From Candidatus Hydrogenedentales bacterium (lineage in GTDB: Bacteria; Hydrogenedentota; Hydrogenedentia; Hydrogenedentales; JAEUWI01), in the NCBI GenBank assembly GCA_942492815.1, contig OW818658.1, positions 5,208,125-5,272,124 on the forward strand: a stretch of DNA of 64,000 nucleotides, read 5' to 3'. Positions within the stretch are counted from its first letter, which is position 1. Each line of letters opens with the position of its first letter. The position numbers and the translations under genes are program-made. Under the pieces are notes generated by a model. It searched no databases and was not told the DNA's origin. It saw nothing but the letters and a program-made list of their open reading frames with translations. This document shows, piece after piece, positions 1-64,000 of this stretch.

Positions 1-164
1 TCCAGCCGGGGGGGGGCTCATTCCCACAGTGCCGCTTCATGTGAATCGGGACCAGAGGCGTGATATTCTGGCCGACGACCGAATCAGTCCTAGTTTAGTT
101 GAGTGAAACGCGTGTGGCGGCTCCCCAAAATCACGCCCATGACGCTGGAAAGACAGTGACCAAG

Positions 165-845
165 ATGTCCTACATTAAACCTACCCTGGCGGCTCTCCAC
201 GTGGTCGCCCTGCTGCTGTGCGCAGCGACACACGCACAGGAGGTGGAACGCTCTTTTGTAACCACGTCCGGCAAGGCGACCGTCTACACGGCGCCCACGC
301 ACGCGGTCTTCTGGATTCACCATACCATCACGCAGGACACGCTTACGTTCGCACTGGAAGAATCCACGAAGGTCGACGCCGCGGTGCGCGAGGTGATCGC
401 CCTGAAAGAACTTCACCCCGCCCTGCTCGAGACCAGCCCCCCCGCAATCATCTCGGCGCAGGAGAATACGGTCCGCATATCCACGGAGGTCCGCTTCTCG
501 ATGACGGCTTACGCCATGGGGGAAAACGCCATGGTCAAGTTCGGCGAACTCTGCGAGCAAATGAGGGAAATCACCGCCGGGCTCGGCAGCGAATTTACGG
601 GCCCCCACTTCATCACGACGGAAAAGGCCGCAGTCACTCAGGATGCGGTTCAGGAAGCGACGAAAGATGCCTATCCCGCGGCGGTAGGCGCGGCGGCGGC
701 CATGAATGTGGCGGTCCGCGCGGTCGATCTTGTGGACGTGGGGACAATCACGTGGAACGCCCCGCCCGACACAGAAGCGACCTTCCCCACAGTGGCCCAG
801 ATCGCGTGTACCGCCGAAGTGCGGGTAACTTACGTTCTGGAGTAA
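165..845 (+). CDS. Secreted hypothetical protein with signal peptide (possibly SIMPL/DUF541-like periplasmic protein)
   Basis: ORF 99..845; internal ATG at 165 gives MSYIKPTLAALHVVALLLCAATHAQ, a signal-peptide-like N-terminus; family assignment tentative. Confidence 0.45.
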   Translation: MSYIKPTLAALHVVALLLCAATHAQEVERSFVTTSGKATVYTAPTHAVFWIHHTITQDTLTFALEESTKVDAAVREVIALKELHPALLETSPPAIISAQENTVRISTEVRFSMTAYAMGENAMVKFGELCEQMREITAGLGSEFTGPHFITTEKAAVTQDAVQEATKDAYPAAVGAAAAMNVAVRAVDLVDVGTITWNAPPDTEATFPTVAQIACTAEVRVTYVLE

Positions 846-877
846 GTCCGGGGCGCGGAGCAGGCAGGCCGGGCTGC

Positions 878-1639
878 CTACATCTTTCGAATCAGGCCAT
901 TGTCCCGCTTGAGCGCCATGCAGAAGCCCTTTTCCGGAGAAAAGGTCAGGCTGCCTTCATGCATTTCGGCCACCTGGCGGGCCGCATAGAGCCCGAGGCC
1001 CACATGCTCTCCGTCGGGCCAGTAGCTCGTCATGGGGAGGAAGGCCGATTCCATATGCTCCGGGGCCAGCCCACCGCCGGAATCCCAGATCTGGAACTCC
1101 ACTCCGTCTTCCGTCGCGAGCACCGAGATGCGGACGCGCCGATCCGGCTTTTCGGATACGGCGTCCTGCGCATTCATGAGCAGGTAGATGAGCGCCACCT
1201 TGACCCGGGCCAGATCCAGCGGCATGGCCCCAACCTCCGGATCATAGAATTTTTCGAACGCAATCTGCTTCATCTTCAGTTCGTAGTCGCGGAGCGTCAG
1301 CACGTCGTCCATCAGCCGGTCCGGAGACACCAGATTGATGTCCATGCGGTCACGCCGGGCGATGGAGGTGAGGGAGGAGATGAGCTGGCTGCACTTCGTG
1401 ATGCCATCGACAATCTGGCCCAGCATGCGGTTGGTGTCGGGGCTGATGCGCTCGTCGAAGGAGGCCAGCTCGGCATAAGCCATGGCCGCGCCGAGAAGGT
1501 TGTTGATATCGTGGGTAACCCCGTTGACGCACTTGCCCACCTGCGCGTAGCGGTGCAATTGCACCAGAGACGCTTTGCCCTGTTCTGAGTCCGGGTCGAA
1601 TGAATTCAAAATCCGCCAGCCTTTCTTTCGAATCGCCAA
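878..1639 (-). CDS. Sensor histidine kinase core (HisKA + HATPase_c, no transmembrane segment)
   Basis: H-box THDINNLL; ATPase motifs ...QIWDSGGGL... and GLGLYAARQ; 253 aa. Confidence 0.8.
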   Translation of the reverse strand: MAIRKKGWRILNSFDPDSEQGKASLVQLHRYAQVGKCVNGVTHDINNLLGAAMAYAELASFDERISPDTNRMLGQIVDGITKCSQLISSLTSIARRDRMDINLVSPDRLMDDVLTLRDYELKMKQIAFEKFYDPEVGAMPLDLARVKVALIYLLMNAQDAVSEKPDRRVRISVLATEDGVEFQIWDSGGGLAPEHMESAFLPMTSYWPDGEHVGLGLYAARQVAEMHEGSLTFSPEKGFCMALKRDNGLIRKM

Positions 1640-1750
1640 CTACCGCTCGACTCTTGGCAAGAGTGTATGTAGAACCCCATGATACACCGCCGGTGGCGCT
1701 ATCAGGTAGTGCAAGCGCCAGACTGCCCGTCTGGCGCTTGCAACGAATGC

Positions 1751-2992
1751 TTAGTTGGACTTCATATTATCCGCGACGGCCTTGGCGAACTCGCTGCACT
1801 TGAGCAGCGTGGCCCCTTCCATCAGGCGCGCAAAATCATAGGTCACGGTTTTGTTCTGGAAAGTCCGGGTCAGCGCGTCGATGAGCGAATCCGCCACTTC
1901 CTGCCAGCCCATGTACTCGAACATCATCACGCCGGAGAGCACCACGCTGCTCGGATTAACCTTGTCCAGGTTGGCGTACTTGGGCGCCGTGCCGTGGGTC
2001 GCCTCGAAGACGGCCACACCGGTGTCGTAGTTAATATTCGCGCCGGGGGCGATTCCGATACCACCCACCTGGGCGGCCAGAGCATCGCTGATATAGTCGC
2101 CGTTGAGATTCATCGTGGCAACGACATCAAATTCCTTCGGGCGGGTCAGGATCTGCTGCAGGAATATATCCGCGATGGAGTCCTTGACCAGGATCTTGCC
2201 GTCGGCATGGCCGTGGCAGTCGTCCCAGGCCACGGCGACGTCTGCGAACTCTTCGCGCACCACTTCGTAGCCCCAGCGGCGGAAAGCCCCTTCGGTGTAC
2301 TTCATGATGTTGCCCTTGTGCACCAGTGTAACACTCTTGGAGCCGTGCTTGACGGCGTGGCGCAGGGCGGCGCGCACCAGGCGCTTCGTGCCGAATTCAC
2401 TCACGGGCTTCAGGCCGATACCGGAATTGTGGCGAATTTCCCAGCCAAACTCGGCCTTGCAGAAATCGGCCAGCTTTTGGGCCTCGGCCGATCCGGCCTT
2501 CAACTCCAGGCCGGAGTACACATCTTCGGTGTTTTCGCGGAAGATGGTCATGTTCACGTTTTGCGGCGCGATGACCGGGCTCGGAACGCTGTCGAAGTGG
2601 CGAACGGGCCGCACGCACGCGAAAAGATCGAGTGCCTGGCGCAGGCTCACGTTCAAGCTGCGGAAACCGCCGCCCACCGGGGTCGTGAGCGGCCCTTTGA
2701 TGGCGATCTCGTATTCCCGGATCGCGTCGAGCGTTTCTTCGGGGAAGTAGGAGCCGGTGACCTGGTTGGCCTTTTCACCCGCATAGATCTCCATCCAGGC
2801 GATCTCGCGACTGCCGCCGTAGCAGTGCTTCACCGCTTCGTCGAAAAGAAAGCGGGAGGCCTTCCAGATATCCGGGCCCGTGCCATCACCTTCAATGAAG
2901 CCGATGATGGGGCGGTCCGGCGTCTGGAGCTGGCCGTCTTTGATGCAAATCTTTTCGCCTTCGGGCACCACGATGTGCTTATAGGTCGCCAT
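1751..2992 (-). CDS. icd: NADP-dependent isocitrate dehydrogenase
   Basis: 413 aa; strong resemblance to E. coli-type Icd along full length ([15 protein letters not shown]..., [18 protein letters not shown]). Confidence 0.95.
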
Positions 2993-3038
2993 TTCTTCTC
3001 CTTGGTACTCGTTGTTCTTGAACCTGGCGGAAGGCGGG

Positions 3039-4631
3039 TTACGCCGCGGAACCCGGCAGGGATACCAGGCGCACGCTGATTACATTGGGAATGCTCCGGA
3101 GCGTGTCCAGCACCGTATCCGACACGGACTCGTCCAGATTCAGCACCGTCAGCGCCCGAGCGCCGCGGGCCTCGCGGCCCAGCGACAGATTGGCAATGTT
3201 GATGCCCGCCTCACCCAGGGTCAGGCAGACCCGGCCGATAACCTGGGGCACGTCGTTGTTAATGCAGATGACCATGTGACCTTCGGGCTTGGCGTCCACG
3301 CGCATCCCATCGATGCTGCAGATGCGCGGGTCAGTCCCGTCAAAAAGCGTTCCCGTGATGGTGTGGGACCCGGCGTCGGTGACGACGGTGACGCCAATTT
3401 CGAAAGCATAGTCTGAGCCGGCGGGGCAGCGCTTTTCGCTGCACGCGATACCGTGCTCCTTCAGGCGGTGGGGCGCGCTGATGGCATTCACATCCTCAAT
3501 GGAGGGGCTGAGGTAACCCGCCAGAATGGCCGCCGTGATCGGATAGAGATCGCTGGCACCCATCTCGCCGCTGTAGGTGATTTCGATGGCGGAGGGCCGG
3601 CCCTCGCTGAAGGCCGCCTGGAAAAGGCCCAGATTCTCAGCGAGGCCCAGCAGGGGCATGAGCGCCTTGCGCGTCTCGCTGTCCAGGCTGGGCACGTTCA
3701 CCGCGTTCACGATGGCACCGGTTGTCAGGTAGTCCGCGATCTGCTCGGCCACTTCCACCGCCACGGTGAGCTGGGCTTCGTCGGTGGACGCGGCCAGGTG
3801 GGGCGTCATCACGATATTGTCGAGCCCGATAAAGGGATTCTCGGGCAGGGGCTCGGTGGTGTACACGTCGAGGGCCGCGCCCGCGATCACGTTGTCGCGC
3901 AGGGCCTGGGCCAGCTCTACCTCGTTGACCAGACCGCCGCGCGCGCAATTGACGATGCGGCAGTTGGGCTTCATGCGCTTGAAGTGCTCGGTGCGGAAGA
4001 GGTTGTCGGTCTTGTCGGTCTTCGGCGCGTGGAGCGTGATGAAATCGGAGCGCTCAATAAGTTCGTCGATGGAGACCAGTTCGACACCGAGGCCGTCGGC
4101 CTTGAGCTGGGTCATGATGGGATCAAAGGCGATGACTTTCATGTCGAAGGCCTGGGCGCGCTTGGCGACCGCGCCGCCGATGCGACCGAGGCCCACCACG
4201 CCGAGGGTTTTGCCGCAGAGCTCGGTGCCCATGAAATTCTTGCGATCCCACCGGCCGGCCTGCATGGAAGCGTTGGCCAGGGGCACGTTGCGGCAGAGGG
4301 CGAAAAGCAGCGCGAAAGTGTGCTCGCAGGTCGAGATGGTGTTGCCGCCGGGCGTATTCATCACCACGATGCCCCGCTTGGTGGCGGCATCCTTGTCGAT
4401 GTTGTCGGTACCCACACCGGCGCGGCCGATAATCTTCAGGTTGCCGGAGTTGGCCAGGGCTTCCTCGTTCACCTTGGTCGCGCTCCGCACGACCAATCCG
4501 TCGTACTGGCCGATGATGGCCGCCAGTTCCGCAGGGGATTGGGGGGGCTTCACGTCCACGTCAATGCCGCGGGCCCGAAACACGTCGACCCCTTGTTCAC
4601 TGAGACCATCTAAAACCAGTACTCGGGCCAT
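3039..4631 (-). CDS. serA: D-3-phosphoglycerate dehydrogenase (long form with ASB and ACT domains)
   Basis: 530 aa; NAD-binding GxGxxG ([13 protein letters not shown]), catalytic region and C-terminal ACT-like regulatory domain. Confidence 0.95.
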
Positions 4632-5026
4632 TCAATCTATCTCCATGGAAAGCACGATGGGGCGGAGGCTCACCCCGACTCCGGGGCCATACCGCCAATT
4701 CGATCATGCATATTACGAAACTTGTACTTATTTTCTTCTTGCGTGACGCTGGGAGGGGCGAGGGCCGTTGTGGAACATGTACCACCTTCGGGATCAACGG
4801 CACCGCAACGTTCGATTGCACGCCTGACCCGCACGGGAAATCTGCGCGGGAACGGCCCGGCGTTATCGGCACCCAGGCACGAGATTGGCAGCTCCTGCCC
4901 TCAGGGTGACTGCACGGAGCCGAAAGGATAGCAATCAGGGGCGCAAATTGTCAAACGCCATGCGCGCGTTTCCCCGGTGTGCGCCGCAAAGCGCACCGCC
5001 TCCGGCTTCGCGGAAGTTATTTGTTT

Positions 5027-5917
5027 TCAGCAACTTGCTGGCTGAAGTCTGCCGGGTATCGCTGCGGCGGGTTGCACCTGCCAGATTGCGAGCACGGATT
5101 TGCCCACCAGATGGCCCAGCAGGGGATCCACCACGCGAGACACCGGGACCAGCCACTTATCCCAGAACTGAACCTGACCCAGGGTCGGCACCGAGGAGCG
5201 CAGCACCAGCCGGTTCGCTAGAGAGGCCATTACCCCGACCGAATCCAGATAGTAGAAATGGCCCGACAGCGTATTCGGTGGCCCGATAGCCGCCAGACTT
5301 TTCCACGTGTAGCGCCGGTAGTGGCCCACGGCCTCGTCAAAGGGTGAAAAGAGGCCCGGGTGGGCTGGGGCGAGAACGATCACGTGTCCGCCAATTCGGG
5401 TTCGGGCACCCGCGCGGGCCAGTTCCCCCGCGTCGTCCAGAATATGCTCCAGCACATCGATATAAAGTACGGTGTCAAACTGGACCTCGGGGGACAGGTC
5501 ATCCAGGGTGCCGGTAACCACTTCGACCGTTCGGGCGGGCCCGTCCAGTGCCGGAAAGACTGGAATTCGGGCGGCAAGCCCCGGATCCGGCTCCAGGCAC
5601 AACCAGCGACCCGACATTCCGCCACGCAACAGGTCCGTGTTCGTACCCATGCCGGCGCCAACTTCAAGGACATCCGGGCCCAGACACGACCGGATGCGAT
5701 CGGACCAATAGGCCTTCCAATTGCTGGCGTGGGCAAAAAGTTCGAGTTCCTCACCCGGATAGACGTTAGACAAAGCGTGTTTTCTCCTCGGCGCGCGCAG
5801 GTTCCAGAAAAGAGGGTACCCCATCCAGCGGCGAGCGCGCCAATGTCCTCTGTGCGCGACCGGCGACTTGCGATTGCGGGTTGCGGAAAACAGCGTTCTT
5901 GAGTACCATACTATCAT
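5027..5917 (-). CDS. Class I SAM-dependent methyltransferase
   Basis: SAM-binding motif I LEVGAGMGTNT and motif region VIVLAP; start codon uncertain (5917 or an internal ATG near 5824). Confidence 0.65.
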   Translation of the reverse strand: MIVWYSRTLFSATRNRKSPVAHRGHWRARRWMGYPLFWNLRAPRRKHALSNVYPGEELELFAHASNWKAYWSDRIRSCLGPDVLEVGAGMGTNTDLLRGGMSGRWLCLEPDPGLAARIPVFPALDGPARTVEVVTGTLDDLSPEVQFDTVLYIDVLEHILDDAGELARAGARTRIGGHVIVLAPAHPGLFSPFDEAVGHYRRYTWKSLAAIGPPNTLSGHFYYLDSVGVMASLANRLVLRSSVPTLGQVQFWDKWLVPVSRVVDPLLGHLVGKSVLAIWQVQPAAAIPGRLQPASC

Positions 5918-6085
5918 TCAGTGATGCTGTTCGTTTCCCGCTGCGATCCTTGGGCGCGAAACGTGGAATCGCGCCGCGCCCCATTCCACTCCCGCCGGGA
6001 GATGTATCGGAATGCGAACGAGTGCGGCATGTCTGGCTGACTCGTCCGTAGGCATGTGCTCTTATCCCCCTGGGAGATCCGTATC

Positions 6086-7372
6086 ATGTTCAGAATTGTT
6101 GCGGCGGCGTGTTTCGCCATTGCCCTGTCCCTGCTGATCCAGGGGTGCCCAAATCTGGACCCTGAAATTCCGGGGGGGCCGGAGGGTGTAGTCTATGTGG
6201 ATGCCGGGTCCGGCAGCGACACAAACGGAAACGGCACGTTGCTCCGTCCCTGGAAATCCGCTTCGCACGCGCTCCTCAAGATCGCCCCCCATGCGGGCGT
6301 GGACAGCGGATTCACCATCTCGCTCGCTCCAGGGGAATACGCGGAAAAGATCGTTCTGTCTCGCTACGTCACCCTGCGGGGCGCGGATGGCGATGACCCC
6401 GCCGCTACGCGGATCCTCCCCGGACCCGGCGCGGCACACGGCAATCTGCAGGCGGGCGACTCAGTTGTCACGGCTGTGGCCGGACTCGCGGGTGAAAACA
6501 TCTTGCGCGATTTGACCATCGCCATTCCCGCCGATGCCCCAGGTGGCGTCACACTGCTTTCCGTCCCGGACGCGACGATTGACGTGGAGAATGTTGTCTT
6601 CGATGGCCATGGCGCCAGCGATTCCATTGCGGTGCGGATTGCGTCCCCGGGGTCGTCGGCATCTACATTCAAGCGCTGTCAGTTTCGCGGGGTCCATAAT
6701 GGCGTGCTGGCCTCAGATACAGCGGCCAGTTTCGCCCGAAATCAATTCGTAGATATTTCGGGGGCGGCGATCCTGGCTCCCCCGCCGGATACAAAACAAA
6801 CGGGAACCTTCCTGTACCCCACCCTGGGTTCGATTGACGCGTGTACGTTGTCTTCCGGGAACATATTCTTTACCGACACCATCAACCCGCCCGGTGGTCT
6901 GAACCCATCGGCCGGACCGGTCATCGATACGGGAGAAGCCTCCGGCGACGCCCCCGAACTTCTCGCCCAAGGGAACACCTGGATCGGTGTCGAGTTTCAA
7001 GGAGCCCTGGCCGAGGGCGACTATGACGCCGCGTCTCGTCAGGTCGGTGAGCGCGTATCGGATAATGTGCGAACCGACGCGCCCAGCTTCGAAGCGATCT
7101 CCGACGCGAAGAATGTGCTTGCACTCACGATTATCTGTTCGGTGCGCAATGCACTGACGGACGAGGTCATTCCGGATGCCCTCGTCTCGATCGGTGTGGG
7201 CCCGGACAGCACAACGTTAGAAGATGGCTTCGCGGTTTTCACGGTCGCGTCCCCGGGCCTTTTCACCTTCACCACGTCCGCGGAAGGTTTTGCGACCAGT
7301 GTGGAGTGTGCGGTGATCGCGCAGGGAGAGTTGCTCGTGGTAATAGATCTGCTGCTTACACCGGCGGGCTGA
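6086..7372 (+). CDS. Lipoprotein with right-handed beta-helix-like repeats (DUF1565-like), function unknown
   Basis: ORF 6056..7372; ATG at 6086 preceded by GGGAGA; N-terminus MFRIVAAACFAIALSLLIQGC has a lipobox; Gly/Asp/Thr-rich repeats. Confidence 0.6.
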   Translation: MFRIVAAACFAIALSLLIQGCPNLDPEIPGGPEGVVYVDAGSGSDTNGNGTLLRPWKSASHALLKIAPHAGVDSGFTISLAPGEYAEKIVLSRYVTLRGADGDDPAATRILPGPGAAHGNLQAGDSVVTAVAGLAGENILRDLTIAIPADAPGGVTLLSVPDATIDVENVVFDGHGASDSIAVRIASPGSSASTFKRCQFRGVHNGVLASDTAASFARNQFVDISGAAILAPPPDTKQTGTFLYPTLGSIDACTLSSGNIFFTDTINPPGGLNPSAGPVIDTGEASGDAPELLAQGNTWIGVEFQGALAEGDYDAASRQVGERVSDNVRTDAPSFEAISDAKNVLALTIICSVRNALTDEVIPDALVSIGVGPDSTTLEDGFAVFTVASPGLFTFTTSAEGFATSVECAVIAQGELLVVIDLLLTPAG

Positions 7373-7405
7373 CGCGCGACGAAGCAAGAGACAAACTGGG
7401 CGACA

Positions 7406-7984
7406 TCACGGCCAGGCCCGTAGCGCCAGCACAATCACCGCCTCCAATTCTTCACGGCTCGCCCCACTGCTGGCCTGTACCGCCATGCCCCGGACCACCG
7501 TGGCGATGAATCGCGCCAGGTCCGCCGGGTTGGTGTCCGCAGGCAAGTCGCCTTCAGCCTTCGCACGCTCGAATCGCTCGCGAATAGCGCACTCCCCGGC
7601 GGTGCGAAATTCCACCAAGGCCTTGCGAATGATGTCGGCGTCCTCGCCGGTGGCCAGAGCCGCATGCACGGCCAGGCAGCCGCCGGGATTCTGGGGACAA
7701 GTTCCGAGGTCCGCAGCGCCCCGGAGGATCGCTTCCGCGCAGGCCCGGGCCGTGGGTGCCTGGAGTGCCACGGCGACATACGCCGCTGGCCCAGTGGCAT
7801 AGCGCTCCAATACCTTGCCGAAGAGCTGCTCTTTATTGCCAAAAGCCCCGTAGAGGCTGGGACGGTTAATCCCCATCGCCGTGGTCAGATCGTCCAGCGT
7901 CGCCCCCTCGTAACCCTTCTCCCAGAAGACACGGAGCGCCGCATCGAGGGCGTGCTGACAGTCAAATTCTCGCGGACGGGCCAT
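7406..7984 (-). CDS. TetR family transcriptional regulator
   Basis: N-terminal helix-turn-helix ...ATLDDLTTAMGINRPSLYGAFGNKEQLF; ATG at 7984 (MARPREFD) preferred over ORF-track start 8035. Confidence 0.85.
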   Translation of the reverse strand: MARPREFDCQHALDAALRVFWEKGYEGATLDDLTTAMGINRPSLYGAFGNKEQLFGKVLERYATGPAAYVAVALQAPTARACAEAILRGAADLGTCPQNPGGCLAVHAALATGEDADIIRKALVEFRTAGECAIRERFERAKAEGDLPADTNPADLARFIATVVRGMAVQASSGASREELEAVIVLALRAWP

Positions 7985-8069
7985 GGTGGGAATATGCGCT
8001 CCAAAAGTTTTGTACTTACTGATACAGTATATCATAGCTTGGGTTCGGCAGCGCCCTCCGACAACTTCC

Positions 8070-8115
8070 TTGACAGGTCAACTATTTCCATGTAGAATTG
8101 TACTGTTCGGTACAA
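8070..8115 (+). promoter_or_regulatory. Candidate sigma70-like promoter (TTGACA-17nt-TAGAAT) overlapped by palindrome TTGTAC-N6-GTACAA, likely TetR operator
   Basis: -35 at 8070-8075, -10 at 8093-8098, inverted repeat 8098-8115, about 30 nt upstream of the SDR start at 8146; divergent from the TetR gene. Confidence 0.5.
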
Positions 8116-8145
8116 AACAGCCCCACCCACTGAAGGAGAATCCCC

Positions 8146-8895
8146 ATGAAAAAACTTGAAGGCAAAGTTGCCGTGGTCACTGGCGCATCCAAAGGCATCG
8201 GCGCGGAAATCGCCCGACAACTCGCAGCCGAAGGCGCTTCGGTGGTCGTCAACTACGCCGCCAGCAAGGAAGGCGCGGATCGCGTCGTCACTGGCATCGA
8301 GGCCGCCGGTGGCAAGGCCATCGCCGTGAAAGCCGACGTGTCCAAGCAGGCGGATATCGTCCAACTCTTTGCGGAGGCGAAAACCGCCTTTGGCCGCCTC
8401 GACGTGCTGGTGAACAACGCGGGAATCTTCAAGTTCGCGCCCCTTGGCGACATCACGGCGGAGCACTTTCACGAGCAGTTCAACCTCAATGTGCTCGGCT
8501 TGCTCCTCACGACCCAGGAAGCCGCGAAGCATTTCGGGCCCGAAGGCGGCAGTGTCATCAACACCAGTTCCATTGTCAGCACCTATGCACCGGCTTTTGG
8601 CTCGGTCTACAGCGCGACAAAGGCCGCCGTGGACGCGGTGACCAAGTCCCTCGCCAAGGAACTCGGACCGCGGAATATCCGCGTCAACTCCATCAACCCT
8701 GGCATGGTGGAAACCGAAGGCACCCACACGGCGGGCATCACGGGCAGCGAACAAGAATCGGTCGTGACCTCCCAAACGCCCCTGGGCCGCACCGGACAAC
8801 CCGACGATATCGCACCCGCCGTGGTCTTCTTCGCATCGCAGGATTCTAAGTGGATCACCGGCGAGACACTCTACATTTCAGGTGGCTTTCGGTAG
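8146..8895 (+). CDS. SDR family NAD(P)-dependent oxidoreductase
   Basis: TGASKGIG cofactor motif, NNAG, catalytic YSATKAA; 249 aa. Confidence 0.9.
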   Translation: MKKLEGKVAVVTGASKGIGAEIARQLAAEGASVVVNYAASKEGADRVVTGIEAAGGKAIAVKADVSKQADIVQLFAEAKTAFGRLDVLVNNAGIFKFAPLGDITAEHFHEQFNLNVLGLLLTTQEAAKHFGPEGGSVINTSSIVSTYAPAFGSVYSATKAAVDAVTKSLAKELGPRNIRVNSINPGMVETEGTHTAGITGSEQESVVTSQTPLGRTGQPDDIAPAVVFFASQDSKWITGETLYISGGFR

Positions 8896-9025
8896 GCTGA
8901 AGGCTGAAAATGGATCTTATGCGACCTATGAGTCGTATGGGTCAGTATAATACTGAGACCCCATACGACCCATAAGACCCATTCCCATCACACCCCGACT
9001 ATCGCTCAACAAAAAGGATCCCCAC

Positions 9026-9775
9026 ATGCCCAATTCACTCAGCGGAAAAGTTGCCCTTGTCACCGGTGGATCACGCGGCATCGGCGCGGCCATCGCCCAC
9101 GCCCTTGCGGATCACGGCGCAGACGTAGCCATCAGCTATTCGGCGTCTGCGGAAAAAGCACAAGCCGTCGCGTCGGAGCTCGGCGCGAAGGGCGTCCGCG
9201 CCCACGCCTTCCAGGCGGACCAGGCCGATCAAACCCAAGTCACGGACCTCGTAAAAGCCGTGGCCGATCACTTCGGTCGCCTCGACATCCTCGTCAACAA
9301 CGCGGGCGTCTTCTCCCCCGGGATGATCGGCGCTCCAGACACCGACGTGGCGGGCCTTGATCGCCAGCTCGCCATCAACTACAGCGCCGTGGTCACGGCC
9401 ATCCGCGCCGCCGCGCCGATCATGGGTGAAGGTGGGCGCATCATCACCATCGGATCGGGCCTGGCGGATCGCGTGGCCTTCCCGGGCATTGCCGACTACT
9501 CGGCCACCAAGGCCGCCGTGGTGGGTTATACCCGCGGCGCAGCCCGTGACCTGGGTCCAAAGGGCATCACCGTGAACGTGGTCCAGCCCGGTTCCACCGC
9601 CACAGACATGAATCCGGAAGACGGCCCCGGCTCCGAAGGTCAGAAGGCGCTCATCGCCCTCGGTCGCTATGGCCAGCCTGCGGAAGTCGCTGCCGCCGTG
9701 GCCTTCCTCGCGAGCCCTGCGGCATCGTACATCACGGGAACGGTAATCACGGTGGACGGCGGATTTACAGCGTAG
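9026..9775 (+). CDS. SDR family NAD(P)-dependent oxidoreductase (paralog)
   Basis: [19 protein letters not shown] motifs; 249 aa. Confidence 0.9.
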
Positions 9776-9828
9776 TAGGCTGTAGGCACTCACCCGTCTG
9801 TCAAGGAACAACTCAGGAGCTTCTTCCC

Positions 9829-10428
9829 ATGCCAAAAATCCTCGTTCTCTACTATTCCATGTATGGCCACATCGAAACCATGGCGGGCGCCATCGCCGAG
9901 GGCGCCCGCTCCGTGGAAGGGGTGGAGGTCACCATCAAGCGTGTGCCCGAAACCCTTTCCGAGGAATCGGCCAAGCGCAATGGCGTGAAGCTCGATCAGG
10001 CCGCCGAGGTCGCCACGCCCGGCGAATTGGGCGACTACGACGCCATCATCTTCGGCACGCCCACGCGCTTCGGTAACATGGCCGCCCAGATGCGTAATTT
10101 CCTCGATCAAACCGGCGGCCTGTGGGTCAAGGGCGGATTGGTCGGCAAGGTCGGCAGTGTCTTCACCAGCACCGGCACGGGCGGCGGCAACGAGTCCACC
10201 ATCATCAGCTTCGTTACGACCCTGATGCACCACGGCATGATTTACGTCGGCCTCCCCTACGCCTGTCCGGAACTCGCCGACATCAGCGAAGTGAAAGGCG
10301 GAAGCCCCTGGGGCGCGGCCACCATCGCCGGTGCCGACGGCTCGCGCCAGCCCAGCGGGAAGGAACTCGCCCAGGCCCGATTTCAGGGCAAACACGTCGC
10401 GGGAATCGCGCTGCAGATGAGTAAGTAA
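9829..10428 (+). CDS. wrbA: NAD(P)H:quinone oxidoreductase, type IV (WrbA)
   Basis: Near-colinear with E. coli WrbA ([26 protein letters not shown]..., [18 protein letters not shown]). Confidence 0.9.
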
Positions 10429-10441
10429 CCATTAATGAAGA

Positions 10442-10475
10442 GGCCACGTGCAGAATGCACGTGGCCATATTTTTT
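10442..10475 (+). terminator. Rho-independent terminator of the SDR-SDR-wrbA operon
   Basis: Perfect hairpin GGCCACGTGCA-gaa-TGCACGTGGCC followed by ATATTTTTT, 14 nt after the wrbA stop. Confidence 0.75.
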
Positions 10476-10476
10476 A

Positions 10477-10586
10477 CCACGGATGGCACGGATATCACGG
10501 ATGAAGAGTGTGAGATATCGGGAAGTCGCTGAGCACGTTCGAAATGCCCGATTTTATTTCATCCGTGTTATCCGTGCCATCCGTGG
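10477..10586. repeat. Long inverted repeat (27-bp arms, 26/27 match) enclosing ~56 bp
   Basis: CCACGGATGGCACGGATATCACGGATG at 10477-10503 and its reverse complement at 10560-10586, between convergent wrbA and hydrolase genes. Confidence 0.6.
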
Positions 10587-10600
10587 CAGGAAATCTATCG

Positions 10601-11662
10601 TTATTCCCCAATCGTCTCCGCGATCAGCATATAGGCCGCAGCCCGTTGCGCGGGGGGGAAATCGTGCTCCGCTTCGGGGTAAGCGGCTTGCAACTTGTGC
10701 TCCGAATTGAAAAGTTCAAACACCGGCATCGCCGACTTCACACAATCTTGCACACCGGAAACTTCAAAGTTCTCGTCGCTGATTGGCGCATTGATGAACA
10801 CCGCGCGCGGCGCGATCACACCCAGAATCTCCGTGAAATCAAAGGGCATTTTCGCGGGGTCCTTGTCGAACTTCGTCACAATGGAGGGCATGTAGGTCTT
10901 GCTCGTCCAGCCCGTGATGTTGCCCTCATAGTACTTCGGAAAGCGCGTGAAGCCGCAGCTTGTCACCGCCACCTTGATCCGCGTATCGAAAGCGCTGACG
11001 AACAACGTGTTGTGGCCTCCCAGCGAATGGCCGATAGCCCCGATGCGTTCCGGGTCGACCTCGGGCAGGCTCTGGAGCAAGTCCACGCAACGCACGTGAT
11101 TCCAGATGCCCTTCATGGTCCCGCTCTCGTAACCCATGGCATAGACGTCGATCATATAATCTCCGAAGCCGGGATAATCCGGTGCGATGACCACATAACC
11201 GCGCTCCGCCAGCTCCTGGGCATAGTTCCGGTTCAATAGCCCGCTCTTCCCCACCGGCTCTTCTTTGCCCAGTTGATAGGTCTGGTGCAGCGCGAGGATC
11301 GCGGGTGCCTTGCCGGTGATATTCTTCGGAATCAGCAGGTAAGCCGGTGCGCGATCGCCGGGCTCCGACTGGAAAGTGATTTTCTTCCGCGTGTACATCG
11401 GAAACTCCATCTCCTCCAGCACCTGCACCGCGAGATCGCCCCGCTCGTGCGTGGGAAAGGGTCCCATCACCTTCTGCATGTTCTCCAACACATGGGCGCG
11501 GCGGATATTCCAGTCCGGGATAGCCTTCACGGGCTGCGCCGCACCGACCGCGTCGATGTACTGCATAATGTTGAGCTTGTCGGCGTAGAAGGGGGCGTCC
11601 TCCGTAAAGGCGGTACTGGCACCGCAGGAAAACAGAACGAAACACAACAACAGAAAACGCAT
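10601..11662 (-). CDS. Secreted alpha/beta hydrolase (esterase / dienelactone-hydrolase-like)
   Basis: Signal peptide MRFLLLCFVLFSCGASTA; nucleophile elbow GHSLGG; 353 aa. Confidence 0.8.
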   Translation of the reverse strand: MRFLLLCFVLFSCGASTAFTEDAPFYADKLNIMQYIDAVGAAQPVKAIPDWNIRRAHVLENMQKVMGPFPTHERGDLAVQVLEEMEFPMYTRKKITFQSEPGDRAPAYLLIPKNITGKAPAILALHQTYQLGKEEPVGKSGLLNRNYAQELAERGYVVIAPDYPGFGDYMIDVYAMGYESGTMKGIWNHVRCVDLLQSLPEVDPERIGAIGHSLGGHNTLFVSAFDTRIKVAVTSCGFTRFPKYYEGNITGWTSKTYMPSIVTKFDKDPAKMPFDFTEILGVIAPRAVFINAPISDENFEVSGVQDCVKSAMPVFELFNSEHKLQAAYPEAEHDFPPAQRAAAYMLIAETIGE

Positions 11663-11743
11663 GGGGAACTCCTTTGGAAATCAGCCTGAACCGTTAAGGC
11701 ATGATAGTGCGGGTCCATCGCCGATGCAACTGGCGCGTTTGCA

Positions 11744-11802
11744 GGACGGATAGGACCGATAGGACTGATTTTCTCAATCTGTCGTATCGGTCCAATCCGT
11801 CC
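11744..11802. promoter_or_regulatory. Array of 9-bp repeats GGACNGATA (3 direct + 2 inverted) upstream of the hydrolase gene
   Basis: GGACGGATA GGACCGATA GGACTGATT ... ATCGGTCC AATCCGTCC; 82-140 bp upstream of the hydrolase ATG; same architecture recurs at 15843-15906. Confidence 0.5.
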
Positions 11803-11909
11803 TATGATCTAAGCCATTTAACTTTCTATTGATAATAAGTTATCATAAGCAAGATGGCCGCACGCGCGGGAAAGCAGTCCCGCGCGCAACGCGGCCCCGG
11901 AACCCCACC

Positions 11910-12320
11910 ATGAACGCAAGCCCCGTCAAGGGACACATCGACAAGATTTCCATCGGCCTTTCCGCCCTGTGCGCGGTGCACTGCCTCGTGCTGCCTGTTG
12001 TCGCGGGTGTACTTCCCGCCCTGGCGGCGGTGACCGCCAGCCACTCCCATTTTCACGTGCTTATGCTCGTATTGGTGATTCCGCTGAGTGGACTCGCTCT
12101 CGGCGCGGGCTGGCTGCGCCACCGCGATCGGATCGTCCTGGCCCTCGGCGTCTGCGGCATGGGACTCATGGTCCTCGCGGTTACCCTGGGCCACGATGTG
12201 CTGGGCGATGGGGGCGAGCGCTGGGCCACCCTGGTCGGCTCCTTCTTTCTCGCGGCGGGGCATTTCCGAAATTTCCGCCGGTGCCACCCCGCGGACGGCT
12301 GTCACAAAGGCGCCTGTTAG
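11910..12320 (+). CDS. MerC-like membrane protein (mercury transport family), tentative
   Basis: ORF 11829..12320, ATG at 11910; GLSALCAVHCLVLP Cys pair in first TM and C-terminal RRCHPADGCHKGAC resemble MerC. Confidence 0.5.
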   Translation: MNASPVKGHIDKISIGLSALCAVHCLVLPVVAGVLPALAAVTASHSHFHVLMLVLVIPLSGLALGAGWLRHRDRIVLALGVCGMGLMVLAVTLGHDVLGDGGERWATLVGSFFLAAGHFRNFRRCHPADGCHKGAC

Positions 12321-12408
12321 GCCGACCGTCACCCCCGCGATTGCCTCCGACGCGCCAATATTGTACGCTGTGTTTCCCTTTTGGCCATTGGAAAGGAATA
12401 CAGCATCC

Positions 12409-13140
12409 ATGCTCCACAAATGTTTCATCGGAACCGACGCCGCCCAACTCGCCTTCTGGGACGTCCAGCACACCCGCACCGGCGCGGAGTCGATGGAACT
12501 TCCGGAGCTCGATGAGCTATGGAAGGCCGACGCCCTGGGCGGTCGCGTTTTCTTCATCAACACCGGATCGAACGGCGCCTGGGATGTGCATCTCTATGTG
12601 GACGAAGCCGTTCCCGATGATGTGCTCGTGAACTACAAGACCTTGAATCGCCGATTCTTGCTCCGCTGCCCCTCGGGTCGGCTCATCGCGGACGGGGCGG
12701 AATTCTATATGGCCAGCGCGGAGGAAACGCCCGGGTCGGAGGACGCCATCCAGGTTCCGGTGGGCGACTATGAGCTGCAACTGCACGAACTCTGTGCCGC
12801 TGACCTGGACGACCCCGCCTACCTTACTACTGTCGTAAGCAGGGACGACCTGGACTACTACCTGAGCAGGAACTCGGGATTCGGATGGGGCTGCGCGGGC
12901 CTGATCGCAGGCGCGATCATCGGCGCAATCACCCATTGGTACTGGGGCCTGTTCGTCGCGATGGGCGTGATCGTCTGGGGCGGTGTGAAACGCTGGCGGC
13001 ACCAGAACGATACCCGCTTCGCCGATATCGAATCGCGCCTCGACACGGATCGCAATCAGTACGCTTTCTTTATTTGCTCGCTGCGGCCCATTGGTGCAGA
13101 CTCCGTTCTTCGAGGCGGCTGGTATAATTTTTCGGGGTGA
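12409..13140 (+). CDS. Hypothetical protein with C-terminal transmembrane anchor
   Basis: Internal ATG at 12409 of ORF 12088..13140 (MLHKCFIGTDAAQLAFWD...); hydrophobic stretch GLIAGAIIGAITHWYWGLFVAMGVIVWGG. Confidence 0.45.
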   Translation: MLHKCFIGTDAAQLAFWDVQHTRTGAESMELPELDELWKADALGGRVFFINTGSNGAWDVHLYVDEAVPDDVLVNYKTLNRRFLLRCPSGRLIADGAEFYMASAEETPGSEDAIQVPVGDYELQLHELCAADLDDPAYLTTVVSRDDLDYYLSRNSGFGWGCAGLIAGAIIGAITHWYWGLFVAMGVIVWGGVKRWRHQNDTRFADIESRLDTDRNQYAFFICSLRPIGADSVLRGGWYNFSG

Positions 13141-13143
13141 CTC

Positions 13144-13466
13144 AGGGACAGCGTCGCCCCGTGATCGAAACGTGTAAGATGCGTTGCGCACCCGTTGTTT
13201 CCTCCAAGTCGAGGGAGGCTTGCTACAACCGGCGAGGCTGTCCTGTCGCCAAGGAGAGCAGCCCGCACGATCAACAGTAGCTCTGCACTGAGAAAGTAGC
13301 CTTCAGTAGAATACTTCGCGAAGATAGAGTCTATTACTAATGCACCGGGTCACGACGTCAGACAACAGGACAGCCCCGCCTGTTGACGTGCACTCCGCCT
13401 GGTTAAAGATCACTGGTTGACACGCAGCGTCATCGCGCATCCACATCACGGGGCGACGCTGTCCCT
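13144..13466. repeat. 21-bp perfect inverted repeat pair flanking ~281 bp; one arm encodes the last codons of the GH92 gene
   Basis: AGGGACAGCGTCGCCCCGTGA at 13144-13164 and reverse complement at 13446-13466 (reads HRDSVAP-stop on the minus strand). Confidence 0.7.
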
Positions 13467-15800
13467 ATGTGTCATCACAAAGCGCAACTCGCCCCCACCC
13501 GCGATTTCGTCGTGGGTGAAGTAGGTGCGATCGAGCACCTTTCCATTCAGCGAAACGCTATCAACGTATAAATTCTCCGGCGCGTAATTGTCGGCGATGA
13601 CGGTCAGGGTCTTCCCCTCGCCCATATCAACAACGGCCTTCGCAAACAGGGGCGCGCCGATCTCGTAGCGCGTGGTGCCCGCGATGGGATAAAAACCCAG
13701 CGCGCTGAAGACATACCACGCCGATAGCGTCCCGCCGTCGTCGTTGCCATCGAGGCCCGCGTAGTGGTCCGCATACTTCGTGTCTAGAATGTGGCGCACC
13801 CACTTCTGCGTGAGGTCGGGTCGGCCCACCGCATTGAAAAGGTAGGCCGCATGAAAGTAGGGCTCGTTGCCGTGCCAGTAGTGGGAGCCGGGATGCCAGT
13901 CGCCCAGGGTGTCATTGGACTTTTCAAAGTAGTCCTCCAGCTCCGCGACGAACTGCTCCTTGTTCGGAAACAGCGAGACAAGCCCTTCGCCGTCAAACGG
14001 CACGCCCCAGCGCCACATCATGGCGCTACCTTCCACAAAATCGTCCGTGAACTCGCGGCCCGAATCGGTGTAGCTCAGCACGAGCGGATCGAACTTGTCC
14101 GTGAAGGCACCCCCACTATCGCGCGGCACAAAGAACAGCCGCGTGGGGTCCCATACATTCCGATAGGACTGGGCGTGCTTCGCGAAGACCGACGCGTCGT
14201 GGGCCTTGCCCAAGTCCGCCGCGAGAAGCGAGAGGGCGTGGTCACACCAGGAATATTCCAGCGTCGCCGACACCGCATCCGACATGGTGTCCGAAGGACA
14301 GTAACCATGTTGGAGATAGCCCTCCAGCCCTTCGCGCCCGGCGAACTTGGACCATTCAGGCTTGCCCGTGAGAGCGGTCTGGCGCATCATGGCGTAGGCC
14401 GCTTCAATATCGAAATCACGCACGCCTTTCAGCCACGCCTCGGAGACCGCCACATCCGCCGGGGTGCCGAACATGCAATTGGTGTAGCCCGCGCCCGAGG
14501 GCCAGCGGGGCAGGCAACCGCCCGCCTTGCCCATCTCCACCAGCGAGATCATCATGTCTCGTTGCTCCTTTTGCGCGATCAGATTGTAGAGCGGGTGAAC
14601 GGTTCGGAAGGAGTCCCACAGGGAGAAATCGGTGTAGTAGGTGGTGCCTGGAGTCACCGTATGCACCGCACGGTCGAAGCCCGTGTACTCCCCGTTCACA
14701 TCATTGAAGGTGGTCGGCATTTGCATCGTGCGGTAGAGCGCGGTGGTAAAGATACGCCGCTGCGCCTCGCTCCCACCTTCGATCTGGATTCGAGAGAGAT
14801 GGCTCTCCCATTGATCGCGGGCCTGGGCATAGATTTCCTCGAAGGTTTTTCCCGCCACTTCCGCTTCCAGATTCTCCCGAGCGTTCCCGATACTCACATA
14901 CGAAATCGCGAGCCGCACCTCCACAATCTGGCTTTCCGGCGAGGGTGAAAAGGCGAGCGTGGCTCCGATGTAATCGCCGCTTATCGCAGCGCTGTTTGTG
15001 CTGAATTCGTTTCCGCTCCATGTGCCGTGGCTCGCGATGGGCTTGTCGAACTTCGCAACGAAGAACACATCGAGCCCGTCGTAGCGCCCTGAAAACGATC
15101 CATGGATGCGAATGCTTCCTTCCACTTCGCGCTGGTCGGGCCGGATAGTCACCGTCCCCTTCTCGCTCCGCTTGTCTCCGATGACACTGCTGACATCAAT
15201 AGCCAGATGGGGCATCGTTCCGCCGGGGAAAGTGTAGCGGTGTACCCCGACGCGCGGTGTTGCGGTTAGCTCAACAAGTATATTCTCCTCCTGAAGCCGA
15301 ACGGCATAGTAACCGGGAAAGGCTTTCTCCTCCGTGTGAGAAAAGATCGCATAGCGTTTCCCATTTGGCTCCTTGCTATCCAGCAATGCCGTAGAGGGAA
15401 AGATGCGGAACACGCCGCCTTCCTGCGCATCCGCCCCGAGCAGGCGCGTGTGGCTGAATCCAACAATCTTGTTGTCACCGTAGAAATAGCCCGAACGGTT
15501 GAAGGCCTCTTCATTGAGCAGCAGCGACGCCGTATCAGGCGCGAGGCGCACCATGCCGAAGGGAACGGTGGCGGCGGGGGAATCGTGGCCGCACATCCAC
15601 GAGTAGCCGCCCGTGGCGATGAAGGGATCTACGCTGGCCCCGAGCTTGCCGGGTTCGATTGCGGTTTCCAGCGCACCGGGCTTTGGGCTCACGATTGATC
15701 GGTAGGTGCCCCAGACGCCCAGCAAGGCCAGTACCGGAATGGTCAGGATCACCAGTGCCACGATCAGCATCCACTTGAGAATTCGCTTGAGTCTTTTCAT
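13446..15800 (-). CDS. Glycoside hydrolase family 92 (alpha-1,2-mannosidase-like), secreted/membrane-anchored
   Basis: 784 aa; N-terminal signal anchor; GH92-type motifs HGNEPYFHAAYLF and GNDDGGTLSAWYVFSALGFYP. Confidence 0.9.
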   Translation of the reverse strand: MKRLKRILKWMLIVALVILTIPVLALLGVWGTYRSIVSPKPGALETAIEPGKLGASVDPFIATGGYSWMCGHDSPAATVPFGMVRLAPDTASLLLNEEAFNRSGYFYGDNKIVGFSHTRLLGADAQEGGVFRIFPSTALLDSKEPNGKRYAIFSHTEEKAFPGYYAVRLQEENILVELTATPRVGVHRYTFPGGTMPHLAIDVSSVIGDKRSEKGTVTIRPDQREVEGSIRIHGSFSGRYDGLDVFFVAKFDKPIASHGTWSGNEFSTNSAAISGDYIGATLAFSPSPESQIVEVRLAISYVSIGNARENLEAEVAGKTFEEIYAQARDQWESHLSRIQIEGGSEAQRRIFTTALYRTMQMPTTFNDVNGEYTGFDRAVHTVTPGTTYYTDFSLWDSFRTVHPLYNLIAQKEQRDMMISLVEMGKAGGCLPRWPSGAGYTNCMFGTPADVAVSEAWLKGVRDFDIEAAYAMMRQTALTGKPEWSKFAGREGLEGYLQHGYCPSDTMSDAVSATLEYSWCDHALSLLAADLGKAHDASVFAKHAQSYRNVWDPTRLFFVPRDSGGAFTDKFDPLVLSYTDSGREFTDDFVEGSAMMWRWGVPFDGEGLVSLFPNKEQFVAELEDYFEKSNDTLGDWHPGSHYWHGNEPYFHAAYLFNAVGRPDLTQKWVRHILDTKYADHYAGLDGNDDGGTLSAWYVFSALGFYPIAGTTRYEIGAPLFAKAVVDMGEGKTLTVIADNYAPENLYVDSVSLNGKVLDRTYFTHDEIAGGGELRFVMTHRDSVAP

Positions 15801-15842
15801 GGGGCTCCCGTGGGGTTGATTGACAGCTCGCTATAGCTTACA

Positions 15843-15906
15843 GGACCGATAGGACGGATACGACCGATATTGGCGACGTAATCTGGCCTATCGGGCGAAT
15901 CCGTCT
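15843..15906. promoter_or_regulatory. Array of 9-bp repeats GGACNGATA (3 direct + 2 inverted) upstream of the GH92 gene
   Basis: GGACCGATA GGACGGATA CGACCGATA ... CTATCGGG ... AATCCGTCT; 43-106 bp upstream of the GH92 ATG. Confidence 0.5.
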
Positions 15907-15907
15907 T

Positions 15908-15943
15908 ACAAAATAAAAGAGCGCCGGGCATTCCCGGCGCTCT
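15908..15943 (-). terminator. Rho-independent terminator downstream of gyrA
   Basis: 10-bp stem AGAGCGCCGG/CCGGCGCTCT with a U-tract (TTTATTTTGT) following on the minus strand, about 30 nt after the gyrA stop. Confidence 0.7.
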
Positions 15944-15971
15944 GGTACTTCCATTGTGTTCGAGCAGGCGG

Positions 15972-18494
15972 CTATTCCTCGCCGCCCTCTTCGATCACGT
16001 CGTCGGGCGAGGAATCGTCCGCATCGCTGTCGCCATCCGCGCCGGCGGTGGCGTCATCATCGTTTTCTTCCGGCACAGCCTTGGCCACGGCACTCACCCG
16101 GGCGCCCTCCTGAGGCTTCATCACCGTCACGCCCTGCGTGTTGCGGCCGATGGTGCGGATGTCTTTCACCGAAGTGCGAATTACGATACCATCCGTGGCC
16201 ACCAACACCAGCTCGTCGTTGTCGTCCACGGTCATCATGCTGACCACGTTGCCGTTGCGCTCGGAAGTCTTGATGTTGATGATGCCGGAGCCGCCCCGGT
16301 GTTGCAGGCGATACTCGCCGACCTGGGTTCGCTTGCCGAAGCCGTGTTCGGTCACGCTGAGCACGGTGCGGTCATCCTGCGCGAGGGACATGCCCACCAC
16401 GTAGTCCTTCTCGTCGAGGCGAATGCCGATGACGCCCCGGGCCGTGCGGCCCATGGGACGCGCGTCGGTTTCGGGGAAGCGGATGGCCATGCCCTTGTAG
16501 GTGGCGATAAGCACGTTGTCGCTGCCGGAGGTAAGCTGCACGTCCATCAGCTCGTCGCCCTTGTCAATTTCGAGGGCGATGATACCGGTCGTGCGGGGAT
16601 TGCTATAGGCCTTCAGGGCGGTCTTCTTGACCGTACCCTTCTTGGTGACCATGAAGACGAACTTATCTTCTTCGTGCAGATCGCGCACCGGCAGGAAGGC
16701 CGTTACGGTCTCTTCACCGCCGAGACTGAGGAGATTCACCATGGCGCGACCGCGCGCGGTACGACTCATCTTCGGAAGTTCGTGCACCTTGCGCCAGTAG
16801 ACCCTGCCTAAGTTGGTGAAGAAGAGCATGTACTGGTGGGCCGACGCGATGAAGAGGTCTTTTACGAAATCCTCTTCCTTGGTGTCCATGCCGGACACGC
16901 CGCGGCCGCCGCGCTTCTGCTTGCGGTAGGTACTCACGGGGAGGCGCTTGATGTAGCCCTCGTTGGAAACCGTCACCACCATGTTCTCGTCGGCGATGAG
17001 ATCTTCGACGTTGAACTCGCCCTCTTCGTCGAGGATGTCCGTGCGCCGTTCGTCGCCATGCTTTTCCTTTACCGTAATGATTTCCTCGCGCACGACGGAC
17101 AGGATGTTTTTATGGCTGGAGAGGATCGTTGTCAGACGTTCGATTTCTTTGAGGAGTTCGGCATACTCGTTCTGGAGCTCTTCGCGTTCGAGACCGGTCA
17201 ACTGGCGTAAACGCATCGCCAGGATAGCGTTGGCCTGAATCAGCGTGAAGCCAAAGGCGGCCATGAGCTTGTCGCGGGCGTCGTCGCGATCCGCCGAAGC
17301 GCGGATGATCTTGATGATCTCGTCGATGTGGTCGATGGCCTTGAGCAGACCTTCGAGGATGTGGGCGCGGGCCTCCGCCTTGTCCAACAGGAAGCGGGTA
17401 CGGCGCTCGACGATTTCCGCGCGGTGCTCCACGTAGTAGTGGATCAGCTCGGCCAGATTCAGCACCTTGGGCTGGTTGTTCACCAGCGCCAGGAAAATAA
17501 TGCTCGCCGTCGCCTGCAATTGCGTGTGCTTGTAGAGTTGGTTCAACACCACTTCGGGCTCTTCACCCCGCCGCAGTTCGATCACCACGCGCATACCGTC
17601 CTTGTCGGACTCGTCGCGCAGATCGGTGATGCCTTCGACGGTCTTGCTGCGCACCAGGTCCGCGATCGACTCGATGAGCCGGAGCTTGTTCACCTGGTAG
17701 GGAATTTCCTGAATGATGATGCTCTGCTTGCCCTGGCCGCCGTCCTTCTTCGTCTCCACCGCCACGCGACCGCGCACTTTGAGGCGACCGCGTCCCGTGC
17801 GGTAGGCATCCTTGATGCCCTTGCGCCCGAGGATCACGCCGCCCGTGGGGAAGTCAGGCCCCGTGACGAATTGCATCAGATCGTTCGGTGTGGCCTTAGG
17901 GTTGTCGATGAAGTGGATGATGGCGTTGCACACTTCGGTAAGGTTATGGGGCGGGCAACTCGTCGCCATACCCACGGCGATACCGTAGGAACCGTTCACC
18001 AGCAGGTTCGGAAAAGCCGAGGGAAGAACCGTCGGCTCTTTCAGTCGCGTATCAAAGTTGTCCTGGTGATCCACCGTCTCTTTGTCGAGATCCGCCATCA
18101 TGTCGGCGGTGATGGATTCCATGCGCGCTTCGGTATACCGGTAGGCCGCCGCGTTGTCGCCGTCGATCGAGCCAAAGTTACCCTGGCTGTCCACCAGCGG
18201 GTAGCGCATGTTCCATTCCTGGGCCATGCGGACCAGCGCATCGTACACCGACGAGTCGCCGTGGGGGTGGTAGTTACCGAGGGTCTCACCGACGATGGAG
18301 GCGCATTTACGGAAGGCCCGGCCCTTGACCAGGCCCAGCTCCTGCATCACATAAAGGATGCGGCGGTGAACCGGCTTCAGCCCGTCGCGCACGTCCGGCA
18401 GCGCGCGGCTCACGATCACGCTCATGGAATACTCCATGAACGACTTCTGCATTTCGTGCTCGATGGTTATCGGCTTGATATCGTCTCTGGCCAT
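15972..18494 (-). CDS. gyrA: DNA gyrase subunit A
   Basis: 840 aa; canonical N-terminus with active-site Tyr region, acidic C-terminal tail. Confidence 0.97.
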   Translation of the reverse strand: MARDDIKPITIEHEMQKSFMEYSMSVIVSRALPDVRDGLKPVHRRILYVMQELGLVKGRAFRKCASIVGETLGNYHPHGDSSVYDALVRMAQEWNMRYPLVDSQGNFGSIDGDNAAAYRYTEARMESITADMMADLDKETVDHQDNFDTRLKEPTVLPSAFPNLLVNGSYGIAVGMATSCPPHNLTEVCNAIIHFIDNPKATPNDLMQFVTGPDFPTGGVILGRKGIKDAYRTGRGRLKVRGRVAVETKKDGGQGKQSIIIQEIPYQVNKLRLIESIADLVRSKTVEGITDLRDESDKDGMRVVIELRRGEEPEVVLNQLYKHTQLQATASIIFLALVNNQPKVLNLAELIHYYVEHRAEIVERRTRFLLDKAEARAHILEGLLKAIDHIDEIIKIIRASADRDDARDKLMAAFGFTLIQANAILAMRLRQLTGLEREELQNEYAELLKEIERLTTILSSHKNILSVVREEIITVKEKHGDERRTDILDEEGEFNVEDLIADENMVVTVSNEGYIKRLPVSTYRKQKRGGRGVSGMDTKEEDFVKDLFIASAHQYMLFFTNLGRVYWRKVHELPKMSRTARGRAMVNLLSLGGEETVTAFLPVRDLHEEDKFVFMVTKKGTVKKTALKAYSNPRTTGIIALEIDKGDELMDVQLTSGSDNVLIATYKGMAIRFPETDARPMGRTARGVIGIRLDEKDYVVGMSLAQDDRTVLSVTEHGFGKRTQVGEYRLQHRGGSGIINIKTSERNGNVVSMMTVDDNDELVLVATDGIVIRTSVKDIRTIGRNTQGVTVMKPQEGARVSAVAKAVPEENDDDATAGADGDSDADDSSPDDVIEEGGEE

Positions 18495-18584
18495 TATTCG
18501 TCCTTGCGGTCGCTTACTAAATCCGGCGAATTATCGCTGGTTATACTTCCATTCATCAGGGGCGCCTGAAGCACTTAGGCTGCG

Positions 18585-18989
18585 AGTTCGAAGCGGAGCT
18601 TCGGGTACTGCATTTCCAAGCGGAGCTCTTGACATTATCCATAAATTCTTTTGGATAGGAGACTATTTTATTAGTCCCGAAGGGACGGCATATCGTAGCC
18701 CAGGGTGGAGCGAGGCACGAGCGAAACCCTGGGTATTGTTGCAATAAGATCACTAGCCCCAGCGGGGCGGCATAGGAGAACGAGGGAAATCGTCCCCGGT
18801 CTTCTATGCCATCCCTTCGGGATTTAAGAGTGTTTGGGCCAGTTGACCCAGGGTTCCGCTCGTACCTCGCTTCACCCTGGGCTACGATATGCCGCCACTG
18901 CGTGGCTAATTGGACAACTTTATGTAAACCGTTTCAGTGTAATAGCTGTAAATTTATGGGTAATGACAAAAGCGAAGCCTGGGAACGAG
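18585..18989. repeat. Family-1 palindromic structured repeat element (~400 bp), copy A, in the gyrB-gyrA intergenic region
   Basis: Left module TAGTCCCGAAGGGACGGCA...GTAGCCCAGGGTGGAGCGAGGCACGAGCGAAACCCTGGG and its inverted counterpart on the right arm; related copies at 24621-25001, 27928-28258 and 28354-28689. Confidence 0.75.
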
Positions 18990-19010
18990 CGGGTTTCCAG
19001 TTCTCCTCGC

Positions 19011-21443
<2,433 letters not shown>

Positions 21444-21743
21444 TCATAGTGCCCCCGCGATAGACGGTGTTTGGAATACGCGTCATTATAGCAAAATTGG
21501 CCGGTCAAAACCAACTTAAGCGCAATATTCAGCGGGATTTAAGCCGGGTACACACCGCCCCTTGTGGCGGCCTTCCGCTTCCACGGGGCCGTGCCACAAG
21601 CCTGCTTGCCCGCACCCGAATTCCCCCGGCGGGATGGTGCGCGACTACCCTTCGTGATACCATGGATTCGACCCTGGAAGGATCTAATTCGCCATGCCAC
21701 GCGCTACAATACTCCCCTTCCCGCCGGGGAGGCCCAAACCATC

Positions 21744-23723
21744 ATGAGCATCCGCTTTCGCCTGCTCCTCCTCGTGTCCGTGCTCGTCGTCATCTCCGTC
21801 ACCGTGCTCGGCTACCTCACATCGGCCTACGTGGACACGCGCCAGCGCCTTCGCGAGGCCGATGTTGTCCTCGTCGAGCTCGTGCAGGCGGCGGGCACTT
21901 CGGCGGCGATTGCCCGACTGCGGCTCCTGGTGCTCAATCGGCAGAGCACCGGCGCCGGCGCACCCGGCGACGTAGAGGAGGAGGCCCTGCGCTGCGCGCG
22001 TGCCTTTGGTGCCTGGAGATCCGCCTCAACCCTCGCGATTCAAGTGGGCATTGAAGGCGAAGCCGACGACCTGGCGCAAATTGAAGTCTTGGCAGAGGAT
22101 TTTCATGCGGAGCTCAAGAAGCTCCGCGCGGCCCTGGGCGGTAAGGCCGCGGCGGATCCCGCCGTCTTCGATCAACTCCTCGATACGGGCGTACACCTGC
22201 GCATTGTTGACGATCTTCGCGAGATGAGCACCGCGTTTGACGGGATCCTGCTCAGCATGGGCACCACCCCCTGGATCGCTCGAATCGGGCCCGGCCAGCT
22301 TGCCACCGCACGCGCCACCCTCGCCGAGATCCGCTCGGCCCACTTGGTCCGGGATCGCCTCCAGCGCCAATCCAGCCGCATTGCCTTGCTCCTGGCCGAC
22401 GCGTCGCCTGAAATCGACCGCGCGATCATCAGCACCACCGTTTCCCTGAACGAAACGATGGGAGCCTGGCTGAGGGCCACGGAAGCCTATGCGGAGGTCT
22501 CCGGCGAGCCCGCACCGCCGCATTACGAAAAGTTTGTCGTCGCCAACAGGATGCTCCAGGGGCACGTCAATCAGATCCTGGAGGATGCGCGCCGCGGACG
22601 CCTCGACGACGCGCGGGCACGCGCCACCGAAACCTGGATGCCTGCGCTCCAGAATGAACTGCTGCCCCTCCTGGAGGAGAGCCTGAACACGGAAGTCGCC
22701 GAACTGCGGAGCATGCTGGTGGAACTCTCCAGCTCCACCGCTTCGGCGGGCGCGGGCGGCATAGCCGTGATTTGCGCCGTCCTGCTCACCACCATCGCGG
22801 GCGCGTTCCACACAGTACGCTCCATGCTCCGTTCCCTGGACCAGCTTCGCGCGGGGACGGAACGTGTCGGCGCGGGAGATTTCGCCCACCGCGTGAATCT
22901 CTCCACCTCGGACGAGCTGGGCCGCCTCGGGGCGAATTTCGACGCGATGGCGGAAAAGCTTCAGGAGCAGGTGCGGCGGCGCGAAGCCCTCGAAGTGGAG
23001 TTGCTCCGCAACGAACGCCTCGCAACGCTGGGCCAGGTCATCGCCACCGTGAGCCACGAAATACGCAATCCCCTGGGCACCATTCAGACCTCGATCTACT
23101 CGCTCCGCAAACGGATGGGCGATCAGGGCGACGCCGTGGCAAAGTCGCTGGACCGCGCCGAGCGGAGTATACTACGGTGTGACCGGATCATCGGCGAGCT
23201 GCTGGAATATACCCGCACCCGTGAACCGGTCTGTGTGGAGACTCCCTTGGATGCATGGCTCGCGGAGGTGCTGGACGACTTCAACCTCCCCACCGGGGTC
23301 GCGGTCACACGGAAACTGGATTCGGGCGCGGGCGTTGCCATCGACCGAAACCGGCTCCAGGGGTGCGTAGTGAACTTGCTCAGCAACGCGTGCCAGTCCA
23401 TGGTGGAGCGGCCCGGCGGCCCGGAGCGTTGCGAACTGCTCGTCGAGTCCCGATGCGCCGCCGGACGCGTGGAAATGCGGATTGCCGACACCGGGCCCGG
23501 CATCCCACCGGAAGTGCTGGCCCGAGTCTTCGAGCCCATGTTCAGCACGCGCACCTTCGGTGTGGGCCTGGGGTTGCCCATCGTGAAAAAAAACATGGAG
23601 CAGCACGGCGGGGGCGTGGAACTCGCCAGCGAAGCCGGATGCGGGACGACCGCAACGCTCTGGCTCCCCTTGGTGCAAAGGAAGGAAAAACAGGATGAAG
23701 AATCTCCGAATACTGGTGGTTGA
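21744..23723 (+). CDS. Sensor histidine kinase with periplasmic sensor region, HAMP, HisKA and HATPase_c domains
   Basis: ATG at 21744 gives TM anchor MSIRFRLLLLVSVLVVISV; second TM then HAMP; H-box ATVSHEIRNPLGTI; ATPase motifs DTGPGIP and GLGLPIV. Confidence 0.85.
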   Translation: MSIRFRLLLLVSVLVVISVTVLGYLTSAYVDTRQRLREADVVLVELVQAAGTSAAIARLRLLVLNRQSTGAGAPGDVEEEALRCARAFGAWRSASTLAIQVGIEGEADDLAQIEVLAEDFHAELKKLRAALGGKAAADPAVFDQLLDTGVHLRIVDDLREMSTAFDGILLSMGTTPWIARIGPGQLATARATLAEIRSAHLVRDRLQRQSSRIALLLADASPEIDRAIISTTVSLNETMGAWLRATEAYAEVSGEPAPPHYEKFVVANRMLQGHVNQILEDARRGRLDDARARATETWMPALQNELLPLLEESLNTEVAELRSMLVELSSSTASAGAGGIAVICAVLLTTIAGAFHTVRSMLRSLDQLRAGTERVGAGDFAHRVNLSTSDELGRLGANFDAMAEKLQEQVRRREALEVELLRNERLATLGQVIATVSHEIRNPLGTIQTSIYSLRKRMGDQGDAVAKSLDRAERSILRCDRIIGELLEYTRTREPVCVETPLDAWLAEVLDDFNLPTGVAVTRKLDSGAGVAIDRNRLQGCVVNLLSNACQSMVERPGGPERCELLVESRCAAGRVEMRIADTGPGIPPEVLARVFEPMFSTRTFGVGLGLPIVKKNMEQHGGGVELASEAGCGTTATLWLPLVQRKEKQDEESPNTGG

Positions 23724-24423
23724 CGATGACCGCGACTTCGCCGAGGGCGTGGCCGATGTGCTGCAACTCCACGGCCATGAAACCGCCGTGGCCCATTCAG
23801 GTGAGGAAGCCCTGGAAACCTTCACCGAGACGGAATTCGACGTAACCTTCATGGATGTGAAGCTACCCGGCTGGAACGGCGTCGAGAGCTTTCGGGAATT
23901 CCGCCGGCGCTTCCCCGGCGCAAAAGTCGTGATGATGACCGCCTACAGCCTGGACAATCTGATGGACGTAACCACGGAGAAAGGCGTCATCGGATCGTTC
24001 CACAAGCCCCTGGCCTTCGGCGAGGTCGAGGCCTTGTTGGACCGCGTGCGGCAGGACACGCGCGTGCTGATCGTGGACGACGATGTCGATTTCGCGAGAG
24101 AAATCCGCGACATGCTGGAGGTCGCCGGCTTTTCGGTGCGCTCCTGCTTCGACGGGCAAACCGCCATCCGGCGATGCCTGGAGGAATCCTTCGACGCCAT
24201 GGTCCTCGACCTGCGCCTGCCCGGAGCCAGCGGTGCGGAAGTTTTCAGGGCCGTGCGCGTGGCGCGGCCGGACTTGCGGATCGTCACTGTCACGGGATTT
24301 GATGAGGAATCCATCGAAAGCGATCCCGAGAAAATCGCTATCGACCCCAACCGTGTTCTTCACAAGCCCTTCAATCCCGACAGCCTCCTCCGCATGCTGG
24401 AGCACGTACCAGGCGTGGGTTGA
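23695..24423 (+). CDS. Response regulator with two tandem receiver (REC) domains, no output domain
   Basis: Two REC domains (LVVDDDRDFAE...DVKLPG and LIVDDDVDFAR...DLRLPG); overlaps the kinase gene by 29 nt. Confidence 0.85.
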   Translation: MKNLRILVVDDDRDFAEGVADVLQLHGHETAVAHSGEEALETFTETEFDVTFMDVKLPGWNGVESFREFRRRFPGAKVVMMTAYSLDNLMDVTTEKGVIGSFHKPLAFGEVEALLDRVRQDTRVLIVDDDVDFAREIRDMLEVAGFSVRSCFDGQTAIRRCLEESFDAMVLDLRLPGASGAEVFRAVRVARPDLRIVTVTGFDEESIESDPEKIAIDPNRVLHKPFNPDSLLRMLEHVPGVG

Positions 24424-24471
24424 GGTTTCAATCAGCCTTTTCCCGCAGGGTTTCTGATAGTTCCGCTTCCT

Positions 24472-24600
24472 GGGGACGTACCGCCGCACTGGCACCCGAC
24501 ACAAGCGAGGTGAATGCTAGGGCCTTCTCCTCAGCCCGGTTAAGCGAGGCCCATACCAAAGCGGCGGCATGTCCCGGTAGATGCTGGAATCGTGACGCGA
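24472..24600. repeat. Family-2 structured repeat, partial solo unit
   Basis: GGGGACGTACCGCCGC ... GCGGCGGCATGTCCCGGTAGATGCTGGAATCGTGACGCG boxes shared with the tandem units at 50337-50855 and 57074-57720. Confidence 0.7.
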
Positions 24601-24620
24601 GAACTTTTCCTCTCGTTTCC

Positions 24621-25001
24621 CTCGTTCCCAAGCTCCGCTCTTGTCATTACCCACAAGTTTCGCGAGATAGGTGTCTATTGCTTTAGTCCCGAAGGGACGT
24701 CATATCGTAGCCCAGGGTGGAGCGAGGTACGAGCGAAACCCTGGGTATTATGGAAAAAATTCATTAGCCCCAGCGGGGCGGCATAGAAGAACCGGCAATC
24801 CATCCCTGGTTTTCTGTGTCATCCCTTCTGGATTCAATGTTTTTGGGGTCCGGTGACCCGGGGTTCCGCTCCTACCTCGCTGTACCCTGGGCTACGATAT
24901 GCCGCCACTACGTGGCTAATCAGATGCATTTCTGTGATCTGTTGCAGTGTCCTATGCTTAAGAACATATGGGCAATGACAAGAGCTCCGCTTGGGAACGA
25001 G
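24621..25001. repeat. Family-1 palindromic structured repeat element, copy B
   Basis: Terminal arms CTCGTTCCCAAGCTCCGCTCTTGTCATTACCC / GGGCAATGACAAGAGCTCCGCTTGGGAACGAG are inverted repeats; internal modules near-identical to copy A. Confidence 0.75.
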
Positions 25002-25030
25002 TGAAGGAGGATATTGTGGGCCCAGGGCAA

Positions 25031-25225
25031 TTGTGCAACAGACTGTTGCACAAATCACGGTTCGCCGGTCTAATGCAAATGCGACACAGGCTGCGCCGCA
25101 TTTATAAGTGATTTGTCGCCAGCAGCTTAAGGGATCAGCACTTGACCGATCTAATTTTGCAACAGCCTGTTCCAAAATTGACAGTATGGCTGGTTCCATC
25201 ATTTTTGCCACAGGCTGTGGCAAAA
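25031..25225. promoter_or_regulatory. Three 23-bp palindromes, consensus TTTTGCMACAG-N-CTGTKGCAAAA (candidate protein-binding sites)
   Basis: Perfect palindromes at 25031-25053 and 25203-25225, one-mismatch copy at 25155-25177. Confidence 0.5.
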
Positions 25226-25241
25226 TTGCCATTCCTTAATT

Positions 25242-25901
25242 TCAATAGGTCTTCAGGCCCGATTCATCCTCACTCTCCAGCAGGTCCTGTACCGCCCCTT
25301 GCAGTTGTTGTGCTATCTCTTTGGCACCACCTTTGCCCGGCACCACGTGATCAAAATTCATGGGCTTCCCAACGACCACGCTCAACCGCGTGAGCCTTGG
25401 CAATCGCCGGCCCTTGGGCCAGCTTTCGAAGGCCCCATGGATCGCGCAAGGCAGCACCGGCACTGGACATCCGCGCAGCAGCAGCCCTATCCCCGCCTTG
25501 AACTCGCCCAGCTCCCCCGTCGTTGATCGCGTGCCTTCCGGAAAGAGGATCAGCACGTTGCCCGGCGTTTTGAGCAACTGCTGGCAGATCTTCAGGCTCT
25601 GTTGGGGACCCGCCGTCCGGTGAAAGGGCAGGGCGTTCACGATGATCGAGGAAAACATGACGCGCGGGAGCGCGGTGAAGAAGTAGTCCGCCGCCGCCGC
25701 CGGAAATATACGATGGCGCATGCGAAAGGGCAGCATGGAAATGAGACAGATCGCGTCCCAATGACTCGAGTGATTGGCCACAAGAACGAAGGCGGAATCC
25801 TGGGGGATATTTTCCAACCCGGTGACGCGAAAGCGATGAAAGACCTTGAGCCAAACGCGAATGAACAGCCCCGCGGCGGATCGCGTCGCGAAGGTCCACA
25901 T
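25242..25901 (-). CDS. plsC: 1-acyl-sn-glycerol-3-phosphate acyltransferase (PlsC family)
   Basis: HxxxxD motif (NHSSHWD) and FPEGTRS motif; ATG at 25901 chosen (ORF track extends to 26246 across cdsA in another frame). Confidence 0.8.
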   Translation of the reverse strand: MWTFATRSAAGLFIRVWLKVFHRFRVTGLENIPQDSAFVLVANHSSHWDAICLISMLPFRMRHRIFPAAAADYFFTALPRVMFSSIIVNALPFHRTAGPQQSLKICQQLLKTPGNVLILFPEGTRSTTGELGEFKAGIGLLLRGCPVPVLPCAIHGAFESWPKGRRLPRLTRLSVVVGKPMNFDHVVPGKGGAKEIAQQLQGAVQDLLESEDESGLKTY

Positions 25902-25993
25902 GGACGGCTCGCGGGGAAAGTCGCGCAAACCATCCGCCAGACTCTTGTCGAGATCGCGGGCGCTATCGTAGTGCCATTCGTCCACTCCCCCCC

Positions 25994-26950
25994 CTATCGC
26001 ACGCCGTAGAGGCCGTAGAACCAGTTCACCATATGCAGGAACAGGGGCGCGGTGAAGATCAGGCTGTCGATGCGATCCAGAATGCCCCCATGGCCCGGAA
26101 TCAGCGCGCCCGTATCCTTGATGTTGATGTCGCGCTTGATGACGCTGATGGAAAGATCGCCCAACTGCCCGCCGATGCCCACGATGAGCCCCGTGATGAT
26201 CAGTTGAAGCGGCCCGAAGTGGGGCAGGCAGGGCGCGGCGATCCACGGGAAGACCATGGAGACGGCCAGCGCACCGAGGGATCCCTCCCAGGTTTTGTTC
26301 GGGCTGATTTGGTCGCGCAGCTTATGCCGACCAAAGGCCTTGCCAAAGCAGAAGGCCGCGATGTCGTTGATCTCCACGGCCACGATGAGGAAGAGCAGAT
26401 ACGCATAGGGCCGGTCGGAATTCGCGAGGAAGGTCAGGTGACCGAACATCCATGCAATGTACACGAAGCCCACGAGCGCGAGCGACACCAACTGCAACTG
26501 GCCCTTCGTGCGGTTGCGCAGGATCGGGATGGTCAGAATCAGCGCGATGGCGTAGACCGGCAACGTTCGAAACATGCCGAACCAGCCGTGCCGTCCATTG
26601 TAGGGATCGGTCAGGATCGCGATGAGGAAAATCGCCCCGATGGACACATAGACCGCGCCCGTCATCCACCAGTCGCGATAGAGCCCCGTGGCCCGGGCGA
26701 ACTCGCGGAAACCGATCAAGGCCACGATGGAAAAGAGTGTGATGGTGGCCTCGCGCCCGAGGAGCACGGCGGCCAGCACCGTGGGGATCATGATCAGCCA
26801 GCCCTGGTAGATACGCCACACGGCGGTGACGTTTTTCCCGAAGGCGTACTTCAGCAGCAACAGGGCCAGGCCCGCGACAATCAGCGCGCCGAGAATAAAC
26901 CCGCCGAGGAAGCGAACACTCGGGTCGTGCAGCGCGGCGTGAAAATTCAT
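25994..26950 (-). CDS. cdsA: Phosphatidate cytidylyltransferase (CDP-diglyceride synthase)
   Basis: 318 aa multi-TM protein; conserved C-terminal CdsA signature ...KRDINIKDTGALIPGHGGILDRIDSL. Confidence 0.9.
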   Translation of the reverse strand: MNFHAALHDPSVRFLGGFILGALIVAGLALLLLKYAFGKNVTAVWRIYQGWLIMIPTVLAAVLLGREATITLFSIVALIGFREFARATGLYRDWWMTGAVYVSIGAIFLIAILTDPYNGRHGWFGMFRTLPVYAIALILTIPILRNRTKGQLQLVSLALVGFVYIAWMFGHLTFLANSDRPYAYLLFLIVAVEINDIAAFCFGKAFGRHKLRDQISPNKTWEGSLGALAVSMVFPWIAAPCLPHFGPLQLIITGLIVGIGGQLGDLSISVIKRDINIKDTGALIPGHGGILDRIDSLIFTAPLFLHMVNWFYGLYGVR

Positions 26951-27612
26951 GACGCCGCCTTGCGGTTCAGCGCGTCAATAATACGCCGCAAGCGGACTAC
27001 GACCGTCTGCACGCAGCCCGCGATGACGACGATCAAGGTCCAGTCCATCACGGTCAGATGCCACAGCGTTGGGAGATTCCACCCGGCCCAGATCTGGAGC
27101 AGCAGGATCGTCGCGCCGATGTGGAGCGTCACCATGCGCCAGGGCTTCGCCATCACGCCGCTGAACTCCCGCTGCACGCCCACCGCCTGACCGAAGATGC
27201 CGATGTAGGCCGTGAACACTGCCAGGATCGCCGCCCAATAGCCCAGGGGCACCAGGCACAGTCCGCTGTGGGCCACACCCGCGAAGATCATCACATCGGA
27301 CACGCGATCCGGCACTTCATTCACGATCTCGCCATTCAGGCTCGCCTTGCCCGAAGCCAGCGCCACCATGCCGTCGAGCATGTTGAACCACAAGCGCGCA
27401 TAGCAGAAAAACGAGCCTGCCATCAGCAGCCACGGATAGGCCGACGCCTGCCAGAAGCACAGCCCCGCCAGAGCCGCCGCCACGACGGACAGATAAGAAA
27501 TCGTGTTCGGGTGGACATCCCACCGAACACAAAAACGAACCGACCCGCCCGCCCAACTCCGAAAAAGCCCCGCAATCGGCCTGCGCGACGTGGGTTTGTA
27601 GTCACTACTCAT
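26947..27612 (-). CDS. CDP-alcohol phosphatidyltransferase family protein (PgsA-like)
   Basis: Motif DGMVALASGKASLNGEIVNEVPDRVSD; 4-nt overlap with the cdsA start; multi-TM. Confidence 0.8.
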   Translation of the reverse strand: MSSDYKPTSRRPIAGLFRSWAGGSVRFCVRWDVHPNTISYLSVVAAALAGLCFWQASAYPWLLMAGSFFCYARLWFNMLDGMVALASGKASLNGEIVNEVPDRVSDVMIFAGVAHSGLCLVPLGYWAAILAVFTAYIGIFGQAVGVQREFSGVMAKPWRMVTLHIGATILLLQIWAGWNLPTLWHLTVMDWTLIVVIAGCVQTVVVRLRRIIDALNRKAAS

Positions 27613-27887
27613 CGATCCCGATACCCCTTTCCATAAATTGGCTGCGGCGTAGTATCCGGGACCCCGTCGGAAAGAATCAACAAGGTGCCGCCCAACAGGG
27701 GCTCAGGCATTCCTGCCTGAGACTGGGCTCACCCAGACATGGAAAGGCCCGGCGAGTATGTAAGGCGATCTGGGATCACAACGTCGTGTTCTCGAATGCC
27801 GAGACTTGCGCACACGCCCACAGGCCTGTCGAATGGCAACGTGAGCGCTGTCTCAGACAGGAATGTCTAAGCCCCTTGGGACCGCAC

Positions 27888-27927
27888 CCCGCGCCACGAT
27901 GCGACGTTGTTCCGCGAGGGGTGGGAG
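27888..27927 (-). pseudogene. Truncated silent copy of the hsdS 3' conserved region (cassette fragment 1)
   Basis: Minus-strand reading GTTLPPLAEQRRIVAR, then diverges into a GACAGGAATGTC hairpin motif and stops. Confidence 0.65.
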
Positions 27928-28258
27928 GGTGGTACCTCGAAGGGCCGGAAGGCGTTAGCCACGAAGTGGCGGCAGTTTGTAGCCTGGGGTGGAGCGAGGC
28001 ACGAGCGCAACCCCAGGATCACCAAACAAACACATCGAATCCGCGAAGCGGATGCCAGATTGCGATAACCCCGCTCTGCCATCCGCCGCAGGCGGATTCA
28101 ACCAGTGGGGGATTCGGACCTGGGGCTGAAGCCCCAGGCTAATGACTGATGTCCACTTCGTGGACTAAGAAAACGCTCGGAGAACACCGTCCCCTGTGCC
28201 GTCTTTCCCATATTCCTGGTTCACTCGTTCCCAATTCGTAATTCATAATTCATAATTC
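27928..28258. repeat. Family-1-like structured repeat element, tandem unit 1 downstream of hsdS
   Basis: Contains TAGCCACGAAGTGGCGGCA hairpin, CCTGGGGTGGAGCGAGGCACGAGCGCAACCCCAGG hairpin and mirrored GTCCACTTCGTGGAC / CCTGGGGCTGAAGCCCCAGG hairpins. Confidence 0.7.
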
Positions 28259-28353
28259 TCAATTCGTCAGTTCACTGACGCCCGCCTCCAACTGGCCCAC
28301 CAGCCCCATCAGCTCCTCCACCCGCGCCACGATGCGACGTTGTTCCGCCAGGA
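28259..28353 (-). pseudogene. In-frame silent copy of the hsdS 3' conserved-region cassette (fragment 2)
   Basis: Minus-strand translation AVRGTTFPLLAEQRRIVARVEELMGLVGQLEAGVSELTN-stop; differs from the hsdS C-terminus by a 15-codon in-frame deletion and a few substitutions. Confidence 0.7.
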
Positions 28354-28689
28354 GCGGAAAAGTGGTACCTCGAACGGCCGGAAGGCGTTAGCCACGAAGT
28401 GGCGGCAGTTTGTAGCCTGGGGTGGAGCGAGGCACGAGCGCAACCCCAGGATCACCAAACAAACACATCGAATCCGCGAAGCGGATGGCAGGTCACGAAG
28501 ACCATGCTCTGCCATCCGCTTCGCGGATTCAAAGAGTGGGGCATTCGGACCTGGGGCTGAAGCCCCAGGCTAATGACTGATGTCCACTTCGTGGACTAAG
28601 AAAACGCTCGGAGAACACCTCCCCCTGTACCGTTTTCCCCATATTCCTGGTTCACTCACACCCAATTCGTAATTCATAGTTCATAATTC
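28354..28689. repeat. Family-1-like structured repeat element, tandem unit 2 directly abutting the hsdS stop
   Basis: Near-identical to 27928-28258; includes a 22-bp perfect inverted repeat GAATCCGCGAAGCGGATGGCAG / CTGCCATCCGCTTCGCGGATTC. Confidence 0.7.
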
Positions 28690-30264
28690 TCAATTCGTCA
28701 GCGCGCTGACGCCCGCTTCCAGCAGCGCCACCGCCGTCCGGCGCGACGTCGCGATCTGCGCCTCCAACTGGTCCACTAGCCCCATCAACTCCTCCACCCG
28801 CGCCACGATGCGGCGTTGTTCCGCGAGGGGTGGGAGAGGAAATTGAATTGAACAAATAGTTTTCATGTTCAAAAATGGCTGGACTGCCTCGGATGCAATC
28901 CCACGAAGATACTCGGCTATAGCATTCAAGTAGATGCACAAATACTGGGCCGTAACCACCTCACCTACGCGAAATCTGCACAAACCCGTTGTGGAGAGCA
29001 TCCCCTCCGGCATCGACTCCGGATAGATGGCACAGAGTCCAATGCTTCCGACTTTACCTAAGAGTACATCGTTCGGCAATACGTTGTGCCGCCTCAGCAA
29101 CGCGAACTTTTCCTCTCGAATGTATCGAAGGTCGTTGGGATTAAACCTAAACGGCTTAACATTCACCATTCGAATCACGGGGACACCCGTCTCTATGTAA
29201 TCCGTCTTTATGTTTATAGATTGACCGAAGGGCCCGTCGACAATCGCTGACTCTGAAGCATTCCCTATCTCGCCAATTCTGCACCACGTCCAGGATTCTG
29301 GAAGCGGATGGTTGTGCCCACTCAGGCTAGAATCAGCCAGTGCTCTTGGTTTACGCATCTCCCCTGATTTAATCGCGATTTGTTTAGCGCTTTCCACCCT
29401 CGCGAGGAGCTCCTCCGCCCCTTCATCTGCCGGGTCCTGGGGCACGAGCTTTCCCCGAACGGCGAGGGTGAGGATGGACTTGCGGAGGTCGGCGGGGTCG
29501 ATGGGGCAGGCCGGGTGAAAGAGGAGCTTGAGGTTTTCCGGGGTCGGGTCCTCGTTGAACCGGGACACGCTGGCGCGGGCGAGATCGGCGTGCCGCGCGT
29601 CCCGTTCCCGCTGCTGCGCCTCCAGCCGGTCACACAGGGCCATCAAGGCATCCACCTTCGCCACAATCCGCTTCTGCTCCGCGAGCGGCGGGAGGGGAAT
29701 CTCGAATCGCTCAATCATCCCTTTTGTCAGCGCCTGCCGGGTTGCTCCAACTTGTACATCATCGATCATCACTTGAATCGCCGGACTGGCCAGAAACTTC
29801 GCAAGGAACACCGGGTCCAGATCGGGTGTGGGACGTATTATAGTCACGTGCTGGTTCACCCGCGCGCCCACCATCTCCACTGGCGCCGTCGTGACTCGGC
29901 CAATCGACGCACCTGTGATATTGAGGAGAACGTCATCCGCCTGCACGATCACATTCGAGAGCTTATCTGCTTGTTCGCTCGTCAAGAACACAAGGCCGAG
30001 AGGTTCGAAACCGCGAAAGTGAACGTTCATCGAACGAATGAGCGGAATCCCTTGAGTCACGTAAGAGACCCGGCCTCCCGACGGTGTTGCACCACTGCCG
30101 ATCTTGGAAGCCAACGACTTGAGAGTCACCAAAGGCCAGGGCTCGCCAACCGGCAACAGTTTTCCCGAGAAGGCAAGGTGAAGCACCAGTTCCCGCATCT
30201 TGTCCACAGCCCTGGGCGCGTCGGCGAACAGCTCAAAGTTCTCAAAAAAAGTGTCGAGGTTCAT
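28690..30264 (-). CDS. hsdS: Type I restriction-modification specificity subunit HsdS (two target-recognition domains)
   Basis: Central and C-terminal conserved repeats LPPLAEQKRIVAKVDALM... and LPPLAEQRRIVARVEELM...; ATG at 30264 preferred (ORF track start 30297). Confidence 0.9.
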   Translation of the reverse strand: MNLDTFFENFELFADAPRAVDKMRELVLHLAFSGKLLPVGEPWPLVTLKSLASKIGSGATPSGGRVSYVTQGIPLIRSMNVHFRGFEPLGLVFLTSEQADKLSNVIVQADDVLLNITGASIGRVTTAPVEMVGARVNQHVTIIRPTPDLDPVFLAKFLASPAIQVMIDDVQVGATRQALTKGMIERFEIPLPPLAEQKRIVAKVDALMALCDRLEAQQRERDARHADLARASVSRFNEDPTPENLKLLFHPACPIDPADLRKSILTLAVRGKLVPQDPADEGAEELLARVESAKQIAIKSGEMRKPRALADSSLSGHNHPLPESWTWCRIGEIGNASESAIVDGPFGQSINIKTDYIETGVPVIRMVNVKPFRFNPNDLRYIREEKFALLRRHNVLPNDVLLGKVGSIGLCAIYPESMPEGMLSTTGLCRFRVGEVVTAQYLCIYLNAIAEYLRGIASEAVQPFLNMKTICSIQFPLPPLAEQRRIVARVEELMGLVDQLEAQIATSRRTAVALLEAGVSALTN

Positions 30265-30676
30265 TGTACCCCCAGGGACTGACGCGCGCAGGCGCACTTG
30301 TCGCGAGCGGCACAGACCAGGCGGTCAATCGGCGATGGTGAAAGCGGCAGGCACGCCCATGCGCGTGGCTGTCCCGTCGTGAGGGAGATGCACGCGATAC
30401 TCAAAGACAGGCCCGGTCCGCGACACGCCCCCTGAATACGGGCGTCGCGCGTGCGTCGAGGGCGCTCGGGCCACGACGGGACAGCCACGGACGTTGAAAT
30501 ACCTGTTGCTCGTAAACGACCCCCGTCAATCCATGGTGCCTTTGCTACCGGAATACACCGGTCCGCGTCAGTCCCTGTGAGACTGCCCTTCACACCATCG
30601 CAGGCCCCTCGCAGGCAAGTCGCATCGGCGACTGACGCGACGCCACGGGCACGGGAAAGCCAACCGGAGCGGCCAG

Positions 30677-30865
30677 ACAAAGGAGCTTGGACATTCCTGT
30701 CCGAGACAAAGCCTGCGTTACAAATTGACAGGCCCGCTGGCATGTGCGAAACCTCCGCTATCAAAAATCGGGACTTTGGCACGCCTGGCTTTACAGACAA
30801 CTTCACAGGGCCCTTCGGTGTTGGCGCAGGCGCTGTCTCGGACAGGAATGTCCAAGCTCCTTTGT
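30677..30865. mobile_element. MITE-like element, 189 bp with 32-bp perfect terminal inverted repeats
   Basis: ACAAAGGAGCTTGGACATTCCTGTCCGAGACA at 30677-30708 and exact reverse complement at 30834-30865; related solo motif at 27845-27872; no ORF inside. Confidence 0.65.
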
Positions 30866-30913
30866 ACCGCGTATCGAAGCTGCGCGTAATACTCCCCGAA
30901 AACGAGTAGCCTC

Positions 30914-32350
30914 TCATCGCGTCAGCGCCTCCATCAATTGCGCCTTCAATGCTTCCCGGGTCTCGGCGATCTGCGCCAGGAGCTTTTCGTATTCCGGCAG
31001 GAGTTCGTCCACGTTGCCGGGGCCGGTGTCGGTGCTGTGGGGGTTCTTCAGGTCGAGGTTGTAGTTGCCCGCCTGGATGGCCGCCACGGAGACGCGCCAG
31101 GCCTGCTCGTTTTCCACGCGCTTCTTCCACCACTTTTTCTCGGGCGCGAATTCCTCAATGCGGATGGGCTTGGTCTTGTTGTAGCTCTTGGCGCCGGGGG
31201 GATAGGGGTGCTCGTAGTACCAGACCTCCTTCGTGGGCTTGCCCGCGTCGAAAAAGAGCAGATTGGTGCGGATGCCGGTGTAGGGGCTGAAGACGCCGTT
31301 GGGCAGGCGCACGATCGTGTGGAGGTTGAACTCGGTCAGGAGCCGCTCCTTGATGCGGGTCTTCACGCCTTCGCCGAAGAGGGTGCCGTCGGGCAACACG
31401 AGCCCCGCGCGGCCGCCAGGCTTGAGCAGCTTCATCAGCAGCACGAGGAAGAGATCGGCTGTTTCTCGCGTGCGGAATTCCGTCGGGAAGTTGGCCTCGA
31501 TCCCGTCTTCCTCCATGCCGCCGAAGGGCGGGTTGGTGACGATGACGTCCACGCGCTCGGTGGCCTTCCAGTCGCGCAGTGGCCGGGCGAGGGTGTTGTC
31601 GTGGCGCACGTTGGCGGGCACGTCGATGCCGTGGAGCATGAGGTTGGTCATGCAGAGGACATGGGGCAGGTGCTTCTTCTCGATGCCGTGGAAGCAGTCC
31701 TGGATCGCGCGCTCGTCGGCCTCGGTTTTGGCCTGCTTGCGCAGGTGCTCGATGGCGCAGGTGAGGAAGCCGCCGGTGCCGCAGGCGGGATCGAGGAGGG
31801 TCTCTCCGAGGCGCGGGTTGACCTGCTCCACGATGAACTGGGTGACGGCCCGGGGCGTGTAGAACTCGCCCGCGTTGCCCGCGGACTGGAGGTCTTTCAG
31901 AATGCGCTCGTAGATGTCGCCGAACATATGGCGGTCGTCGGAGGCGTTGAAATCGATGCCATTGATCTTGTTGATCACCTGGCGCATGAGGGTGCCGTTT
32001 TTCATGTAGTTGTTGGCGTCTTCAAAGCTCATGCGGATGAGCCCGGCAATCTTGTCCTGGCCGCCGGTGAGGGCCTTGAGCTTGGGCAGGAGCGTGTTGT
32101 TCACAAAATCGAGGAGGGCCTCGCCCGTGATGCCTTCCTCGTCCTTCGCCCAGTGGCTCCAGCGCAGGTGCGGGGGCAGGGGCGACTTGTAGTGGTCGCG
32201 GATGAGTTCGAGTTCCTGCTCGCGGTCATCGAATATTTTCAGGAAGAACATCCAACCGAGCTGCTCCAGGCGCTGGGCGTCGCCATAGGTGCCGGCGTCC
32301 TTGCGCATGATGTCCTGGATGGATTTTACGATATTGGAAACGTTGGACAT
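30914..32350 (-). CDS. hsdM: Type I restriction-modification DNA methyltransferase subunit HsdM
   Basis: N6-adenine methyltransferase motifs (TNPPFG, LDPACGTGGFL); 478 aa. Confidence 0.95.
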   Translation of the reverse strand: MSNVSNIVKSIQDIMRKDAGTYGDAQRLEQLGWMFFLKIFDDREQELELIRDHYKSPLPPHLRWSHWAKDEEGITGEALLDFVNNTLLPKLKALTGGQDKIAGLIRMSFEDANNYMKNGTLMRQVINKINGIDFNASDDRHMFGDIYERILKDLQSAGNAGEFYTPRAVTQFIVEQVNPRLGETLLDPACGTGGFLTCAIEHLRKQAKTEADERAIQDCFHGIEKKHLPHVLCMTNLMLHGIDVPANVRHDNTLARPLRDWKATERVDVIVTNPPFGGMEEDGIEANFPTEFRTRETADLFLVLLMKLLKPGGRAGLVLPDGTLFGEGVKTRIKERLLTEFNLHTIVRLPNGVFSPYTGIRTNLLFFDAGKPTKEVWYYEHPYPPGAKSYNKTKPIRIEEFAPEKKWWKKRVENEQAWRVSVAAIQAGNYNLDLKNPHSTDTGPGNVDELLPEYEKLLAQIAETREALKAQLMEALTR

Positions 32351-32394
32351 GGATTGGGCTTGCTTCTACGTGCGCGATTGCACGGGTGAGTTTA

Positions 32395-32467
32395 CAGGGA
32401 CGGCAGGGACATCAGGGACAACAGGAAGAGAGTATTCTGCCGTCCCTGATGTCGCTGCTGTCCCTGT
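32395..32467. promoter_or_regulatory. Imperfect inverted repeat with GGGAC heptad repeats between hsdR stop and hsdM start
   Basis: CAGGGACGGCAGGGACATCAGGGACAACAGG ... CTGCCGTCCCTGATGTCGCTGCTGTCCCTG in the 143-nt hsdR-hsdM spacer. Confidence 0.45.
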
Positions 32468-32493
32468 GAATGAGGGCGGATAATCCGCACATT

Positions 32494-34860
32494 TTACGCC
32501 ACCCTCCGGTACAGCTCGGCTTCGAGGGCCTGGATCGCCTCCAGGTACTGTTCCTTGCCGCCGAAGAGTTTCACGATCTCCGTGACGGTGCCGAATTGGG
32601 TCAGCGGAGCCACTTTCAATATTTCCAGGGACTCCACGCTCTGGATGCCGCCGTCGGCGAACTTGTCCAGCAGCGCGTCGAGCACGGCGCGCACCTCCGC
32701 GCCGTATTTCGCGAAGACGTGGCGCTTGCGCACGTTCTCCGCGCGCTCGCGCCGGGTGAGGGGCGGCTCGTCGAAGGCCACGTGGCAAATGAGGTCGAAG
32801 GCGTCGTAGTCGCGGCCCACCTGCTCGGCGAGTTCGTCCAGGAAGACGCCCTTGCCCGCGAGCTCTTCGAGGATGGCCTGCTTCCGCTCGGCATCGCTCC
32901 AAACGGTGAGAAATTCCGTCAGCGTGGCGAAGGACTTTTGCACGGTGCGGCGGCTGTAGTCGCGGAGGGATTCGGTGATGAGCTTGCCGTCGGCGTCGAG
33001 GTATTGCACGCGCTCGGTGACGATCTTTACTTCCACGTTGTCCACGTAGTACTTCTTCGGCCGTCCGCTGTCGCCCTCACCGTCGAGGGGCCAGGGCTCA
33101 CCGTCAATGTACACCTCGCCCTCTTCCTGAGCGTTCGTCGAACTTTCGTCCGGCGGCACCACGGAATCGTCGGGCCCGGGTACATAGATCTGCACCGGAT
33201 CGCCGTCGAAATCCGGATCGGCGAAGAGGGCCGTGGCGCGCTTGAAATCCATGATAGTGAAATAGAGCTTGCCGTAGTCCTCGCGGATGCGGGTGCCGCG
33301 ACCGATGATCTGCTTGAACTCGGTCATGGAGGCGATGCGCTTGTCGAGGACAATGAGGTGGCAGGTCTGGGCGTCAACGCCGGTGGACATGAGCTGGGAG
33401 GTGGTGGCGATGACCGGATAGTCCCGGCTGGGATCGATGAAATTGTCGAGCTGGGCCTTGCCCTCGGGGCTGTCGCCGGTGATGCGCATGACGTATTTGT
33501 CGTTGGCGGCGGCGAGGTCGGGGTTGGCGTTGACCAGGGCCTGGCGCATCCGCTCGGCGTGATCGATGTCGTCGCAGAAGACTATCGTCTTGGCGAAGCG
33601 GTTGGTGGCGTAGAGGAACTCGGTGATTTTCGCGGCCACGAGGGCGGTGCGCTTTTCGAGGACGAGGTTGCGATCAAAGTCGAGGATATTGTACTCGCGA
33701 TCTTCGATTTCGTGGCCGTATTTGTCGGTCTGGCCGCGCTCGGGCCGCCAGCCGTCGAGGTCTTTGTCGATGCCGACGCGGACCACCTTGTAGGGCGCGA
33801 GGAAGCCGTCGGCGATGCCTTGCTTGAGGGAGTAGGTGTAAATGGGTTCGCCGAAGTACTCGATGTTCGACACGTCGCGCGTTTCTTTGGGCGTTGCGGT
33901 GAGGCCGATCTGGGTGGCGGAGCTGAAGTACTCCAGGATCTGCCGCCAGTTGGCGTCGTCGGCCGCGCTGCCGCGATGGCACTCGTCGATCACGATGAGA
34001 TCGAAGAAGTCGGGCGAAAACTGTTTGTAGATGTTCTGATCTTCCTCGGTGCCGCTGACGGCCTGGTAGAGGGCGAGGTAGATCTCGAAGGCCTTGTCCG
34101 CCGTGCGGTTCGTGATCTTGGTCATGGCCTTGCCGAAGGGCTTGAAGTCGTTGCTCTTGGTCTGGTCGGCGAGGATGTTGCGATCGACGAGAAAGAGGAT
34201 GCGTCTGCGCGCCCCGGCCTTCCACAGCCGCCAGATGATCTGGAAGGCGGTGTAGGTCTTGCCAGTGCCGGTGGCCATAACGAGGAGGATGCGCTTCTCG
34301 CCGCGCGCGATGGCGTCCACGGTGCGGTTGATGGCGACGAGCTGGTAGTAGCGCGGGGCGCGGTCGGAGCCGTCGTCGTAGTAATCCTGGGTGGTCACGG
34401 CTTCCTGCGCGTCGGTGTAGCCTTTGGCCTGGCGATAGCGGGCCCAGAGTTCTTCGGGCGTGGGGAATTGATCGAGGGGGATCTCGCGCTCGACTGTGCC
34501 TCCGGTGCCAGTGCGGTCGTGCTCCAGAAAGGTGTCGCCGTTGGAGCTGTAAGCAAAGGGCACGTCGAGGATCTCGGCATACTCGAGCGCCTGCTGCATG
34601 CCCGCGCCCACAGCGTGGTTATTGTCCTTGGCCTCGACGACGGCAATGGGCATGTTGGGCTTGTAGAAAAGGAGGTAATCGGCTTTTTTCGCCTCGCCCC
34701 GCGACACGGACTTGCCCCGGACGATCACGCGCCCCTTGGTGAAGTGATACTCTTCGAGCATCTGGGTCATCACGTCCCACTTCGATCCGCCGGGTCCGAG
34801 GATCGCCGGCGTGATGAACTTGGTGCGGATGTCGGTCTCTGTCAGTGCCTTTTTGTCCAC
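32494..34860 (-). CDS. hsdR: Type I restriction enzyme endonuclease/helicase subunit HsdR
   Basis: 788 aa; N-terminal nuclease region, SF2 helicase motifs (ATGTGKT Walker A, DECHR); canonical HsdR N-terminus. Confidence 0.95.
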
Positions 34861-34953
34861 GTGTGCCCCTGTGTGCCTGTTTTGTATGAATCCCGCCCGG
34901 GCTCGGTGGGGCTATTGTACATGGCACCGGGCCGAAGTGGGAAGCGGGGCGGG

Positions 34954-35967
34954 CTATTTCGCCTTTTCCTCGATCCGCTTTGCTTCCCGCTCCAGTTCAG
35001 CCATTTCGTCGCTGGCGGCCTCTTCATCCAGTCTTCGCCGGTTGAACTTTTCGTACTCCCCTTCCGCGCGGGATTTTGCGAGGTCTGCGCTGATGGTGCC
35101 CGCGTTCTCCAGAACTTCCCGCCCGTTGAACTGGAGGAAGGCATTGAGCTTCCCCTCCCAATCGGCCATGTGCATGGGCTGCTTTCGCTCCGCCTGGTCT
35201 TCGGCGTAGTCGAGGTACATCGTTACGATTCGGTTGAGTCCACGCACTTCCTCCTCGGTGAGGTAGTTTTTCGCGATGGCCACGTCGCCCTTCCGAACTT
35301 TTGCGCCTTTCCAGGTGGTCAGGCCCATGTTGGGCTGGGTGGCGTCCACGCGTTCCACGATCAGCTCGGCAGCCGTGTGGCCGTGGGTCGCCCAGTGAAG
35401 TTTGTTCTGCACTGCCTTGAAGAAATGTCGGGCCTGTTCGGAGTTGGGTTCATAGTCCACAGCGAGGGCGTAGATATCCTGAATCTTCCGGTAGAAGCGT
35501 TTCTCCGAAGCGCGGATATCACGGATCCGCTCCAGGAGTTCGTCATAGTAGTCCGCGCCGAGATTGCGGCCCTCCTTGAGCCGCTCGTCGTCCATGGCGA
35601 AGCCCTTGACGAGGTATTCCCGGAGCCGCTCCGTGGCCCAGCGACGAAACTGGGTGCCCCGGTGGGAGCGAACGCGATATCCGACGGCGATGATCACGTC
35701 GAGGTTGTAGTGTTTGATTGCCCGCTGGACTTCCCGCGCGCCCTCGGATTGAACTGTCAAGTATTCCTTGACAGTTGCCCCTTCGTCGAGTTCGCCTTCC
35801 TCGTAAATATTTCGAATATGGAGACTTATGTTCTGCTTGCTGCTATGAAACAAGTCTACCAATTGCGCCTGGCTGAGCCAGACGGTCTCGTCTTCCAAGC
35901 GCACGTCGATGCGCGTCTTCCCGCCCTCGGGCTGGTATATGAGGATTTCCGATTGTGGTTCCGGCAT
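34954..35967 (-). CDS. rhuM: RhuM family protein (uncharacterised, frequently linked to Type I R-M loci)
   Basis: N-terminal region ...IYQPEGGKTRIDVRLEDETVWLSQAQLVDLFHSSKQNISLHIRNIYEEGEL typical of RhuM; directly upstream of hsdR on the same strand. Confidence 0.8.
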   Translation of the reverse strand: MPEPQSEILIYQPEGGKTRIDVRLEDETVWLSQAQLVDLFHSSKQNISLHIRNIYEEGELDEGATVKEYLTVQSEGAREVQRAIKHYNLDVIIAVGYRVRSHRGTQFRRWATERLREYLVKGFAMDDERLKEGRNLGADYYDELLERIRDIRASEKRFYRKIQDIYALAVDYEPNSEQARHFFKAVQNKLHWATHGHTAAELIVERVDATQPNMGLTTWKGAKVRKGDVAIAKNYLTEEEVRGLNRIVTMYLDYAEDQAERKQPMHMADWEGKLNAFLQFNGREVLENAGTISADLAKSRAEGEYEKFNRRRLDEEAASDEMAELEREAKRIEEKAK

Positions 35968-36237
35968 GCGGCCCTCCCGTTGTCCCGTGCCCCCGGTGCT
36001 TGACGTCGCTGGTGGCGGCGCTCACTGGAATCCATACTGCCGCACGGGATATTGAAAGCTTAGCGCAGGCTGCGGGGATGGCGCAACGCAAACGGGAGCG
36101 CGGGTTTTCCTACCCGCGTATCGGGCAACTTAGTTGCGCGATCAAGTGAGGCGGGGCTACGGGCGGAACCGAATGCGCCGTTGGCGCAACCACGTGTAGG
36201 AAGACCCGTGCTCCCGGTTTCCGTCCTGAACTCCCCC

Positions 36238-36558
36238 CTACTCCCCCATTTCTTCCCCGTCGGGCAACAGCACGATATACATATCCGACACGAGCTCTTT
36301 CCCCGCTATCTTATTGATCTTTTTCATGATCTGCCACTTGCGGTAGTTGAGCTTGTGCATCCACACGGCGCTGTCGGCCTCGATGCGGAGCTGGAGTTCT
36401 TTGATGCCCTGGGGGCGGGTGTGTTTGGCCACGGTTTCGCCGACGATCTCGGGCCAGTGTTCCCAGATCTCGGCGTGCTCCAGGTGCTTGCCCAGATCGG
36501 TGGTCTTCTTCATCTTGGCGAGGATGTCGCCAACGCCTTCCAACTTACTCCGCTTCAA
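36238..36558 (-). CDS. DUF721 domain protein (DciA-like)
   Basis: 106 aa; overlaps the recF 3' end by 14 nt; DUF721 genes typically sit in the recF/gyrB neighbourhood. Confidence 0.65.
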   Translation of the reverse strand: MKRSKLEGVGDILAKMKKTTDLGKHLEHAEIWEHWPEIVGETVAKHTRPQGIKELQLRIEADSAVWMHKLNYRKWQIMKKINKIAGKELVSDMYIVLLPDGEEMGE

Positions 36559-37618
36559 GCGTGCCTCGCGTCATCTGGTAGCGGCGGTAGGGACGCCCGC
36601 CGATTTTTTCCGCCAATTCCCGTTCGGTGGTGGTAACCAGACATTGTACCTTATCCTGGAGGGACTCGAACAGGGCTTGGGCCCGGTGCGCATCCAGCTC
36701 GGCGAGGACTTCGTCGAGCATGAGAATGGGGTATTCGCCGGTCTGGGCCTGGACCAGTTCGATCTCGGCGAGCTTGAGGGCGAGTGCGGCGGATTTCTGC
36801 TGGCCCTGGGATCCGTAGATACGGGCGGGCCGCCCTTCGATGAGGATCTCGATGTCATCGCGGTGGGGCCCGCGGAGGGTCTGCTTGCGGCGGATGTCGT
36901 GATCGCGGGTATCGCGGAGGATGGCCTCGAAGTCTTCGGCGCGCTCGAGATCGGGGGTGTAGGTCAGGGAGAGGGTCTCGGCGGTGGCGATGCGCTGGTA
37001 GGCCCCGGCGGCCTGCACGGAGAGATCGGCGATAAAGGCCGCGCGCTCCTCCATGAGGATCTGCCCGGCGGGCGCGAGCTGGGCATCCCATATTTCGAGT
37101 AACGCCGGATCGGGCCGGTGCTGCTTGAGGAGGCTGTTACGCTGCTTGAGGGCCTGGCGATAGCGCTGGAGCGCGCCAAGGTAGCGGGGGTTAATCTGGG
37201 AGATTTCCATGTCGAGGAATCGCCGCCGCATGGAGCCGCTGCCCTTGACGAGGGCCACGTCTTCGGGCGAGAAGAAGACCGTGTTGATACGGCCCAGGAT
37301 ATCGCTGACGCGGGTCTGGGGAACGCCGTTGATCTTGAAGCGCTTGGCCTTCTGCCAGTAGTGGGCTTCGAGCTGCACCTCGCGATCGCTGCGCTGGGCC
37401 GTGGCGGTGATGGAGAAGCCCTCCTCGCCGTGGCGCGCAAGCTCGCGCTCGTTCAGTGTGCGGTGGCTGCGCGCGGTGCAGACGTAGAGCAGGGCCTCCA
37501 GGAGCGAGGTCTTGCCCTGAGCGTTGTCGCCGTGGATGATGTTGAGGCCGGGTTCGGGCGCGAAGCTGAGTTCTTCAAGGCAGCGGAAGCGGCGGCAGGT
37601 GAGTTGGGTCAACCACAT
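36545..37618 (-). CDS. recF: DNA replication and repair protein RecF
   Basis: 357 aa; Walker A GDNAQGKTSLLEAL; ABC-type signature and Walker B (ILMLDEVLAELD). Confidence 0.95.
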   Translation of the reverse strand: MWLTQLTCRRFRCLEELSFAPEPGLNIIHGDNAQGKTSLLEALLYVCTARSHRTLNERELARHGEEGFSITATAQRSDREVQLEAHYWQKAKRFKINGVPQTRVSDILGRINTVFFSPEDVALVKGSGSMRRRFLDMEISQINPRYLGALQRYRQALKQRNSLLKQHRPDPALLEIWDAQLAPAGQILMEERAAFIADLSVQAAGAYQRIATAETLSLTYTPDLERAEDFEAILRDTRDHDIRRKQTLRGPHRDDIEILIEGRPARIYGSQGQQKSAALALKLAEIELVQAQTGEYPILMLDEVLAELDAHRAQALFESLQDKVQCLVTTTERELAEKIGGRPYRRYQMTRGTLEAE

Positions 37619-37699
37619 GGGGCTAGTTTACCCGGTTGCGCGGGAGCGTAATTTCCCGAAGGCCATGGTGAACGTCGAAGCGGGAGACGCGGGCGCGCC

Positions 37700-38557
37700 T
37701 CATTCCGCCAGCGTAAGCAGTTCGTCGATGGAGGCCCGCATGTTGAAGTACTGTTCGGCAACCTTGGCCAGCTTCGCGCAATCGATGTCGGCCACTTCGT
37801 AGGTTTCCGGCACGACCTCCGTGCGGTTGTCCGGGTGGGAGTAGAAACCGCTGAGGTTGCACATCTGGTTGGCGATGGAGAGACAGGCAGCAAGCACCTT
37901 GTGTTGGGGGTCGCAGGCATTGAGGTCGTGGTGGCCCCGGATGGCATTGATCACGGCCGGCGTCAGCTTCCATTTCTGGGCGAGCATGGCGCCGAGTTCG
38001 GCATGGTCCACGCCGATGACCCGCCGTTCGGCTTCGTACCAGGCGATCTTCTCCTCCCGCACGAGCGCTTCAATCTCCGTGCATTCGTCCGGCAGGTATT
38101 CTTCCAGAATCACCTTGCCGATGTCGTGGATGAGGCCATACGTGAACGCTTCATCTTCGGAGCCCACGAAGCCCTTGACGCAGCCGGACAGTACGATGGA
38201 CTTCATCGCGATACCGCAGGCCACGGAATGCTGGAGGAAATGGGTCGCGCTCGACTTCATGCAGTCAAACGCGGTGGCGGTCATGGCGAGATTCTTGAGG
38301 ACTTTCGCCCCGAGCAGCACGGTGGCGTGCTCCACGCTGGTGACTTCCTGGCCGAGTCCGTAGTAGGCGGAATTCACCAGGCGGAGGGTCTTCAGGGCAA
38401 TAGCGGGATCGGAGGAGATAACATGGGCGACGGACTTCATGTCGCAGGTGGGGTCATTGAGCATTTCGGTCAACTTGGCCACCGAATCGGGAAGACTCGG
38501 GAGCGTGACCACCTCGTCCAGGAGGGTTTCAATATCGTAGGCGTTGTCGGGTGCCAT
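37700..38557 (-). CDS. HDOD domain signalling protein
   Basis: HD-related output-domain pattern (GLIHDIGKV); ATG at 38557 (ORF track gives TTG at 38560). Confidence 0.8.
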   Translation of the reverse strand: MAPDNAYDIETLLDEVVTLPSLPDSVAKLTEMLNDPTCDMKSVAHVISSDPAIALKTLRLVNSAYYGLGQEVTSVEHATVLLGAKVLKNLAMTATAFDCMKSSATHFLQHSVACGIAMKSIVLSGCVKGFVGSEDEAFTYGLIHDIGKVILEEYLPDECTEIEALVREEKIAWYEAERRVIGVDHAELGAMLAQKWKLTPAVINAIRGHHDLNACDPQHKVLAACLSIANQMCNLSGFYSHPDNRTEVVPETYEVADIDCAKLAKVAEQYFNMRASIDELLTLAE

Positions 38558-38826
38558 CAATCAAGCCCTGCCGGCGCGGGAAAAGAGTGACTGCCAAATC
38601 CCCGTTCCTGCATGCAGAGGACTTCGAGGTACTGGCCGGGGGTCAGAAATTCGCAACCCGCCGGCAACAGGGCGGTATGGGGCTTCTTAGGATCATCCCC
38701 CGGCGTAACCAGCGTCGCGCCGTTGGGGTTGCTGGACGGCCCCACCACGATGATGCTGCCCTTGCCACCTTGCTTCAGCGCAAGACTACCCACGAGCGCC
38801 TCGCCCTGCTTTTTCCACGTAATCAA
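38557..38826 (-). CDS. Hypothetical small protein (89 aa), possibly translationally coupled to the HDOD gene
   Basis: Stop TGA overlaps the HDOD ATG (ATGA); TTG start only; no recognisable domain. Confidence 0.3.
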   Translation of the reverse strand: MITWKKQGEALVGSLALKQGGKGSIIVVGPSSNPNGATLVTPGDDPKKPHTALLPAGCEFLTPGQYLEVLCMQERGFGSHSFPAPAGLD

Positions 38827-38937
38827 GTTGCGGATTCACTTTCCAACGGGCACACCTCGGGCATGCCGCGACGTTTCGAAATCAGGCTCCGGCACCAGGA
38901 CACCCTGAGGCACCGGCTGCCGGGCGGATTCGCGGAA

Positions 38938-39300
38938 TCAGAAAATGTATTCGGGCTCGAGGACCGCGTCGTAGTTCACGGCTTTGTCGGTGAAGGGAAA
39001 GCTCACCATCTCGAACACGCCCGTGCTCGTGCGCATGATCGCGCGAGCACCACCCAGCACCGGAACGACGCCAAGGAGGTACGCCAGCGGCTTGCCTTCC
39101 TTGTACTTCTTGTCGAAGGTTACCGGGATCTCGGCCCAGCCGAAGAGCACGTTGGAGACGCCGCGACCCAGCTTGGTCAGGGATTTTTCAACCCCGGTCG
39201 GCTTGGGAAGGTCCAGTTCGGGATTGTACAACTGCGCCGAAACAGGCGACACCTGGAACAGCATCACCCCTACCAGCAGCACGGCAATCCCACTTCGCAT
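38938..39300 (-). CDS. Small secreted protein (TIGR04073-like, exosortase-system-associated family), tentative
   Basis: Internal ATG at 39300 gives signal peptide MRSGIAVLLVGVMLFQVSPVSAQ; motif KLGRGVSNVLFGWAEIP. Confidence 0.5.
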   Translation of the reverse strand: MRSGIAVLLVGVMLFQVSPVSAQLYNPELDLPKPTGVEKSLTKLGRGVSNVLFGWAEIPVTFDKKYKEGKPLAYLLGVVPVLGGARAIMRTSTGVFEMVSFPFTDKAVNYDAVLEPEYIF

Positions 39301-39708
39301 AATCAGGTGTTTGGTAGCCAAAATGCTCCCTCCACATCCATTGTTGTTAGTGCCTGTAAACAAACACGTTCCCGTAAAACAATATGGTTCTCGGAGTGTA
39401 GCACAGCCGCCGGTACTTGTCAATTAACTACTGACGCCGCGAAATACCCCTCACTTGGAAGCCCGTGGCCGCTTTCCCATCACGAAAAGCGATTCAAAAC
39501 GAAACACCCTGCTCGAGTCTGCGACGAACGGAGCGAACCAAGGACAAGCGCGACCCCGGCGCTGTGTTCAACACAAGACACTTATATTAAACAACTTACA
39601 CGATTTAAAACGCGCGACGGGTTGGATTGGCACGGGTTTGGCCTATAGAAAGGCGTCAGTCAACAAGAAACACCACCTCAGGGTGGTAACAACATAAGGA
39701 GAATCACC

Positions 39709-40161
39709 ATGAGCCTGCTAGTACCCATCAAACGGACGAACGTCTTCCCCTGGGCGGGATTTGGCGAACTGGAGCAGCAGTTGGAGCGCATGTTCAACCC
39801 CGGCACAACCCCCGAGCAACAGCCGGGTGCCACGTGGATGCCGCCGGTGGATATCCACGAGTCGGAAGATGCCTACACACTGGTCGCCGATTTGCCGGGC
39901 ATGAAGAAGGAGGACATCACCGTCAGCATCGTGGAAGACCGGATTACCCTGAAGGGTAGCCGCAAGCGCGAAGAGCGCCACGAGGAAAAGGGCTATCGCC
40001 GCTATGAACGCGCCGAGGGCACCTTCGAGCGGAGCTTCCGGATCAACGGCGGCGTGGATGGTGCCAAAGTAGAGGCCACCTTCGAGAATGGCGTACTGAC
40101 CGTGAAGCTGCCGAAGCCCGAGGAAACCAAGCCCCGGCAGATCGAGGTGAAGGTAAGCTAA
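39709..40161 (+). CDS. Hsp20/alpha-crystallin family small heat shock protein
   Basis: Alpha-crystallin domain (...YTLVADLPGMKKEDITVSIVEDRITLKG...GVLTVKLPK); 150 aa. Confidence 0.9.
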   Translation: MSLLVPIKRTNVFPWAGFGELEQQLERMFNPGTTPEQQPGATWMPPVDIHESEDAYTLVADLPGMKKEDITVSIVEDRITLKGSRKREERHEEKGYRRYERAEGTFERSFRINGGVDGAKVEATFENGVLTVKLPKPEETKPRQIEVKVS

Positions 40162-40262
40162 GGGCCTCGCTCAGGACCACGGGTCCTGATTCACATAGAT
40201 CGCGCGGCCAATAGCGGCCCCGCCTGACAGGGAAAACGATCTCTCCTTCCTGTGGAACAACC

Positions 40263-40299
40263 GAAGCCCCGCCCCGGGCACATACCGGGGCGGGGCTTC
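40263..40299. terminator. Strong hairpin (15-bp perfect stem) between convergent hsp20 and DltD-like genes; possible terminator
   Basis: GAAGCCCCGCCCCGG-gcacata-CCGGGGCGGGGCTTC; no clean U-tract on either strand. Confidence 0.4.
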
Positions 40300-40352
40300 A
40301 ACGTCGTTCAACAATACTTGGAATCGGTCACTTCGGCTGTTGCCGCGTCCGA

Positions 40353-41351
40353 TCAACCCGCGAGGTAGGGCCGCAATTGCTCGCCCAGAACCTCAGAGAA
40401 AGCGGTCGCCCCCTCTTTGTTGACGTGAATGCGATCCTTGTAGAGTTTCGGATTCAGGAAGAGATCGCTCGTGCTGCTGTCCACGCGAACCACGGGCACC
40501 TCCAACTCCTCCAGCAGCGCAAGATAGGCATCCAGCAGGGCCGTGTGGTCGGCGAGGTCTTGTCCCTTCTTCTCCCACAGGGGCCCCAGGCACACAATAA
40601 ACGTCACGTTTTTCTCGCGGGCCGACGCCACGAAGTTGCGCAGGGTATTTACCTGGAAGGGGTCGATGGCGGGAACCGTAGTCGCTTCTGGCGGTGCATT
40701 CATCTCCTCAATCCGAACGATTTCCAGCACATCGGAACCGTAGTAAGGCAGGAAGCCCCGGCTCTTGATGGTGCCGGCTGAATCGGGCTTGAGGGTGTAC
40801 TTCAGGAGCGGCATCAGCATGGAATTGTAGGGATAGGCGGCGGAGAGCAGCCGCACGCGCTCGAACTTGCTGCGTTCCAGGAGGAGTGTGTTGAGGGCGC
40901 TGTTGTCGCGCTTGTAGTAGGGCAACAGGACCGAAAGCTTATCCAGACTGGCGGTGCCGCCGGCATCCCGGAGATCTTCCGGATTCAGATCGAGGACAAA
41001 CGCCTTTGGCGTGTATTCCCCCAGCACGAGCTGGGCGATCCCGTAGTGGCACAGGAGATTCTGCGCATCGATGCCGGCATTGAAAAAGCTACGCCCGGTG
41101 GACTTTTCCAGCACGTCGGGAATGTAGTGGTGCTTGGCGCGCGAGGAGCCGAAAACAACCACATCGTTGCGTTGCTCCAGGGTCAGATTGATGCACCCGC
41201 CGAAGTCGCCCTCCTGGGTTCTGGCGTACAGCTTCCCCAGGACAAGGCCGAGCCCCTGATCGATTGAAATGATCAGGATGGCGGCCAGCAGCGCGCGCAG
41301 GGCGAAGTGCTTGATACTAGAATTGGAAGTAGATGAATTGTCCGCCATCAA
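40353..41351 (-). CDS. DltD-like / SGNH-type protein partner of MBOAT acyltransferase
   Basis: 332 aa with N-terminal membrane anchor; immediately downstream of and overlapping the MBOAT gene. Confidence 0.55.
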   Translation of the reverse strand: MMADNSSTSNSSIKHFALRALLAAILIISIDQGLGLVLGKLYARTQEGDFGGCINLTLEQRNDVVVFGSSRAKHHYIPDVLEKSTGRSFFNAGIDAQNLLCHYGIAQLVLGEYTPKAFVLDLNPEDLRDAGGTASLDKLSVLLPYYKRDNSALNTLLLERSKFERVRLLSAAYPYNSMLMPLLKYTLKPDSAGTIKSRGFLPYYGSDVLEIVRIEEMNAPPEATTVPAIDPFQVNTLRNFVASAREKNVTFIVCLGPLWEKKGQDLADHTALLDAYLALLEELEVPVVRVDSSTSDLFLNPKLYKDRIHVNKEGATAFSEVLGEQLRPYLAG

Positions 41352-42753
41352 TCACGCCGATCGTCAAAATGAGTAGGATGCAGTACGAGTAAATACCCCA
41401 GCGCAGCCAAGTGGGCCACCGGTTGAAACTCTCGACCATCGTCCGGTTCCCCTGGAGCCGCTCCACCGCAAGCAGGGAGACAATGCCCAGGATGCCGTAG
41501 AAGAAGTGGCTGGCATTGGAAATATCCAGGGAGAACCAATTGGGGCCAAAAATGGCCCCGATCACGTGGAACGCGTCGGAGACATTGTTCGCGCGGAAGA
41601 AGATCCAGCCGAGGCAGACGAGGTGGAAGCAAATGAAGACTTGTACCGCCCCGTGCAATCGCTTGAAATTTTTCAGCCCGATCTTCTCCGAAAATGATTC
41701 GCGCAGAGACTTGCTGATCAGCGCGAAGACCAGGAAGAAGCCGTGGAGCGCGCCCCAGATGACGAAGGTCCAGTTGGCCCCGTGCCAGAGTCCGCTGACC
41801 AGGAAGATAATGAATAGATTCCGGTAATAATAAATTTTCCCGACCCGGTTCCCGCCGAGGGGAATGTACAGGTAGTCGCGAAACCAGGTGGAGAGGGATA
41901 TGTGCCAGCGCGACCAGAACTCGGAGATGGACTTGGACTCGTAGGGCTTCCGGAAGTTCTCCATCAGGTCGAAGCCCAGCATGCGCGCGGAGCCGATGGC
42001 GATATCCGAGTAGGCCGAAAAGTCGCAGTAGATCTGGAAGGCGAAGAAATAGGTCGCCATGATAAAGGTGGGCGCGGAATCAAAATGGTAGGGGTTGTTG
42101 TAAACCGTGTTCACGTAAATGGACAGCCGGTCCGCGATGACGATCTTCTTGAAGAGCCCCCAGAGAACCATGCGCAAACCGTCCACGATCCGCTGGATGT
42201 CGAGGGCGTGCTTCTCGTGGAACTGGGGCAGAAAGCTGACCGCGCGCTCGATGGGCCCGGCCACCAACTGGGGGAAGAAGCACACATACAGGGCAAATAT
42301 GCCAAAGTGGTGCTCCGCCTTCTTCTGCCCCCGATACACATCGATGGTGTAGCTCAGGGTCTGAAAAGTGTAAAACGAAATGCCCGCGGGCAGCAGGAGG
42401 TTATACGTGGGAAAGTGGTAGCCAATATTGAAGGTATTGAAGACTTCTTGAAAGCTCGCGCTGAAGAAGTTCAGATACTTGAAGGTAAAGAGCATCCCCA
42501 GGTTGGACGTGAGGCTGAAACCCAGCCACATCTTGCGCATCCGACTGCTGGTGGTTTTCTCCATCCCCAGCGCGGCAACATAGTCCACCAAGGTGGACAG
42601 CACGATGAGAATGATGAACTCCGCCTTCCAGCACATATAGAAGTAGTAGCTGACGATGAGGAGAAGGAACCACCGGAAACGGTGAGGGACGAGAAAGTAC
42701 GTCGCAACCACGAGCGGAAGAAAAAGCAGGAAATCTATCGAGTTAAACAGCAT
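41317..42753 (-). CDS. MBOAT family membrane-bound O-acyltransferase (AlgI/DltB-like)
   Basis: 478 aa multi-TM; conserved His region WHISLSTWFRDYLYIPLGGNR and ...SGLWHGANW. Confidence 0.9.
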   Translation of the reverse strand: MLFNSIDFLLFLPLVVATYFLVPHRFRWFLLLIVSYYFYMCWKAEFIILIVLSTLVDYVAALGMEKTTSSRMRKMWLGFSLTSNLGMLFTFKYLNFFSASFQEVFNTFNIGYHFPTYNLLLPAGISFYTFQTLSYTIDVYRGQKKAEHHFGIFALYVCFFPQLVAGPIERAVSFLPQFHEKHALDIQRIVDGLRMVLWGLFKKIVIADRLSIYVNTVYNNPYHFDSAPTFIMATYFFAFQIYCDFSAYSDIAIGSARMLGFDLMENFRKPYESKSISEFWSRWHISLSTWFRDYLYIPLGGNRVGKIYYYRNLFIIFLVSGLWHGANWTFVIWGALHGFFLVFALISKSLRESFSEKIGLKNFKRLHGAVQVFICFHLVCLGWIFFRANNVSDAFHVIGAIFGPNWFSLDISNASHFFYGILGIVSLLAVERLQGNRTMVESFNRWPTWLRWGIYSYCILLILTIGVIDGGQFIYFQF

Positions 42754-43353
42754 GGGGCCAGGTTTTCCGCTTATCCAATGTGGCTCGTGGTTGTTCTCAT
42801 GTTCAATTCAGCCAGGGGCTATGTCCGGCCACCCCCGAAAGATGACCCGAATGCAGTTCGGGCGCGCAGATCACCCACGGCTGGAGTGGTTGCAGTGAAC
42901 CATTCCAATCCATTCATGCGGGTGTGCCCGCTCCCGGAAGACGGCCTCCAAGGACCAACTCCGCTCCCCGGAACTCCGGCGACACCCACTCCGATTCGAA
43001 CCCCGACATGGTGCAGGCAATCCTCCACATTCTGGAAAACTCGCCTGCCGTGGGCACGGGCGGCAATGAGGCGGGGATGCATTATCATTACTGAAGATCA
43101 TCCCGGACACTTCACTGCGACCGCGTAGTGGTCGGGATTGTAAAGCATTTACCTCGATATTTCAAAGTAACAAGAGCACGGGCGAAAAGTCGGGCAGCCC
43201 GCCCCCTCATCCGAGGAGTTCCGCGCTTCCGCCGCGAGTCACGGGCGGCTCGGGTCCCGGTGACAGGGCGACCCTGCCCCGAATGCCGAGGCCCCGCCAC
43301 GGCGCATGCCGGGCGGGGCTCCAATAAGACTATTCAATCAGCACGGGGCCGAC

Positions 43354-46300
43354 TTATCGCGCCAGACGGAATCCGTTGATACCGTCGGAGTGGTTCGGGT
43401 CGTAGCGGAAGCGTCGGGACGAGCGCTGGTTCTCTTTTTTCACCAGTCGGGCCCAGGCGCCGCCGCGGGCAACCTTGTTGGTGCCGACTTCCGGCCCGCG
43501 CGGATTGTCCGTCACGTTTTGACTGTAATACGTGTCCAGATACCAGTCATCGCACCATTCAACCACATTGCCCGCCATGTCATAAGCCCCGATGGGGCTG
43601 GGGCTGTCCACGGTCTGGATATTGCCGTTGGGGCTGATATTGATTCCATTGAACCAGCCCACCGGCGAGGTATAGGACTCTTTCGCATCCTGGAGGATGC
43701 CCAGCGGGTTGATGAAGCTCGTGCTGCCGTAATCCGGATTGGGGCGGAAGGCGTCCACGTGGAAGTTGACCCGATCCCGCGTGGTCAGCTCGTCGCTGGT
43801 GATCGGATAGATCCAGTGCTTCTCACCGTCCCAGGCGGCCGCCCGCTCCCATTCGGCCTCGGTGGGCAGGCGGTAGCCATTCTTCGTGAAGTCGCCGGTC
43901 CACGTGTCCGTATCGTAGACCGGTTCGAGGCCGGAACGCTCGGAAAGCCAGTTGGCAAAGAGCACGGCGCCATACCACGTGGGCTCGGTCACCGGATGCG
44001 TCGCCTTGTCGTAGAAGGTGCCGGCCGGGATCCCTTCAAGGCTTTTCGTCACGAAGGCCTTGGAAGTCTGATCGTAGTCAATCCCGTCCTCCGTGAGGGC
44101 GAAAGCGAAGACCACCCGAGGCAATACGCTGTCGTAGAACCATGCATGCTCGGGGAAGCCACGCCACGTGGCGCCGTTGGGCCGCTTGAGCAAATCGCGG
44201 GAAGGATGGTGCATGTAATTCATGAACTCGGCATATTGGGCGTTGTTCACCTCAAATTTGCCGATCTCGTAGGCGTCCAGCGTAACGTCGCGGCGGGGAA
44301 GCTCATCCGACTGATCGAAAAGCGCGTCATCGCCGTCTTCCCGGGGCCCCATGGTAAAGGTGCCCGCGGGCACGGGAATCATGACCACATCTTCAAAGAA
44401 GGACGCGCTGAAGGTGCTCGTGGCGACCACCTCGGTGTCCGCGCGAGGATTGTCGGTGCTGCCATCGCTCCACTGGGAGAAGAGGTAGCCCTCATCGGGG
44501 ACCGCGGTCACCGCTGCCGTACTCGCGCCCACCGCAACATCCTGAACGGCGACACCGGCAATGTTCCCATTTTCCCCGGCCTCGTAGGTCACCGTAAGTG
44601 TCGCAGAGAAATTGGCCGTGACGGAAATATCGGCGCTGACATCCAGATCCGTGCGGGGATTGTCGAGAACGCCATCGCTCCAGCCGTCGAAGCCAAATCC
44701 GTTGGCGGGTACCGCCGTCACCGCGCGGCCATCCGCACCATCGCGGATGGTCTGGCTCGTGGGCCCGGTCAGGCTCCCGTTGCTGCCCGCGATATAAGTC
44801 ACGGTGAACAGCTCAACAAACTGGGCGGTCACCGTCACATCACTGATTACATTAACGTCGGTACGGGGATTCTGCTTCGTGTTGTCACTCCATTTGTCGA
44901 ACACGAAACTGGCATTGGCGACGGCCGTCACGGCCGTGCCCGAACCGCCTGTATTCACAATCTGGGTCGTCGTGCCGGTCAGCGTTCCGCCTTCGCTGGC
45001 CAGATACGTCAGGGTATAGGCCGGCACGAACTCCGCCGTTACGCTCAGGTCGCTTGTGGGGCCTGTGTCCACCCGGGGATTTTCCGTGCGACCATCGCTC
45101 CACTGATCGAAGCCATAGCCCTCATTGGGCACAGCGGTAACCGCCGTACCTGTGCCGCCGCTGCCGATCACCTGCTCCGTATCCCCCGTCAGGGTTCCAT
45201 TCGAGCCCGCCGTGTAAACCAAATCGATCGCCGTGGCGAAGTTCGCGGTCACGGTAACATCACCGTCCACGTCAACGTCCGTTCTGGGATTGTCCGAGCG
45301 CCCATCACTCCAGCCCGCAAAGCCGAAGGTCGCATTGGGCACCGCTGTCACCGCCGTGCCGTCCTCGCCGTCATTCACGATCTGCGAGGTCGCGCCCGTG
45401 AGGGAGCCGTTGGCCCCGGCAACATACGTCAGCGTGTACTGGGCCAGGAAATTGGCCGTAACCGTCACATCCCCATCCACATCGAGGTCCGTGCGGGGGT
45501 TGTCCTCGCTGCCATCGCTCCAGCCAAGAAAGATGAAACCCTCGCCGGGCACCGCGTTGACGGGCGTGCCATCGTTCCCGTCGATGACGGACTGCTGGGT
45601 CACGCCTTCCAGGGTGCCACCCGCGCTGGCGGTGTAGGTGAGTTGGAAGACTTCCCGGAAGTTGGCCGTAACCGCCAGGTCCGCCGTCACGTTAAGATCC
45701 GTGCGCGGATTGTCCGTGCGACCGTCGCTCCAGTCTTCAAAGACGAAGCTGTCGTTGCGCACGGCGGTGACGGGCGAGCCGCTGCCGCCCTCCGGCACGA
45801 GCTGGTTGGCGTTGCCCGCGATCGTGCCGCCCGCGCCCGCGGTGTAAGTGAGCGCGAAGAGTTCGGCAAAGTTGGCGGTCACGGAAATGTCCGCGCCCAC
45901 CGTCCGGTCACGGCGGGGATTGAGGGTGCTGCCATCGCTCCAGTTGACGAAGGCGTAACCGTCCAGAGGCACCGCCGTCACGGCGGAACCGTCCGCGCCG
46001 GGGGCCACACTCTGGGGCGTAGTGCCTTCGATGGTGCCGCCGGGGCCCGCCGCATAGGTCAGGGAAAAGGGATCGCCCCCATCGCAGGGGCCTTCAAAAC
46101 CACCCAGCGCAATAATCTGATCGAGGCGGTTACGGCTGACCTGCAGGGTCTCCGCCGTCGGCGTGCCTTCGCCGAAGAGCAGGCACACGGTAACAAGGTC
46201 GCCCCCATCATCCTCGGGTGTGCCGGGAAGATCGAGCACCACAATCGTGTGCGGTGCAATGGAACTGTCCAAGCCGGCCGTTCCCACCACGGCGACATCG

Positions 46301-47061
46301 GTGTTGATTGCCAGAATCGCGGGGGTGCCGCTCGGGGTGCCATAGTCGCCCGGCACGAAAATATCGGCGTCGCTGTAGTCCACCGTGTACCGGGCCGTGC
46401 CGGCTGCGAGGACGAAGGTCTCGGCGGCACTGTCCGTGCTCTCGATGGTGCCTTCGATCCGGGTATGGGAGACAGATTCCCGGAGATCGGCGGAAAGCGT
46501 CGGCGCCAGCGTATAGTTGCCGCCCTCGCCTTCGAGCACGTTGAGGCCACCCAGTTCGAGATAAAGCATGCCCGCGCTGTCGGCGACAATCTCAAAATCA
46601 AAGTCCAGGGTGTAGGTTCCGCCGTCAGACAGTGCCAGCGTGATGGTCTCCAGAGGATTGCTGACCAGCACCATGCTGGCCTGGGAGATTACGAGTTCCA
46701 CGCCGGTATACGCGCCAGCGGGGACTGTCGTATCCGAAAGGAGCGCCGCCACGGTGGTCAGATCTAAGAGATCCACCGTTTTCGCGCTGGGTAGGACACT
46801 GGTGGACACCGTATCAGCGCCATCCTGCGAAAGAACGCGAATCGCCTGGATTCGAGCCTCCAGACTCAGAATGGCCGCGTCGTCCACCGGGACGAGTCCC
46901 TTGGGGATCAATTTCCCGGCGTCAAGCGCCCCCGTGGCGAGGAGAACCTTGAGGCTCTCTTCCTCGGGTGTCGGGGGCGGACAACTGGTAAGGGCAATCG
47001 AGCTCAGCACGGCCAAAGTAAGAAAAAATGAACAGCGTCGAAAATTAATATAAACGTGCAT
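43354..47061 (-). CDS. Giant lipoprotein: N-terminal DUF4382-like region, 8 divergent InlB B-repeats, C-terminal formylglycine-generating-enzyme (FGE)-sulfatase domain
   Basis: 1235 aa; lipobox ALTSC; 8 repeats of ~75 aa with F-x-x-WSDG-x-x-x-NPRTD...VTANF; C-terminal FGE-type motifs (MAGNVVEWCDDWY, RGGAW). Confidence 0.85.
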   Translation of the reverse strand: MHVYINFRRCSFFLTLAVLSSIALTSCPPPTPEEESLKVLLATGALDAGKLIPKGLVPVDDAAILSLEARIQAIRVLSQDGADTVSTSVLPSAKTVDLLDLTTVAALLSDTTVPAGAYTGVELVISQASMVLVSNPLETITLALSDGGTYTLDFDFEIVADSAGMLYLELGGLNVLEGEGGNYTLAPTLSADLRESVSHTRIEGTIESTDSAAETFVLAAGTARYTVDYSDADIFVPGDYGTPSGTPAILAINTDVAVVGTAGLDSSIAPHTIVVLDLPGTPEDDGGDLVTVCLLFGEGTPTAETLQVSRNRLDQIIALGGFEGPCDGGDPFSLTYAAGPGGTIEGTTPQSVAPGADGSAVTAVPLDGYAFVNWSDGSTLNPRRDRTVGADISVTANFAELFALTYTAGAGGTIAGNANQLVPEGGSGSPVTAVRNDSFVFEDWSDGRTDNPRTDLNVTADLAVTANFREVFQLTYTASAGGTLEGVTQQSVIDGNDGTPVNAVPGEGFIFLGWSDGSEDNPRTDLDVDGDVTVTANFLAQYTLTYVAGANGSLTGATSQIVNDGEDGTAVTAVPNATFGFAGWSDGRSDNPRTDVDVDGDVTVTANFATAIDLVYTAGSNGTLTGDTEQVIGSGGTGTAVTAVPNEGYGFDQWSDGRTENPRVDTGPTSDLSVTAEFVPAYTLTYLASEGGTLTGTTTQIVNTGGSGTAVTAVANASFVFDKWSDNTKQNPRTDVNVISDVTVTAQFVELFTVTYIAGSNGSLTGPTSQTIRDGADGRAVTAVPANGFGFDGWSDGVLDNPRTDLDVSADISVTANFSATLTVTYEAGENGNIAGVAVQDVAVGASTAAVTAVPDEGYLFSQWSDGSTDNPRADTEVVATSTFSASFFEDVVMIPVPAGTFTMGPREDGDDALFDQSDELPRRDVTLDAYEIGKFEVNNAQYAEFMNYMHHPSRDLLKRPNGATWRGFPEHAWFYDSVLPRVVFAFALTEDGIDYDQTSKAFVTKSLEGIPAGTFYDKATHPVTEPTWYGAVLFANWLSERSGLEPVYDTDTWTGDFTKNGYRLPTEAEWERAAAWDGEKHWIYPITSDELTTRDRVNFHVDAFRPNPDYGSTSFINPLGILQDAKESYTSPVGWFNGINISPNGNIQTVDSPSPIGAYDMAGNVVEWCDDWYLDTYYSQNVTDNPRGPEVGTNKVARGGAWARLVKKENQRSSRRFRYDPNHSDGINGFRLAR

Positions 47062-47216
47062 TGCGAGTTTCCCTGCTGAGCCCAGCCTGTATAGACGCTA
47101 CTTTCGGTAGTGTATTGTTGTCAGTCTATAGGATTATACAGGAAAGCATGGATTTTCATCACACGCTCTGTAAAGATTTCCCCTCATGCGGAATTCCGGG
47201 GAGGGGCGTTGGCACC

Positions 47217-47810
47217 TCAGCGTCGGGGCCCGCGCTCCGGCTCCCGCTTGTTCTCCACCCCGCTTTCGGCGGGCTCACCCGCGGCGCGACGATGCATCCC
47301 CCGCTGCAACCACTCGCAGCGCTCCTCCAGGGCATTAATCCCCACGAGGATGGCCACGGCGATGACGGCCAGCTTGACGCCGAGGAAGGGGGACCCCGTG
47401 CCTATGACCACACCGATGGCGGCCAGCACCCAGATGCTCGCGGCGGAGGTTGCCCCCACGACCATGCCATCCCGGTTCAGCATGACCCCGGCCCCGAGAA
47501 AACCGATGCCCGTGATCACCTGCCCGATGACACGCGTGGGGTCGGTAGTGGGGTTAACCACGACAAGTCCGATGGCGACGAAGATATACGTACCCACAAC
47601 GATAAGCACGCTGGTGCGGATGCCGATGGGTTTTCCCTGCCATTGGCGCTCCAGACCGATGATGCCCCCGGAGATAAGGCAGGCGAAGAGGGCAATCCAC
47701 GAGAGCGGATCGACGGAGATCCAGGGGCTGTCACCCCAGGCATAGAGGCGGAGATACAGGGATTCCAAAATGCGGTTCACCTCTCGCGGTAACGCCACGG
47801 TGTCGGGCAC
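47217..47810 (-). CDS. mgtC: MgtC/SapB family membrane protein
   Basis: 197 aa; MgtC-type N-terminal TM core (...GGIIGLERQWQGKPIGIRT...). Confidence 0.8.
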   Translation of the reverse strand: MPDTVALPREVNRILESLYLRLYAWGDSPWISVDPLSWIALFACLISGGIIGLERQWQGKPIGIRTSVLIVVGTYIFVAIGLVVVNPTTDPTRVIGQVITGIGFLGAGVMLNRDGMVVGATSAASIWVLAAIGVVIGTGSPFLGVKLAVIAVAILVGINALEERCEWLQRGMHRRAAGEPAESGVENKREPERGPRR

Positions 47811-47965
47811 CCGTGCAACAGTTCGCCGGGCGACTTCACTATAGCAGGTTTCTCAGGCAGACGGGTCGGGCGGGCCCGCTCAAAAAAAATGCCTTGGGAC
47901 TTGTTATTGCTTTTCTTACCCATGTATTGTATGCGCGATCACCCCGATCAATCAGGAGACCGAAG

Positions 47966-48163
47966 ATGAACGCTGAAGGACGCCGAACTACCAATCGCAC
48001 GTCCCGGCTGACGCGGGAAGTGCTGCTAAGCCTGCTGGACCGTCATACGTCTGGCTGCTTGCCGTCTCCCCACCAGCGCCGCACACTCTCAGCAGAGTCG
48101 TGCAAGCGCGGTGCGCTTCAGCCGAAAAAGCAACGTCTACGGAATCCTGAATGGAACGCTTAG
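47966..48163 (+). CDS. Hypothetical small basic protein (65 aa)
   Basis: ATG at 47966 preceded by AGGAGA 6 nt upstream; Arg/Lys-rich; no recognisable family. Confidence 0.3.
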   Translation: MNAEGRRTTNRTSRLTREVLLSLLDRHTSGCLPSPHQRRTLSAESCKRGALQPKKQRLRNPEWNA

Positions 48164-48743
48164 CTTCACATAACCTCGATAACACTCCCGGCCTGGCCGA
48201 CTGGGGCGCACATTTGCGCCCGTCGGCGCTTCGGGGGCTATTCGGGCCGTCGCTCGCGGGAAGCAATTCCCCCTCGCAGGACGGCCTTTCCCTTTGCCCG
48301 GAGGCCCTTCCCGCCGCCTCGAACAATAATAATCTCCGCAAGGGTGAATATTGTTCGGCCCAAATGGGTAATAGCATCCCCGGGTGTATAGAGCCGGTCC
48401 CCGGCGGGAATGCTCCCGGCCAGGCCGGTCGCGTGACCCTTCAGAATAAGCAACCCCGAAAATGTTGCATTCGGCGCACACAGTTGAATACAATGGCTGG
48501 TTTTCCGGAATACCCTTGTGCATCATCCCTGCGCATGTTCTCCGGCAATCGCGCGCTCCCGCGAGGGCATCGCGCCAGCCATCAATACCATCTCGCAGGC
48601 TTGGGCTCTGCACCGCGCATATTAAATGACAAGGCCGTAAGTGTGTTCTTGCCATTTTTTACCCTAGGTTGCCGTGACTAGAAACCCGGCTAACTCTTGC
48701 GATTTACCGCAGTGCTGCGGTATTCGAAAGGAGGATTTATACG

Positions 48744-49190
48744 TTGGCTAAAGGAAGACACCTTCTCATCGATTGTGTGAATGTGCCCCGGGAAGTCTGT
48801 GGCGACGACAAGCTGGTATTGAAGGCGATGGCATCGGCCGCGGAACGCGCCGGTGCAACCGTCATCTCCCAGGTTCGCTACCATTTTGGGCACAATTCCG
48901 CACCTGGCTTCACCGCCATGGTCCTGTTGGACGAGAGCCATTGTTCCGCGCATGCGTATTCGGACGAAGGCCTGCTCGCCTTGGATATCTTTACCTGCGG
49001 GGACACCGACCCCCGGGATGTATTGGCGTACATGCAGGAGATGCTCGATCTGGGCGATATTACCGTGCAGCATTGCGAACGGTTCCATACGCCCGGCGAG
49101 CGCTTTAGAGCGCCTGAGATTGCTGTCTCCCTGAAGTCCTTCCGTACCGAGGCATTCGAACTCGCGACGAGCGGGAACGGGCATGGATAA
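48744..49190 (+). CDS. speH: S-adenosylmethionine decarboxylase proenzyme, small bacterial type (SpeH)
   Basis: Self-processing site context LLDESHCSAHAY; TTG start with AGGAGG about 10 nt upstream. Confidence 0.85.
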   Translation: MAKGRHLLIDCVNVPREVCGDDKLVLKAMASAAERAGATVISQVRYHFGHNSAPGFTAMVLLDESHCSAHAYSDEGLLALDIFTCGDTDPRDVLAYMQEMLDLGDITVQHCERFHTPGERFRAPEIAVSLKSFRTEAFELATSGNGHG

Positions 49191-50277
49191 CCGCTGTTTC
49201 CACAGCGGTTCCGCAGACGGACTGAAACCTCTCTTAAGTCTTGACCTGGACCAGATCCACACCTTTAAGGGTCTGGTCCAGGCGATGTCTCACACGGCCT
49301 TCGGCGGACGAAGGCTGGGCGAGGCACTGGAAACGCTGACGGAAATGGTGCAGACGCCGGGATGCTTCAAAGTCATGAGCATCTCTGGCGCCATGACCGT
49401 GGCAAAACAGGGCAAGATCGTTTCAGACCTGATCGACCGCGGCGTCATTGACGCAGTCGTGGCCACCGGTGCGCTGGTGACCCACGGCCTGACGGAATCC
49501 TTCGGCAACACCCACTACGCGGTGCCCCATGACGCGACGGACGAGGAGCTTTTCGACCAGGGCTACAATCGGATTTACGATACCCTGGAGATGGAAGCGA
49601 ACCTCAACGATCTGGCGGAAATCATCGCCGGCATCATGGACAAGCAGGACGCGAACACCGCGTGGTGTTCCAGCGCCATCTGTCGCGCCATCGGCGAAGA
49701 GCTGGACAAGCGCGACGAAGGACCCGGAATTCTCCGGAGCGCCTACCGCCGTGGCGTGCCCGTGTATATCCCCGCCTTTACCGATAGCGAGATGGGACTT
49801 GACCTCTCCACTTGGGCCATGGCGCGAAGCCTGAAGCCCGGCGCGGCCCCCGAGGCGTGCCTCGACACCGTCCCGAATTTTAATCCCTTCCTCGATTTGC
49901 AGGATTATGCCAAGCGCGCCATCGGCGCCTCGACGCTGGGCATTTTCACCATCGGCGGCGGCGTGCCGCGCAACTGGGCTCAGCAAGTGGGCCCCTACGC
50001 CGACATCACCGCGCGGCGCCTTGGCATCACCCTGCCCGAGATCAAATTCAAGTATGCGGTGCGCATCTGCCCCGAGCCCGACCACTGGGGCGGCCTTTCC
50101 GGCTGCACCTACAGCGAAGGTGTGAGCTGGGGCAAGTTCGTGCCCCGCTCCGAAGGCGGCAAACACGCCGAAGTCCACGCGGACGCCACGACGGTCTTCC
50201 CCCTGCTGGCCAAGGCCCTCTTCGAGACGCTGGAAACGGGCGATGCCCCGAAGGTCTGTCCGAAGTCGGGCAAGTAA
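49183..50277 (+). CDS. Deoxyhypusine synthase-like protein (DHS family; possible homospermidine-synthase-type enzyme)
   Basis: 364 aa DHS-family architecture; 8-nt overlap with speH. Confidence 0.8.
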   Translation: MDNRCFHSGSADGLKPLLSLDLDQIHTFKGLVQAMSHTAFGGRRLGEALETLTEMVQTPGCFKVMSISGAMTVAKQGKIVSDLIDRGVIDAVVATGALVTHGLTESFGNTHYAVPHDATDEELFDQGYNRIYDTLEMEANLNDLAEIIAGIMDKQDANTAWCSSAICRAIGEELDKRDEGPGILRSAYRRGVPVYIPAFTDSEMGLDLSTWAMARSLKPGAAPEACLDTVPNFNPFLDLQDYAKRAIGASTLGIFTIGGGVPRNWAQQVGPYADITARRLGITLPEIKFKYAVRICPEPDHWGGLSGCTYSEGVSWGKFVPRSEGGKHAEVHADATTVFPLLAKALFETLETGDAPKVCPKSGK

Positions 50278-50291
50278 GCACGTAAATCTGA

Positions 50292-50331
50292 ATCGCCGCG
50301 CTCCACGATGCTGGAGCGCGGCGATTTTTTG
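50292..50331 (+). terminator. Rho-independent terminator after the speH / DHS-like operon
   Basis: ATCGCCGCGCTCCA-cgatgc-TGGAGCGCGGCGAT followed by TTTTTTGT. Confidence 0.8.
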
Positions 50332-50336
50332 TCTGA

Positions 50337-50855
50337 GGGGACGTACCGCCGCAAATAAACCCCGTAAAGGGCACACCGCCCTACGCCCTATGAGTCCATT
50401 CAACCGAGGGACGTTCACGCCAACGCGGCGGCATGTCCCTGGGGATGCTGGAATCACGACGCGGAATAAATCCAGGGCGCTCCATTACATCCGCCGGGAC
50501 GGGCACGCGCGCTGCCAGGAGCATCGCAAATAACAGTCATAGGAATGCGTGGAGTGACCCGCGCCCACACAAGTCGCGGGCGCGAGTCCGTCCCAGGGGA
50601 CGTACCGCCGACAATATTCCCCGTGAAGGGCACACCACCCTGCGCGCTCTGGATCCATTCAACCGAGGAACGTTCACACCAAGGCGGCATGTCCCTGGGG
50701 ATACTGGAATCGTGACGCGGAATAATCCAAGACCCTCCATTACGTCCACCGGGACGGGCACGCGCGTTGCCGGGAGCGTCGCACATAACCGTCATAGGAA
50801 TGTGCGGAGTGACCCGCGCCCGCGCCCGCAGCCGTCGCGGGCGCGAGTCCGTCCC
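50337..50855. repeat. Family-2 structured repeat, two tandem units (~258 + 261 bp)
   Basis: Units about 85% identical; each has a 5' GGGGACGTACCGCC box, a central GGCGGCATGTCCCTGGGGAT(G/A)CTGGAATC(A/G)TGACGCGG box and a 3' GGGACGGGCACGCGCG...CGCGGGCGCGAGTCCGTCCC box. Confidence 0.8.
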
Positions 50856-50856
50856 T

Positions 50857-51699
50857 TTACGCGCCCCACTTCTCGCGGATCATCTTCAGGCCGTTCGTGG
50901 CGAGGTACTCTTCGCTCGGAGCCATGACGCGCCAGATGCAGGTGGCACCGGCAAGATCGGGGATCCAGGAGCCAAAGGCTTCGATTACCATCCAGCCGTC
51001 GTAGCCGATTTCCTTGAGTGCCGCGAAGCAGGTGTCGTAGTCGATGTGGTCGTCGCCGGGTGTCGCACGGTCGTTCGCGGAGATATGCACGTGGTTGATG
51101 CAGTTGCCACCGGCGCGGATCGCCTCGGCGAAATTCTTCTCTTCGATGTTGGCGTGGAAGGTGTCGAACATCTCCCCCACCGCTTCGATGCCAACGGCGC
51201 GCACAAGATTCGCGGAATCCGCCTGGGTGTTGAGGAAATACGTCTCGAAGCGGTTCAAGGGCTCGATGGCGAGTTTGATGCCTTTCTCCGTGGCGTGGGC
51301 ACCCACTTCACGGAAGCCTTGGATCGCGCGATCCATTTCATCAGGCACGGGGCCGCGTCCGATGAGCCGACCCACCGGGCTGTACAGGGGGCCGCAGAGG
51401 GCCTCGGCGCCCAGCACCACACAAGCGTCTATGCAGGCTTTGAGATGGACGACAGCCGCCTTGCGCTCGCCTTCGTCTTCACCGATCAGGTTCGTGCCGG
51501 CGGGCAACACCGTCACCGCCGTCCGGCCCAGGCCCAGCGCGTCGCACTTGGCGGCCAGCTTAGCCCAGGGGGATCCATCGGCCGAAAACATGGGAAACTC
51601 CACGCCGTCGAAGCCCCAGCCTTTGATCTGTTCCAGCAGGGGCAGGTGGCTCTCGTCCGCGCCACCGGTCCACAGCAACAAGTTCATCCCGACTTTCAT
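50857..51699 (-). CDS. Sugar phosphate isomerase/epimerase (xylose-isomerase-like TIM barrel)
   Basis: 280 aa; TIM-barrel family pattern (...AIEPLNRFETYFLNT..., ...HVHISANDR...). Confidence 0.85.
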   Translation of the reverse strand: MKVGMNLLLWTGGADESHLPLLEQIKGWGFDGVEFPMFSADGSPWAKLAAKCDALGLGRTAVTVLPAGTNLIGEDEGERKAAVVHLKACIDACVVLGAEALCGPLYSPVGRLIGRGPVPDEMDRAIQGFREVGAHATEKGIKLAIEPLNRFETYFLNTQADSANLVRAVGIEAVGEMFDTFHANIEEKNFAEAIRAGGNCINHVHISANDRATPGDDHIDYDTCFAALKEIGYDGWMVIEAFGSWIPDLAGATCIWRVMAPSEEYLATNGLKMIREKWGA

Positions 51700-51831
51700 G
51701 GGTTATTCTCCTTCTTGAGGGTGCGTCCATCTTTGGAGCGCCCGGGTCTCTTGGGTATGCCCGGCGAGCGGAATCGCCGCCCGCCGAAGGGCCCCGTCAC
51801 TATACGGATGGCCGGGGCTGAAGGCAAACTT

Positions 51832-51924
51832 GAAGGATGAAGGTTAAAGGATGAAGGTTAAAGGATGAAGTATGAAGTGAGCGAGGAACCGCACCCGTTC
51901 TTCAGCCTTCATCCTTCATCCTTC
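51832..51924. promoter_or_regulatory. Direct repeats AAGGATGAAGGTTA (x2.5) facing inverted CTTCATCC repeats in a divergent promoter region
   Basis: GAAGGATGAAGGTTAAAGGATGAAGGTTAAAGGATGAAG ... CTTCATCCTTCATCCTTC between the isomerase start and the PSCyt-family gene start. Confidence 0.45.
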
Positions 51925-52116
51925 AAATTTCATCCAACCCTACCAATTGGTCAGATCGGGCAAATACGACCCGATCCTCGCCATTTTACCATGACACCGG
52001 TGTCTTACGCAGTTTTATTGATATTTTGGCGAAGTCCATCAAAGAAAACTTTATTTCTCCTTGCAACTTTTCCCACCAATAGGGGATGATATACAGAATA
52101 ACGTAGGAGTAGCATC

Positions 52117-55100
52117 TTGAAGTACCACCTGACGATTGACCATCCCGAACGGCTTGCCCGATGTATCGCCGCCTTGGCCGCGCTGGCGTGCTCTGTGAGT
52201 ACGCGAGCGGCGGAGCCGTCCCCCGAAGCCATCGAGTTTTTTGAGACCAAGGTCCGCCCCGTGTTGGCGGACCGTTGTTTTAAGTGCCATGGCCCCGAGA
52301 CGCAAAAAGCGGGGGTGCGCCTCGACGCACGCTCGGCCATGCTGGCGGGCGGCGAGGGTGGTCCGGTCTTGTTGGAGGGCGATCAAGCGGCGAACAGCCG
52401 CATCCTCCAGGTCATCAAGTATGACACCCAGACAAAGATGCCTCCCGATGGTAAATTGGCGCAGGAGGAAATCGACGCCCTTACACAATGGGTGACGATG
52501 GGTAGCCCGTGGCCGGGTGGCGAGGAAGTGCTGGCGGCGAACAAATCCACGGCATGGGCGGATCGCATGGCGGCCGCCAAAGCCTCCCACTGGTCTTACC
52601 AGCCGGTTAACTTGCCCAGCGCGCCGGAGGTTACGGCGAAAGATTGGGCCCAGACGCCCATCGACCAGTTCATCCTGGCGCAGATCGAAGGGAAACAGAT
52701 TACGCCTTCGCCCAAGGCGGACAAGCGCACGTTGATCCGACGGGCGTACATGGATCTCACGGGCCTCGCCCCTACGATGGACGAGGTGCGGGCCTTTGAG
52801 GCGGATGAAAGCCCCGAGGCCTTCGAAAAAGTTATCGAGCAGTTGCTGGCATCACCGCGCTATGGCGAACGCTGGGGCCGTCACTGGTTGGACGTGGCGC
52901 GCTATGCGGACTCGAAAGGCTATGTGTTTCAGGAGGAGCGGAGCTTCGGCTTTTCCCACACCTACCGCGACTATGTCGTTCGCGCCTTCAATGAAGACCT
53001 GCCCTACAACACCTTCCTGAAACAGCAACTCGCTGCGGACCTGATGGATCTGGGCGAGGACAAGCGTCCCCTGGCCGCGCTGGGCTATCTCTCGCTGGGC
53101 CGTCGCTTCGTGGGCAATATTCACGACATCACCGATGACCGCATCGACGTGGTCATGCGGGGCATGCAGGGCCTCACGGTTTCCTGTGCGCGCTGCCACG
53201 ATCACAAGTACGACGCCATTTCCGCGGCGGACTATTACGGCCTCTACGGTATCTTCCGCAGCTCCACAGAGCCCGCGGAGTTGCCGCTGATCGAGGAGCC
53301 GAATCCCGACGATCCGAAGTATCAGGAGTTCCTTGCCGAGTTCAACCGCAAGCAGGCGGAAAAAGAGGCGCTGGTAGATCAGATCCAGGGCGACCTGCTG
53401 ACCCACTGTCGGGACCAGATTGGCACCTATCTGACGGCGGCCCACAAGGCCTGGGATATGGATGACCCGACGCTGCGGGTACTGGCTGCGGATCTGAAAG
53501 TGAAGTGGCAGGTCGTGACGCGCTGGCGCGATCACCTGAAAGCCCAGTCGGCCAATCCCCACCCCGTGCTCGGCCCGTGGTTCGCCTACCGCGCCCTGCC
53601 CGAAGCGGAGTTCGCCGCAAAGAGCCCCGAACTGGCCGCGCAGATTGCGGGCAAATCCCTCAACGGTGATGAAGTGAACCCGCGCATTGCCAAAAGCTTT
53701 GAAGGCGAAGCGCCGAAGACCATGGACGAGGTCACCCAGCGCTACGTGGACGCGCTCCGCGATGCCTCGAAGGATTGGGCGGACCTGCTGGCCTCCCGGC
53801 AGCAGATTGCGCTGAACAATCCCGAGCGCGCGGGTGAAGCGCCCCAGGCATTACCCGACCTCAACCAGGAGGCCGTGCGGCAGGTCCTCTTCGCGAAGGA
53901 CAGCCCCGCCAACATTCCCCGGGGCGATGTCTGGAATCTGAGTGAAGTGCCGATTCAGGGCCAGTTACGGGACAAGGACAACGCGATCACACGGGTGAAA
54001 AATACCCACCCCGGCCGCCCGAATCGGGCCATGGCGCTGGTGGACGGCGAGCTGTTCAATCCCTATGTATTCCGTCGCGGCCAGCCCGGCAGCAAGGGCG
54101 ACGATGTACCCCGGAAATTTCTCGATGTGCTCTCCACGCCCGCGTCCCAGCCTTATACGAATGGAAGCGGTCGCCTCGAACTCGCGAACGCGATTGCCAC
54201 GCACGAAAACCCCCTGACCGCGCGGGTGATGGTGAATCGAGTCTGGATGCACCACTTCGGCCGCCCGCTCGTGGGTACCCCGAGCGATTTCGGCGCGCGA
54301 AGCGATCTGCCCACCCACCCGGAATTGCTCGACTATCTCGCGAGCGAGTTCATGGCGGGCAACTGGTCGGTGAAGAATCTCCACCGGATGATCATGCGCT
54401 CGGCGGTGTATCAGCAGCAGAGCCTCGCCCGGCCCGACGGTGAAGTCGCCGATCCGGAGAACCGGCTGCTATGGCGGCAGAACCGGCAGCGCCTGGGCTT
54501 TGAGTCCATGCGCGATGGCGTGCTCCTGGCCGCAGGCCGGCTTGACACGACCATGGGCGGCGAAGGGGTATCGATTGTGGATGCCCCCTTCTCCACGCGC
54601 CGCACGATCTACGGCGAGGTGGAGCGCCAGAACCTGCCGGCGGTATTCCGCACCTTCGACTTTGCGAGCCCGGACATTCACACGCCCATGCGCGTGAACA
54701 CGACCGTGCCCCAGCAGGCCCTATTTCTCATGAACAGCCCCTTCCTCGTGGAGCAGGCCGAGCAACTTGCCGCGCGGGACGCGATCGCGCAGAAGGCGAC
54801 GCCCGAAGAGCGCATCGCCGCACTGTACCAAGCGGTCTTCCAACGCGATCCCGCGCCGGACGAGATCGCGCTGGGCAAGCGTTTTGTGGAGCACCAGGAG
54901 ACCTCCTCCCCCGATGAGTTCTCCCATCCGCGCTGGCAGTATGGCTATGGCGCGATAAACGGCGATACCGGCGCGCTGAATTCCTTCACAGCCATGCCCC
55001 ACTTCACGGGCACGGCGTGGCAGGGCGGCCCGACCCTTCCCGACCCGGTAAGCAACTGGGCCTCGCTGAATTCTCACGGCGGACATCCTGGCCCGGCGGG

Positions 55101-55527
55101 CTTTGCGGTGGTCCGGCGCTGGACCGCGCCTTATGACGCGACGATTGCCATGGACGGCGATTTGAAGCACGGCTCCGCCGAAGGCGATGGCGTCTTCGCT
55201 TCCGCCGTGGCCTCGAACGGCCAGGTGCTGTGGCGCGGAAGCGCCCACAACAACAGCACGGCAAGCATCTTTGAAACCCTCGAGGTAAAGGCGGGTGACA
55301 CGATCGACCTGGTGGTCGATTGCGGCGCGAGCCAGGACTTCGATTCCTTCACATGGCACCCGCGTATACACGTGCTGGCGGCTGCGGATGGCGACACCAG
55401 CGCGGGCCGGGAAAGCGAATGGCGCTCCCGCCTGGGTTTCCAGGGACCGCCCCCGCCGCCCATCGAGCCCTGGGGGAAATATGCCCAGGTGCTGCTGATG
55501 TCGAATGAGTTTATGTTTGTGGATTGA
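52117..55527 (+). CDS. PSCyt1/PSCyt2(DUF1549)/PSD1(DUF1553) domain protein with c-type heme motif
   Basis: 1136 aa; signal peptide; CFKCH (CxxCH); DUF1549-type RRAYMDLTGLAPT; DUF1553-type SCARCHDHKYD. Confidence 0.9.
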   Translation: MKYHLTIDHPERLARCIAALAALACSVSTRAAEPSPEAIEFFETKVRPVLADRCFKCHGPETQKAGVRLDARSAMLAGGEGGPVLLEGDQAANSRILQVIKYDTQTKMPPDGKLAQEEIDALTQWVTMGSPWPGGEEVLAANKSTAWADRMAAAKASHWSYQPVNLPSAPEVTAKDWAQTPIDQFILAQIEGKQITPSPKADKRTLIRRAYMDLTGLAPTMDEVRAFEADESPEAFEKVIEQLLASPRYGERWGRHWLDVARYADSKGYVFQEERSFGFSHTYRDYVVRAFNEDLPYNTFLKQQLAADLMDLGEDKRPLAALGYLSLGRRFVGNIHDITDDRIDVVMRGMQGLTVSCARCHDHKYDAISAADYYGLYGIFRSSTEPAELPLIEEPNPDDPKYQEFLAEFNRKQAEKEALVDQIQGDLLTHCRDQIGTYLTAAHKAWDMDDPTLRVLAADLKVKWQVVTRWRDHLKAQSANPHPVLGPWFAYRALPEAEFAAKSPELAAQIAGKSLNGDEVNPRIAKSFEGEAPKTMDEVTQRYVDALRDASKDWADLLASRQQIALNNPERAGEAPQALPDLNQEAVRQVLFAKDSPANIPRGDVWNLSEVPIQGQLRDKDNAITRVKNTHPGRPNRAMALVDGELFNPYVFRRGQPGSKGDDVPRKFLDVLSTPASQPYTNGSGRLELANAIATHENPLTARVMVNRVWMHHFGRPLVGTPSDFGARSDLPTHPELLDYLASEFMAGNWSVKNLHRMIMRSAVYQQQSLARPDGEVADPENRLLWRQNRQRLGFESMRDGVLLAAGRLDTTMGGEGVSIVDAPFSTRRTIYGEVERQNLPAVFRTFDFASPDIHTPMRVNTTVPQQALFLMNSPFLVEQAEQLAARDAIAQKATPEERIAALYQAVFQRDPAPDEIALGKRFVEHQETSSPDEFSHPRWQYGYGAINGDTGALNSFTAMPHFTGTAWQGGPTLPDPVSNWASLNSHGGHPGPAGFAVVRRWTAPYDATIAMDGDLKHGSAEGDGVFASAVASNGQVLWRGSAHNNSTASIFETLEVKAGDTIDLVVDCGASQDFDSFTWHPRIHVLAAADGDTSAGRESEWRSRLGFQGPPPPPIEPWGKYAQVLLMSNEFMFVD

Positions 55528-55625
55528 GCGGGAGCACGGACATTCCTGTCCGTGTCCTCGTGCAACGGAGTTGCACGATACGCGGGTAAGAAAACCCGCG
55601 CTCCCGAGTACTGGAGTAAAACCAA

Positions 55626-57065
55626 ATGAGTCACCATAAACCAACCGCCGACGACTTCGTCTTAAACCGGCGCGATTTCCTCAAGCGCACCGGCATGGGC
55701 TTTGGCGCGATGGGCCTGGCCAGCACCCTGCTCGGCGGCAGCACGAACGCCTTCGGCGCGCTGAATCCCACCGCGCCGCAGCGGCCCCACTTCGAGGGCA
55801 AGGCGAAGCGCGTGGTCCATATCTTCCACAACGGCGGCCTCTCCCAGGTGGACTCCTTCGACCCGAAGCCCTCGCTGGCGAAGTACGCGGGCCAGAACCT
55901 GCCCAACTTGAATCTCCGCACGGAGCGGCCCACCGGTGCGGCTTTCCCTTCACCCTTCACCTTCAAGGAATATGGTGAGAGCCGCATTCCCGTGAGCAGT
56001 CTCTTCCCCCACCTGGGCGAGTGCGTGGACGACATGTGCATCGTGCGCTCCATGTGCGCGGACGTGCCGAATCACGAGCCGTCGCTGTTGTTGATGAATT
56101 GCGGCGACGCGCGCCAGATTAGGCCGAGCGTAGGCTCGTGGGTCACCTATGGCCTGGGCACGGAAAACCAGAATCTGCCCGGTTTCATCTCCATGTGCCC
56201 CAGCGGCTACCCGATCCAGGAGTCACAGAACTGGCAGTCGGGTTTCCTCCCCGGCGTGTACCAGGGCACCTACATAGATACGCAGCACACAGAGATGGAA
56301 AAGCTCATCGCCCACATCGAGAACAACTACCAGTCGAGCAAATCGCAGCGCGAACAACTCGACCTGCTCAGCGAATTAAACCACCGCCACCTCGCCGCAC
56401 GCGACCAGGACAGCGAACTGGAGACGCGCCTTCAGAGCTTCGAACTGGCCTACCGTATGCAGCTCGACGCAACGGACGCCTTCGACATTTCCCGCGAACC
56501 GGAAAGCATCCGCGAGATGTATGGGCCGGGCGTGCATGGGCGTCAGTGTCTCATCACGCGGCGGCTGCTGGAGCGGGGCGTGCGCTTCATCCAGCTCTGG
56601 CACGGCGCGGGCCAGCCCTGGGACAGCCACGACGACATCGAGAAACTCCACGGCAACCTCGCGAAGGAATGCGATCAGGGCATCGCGGCGCTTTTGAAGG
56701 ATTTGAAACAGCGCGGCATGCTGGACGAGACGCTGGTGCTTTGCACGGGCGAATTCGGCCGCACGCCCACCGTCGAACTGCCCACGCCCGGCGCAAACGC
56801 GGGCAAAGTGAACGGCCGCGATCACAACCACTACGGCTTCACAGCCTGGATGGCGGGCGGCGGCGTGAAGGGCGGCCACATCCACGGCGCGACGGACGAG
56901 TTCGGCTTCCAGGCGGTGGAAAACCGGGTCCACGTCCACGACCTCCACGCGACGATGCTCCACTTACTGGGCTTTGACCACGAAAAACTGACCTACCGCT
57001 ACGCGGGCCGCGATTTCCGACTGACGGACGTACACGGGCACGTCGTGCGGGACATTATTGCGTAG
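55626..57065 (+). CDS. DUF1501 domain protein (sulfatase-like fold) with twin-arginine signal
   Basis: 479 aa; Tat motif NRRDFLKRTGMGFGAMGLA; canonical partner of the DUF1549/DUF1553 protein. Confidence 0.9.
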   Translation: MSHHKPTADDFVLNRRDFLKRTGMGFGAMGLASTLLGGSTNAFGALNPTAPQRPHFEGKAKRVVHIFHNGGLSQVDSFDPKPSLAKYAGQNLPNLNLRTERPTGAAFPSPFTFKEYGESRIPVSSLFPHLGECVDDMCIVRSMCADVPNHEPSLLLMNCGDARQIRPSVGSWVTYGLGTENQNLPGFISMCPSGYPIQESQNWQSGFLPGVYQGTYIDTQHTEMEKLIAHIENNYQSSKSQREQLDLLSELNHRHLAARDQDSELETRLQSFELAYRMQLDATDAFDISREPESIREMYGPGVHGRQCLITRRLLERGVRFIQLWHGAGQPWDSHDDIEKLHGNLAKECDQGIAALLKDLKQRGMLDETLVLCTGEFGRTPTVELPTPGANAGKVNGRDHNHYGFTAWMAGGGVKGGHIHGATDEFGFQAVENRVHVHDLHATMLHLLGFDHEKLTYRYAGRDFRLTDVHGHVVRDIIA

Positions 57066-57073
57066 GGGTACCA

Positions 57074-57720
57074 GGGGACGTACCGCCGCAAAGGCACTTG
57101 GGCAGACGCGGTAAACACGAATCGTCATTGCCACTCGATAGGGACAAAGCCCGCTCTGGTGCGGCGGCATGTCCCGGTGGATGTTGCAACGTGACGTGAA
57201 CACTTCGCGAAGCTTTCGGTAATGGACCCGGTGGATGAAGCCCGACTGGATCCACAAAAACGGTGATGTGGAGCGTTCGCGTGTACTCCACACTTCCACT
57301 GGGACAGGCACGCGCGTTGTCGTAAACTTTGCTCGTATTCGTCATCCTGAATAATCAATATGAACCACGCCCGCAGTAGTCGTGGGCGCGAGTCCGTCCC
57401 CGGGGACGTACCGCCGCAAAGGCACTTGGGCAGACGCGGTAAACACGAATCGCCATGCACACTCGATTTTGACAAAGCACGCTCTGGTGCGGCGGCATGT
57501 CCCTGTGGATGTAGAATCATGACGTGAACGCAACATGTAGTCAACTTGCGGAGAACGCTCGACCGGATTCGCAAAATCGGCGATCTGGAGCGTTCACGCG
57601 CCTTTCGCACATCCACTGGGACGGGCACGCGCGTTGTAAGGTACTTTGCCCACATTCGTCATCCTGAATACTTCAATGTGCACCCCGCTCGCAGTAGTCG
57701 TGGGCGCGAGTCCGTCCCCC
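57074..57720. repeat. Family-2 structured repeat, two tandem units (~328 + 319 bp)
   Basis: Both units start GGGGACGTACCGCCGCAAAGGCACTTGGGCAGACGCGGTAAACACGAATCG and end CGCAGTAGTCGTGGGCGCGAGTCCGTCCCC; shared boxes with 50337-50855. Confidence 0.8.
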
Positions 57721-57721
57721 G

Positions 57722-60700
57722 TCAGCCGCTCAGCGCATGAACAAACAACGTCTGCTTCGCCACTTTCGCTTTTGCCAACTCTACCAGATGCTGGTGGTGT
57801 GTAAAGTAAATCACCTGGGTGCGCTCGGACAGCGTGGCGAGCACGTCGAGTGCGGCGGTCGCGCGGGCGTCGTCGAAGTTCACGAGGATGTCGTCGAGAA
57901 TGAAGGGAATGGGCGCGTGGCGTTCGAGGTGGCGCTCCAGGCTGGCAATGCGCAGGGCCAGATAGAGCTGGTCCGCCGTGCCCTCGCTCATGCCCGCCAC
58001 TTCGACAAGCGATGCAGTTTCCGCGCGAACACCGAGGAGCACGTGGCGATCCCGATCATCCACATCGGCGCGAAGCTCCGCGAAAGATCCCAGCGTCAAC
58101 GTCTGAAAGATTTCACCCGCCCGGGAGAGCAACGGCTCCTGATTCGCCGCTCGGTAACGCTCGATAGCGCGATTCAGCGTGAAGTGGGCGACCCTAAGAC
58201 GGGCATACTCTTCGGCATCTTCCGCAATAGTCGCAATGAGGGACTGGGTCTCCACCGCCGCATCGGCGGCCTGGCTTCCGCCGTTCATCTGGGCCAGTCT
58301 GTTCTCGAGTGTGCCGATAGAGATAAGCAATGCGTCGTGTTCTATTTTCAACTCATCCAGTCGCTCTTCAAGTGCCAGCAGGGCTGGCATGAGAGCGTCT
58401 GAATCTTCCGCCGCCACCAACTCGTCTATGGACGCTATTGCAATCCCAGGGTACAGGACAAGGAGGCGCTTTTCGATATCGCGCAGTGCGTCCTCGATTC
58501 GCTGCCGCTCGTTGGAGCCCTTTTCAGCGTCGGGCAGCGCGGCGGCATCTTCCACGCGCGCTTCGACGCACAACGCGGCTAACTCACCTTCCGCGCGTGC
58601 CAGAGCCGCCTCGGCGGCGCGATGGCGCTCCTCTTCATCGTGCAATTGCTTCGTCAAGCGTTTCTGCTCGCCATTGGCCTCGCGATTCTGCTTCAATGCC
58701 TGATAGAGGGCCCGCACGATGGCGTATTCGTCCCCTTCGACCGCCAGTCCAACAGTCGATGCCAGGGCCCGCGCTTCGCTACGAAAATTTGCGTCGTCGC
58801 GCAGGATGAAATCCACGCGCTGCTGAAGCTCCACTGAACTTGCGTGCTTCGTCAGAACCTCGTCGATCGCCTCCACGATGGCGAGGGCTTCCGCGCCGAC
58901 GGCATCGGGACGGGCACCGATAGCCTGCATCATCGCGGACCAGGCATCGCGCCAGGCCTCCTCCTCTTCCCGCGCGCGGGCCAGGGCCCCTTCGGCGGCG
59001 GGGCAGTCGACGCGCTCGAGCTTGTCGAGCGTCTTTTCCATATGGGCACGTTGCTGGGTGATCTCGCGCTGTCGCGCCAGCGCGACCTCGGCGTGATCGA
59101 TCAGGGCCGCCAGCGACGATTCAGCAGGCAGGCAATCAAGGCCGCAGCCTTCGAGGACCGCCTCCAACTCGGCGCGCTGTGTAACGTTGGAGGCGCGCAA
59201 GGCCTTCAATGACTTCGCGGTTTCATGGAGCGCGGCGATCTCGGATTGAAGTGCATCGAAGGACTTGCGCCAGGCCGCCATCTCCGCCGGTGTACGGGGC
59301 TCGATATCGGCAGGCTGCCACAGAGCCTTCCACGCTTTTTCCAGCTTTTGATGGCTCGCGAGTGTGGCAGCATGGACGGCGTGCTGCTTCGCGCACTTCT
59401 CCCCAAGGGCCGCAACGGCGCTTTCCAGTTGCGCGCGCTGCGCCACGCGCTCCGCTTCCGTACGAAGGCGATCCGACAGCTCGTCAGCATCCGTCACGAG
59501 CGCCGCCACGGCATCGGCCAGATTCTGGACCTCGGGGTGGCGTGCGCGAACGTCTTCCACGATAGCGCTTGCTTCGGGAGTGGCGACCTGGTCGGGCGGC
59601 GTAGCCCCTTCCCAGGCGGCGCGGGCGAAGGCCCAACTCTGCTGACGCAGACCGCGGGCTTCCTCCAGTGCTTCGAGGGAAGGCGCGTGGTGCTCGCGCT
59701 GATAGGCCGCCAGATCGGATTCGGCCCGCGCCCGCTCCGCCTCGATCGCCGCCAACTGCTTCTCCGCCTCGGCGGCCGCGCGAATGGATTCGCCCATATC
59801 CAGGCGAAATTGCTCGATACTCTCCGCCGATGGCACGGAAAGGAGCTCCAAGGCCTCCATGGTGCCCGACCAATGTCCCAGACGCGCGATGCCCGACGCA
59901 ATCAATTGGTGAAGGCTCTCCGCGCGGGCTTCATGATCGCGCAGCGCACTTTCCCTGTCTCCCGACTGACGACTACGCTTCAAGGCGGCATCAAGGAGCG
60001 CGGTATCCGTGGCGACGCCCACAACGGCAAGTTCCGCCACGGCCAGTTCCCGTTGGCGTTGCAACTGATCGAGAGCGACGTTTGCGTGGTGCAGCCCATC
60101 GCGACAGGACTGGCCGCGCCGGTCCAGCTCCGCCAGGCGCTGCTTCTGTCCCGGCGGCAGGCGCAATTCTTCGGCCTGCTCAATCGACCAGTGAGGGCGC
60201 AGGTGATGCAGCGTGCGCTCCGCTTCATCCCGCAGGCGCGCCAGTTCGGGCGCGAGCTTGCGCTCGAGGTCGTTGCGCGCTTTTTCATTGACGCCGAGGT
60301 CCTGATGCAGCTTTTCGATCTCGTCTTCCCGCGCGAGCAGCAGGGCATTGACGTGAAGGGGCTCCAACTCCCGCTTCAACCGCGCAATGGCCGCGCCAGT
60401 CTGCACAAGGGTCTCGCCGGCATTCCGGGCGGCGGTCTGCGCGTGGATCCGCCGCTCGGAAAAATCCGGGGGCAACAAAACCGTTGCGGCCAGGGGCGCG
60501 AGGGCCTCCAGCAATGTAGCCCGTTGTGATACAAGCGGCAGGGCCTCGTGGATGCGCTTCAAGCGAGCCTGCTCCGCACGGGCCTCGCGGAGTCGATCGT
60601 CCAGTTCGGCGCGGCGCGCCTCGGCGGCCTTCCTTTCGCCATCCAGGGCTTCCCACTCGCGCGACGAGAGCTGCGCGAATTTCACCGTCTTGCGGGCAAT

Positions 60701-61270
60701 GGCGAGTCGAGCCAGCGCGCTATTGATGCGCGGCTTGGCAGCGCCGGGCTTGAAAAGCTCCCCCGCGTCGCTGTCGAGCTTCGCTAAGAGCGCGCGGAGG
60801 TGCCCCATGCCCGACGCGGCGGAGAAGAGGGCCTGCCCCACGTCCCCTTCGCCCTGCACAAGGGCCTGGCCGCCCTGGACCAACTGGTCGTGGGTCAAGC
60901 CGAAAAGATTGCGAAAGGCGTCCACATCGACTCCGCCGCTATAAGGCGCGAGGGCATCGTCGGGAAGCGCGGTCTTTTCGTCCTCCGCCAGGAGCGTGGC
61001 CTTGTTGCCCTTGCGGCGATAGAGGGTGATGCTTTGCTTTTCATTGGTGAGGGTCGCGCCGATGCGCAGCTCCGCCATGCGGTGGAGGAAGTCGTCCGCC
61101 GTGCGGGTCTCGATGCCGTAGAGCAGTTGGGTGATCGCGCGGAGGGTGGTGCTCTTGCCGGCCTCGTTGGGACCGTGGATCAGGTGGAGTCCTTCTTTGC
61201 CGCCGGAGAGGTCGAGGCTGCGATCGGTGAAGGCGCCGAAGGCCTTGAGGTGGAGCCGCTGGAGTTTCAC
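57722..61270 (-). CDS. SbcC/YhaN-like ATPase with long coiled-coil
   Basis: 1182 aa; N-terminal Walker A GPNEAGKST; long Ala/Glu/Arg/Leu-rich coiled-coil; C-terminal Walker B region ...IPFILDDILVNFDD. Confidence 0.85.
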   Translation of the reverse strand: MKLQRLHLKAFGAFTDRSLDLSGGKEGLHLIHGPNEAGKSTTLRAITQLLYGIETRTADDFLHRMAELRIGATLTNEKQSITLYRRKGNKATLLAEDEKTALPDDALAPYSGGVDVDAFRNLFGLTHDQLVQGGQALVQGEGDVGQALFSAASGMGHLRALLAKLDSDAGELFKPGAAKPRINSALARLAIARKTVKFAQLSSREWEALDGERKAAEARRAELDDRLREARAEQARLKRIHEALPLVSQRATLLEALAPLAATVLLPPDFSERRIHAQTAARNAGETLVQTGAAIARLKRELEPLHVNALLLAREDEIEKLHQDLGVNEKARNDLERKLAPELARLRDEAERTLHHLRPHWSIEQAEELRLPPGQKQRLAELDRRGQSCRDGLHHANVALDQLQRQRELAVAELAVVGVATDTALLDAALKRSRQSGDRESALRDHEARAESLHQLIASGIARLGHWSGTMEALELLSVPSAESIEQFRLDMGESIRAAAEAEKQLAAIEAERARAESDLAAYQREHHAPSLEALEEARGLRQQSWAFARAAWEGATPPDQVATPEASAIVEDVRARHPEVQNLADAVAALVTDADELSDRLRTEAERVAQRAQLESAVAALGEKCAKQHAVHAATLASHQKLEKAWKALWQPADIEPRTPAEMAAWRKSFDALQSEIAALHETAKSLKALRASNVTQRAELEAVLEGCGLDCLPAESSLAALIDHAEVALARQREITQQRAHMEKTLDKLERVDCPAAEGALARAREEEEAWRDAWSAMMQAIGARPDAVGAEALAIVEAIDEVLTKHASSVELQQRVDFILRDDANFRSEARALASTVGLAVEGDEYAIVRALYQALKQNREANGEQKRLTKQLHDEEERHRAAEAALARAEGELAALCVEARVEDAAALPDAEKGSNERQRIEDALRDIEKRLLVLYPGIAIASIDELVAAEDSDALMPALLALEERLDELKIEHDALLISIGTLENRLAQMNGGSQAADAAVETQSLIATIAEDAEEYARLRVAHFTLNRAIERYRAANQEPLLSRAGEIFQTLTLGSFAELRADVDDRDRHVLLGVRAETASLVEVAGMSEGTADQLYLALRIASLERHLERHAPIPFILDDILVNFDDARATAALDVLATLSERTQVIYFTHHQHLVELAKAKVAKQTLFVHALSG

Positions 61271-62532
61271 TTGCCCGCCTCCAGGCGCTGCCCGACGGCG
61301 CGCAGGAGCGCTTCGGATTCATCGAGCCATTCCACGAGTCGCTGGGGTCGATCCAGACCAAGGCTGCTCTCGCCTTCCGCGAGTTCCCCTGGCAATTTCC
61401 CATGCAGGGGTTCAAGCAGGGCAGCCAGTTCAGCGAGGGAGACCTCGTCCGTCTTCATGAAGGCGATCACCTCGGCCAGCTCGGCGAAGGGGCCGTCGTC
61501 GAAGGGCTCGCTGGTGGACTTCGGCGCCGTGGTGCTCACCTTCACCTTCTCAATCCAGACTTGATCGCCGCCGTGGATATTGGCGATGTTGCGAATCTCG
61601 CCCACCAGGCGTTTGGGCTGGGCCAGAAGTTCACCGTGGGCCTTGCTGGCACCCGTGAAGGTCACGCGAACCGCAAGCATGCGATCGCCGCAGGAATCGA
61701 GCGCCTGCAACAGGGCATCCTTGAAATCGTCAACGCACTCGTCCAGCGTGGCACAGCGCGATGCGTCCACGGCGATCTCCGCCCAGCGCACCACATCGAG
61801 TTCACGAAAATCGACCTCGTGACGGCCGTGATCATCGACAGTAATCACGAGGCAGCCCTTCGGCCCGGTCTCGCGAATGTGGCGGCCCTGAATATTGCCG
61901 GGAAACCAAATCGCCGGATCGAAAACGCGGACGGCCTCCTGCTTGTGAATGTGACCCAGGGCCCAGTAATCATAACCAAGTTTCTTCAGGCCCTCAATCG
62001 TGCAGGGGGCGTAGGTGTCGTGGCCTTCGTAGCCCGTGAGGCTGGTGTGGAGCAAACCGATGTTGTACACGCCCGGCACGGCCTTGGGATAGTTGGCGCT
62101 GAGGTCCGCGGTCACCGCACGGGTGGCGAAGCCCTGGCCGTGAAGGGCCACGCCGATGTCTTCCAGTTGTATCGTCGCCGCCTTCTTCGTGGTGAATCGG
62201 TGGACGTTGTCCGGCAGTTGGAGGCTCTTGGTCATGACGCTCTGGGCGTCGTGGTTGCCTGCAATGAGGTACACGGGAATCTTCGCATCCCGGAGGCGCG
62301 CCATCTGGCGGGCAAAGAAAAGCCCGGTATTGTGATCGGGCCAGTCACCGTCGTAGACATCCCCCGCGATGAGGACAAAGTCTACTTCTTCCTCCAACGC
62401 GACATGGACGAGATTTTCCAGGGCGCGGCGGGTCGCGCCGCGGAGGGCCTCTTCCGGCGCGCCTTCATAGTGCGCCAGTCCAAGGAGGGGGCTGTCGAGG
62501 TGGAGATCGGCTGCATGGATGAATTTAGACAT
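61267..62532 (-). CDS. SbcD/YhaO-like calcineurin-type metallophosphoesterase nuclease
   Basis: ATG at 62532 gives MSKFIHAADLHLD (motif I); GDVYD and GNHD motifs; 4-nt overlap with the ATPase gene. Confidence 0.85.
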   Translation of the reverse strand: MSKFIHAADLHLDSPLLGLAHYEGAPEEALRGATRRALENLVHVALEEEVDFVLIAGDVYDGDWPDHNTGLFFARQMARLRDAKIPVYLIAGNHDAQSVMTKSLQLPDNVHRFTTKKAATIQLEDIGVALHGQGFATRAVTADLSANYPKAVPGVYNIGLLHTSLTGYEGHDTYAPCTIEGLKKLGYDYWALGHIHKQEAVRVFDPAIWFPGNIQGRHIRETGPKGCLVITVDDHGRHEVDFRELDVVRWAEIAVDASRCATLDECVDDFKDALLQALDSCGDRMLAVRVTFTGASKAHGELLAQPKRLVGEIRNIANIHGGDQVWIEKVKVSTTAPKSTSEPFDDGPFAELAEVIAFMKTDEVSLAELAALLEPLHGKLPGELAEGESSLGLDRPQRLVEWLDESEALLRAVGQRLEAGK

Positions 62533-62653
62533 GGGGCTCTCGGGGTTCTGGAAATATCCGGGTGTGCTCCAATGTACACGGTACGGCATATGTCCGCAAG
62601 CTGTGAGGGCAGCCTTTGCCTCGCCGTCCCTGTTGCGCTGTGGCTGGCCGCTG

Positions 62654-63826
62654 CTAGGTCGCGCGTTCCTCGGCAAGCGGCGCGGACATACTGGCGGCGC
62701 AGGTGTGTACCGTGTGGATGCAGAGCAGGTAGACGGCGGGAAGGGCCAGATAGTAAACCCGAATTTCGTCGATGGCGCCAAATGCAATATAGAGCGGAGT
62801 TATTAACGCCATGATGCCGAGAAACATGCTTCTGACCCAGCGGGGCTTGTCCTTCCAACCAAGAAGGACGAGGGGAATGAAGAGCGCCAGGTTGAGCACA
62901 TTATAGGAACGCGGCACCGGAATAAGCCGGGCGAAGTTGTCCGTGAAAGCGTAGTAGGTGGAGGGCCGCAGGAAGAAGGCGAGGTTGTCCCACAGGTGAA
63001 ATTCCACGTGGGCGCCGGGATTGTTCGCGAGGGCGGCGCGCACCGACAGCACCGTTAACCCGCCCAGCAACACATGCAGCGCCACGTGCAGCCCGAGCTG
63101 TTTTCGGGGCATCGCGCCGAAATACAGGGCCAGGAAGTACACGACCGTAAACACGCCCGTCTCCTTGTTCAGACAGGCAAGTATGAAGCAAAAGTAGTAG
63201 GGAATCCAGCGCCTTGCCAGGAGCAGCGCGAGACAGGCCAGGGCCCAGAATATCTCGGGGAAGTCGTAGATGAAACCGCAATTTAGAAAGGTCAAAGCCA
63301 GAAAGGGAAGCGCCACCACGGGAGCGAAGTCAACAAAGAGTTGCGAATAGCCGTAGACCCGCCGGGTGATATGCCGCAGCAGCAGGAGCACGCCGAAGAG
63401 GTTCGCAAAGAGAAAGACATGCCCCACGATGCGTTCCACGGTGCGCTCGGTGCGCCAGTTGTACACCGCCCTCACTTCGCGCAGCTTTTGGGAGAGCGCC
63501 GAATCCGGCGCGACGGATTCGACCGTTTCAATCCGGTGGCGGATGCCCTCCGGCACGATCGCGGAAAGGGCGTTGATGGCGGCGGGCGTCAGCACGCGAT
63601 AGGCATAGGGGCGCTTGGTTTCGTGATCCATATAGCGCTCGAAATTGAGCCAGGAATGTTTGGCGTCGCCGAACCCAAACTCCCCCATGAACAGGTGTAG
63701 CACGATGGCCGCGGTAAGAAAGTAAGCAAAGAAGAGGAGATAGAAGTAGACCGCGCAGCGAGGTTGAAGCAGGCGACTGATCCGGCCCAACCGGGCGAAA
63801 ATAAAGGAAGAGAGAGGACGCTCCAT
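62654..63826 (-). CDS. Hypothetical integral membrane protein (multi-TM)
   Basis: ATG at 63826 (MERPLSSF...); numerous hydrophobic helices; no recognised family. Confidence 0.5.
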   Translation of the reverse strand: MERPLSSFIFARLGRISRLLQPRCAVYFYLLFFAYFLTAAIVLHLFMGEFGFGDAKHSWLNFERYMDHETKRPYAYRVLTPAAINALSAIVPEGIRHRIETVESVAPDSALSQKLREVRAVYNWRTERTVERIVGHVFLFANLFGVLLLLRHITRRVYGYSQLFVDFAPVVALPFLALTFLNCGFIYDFPEIFWALACLALLLARRWIPYYFCFILACLNKETGVFTVVYFLALYFGAMPRKQLGLHVALHVLLGGLTVLSVRAALANNPGAHVEFHLWDNLAFFLRPSTYYAFTDNFARLIPVPRSYNVLNLALFIPLVLLGWKDKPRWVRSMFLGIMALITPLYIAFGAIDEIRVYYLALPAVYLLCIHTVHTCAASMSAPLAEERAT

Positions 63827-64000
63827 TGGATACCCCTGAAGATTGACTCGGTTCCTGTACGAACTTTCCGACGACCGCTGGCTGGTGCCACCAGTCCCGG
63901 CCTTGAAAACTCCTGCCACCTCCCTCAAGCATACCTGGGATACTGCGGAAGATCAAACAGCTATCCGGAGGCCAAAGCACACCCCGCTCCTTGCAGCAGT

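Follow-up and report, generated by a model that had tools for sequence, protein, structure and literature searches.

The question raised by this locus is whether two overlapping genes resembling an SbcCD/Mre11-Rad50 nuclease and its ATPase serve repair of the chromosome or defence against foreign DNA. Both open reading frames reported by the first-pass annotation of this DNA, a 64-kb stretch here called the window, were found on the minus strand at the reported coordinates. One encodes a YhaO/SbcF-type Mre11-family phosphoesterase of 421 residues, the nuclease subunit (61267-62532, minus strand), recognized by its reading frame, a Metallophos match and motifs; the other encodes an SMC/Rad50-like ABC ATPase of the YhaN/SbcE family, of 1182 residues (57722-61270, minus strand), recognized by its reading frame, AAA_27 and SMC_N matches and motifs. 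The phosphoesterase begins with MSKFIHAADLHLD. Its open frame extends past 62532, to 62787, and we take the start at 62532 to be correct because 21 phosphoesterase homologs begin at the equivalent Met. The ATPase starts at a GTG codon, and its N-terminus, MKLQRLHLKAFG, agrees with the starts of its homologs. The reading-frame coordinates place the stop codon of the phosphoesterase and the start codon of the ATPase in a 4-nt overlap, GTGA (61267-61270, minus strand), which at the sequence level indicates translational coupling of the two subunits. A phosphoesterase of about 420 residues lies directly upstream of the ATPase in 76 of 80 homologous loci, most of the 76 with the same -4 overlap. 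All-versus-all clustering of the ORFs from these 80 loci, run to look for a third conserved gene, recovered nothing recurrent except shadow ORFs within the pair.

The phosphoesterase matches the Pfam family Metallophos (4.7e-16) and contains the Mre11 phosphoesterase motifs I-VI. Both motifs that had been singled out, DLHLD and GNHD, were found and do not vary within the family. An alignment of 22 phosphoesterase sequences shows the metal-ligand residues D9/H11, D58, N93-H94, H162, and H194/H196 to be invariant. The AF2 model (pLDDT 86) has C-terminal helices at residues 348-418, and its top 50 PDB matches in Foldseek are all Mre11 or SbcD, covering the nuclease and capping domains, with 3av0_A as the best match (E 3.8e-16). 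Alignment and model together show an intact Mre11 di-metal site, a predicted capping domain, and a predicted C-terminal helical tail. The invariance of the Mre11 catalytic residues argues for an active nuclease.

The ATPase matches AAA_27 (PF13514) over the entire profile (positions 1-206 of 206; 2.9e-72; 243 bits against a cut-off of 22), and SMC_N (Pfam) matches its C-terminus. The description of a Walker A/B ATPase of 1182 residues holds, with Walker A (GPNEAGKST), signature, Walker B, and H-loop all found. In an alignment of 19 ATPase sequences, residues N35-E36-G38-K39 of Walker A, the signature GMSxGTxDQLYLALR, and the H-loop FTHH are invariant. The Walker B motif reads PFILD1126-D1127 (PFIxDD in the family, D1127 being invariant), and the same Asp-Asp occurs in Staphylococcus YhaN and in plasmid copies. 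Compared with the Asp-Glu of Rad50, this suggests a slow, switch-like ATP hydrolysis, and could mean that ATP is hydrolyzed poorly. In the AF2 model (pLDDT 81), a split head (1-200 and 1060-1182) is separated by approximately 17 helices, so that sequence and model together show an ABC ATPase whose head is predicted to be divided between the protein ends, with a helical arm of about 850 residues.

This model resembles Smc5/6, condensin, MukB, JetC, and Rad50 in fold which, together with the Mre11/SbcD matches of the nuclease, bears out the SbcCD/Mre11-Rad50-like architecture proposed in the first-pass annotation. Since the best full-length matches are Smc5/6, condensin, MukB, and JetC, the pair might instead be seen as an SMC-like factor for DNA organization or replicon maintenance, with a minor or regulatory phosphoesterase, and on some plasmids the pair does lie beside repABC and a ScpB-like gene. 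The TM-scores are low (~0.2), however, and the SMC matches therefore reflect only a generic coiled-coil-plus-head architecture, which counts against such a role, as do the invariance of all Mre11 catalytic residues and the lack of a conserved kleisin or KITE partner in the 80 loci. Action on RNA or nucleotides would be in keeping with the RNase YhaM encoded in the Firmicutes operon, where its gene lies downstream (yhaO-yhaN-yhaM), but no yhaM-like gene is found next to the window pair. We regard either variant as highly improbable.

In its molecular nature, the pair is very likely a two-gene operon for an Mre11-Rad50-like complex that belongs to the YhaO/YhaN (SbcF/SbcE) family; its place is on the core chromosome, and the bacterium is probably a member of the Hydrogenedentota. 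Judged from its sequence, it is of the YhaO/YhaN type (AAA_27/COG4717, 'YhaN family') and not a canonical SbcCD, because it has no CxxC, has a DD Walker B, scores below the thresholds of the SbcD and Rad50 models, and is closer to YhaO. The phosphoesterase is 34% identical to S. aureus YhaO over 280 residues (E 2e-51), and its matches to solved SbcD/Mre11 proteins are N-terminal only, within the first ~100-240 residues (E ~1e-10). With 66.1 bits it stays under the cut-off of 77.65 for the TIGR00619 sbcD model, and with 42-51 bits it stays under the 500-600 bits needed for the Mre11 equivalog models. In the 19-sequence ATPase alignment, no Rad50/SbcC CxxC zinc hook is conserved, and the sole near-invariant Cys is C901; the CGLDC of the window protein (approximately residues 694-698) was rejected as a zinc hook because it is not conserved. 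The full-length AAA_27 match, the identity to Staphylococcus YhaO, and the missing zinc hook make the earlier label 'YhaO/YhaN type' an accurate one.

These features also bear on whether the pair is the only SbcCD of the organism, a divergent ortholog that replaces the canonical complex and has an identical hairpin- and palindrome-cleaving function. It shares with canonical SbcCD/Mre11-Rad50 the combination of a nuclease and a long-armed ABC ATPase with a Rad50/SMC-like head, as well as the Mre11 motifs I-VI, the capping domain, and the C-terminal helices of the nuclease; related proteins are annotated in the sources as 'exonuclease SbcCD subunit D' or 'DNA repair exonuclease', and no second SbcCD-type pair occurs within the 64-kb window. 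The equivalog models are nevertheless missed by far (SbcD, NF008206, 38.5 against 450 bits needed; Rad50, NF003034, 17.3 against 700), the zinc hook and D-E Walker B of the canonical complex are replaced by a hook-less protein with D-D, the arm is broken into ~17 helices, and the nuclease is much nearer to YhaO than to SbcD. Moreover, Bacillus has SbcEF beside SbcCD, the two being genetically distinct (PMC2811018). We consider replacement of SbcCD unlikely; ATP-gated processing of ends and hairpins as in SbcCD/Mre11-Rad50 is, by analogy, probably retained by the YhaO/YhaN-type complex.

The closest characterized counterpart is SbcE/SbcF (YhaN/YhaO) of B. subtilis, which acts in double-strand-break repair and transformation; its SbcE is without CxxC and interacts with SbcF in yeast two-hybrid (PMC2811018). 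The window pair has in common with it the N-terminal AAA_27 head, the same C-terminal signature, the DD Walker B, and the absence of CxxC, and it has the same overlapping order of nuclease gene, then ATPase gene, as YhaO/YhaN. S. aureus YhaN carries AAA_27 as well (89 bits), as do plasmid proteins that bear the annotation 'YhaN family protein' (248 bits). Over 188 residues, the C-terminal head shares 27% identity with S. aureus YhaN (BLASTP, E 2e-16), and the motif S-x-x-T-x-x-L-Y-x-A-L-R and a Walker B ending in D-D are common to the window ATPase and Firmicutes YhaN. The H-loop differs, FTHH being kept in the window ATPase and missing from Staphylococcus YhaN.

The main differences lie in the central region. 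The window ATPase is approximately 200 residues longer (1182 versus 963-981), and its centre does not align with that of Staphylococcus YhaN. Where the latter has a hydrophobic central hairpin (residues 464-512, reaching 3.0 in a Kyte-Doolittle scan), the centre of the window ATPase is soluble and bears the motifs ADExSDRLRxEAxRVA and W..W..P.EM..W, both conserved, and no central segment reaches 1.6 in the window ATPase, the other A1 members, or a plasmid homolog. The Staphylococcus hairpin may correspond to the central domain of B. subtilis SbcE, which is hydrophobic in its first half, with a conserved proline, and is reported to be insoluble (PMC2811018). As the Firmicutes-type hydrophobic centre is missing, we assign the window ATPase to a distinct long-form subfamily. 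Approximately 4,485 clusters at 50% identity match the ATPase end to end (E<=1e-30), far more than chance could give, so that long-form ATPases of ~1170 residues are very widespread, and the branch occurs in Planctomycetota, Desulfobacterota, Nitrospirota, Acidobacteriota, Proteobacteria, and Hydrogenedentota. A search of genome contigs with the ATPase gave, among the matches listed, relatives at 31-37% identity. Our literature search found no experimental study of the long-form YhaN branch.

If the pair works like SbcCD/Mre11-Rad50 and B. subtilis SbcEF, its ATPase would dimerize via its heads upon ATP binding, and the conserved central region is probably a second dimerization site that replaces the zinc hook. 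The C-terminal helices of the nuclease dimer would dock it on the ATPase heads. Driven by ATP, the complex would then clamp onto DNA ends, hairpins, or blocked termini and bring the Mn2+ nuclease into position for cutting or resection, and the processed ends would feed recombinational repair of chromosome breaks. Because the long-form centre has no hairpin and ~200 extra residues, this transfer of role rests mainly on the heads and the nuclease.

The surroundings of the pair were examined for signs of an accessory module, two of which had been suggested in the first-pass annotation. Two tandem repeat units of ~325 nt (57066-57721) lie between the ATPase stop codon and a convergent DUF1501 gene, and none were found in the 121-bp spacer that precedes the phosphoesterase gene; the pair is thus not bounded by repeats, which are at its 3' end only. 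Nor do they hint at an accessory context, since the same repeat family fills a second spacer in the window (50331-50870), and a relative at 71% identity has spacers of ~100-150 bp where the window has repeats. None were present in 104 other loci compared, and at the sequence level this repeat family is restricted to the lineage of the source genome. We rejected them as part of the module, as they match no RNA family at Rfam gathering thresholds, a single unit folds barely better than shuffles (z -1.75), and they are missing from the spacers of relatives. The second suggested sign, an upstream membrane protein, fared no better. It is kept in close relatives only (66% identity in L083), is missing in relatives at <=52% identity and from 80 distant loci, and has no Pfam, NCBIfam, or PADLOC match; it was rejected as a component on these grounds. 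Scanning 56.9-64 kb for promoters and terminators was uninformative.

Relatives at 84% and 71% identity retain the gene order of the window, namely membrane gene, phosphoesterase, ATPase, DUF1501, PSCyt. Synteny across relatives, together with being the only SbcCD-type pair of the genome, had been named beforehand as a sign of a housekeeping complex, and its presence in close relatives favours such a role; the same synteny would fit a sole SbcCD. The window that holds the pair also contains gyrA and gyrB, no tRNA, integrase, or transposase was found near the pair, the window has no tRNA at all, and the GC content is not anomalous. Beyond close relatives, at 52% identity and below, the neighbourhood varies, a feature typical of accessory genes too and a point against a repair function. 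On balance, we favour a chromosomal repair module for double-strand breaks or aberrant structures, vertically inherited in the lineage, with a probability of about 0.6.

The pair could alternatively be an unrecognized defence or anti-mobile-element system that degrades invading linear phage or plasmid DNA, in the manner of Wadjet, Lamassu, or RecBCD-type immunity. The module is self-contained, its neighbourhood varies at depth, and a type I RM locus is present in the same window, although 25 kb from the pair. The combination of an ABC/SMC-type ATPase with a nuclease is also found in SMC-like defence systems (Lamassu LmuB, Wadjet JetC, Gabija GajA, PARIS AriA, Septu PtuA, MADS). In the window, however, the partner is an Mre11-type phosphoesterase and not a Toprim, Cap4, or HNH effector, kleisin/KITE or LmuA/C partners are missing, and the pair is not in a defence island. 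PADLOC-DB v2 gave no full-length match to either protein, only partial matches at P-loop level of at most 41 bits: for the ATPase, mad3 (40.6 bits, C-terminal head only) and LmuB (37.6 bits, residues 1-104), and for the phosphoesterase a generic 'Effector' model (18.9 bits).

Real support for a defence role comes from plasmids. Members of the family are found on 244 plasmid records, of which 96 are conjugative or mobilizable, and in 7 of 13 plasmid contexts inspected, known defence genes lie within ~9 kb of the homologous pair. In Sphingobium, Methylomonas, and Phaeobacter, full-length GajA/GajB lie immediately next to the pair and share its strand (E down to 1e-298), and other neighbours include Shedu with BREX PglZ/BrxL, DUF4297-HerA with PDC-S06, PDC-S73, MmeI RM, AbiEii, ThiF/multiubiquitin modules, and DUF3320 helicases. 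These plasmid clades in genuine defence islands imply that some part of the family has a conflict-related role. Against its extension to the window, 5 of the 13 contexts are metabolic or replication backbone, and plasmids carry genuine repair genes too, such as umuD. In a neighbour-joining tree without support values, the window clade is monophyletic within the chromosomal group, and the copies from defence islands fall into separate clades that branch more basally.

Chromosomal contexts point the same way. Around the window locus and in four related contexts, all neighbours are metabolic, envelope, or gyrase genes. For ~40 chromosomal homologs, the 149 nearest neighbours are ordinary, and neither defence nor mobilome genes are enriched among them. 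Under a greedy longest-ORF rule for calling neighbour genes, the 25 most frequent neighbour Pfam families of these ~40 loci, the last of which has only 2 members, include no integrase, transposase, RM, or helicase family, and the PADLOC matches among the neighbours are generic Ser/Thr kinases only. An association with phages was rejected: tblastn matches in 50,697 phage records are only C-terminal fragments in mislabelled Staphylococcus/Listeria contigs. Among 2.9 M viral contigs there is one full-length match. Literature searches on AAA_27/COG4717, on YhaN with phage, and on SbcCD-like proteins with defence found nothing relevant, and no report of such a system. The suggestion of a defence-associated paralog thus stands for separate plasmid-borne clades and not for the window locus, with its ordinary neighbours and no good match to a defence model. 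We judge a defence function of the window pair unlikely, and we find it quite improbable that long-form YhaO/YhaN as a whole is an unrecognized Mre11-Rad50-type immune system whose chromosomal copies retain that function in place of a housekeeping one.

For the window itself, little is at stake, as the pair is an intact repair-type operon of a known though poorly characterized family. For the family, the implications are broader. It was described in Gram-positive bacteria, and a very large long-form branch extends well beyond them. The YhaN type is a second, hook-less way of building an Mre11-Rad50 machine, and the hook-less design and DD Walker B make its dimerization and ATPase cycle mechanistically interesting. 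Finally, the plasmid clades that recur beside Gabija, BREX/Shedu, and HerA give a concrete lead that some members act in defence.

The minus-strand pair consists of two overlapping ORFs, both as the first-pass annotation had given them. The ATPase gene (57722-61270, minus strand) starts with GTG, encodes 1182 aa and shares 4 nt (GTGA) with the phosphoesterase gene (minus strand, 421 aa). The phosphoesterase frame is open as far as 62787, and we set the gene at exactly 61267-62532 because the Met equivalent to 62532 (MSKFIHAADLHLD) is the start in 21 of 21 homologs compared. The phosphoesterase includes a Metallophos domain (Pfam, 4.7e-16), and the Mre11 metal-binding motifs D9/H11, D58, N93-H94, H162, and H194/H196 are all invariant in a 22-sequence alignment. 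The top 50 PDB matches of its AlphaFold model (pLDDT 86, pTM 0.76) are exclusively Mre11/SbcD and cover the nuclease and capping domains; the C-terminal helices of the model (348-418) also align to full-length Mre11-Rad50 complexes.

The ATPase shows a full-length match to AAA_27 (Pfam, 2.9e-72) and SMC_N at its C-terminus. Walker A reads GPNEAGKST and the ABC signature GMSxGTxDQLYLALR; Walker B (PFIxDD) ends in Asp-Asp, and the H-loop is FTHH. All four are invariant in an alignment of 19 ATPase sequences, across which no conserved CxxC is present; the most conserved central element in this alignment is ADExSDRLRxEAxRVA, at about residues 595-612. In the model (pLDDT 81, pTM 0.36) the head is split into residues 1-200 and 1060-1182, with about 17 helices linking the halves. 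Its overall fold matches are Smc5/6, condensin, MukB, JetC, and Rad50, and its local matches are Rad50/SMC heads. ORFs, Pfam domains, motifs, and fold matches together confirm that the feature is real and had been correctly recognised as an SbcCD-like pair.

Neither protein passes the curated SbcD, Mre11, or Rad50 models when HMM scores are compared with their cut-offs: the phosphoesterase reaches 66.1 bits against TIGR00619 (cut-off 77.65) and 38.5 bits against SbcD NF008206 (cut-off 450), and the ATPase 17.3 bits against Rad50 (cut-off 700). At the sequence level the pair resembles solved structures only weakly, and mostly in N-terminal parts. The comparison locus yhaO-yhaN-yhaM of Staphylococcus was taken from a record mislabelled 'phage'. 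Over 280 aa the window nuclease and Staphylococcus YhaO share 34% identity (E 2e-51), the window ATPase has the same AAA_27 head, signature motif, and D-D Walker B as YhaN, and relatives are labelled 'YhaN' or 'YhaN family protein' beside 'DNA repair exonuclease' in JGI and NCBI. On these grounds the earlier label 'YhaO/YhaN type' is correct. Staphylococcus YhaN, which has a strongly hydrophobic hairpin at residues 464-512, is about 200 aa shorter than the window ATPase, the alignment members, and a plasmid homolog; no hydrophobic central hairpin was found in the window ATPase, in any alignment member, or in the one plasmid homolog searched. Judged from its sequence, the window ATPase is a distinct long form within the YhaN family.

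In the Staphylococcus protein (L089, 3628-6573) Kyte-Doolittle values within residues 464-512 rise to 3.0, and this segment, in the central domain of the S. aureus YhaN-type protein, looks like a two-helix transmembrane hairpin. The same segment, if present in B. subtilis SbcE, could explain the reported insolubility and polar/membrane-proximal foci.

Homologous ATPases form 4,485 clusters at 50% identity in an exhaustive search (E<=1e-30), and the best 150 of these align end to end and measure 1150-1220 aa. A scan of species-representative genomes gave at least 80 loci, with hosts of the listed loci in Desulfobacterota, Planctomycetota, Nitrospirota, Acidobacteriota, Gammaproteobacteria, and others. 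In 76 of the 80 listed loci the gene directly upstream of the ATPase encodes a phosphoesterase of about 420 aa, mostly with the same 4-nt overlap, and the nuclease is the better conserved protein in them (43-54% identity, versus 31-37% for the ATPase). Among the exceptions, one locus is cut by a contig end (L008) and three look like orphan ATPases (L016, L048, L070). No third conserved gene was found near the pair among the 80 loci. The YhaN-like ATPase of L048 (8057-9799), which has no phosphoesterase, is preceded by a 580-aa reverse-transcriptase/Dam-type N6-adenine methyltransferase fusion protein. The YhaO/YhaN family essentially does not occur in phages and is found on 244 plasmid or chromid records.

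In the pair, both the Mre11-type active site and the ABC head are intact, the two genes are tightly coupled in an operon, and there is no further partner gene; we put the probability that its products are a Mre11-Rad50-like YhaO/YhaN complex at about 0.85. By analogy with SbcCD/Mre11-Rad50 and SbcEF, the two proteins would assemble as an M2R2 complex, in which ATP-driven engagement of the ATPase heads would form a clamp on DNA ends or hairpins and the clamped state would license Mn2+-dependent cleavage by the nuclease. The arm tips would probably dimerise via the conserved central region, replacing the zinc hook, and the Asp-Asp Walker B suggests slow ATP hydrolysis. As to function, we lean towards a housekeeping repair role.

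The alternative raised by the first-pass annotation, a defence-associated paralog in an accessory context, was based in part on repeats said to bound the pair and on the membrane protein upstream. Repeats are indeed present, but on the 3' side only: at 57066-57721 a modular unit, about 325 nt long, occurs twice in tandem. A second spacer, at 50331-50870, is filled by shorter related units (about 260 nt), and a further site of the family lies at 24543-24599. The units of this family (about 260-325 nt; cores GGGGACGTACCGCCG, GCGGCATGTCCC, GGGACGGGCACGCGCG, GTCGYGGGCGCGAGTCCGTCCC) occupy convergent or divergent gene spacers, and a 22-nt core was observed 4 times against 0 expected. They match nothing in Rfam, and folding of one unit is only marginally better than that of shuffled sequences (z -1.75). 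In all 104 fetched loci, the relatives at 84% and 71% identity among them, the core is missing; the orthologous spacers of the latter measure about 100-150 bp, and the former carries a small insert of another kind between its ATPase and DUF1501 genes. We therefore rejected the repeats as part of the module and as a hint of accessory context: they are intergenic insertions, specific to this lineage, in spacers between convergent genes. The insert of the 84% relative (L081, 13590-14210) is a 91-aa ORF between inverted repeats of about 37 nt, and small elements appear to insert repeatedly into the ATPase-DUF1501 spacer. As for the membrane protein, it has no family match and its synteny is confined to close relatives, which removes this hint too.

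Other small elements occur in the window. The genes for gyrB (19011-21428) and a HAMP histidine kinase (21564-23723) lie between two related elements (18613-18940 and 24625-24950), each about 330 nt long and containing a 65-nt inverted repeat; the elements are 78-86% identical and 6 kb apart. The Acido-Lenti-1 RNA motif (RF01687) scores above gathering at 24685-24745 (minus strand), inside the downstream element, and at 28119-28166 and 28550-28597 (both plus strand), within direct repeats (27888-28732) that are about 431 nt long. These repeats immediately adjoin hsdS (28690-30297) and hsdM (30914-32350); with its hsdS-like partial repeats (27850-29696), the hsdS region may form a phase-variable shufflon of type I specificity genes. 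The divergent neighbour of the type I methylase gene is a 1177-aa ORF (32470-36003, plus strand) that matches no Pfam family even at E 0.01. Two inverted-repeat arms of 49 nt, 90% complementary and 19 kb apart, lie just past this ORF (36093-36141) and just upstream of the DUF1501 gene (55558-55606); this pair, too, may be a small dispersed repeat. DNA repeats with a period of 210 nt at 44423-45984 are due to a 1235-aa protein (43354-47061, minus strand) that combines eight InlB B-repeat (Flg_new_2) domains with an FGE-sulfatase domain at its C-terminus.

The window belongs to the core chromosome and carries gyrA and gyrB as well as genes for glycoside hydrolases and sensor kinases; within its 64 kb there is no tRNA and no second SbcCD-type pair. 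GC content is unremarkable, and 25 kb separate the pair from a type I RM locus. Gene order (membrane protein, nuclease, ATPase, convergent DUF1501, and PSCyt) is kept at 84% and 71% identity; relatives at 52% and 45% retain the pair alone, with metabolic genes around it. In the nuclease tree, the window and related loci form a single clade within the chromosomal group. The 149 nearest neighbours of about 40 chromosomal loci belong to ordinary, diverse Pfam families, and the 25 commonest, the last of which has two members only, include none for integrases, transposases, restriction enzymes, or helicases. PADLOC found only generic Ser/Thr kinases among chromosomal neighbours, and nothing beyond partial P-loop-level matches in the two window proteins.

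Plasmid copies form separate, more basal clades in the nuclease tree, sharing the head motifs with the window ATPase and the central motifs only weakly. Known defence genes lie close to the pair in 7 of 13 inspected plasmid contexts; one further context is ambiguous, and five are metabolic or replication-backbone contexts with toxin-antitoxin neighbours only. Full-length GajA/GajB directly adjoins the pair on the same strand in plasmids of Sphingobium (pSLPG, L088, 6745-15432), Methylomonas (pFW12EY, L091, 6737-15115), and Phaeobacter (pP80_b, L104, 815-9534), with gaps of about 70-190 bp and a different Gabija subfamily in each of these three unrelated genera; the arrangement is either co-location in defence islands or a four-gene cassette that recurs. 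Shedu and BREX, DUF4297-HerA with PDC-S06, PDC-S73, and MmeI RM are also found among the seven contexts, as are AbiEii, ThiF/multiubiquitin modules, and DUF3320 helicases. On a Methylotuvimicrobium plasmid (L087, 1528-11450) the pair is immediately downstream of PDC-S06 and of a DUF4297-HerA defence system, and on a Sphingorhabdus plasmid (L092, 11786-14059) it lies beside the PDC-S73 candidate. Our literature search returned no report tying the YhaO/YhaN family to defence.

Since known defence genes lie near the pair in 7 of the 13 plasmid contexts, the defence idea is a reasonable lead for the plasmid clades; nothing at the window locus supports it, and such a role is improbable for the window copy. 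The pair is an additional member of a known, under-studied family and is ordinary within the window, while the defence neighbours on plasmids are a modestly interesting lead at the level of the family.
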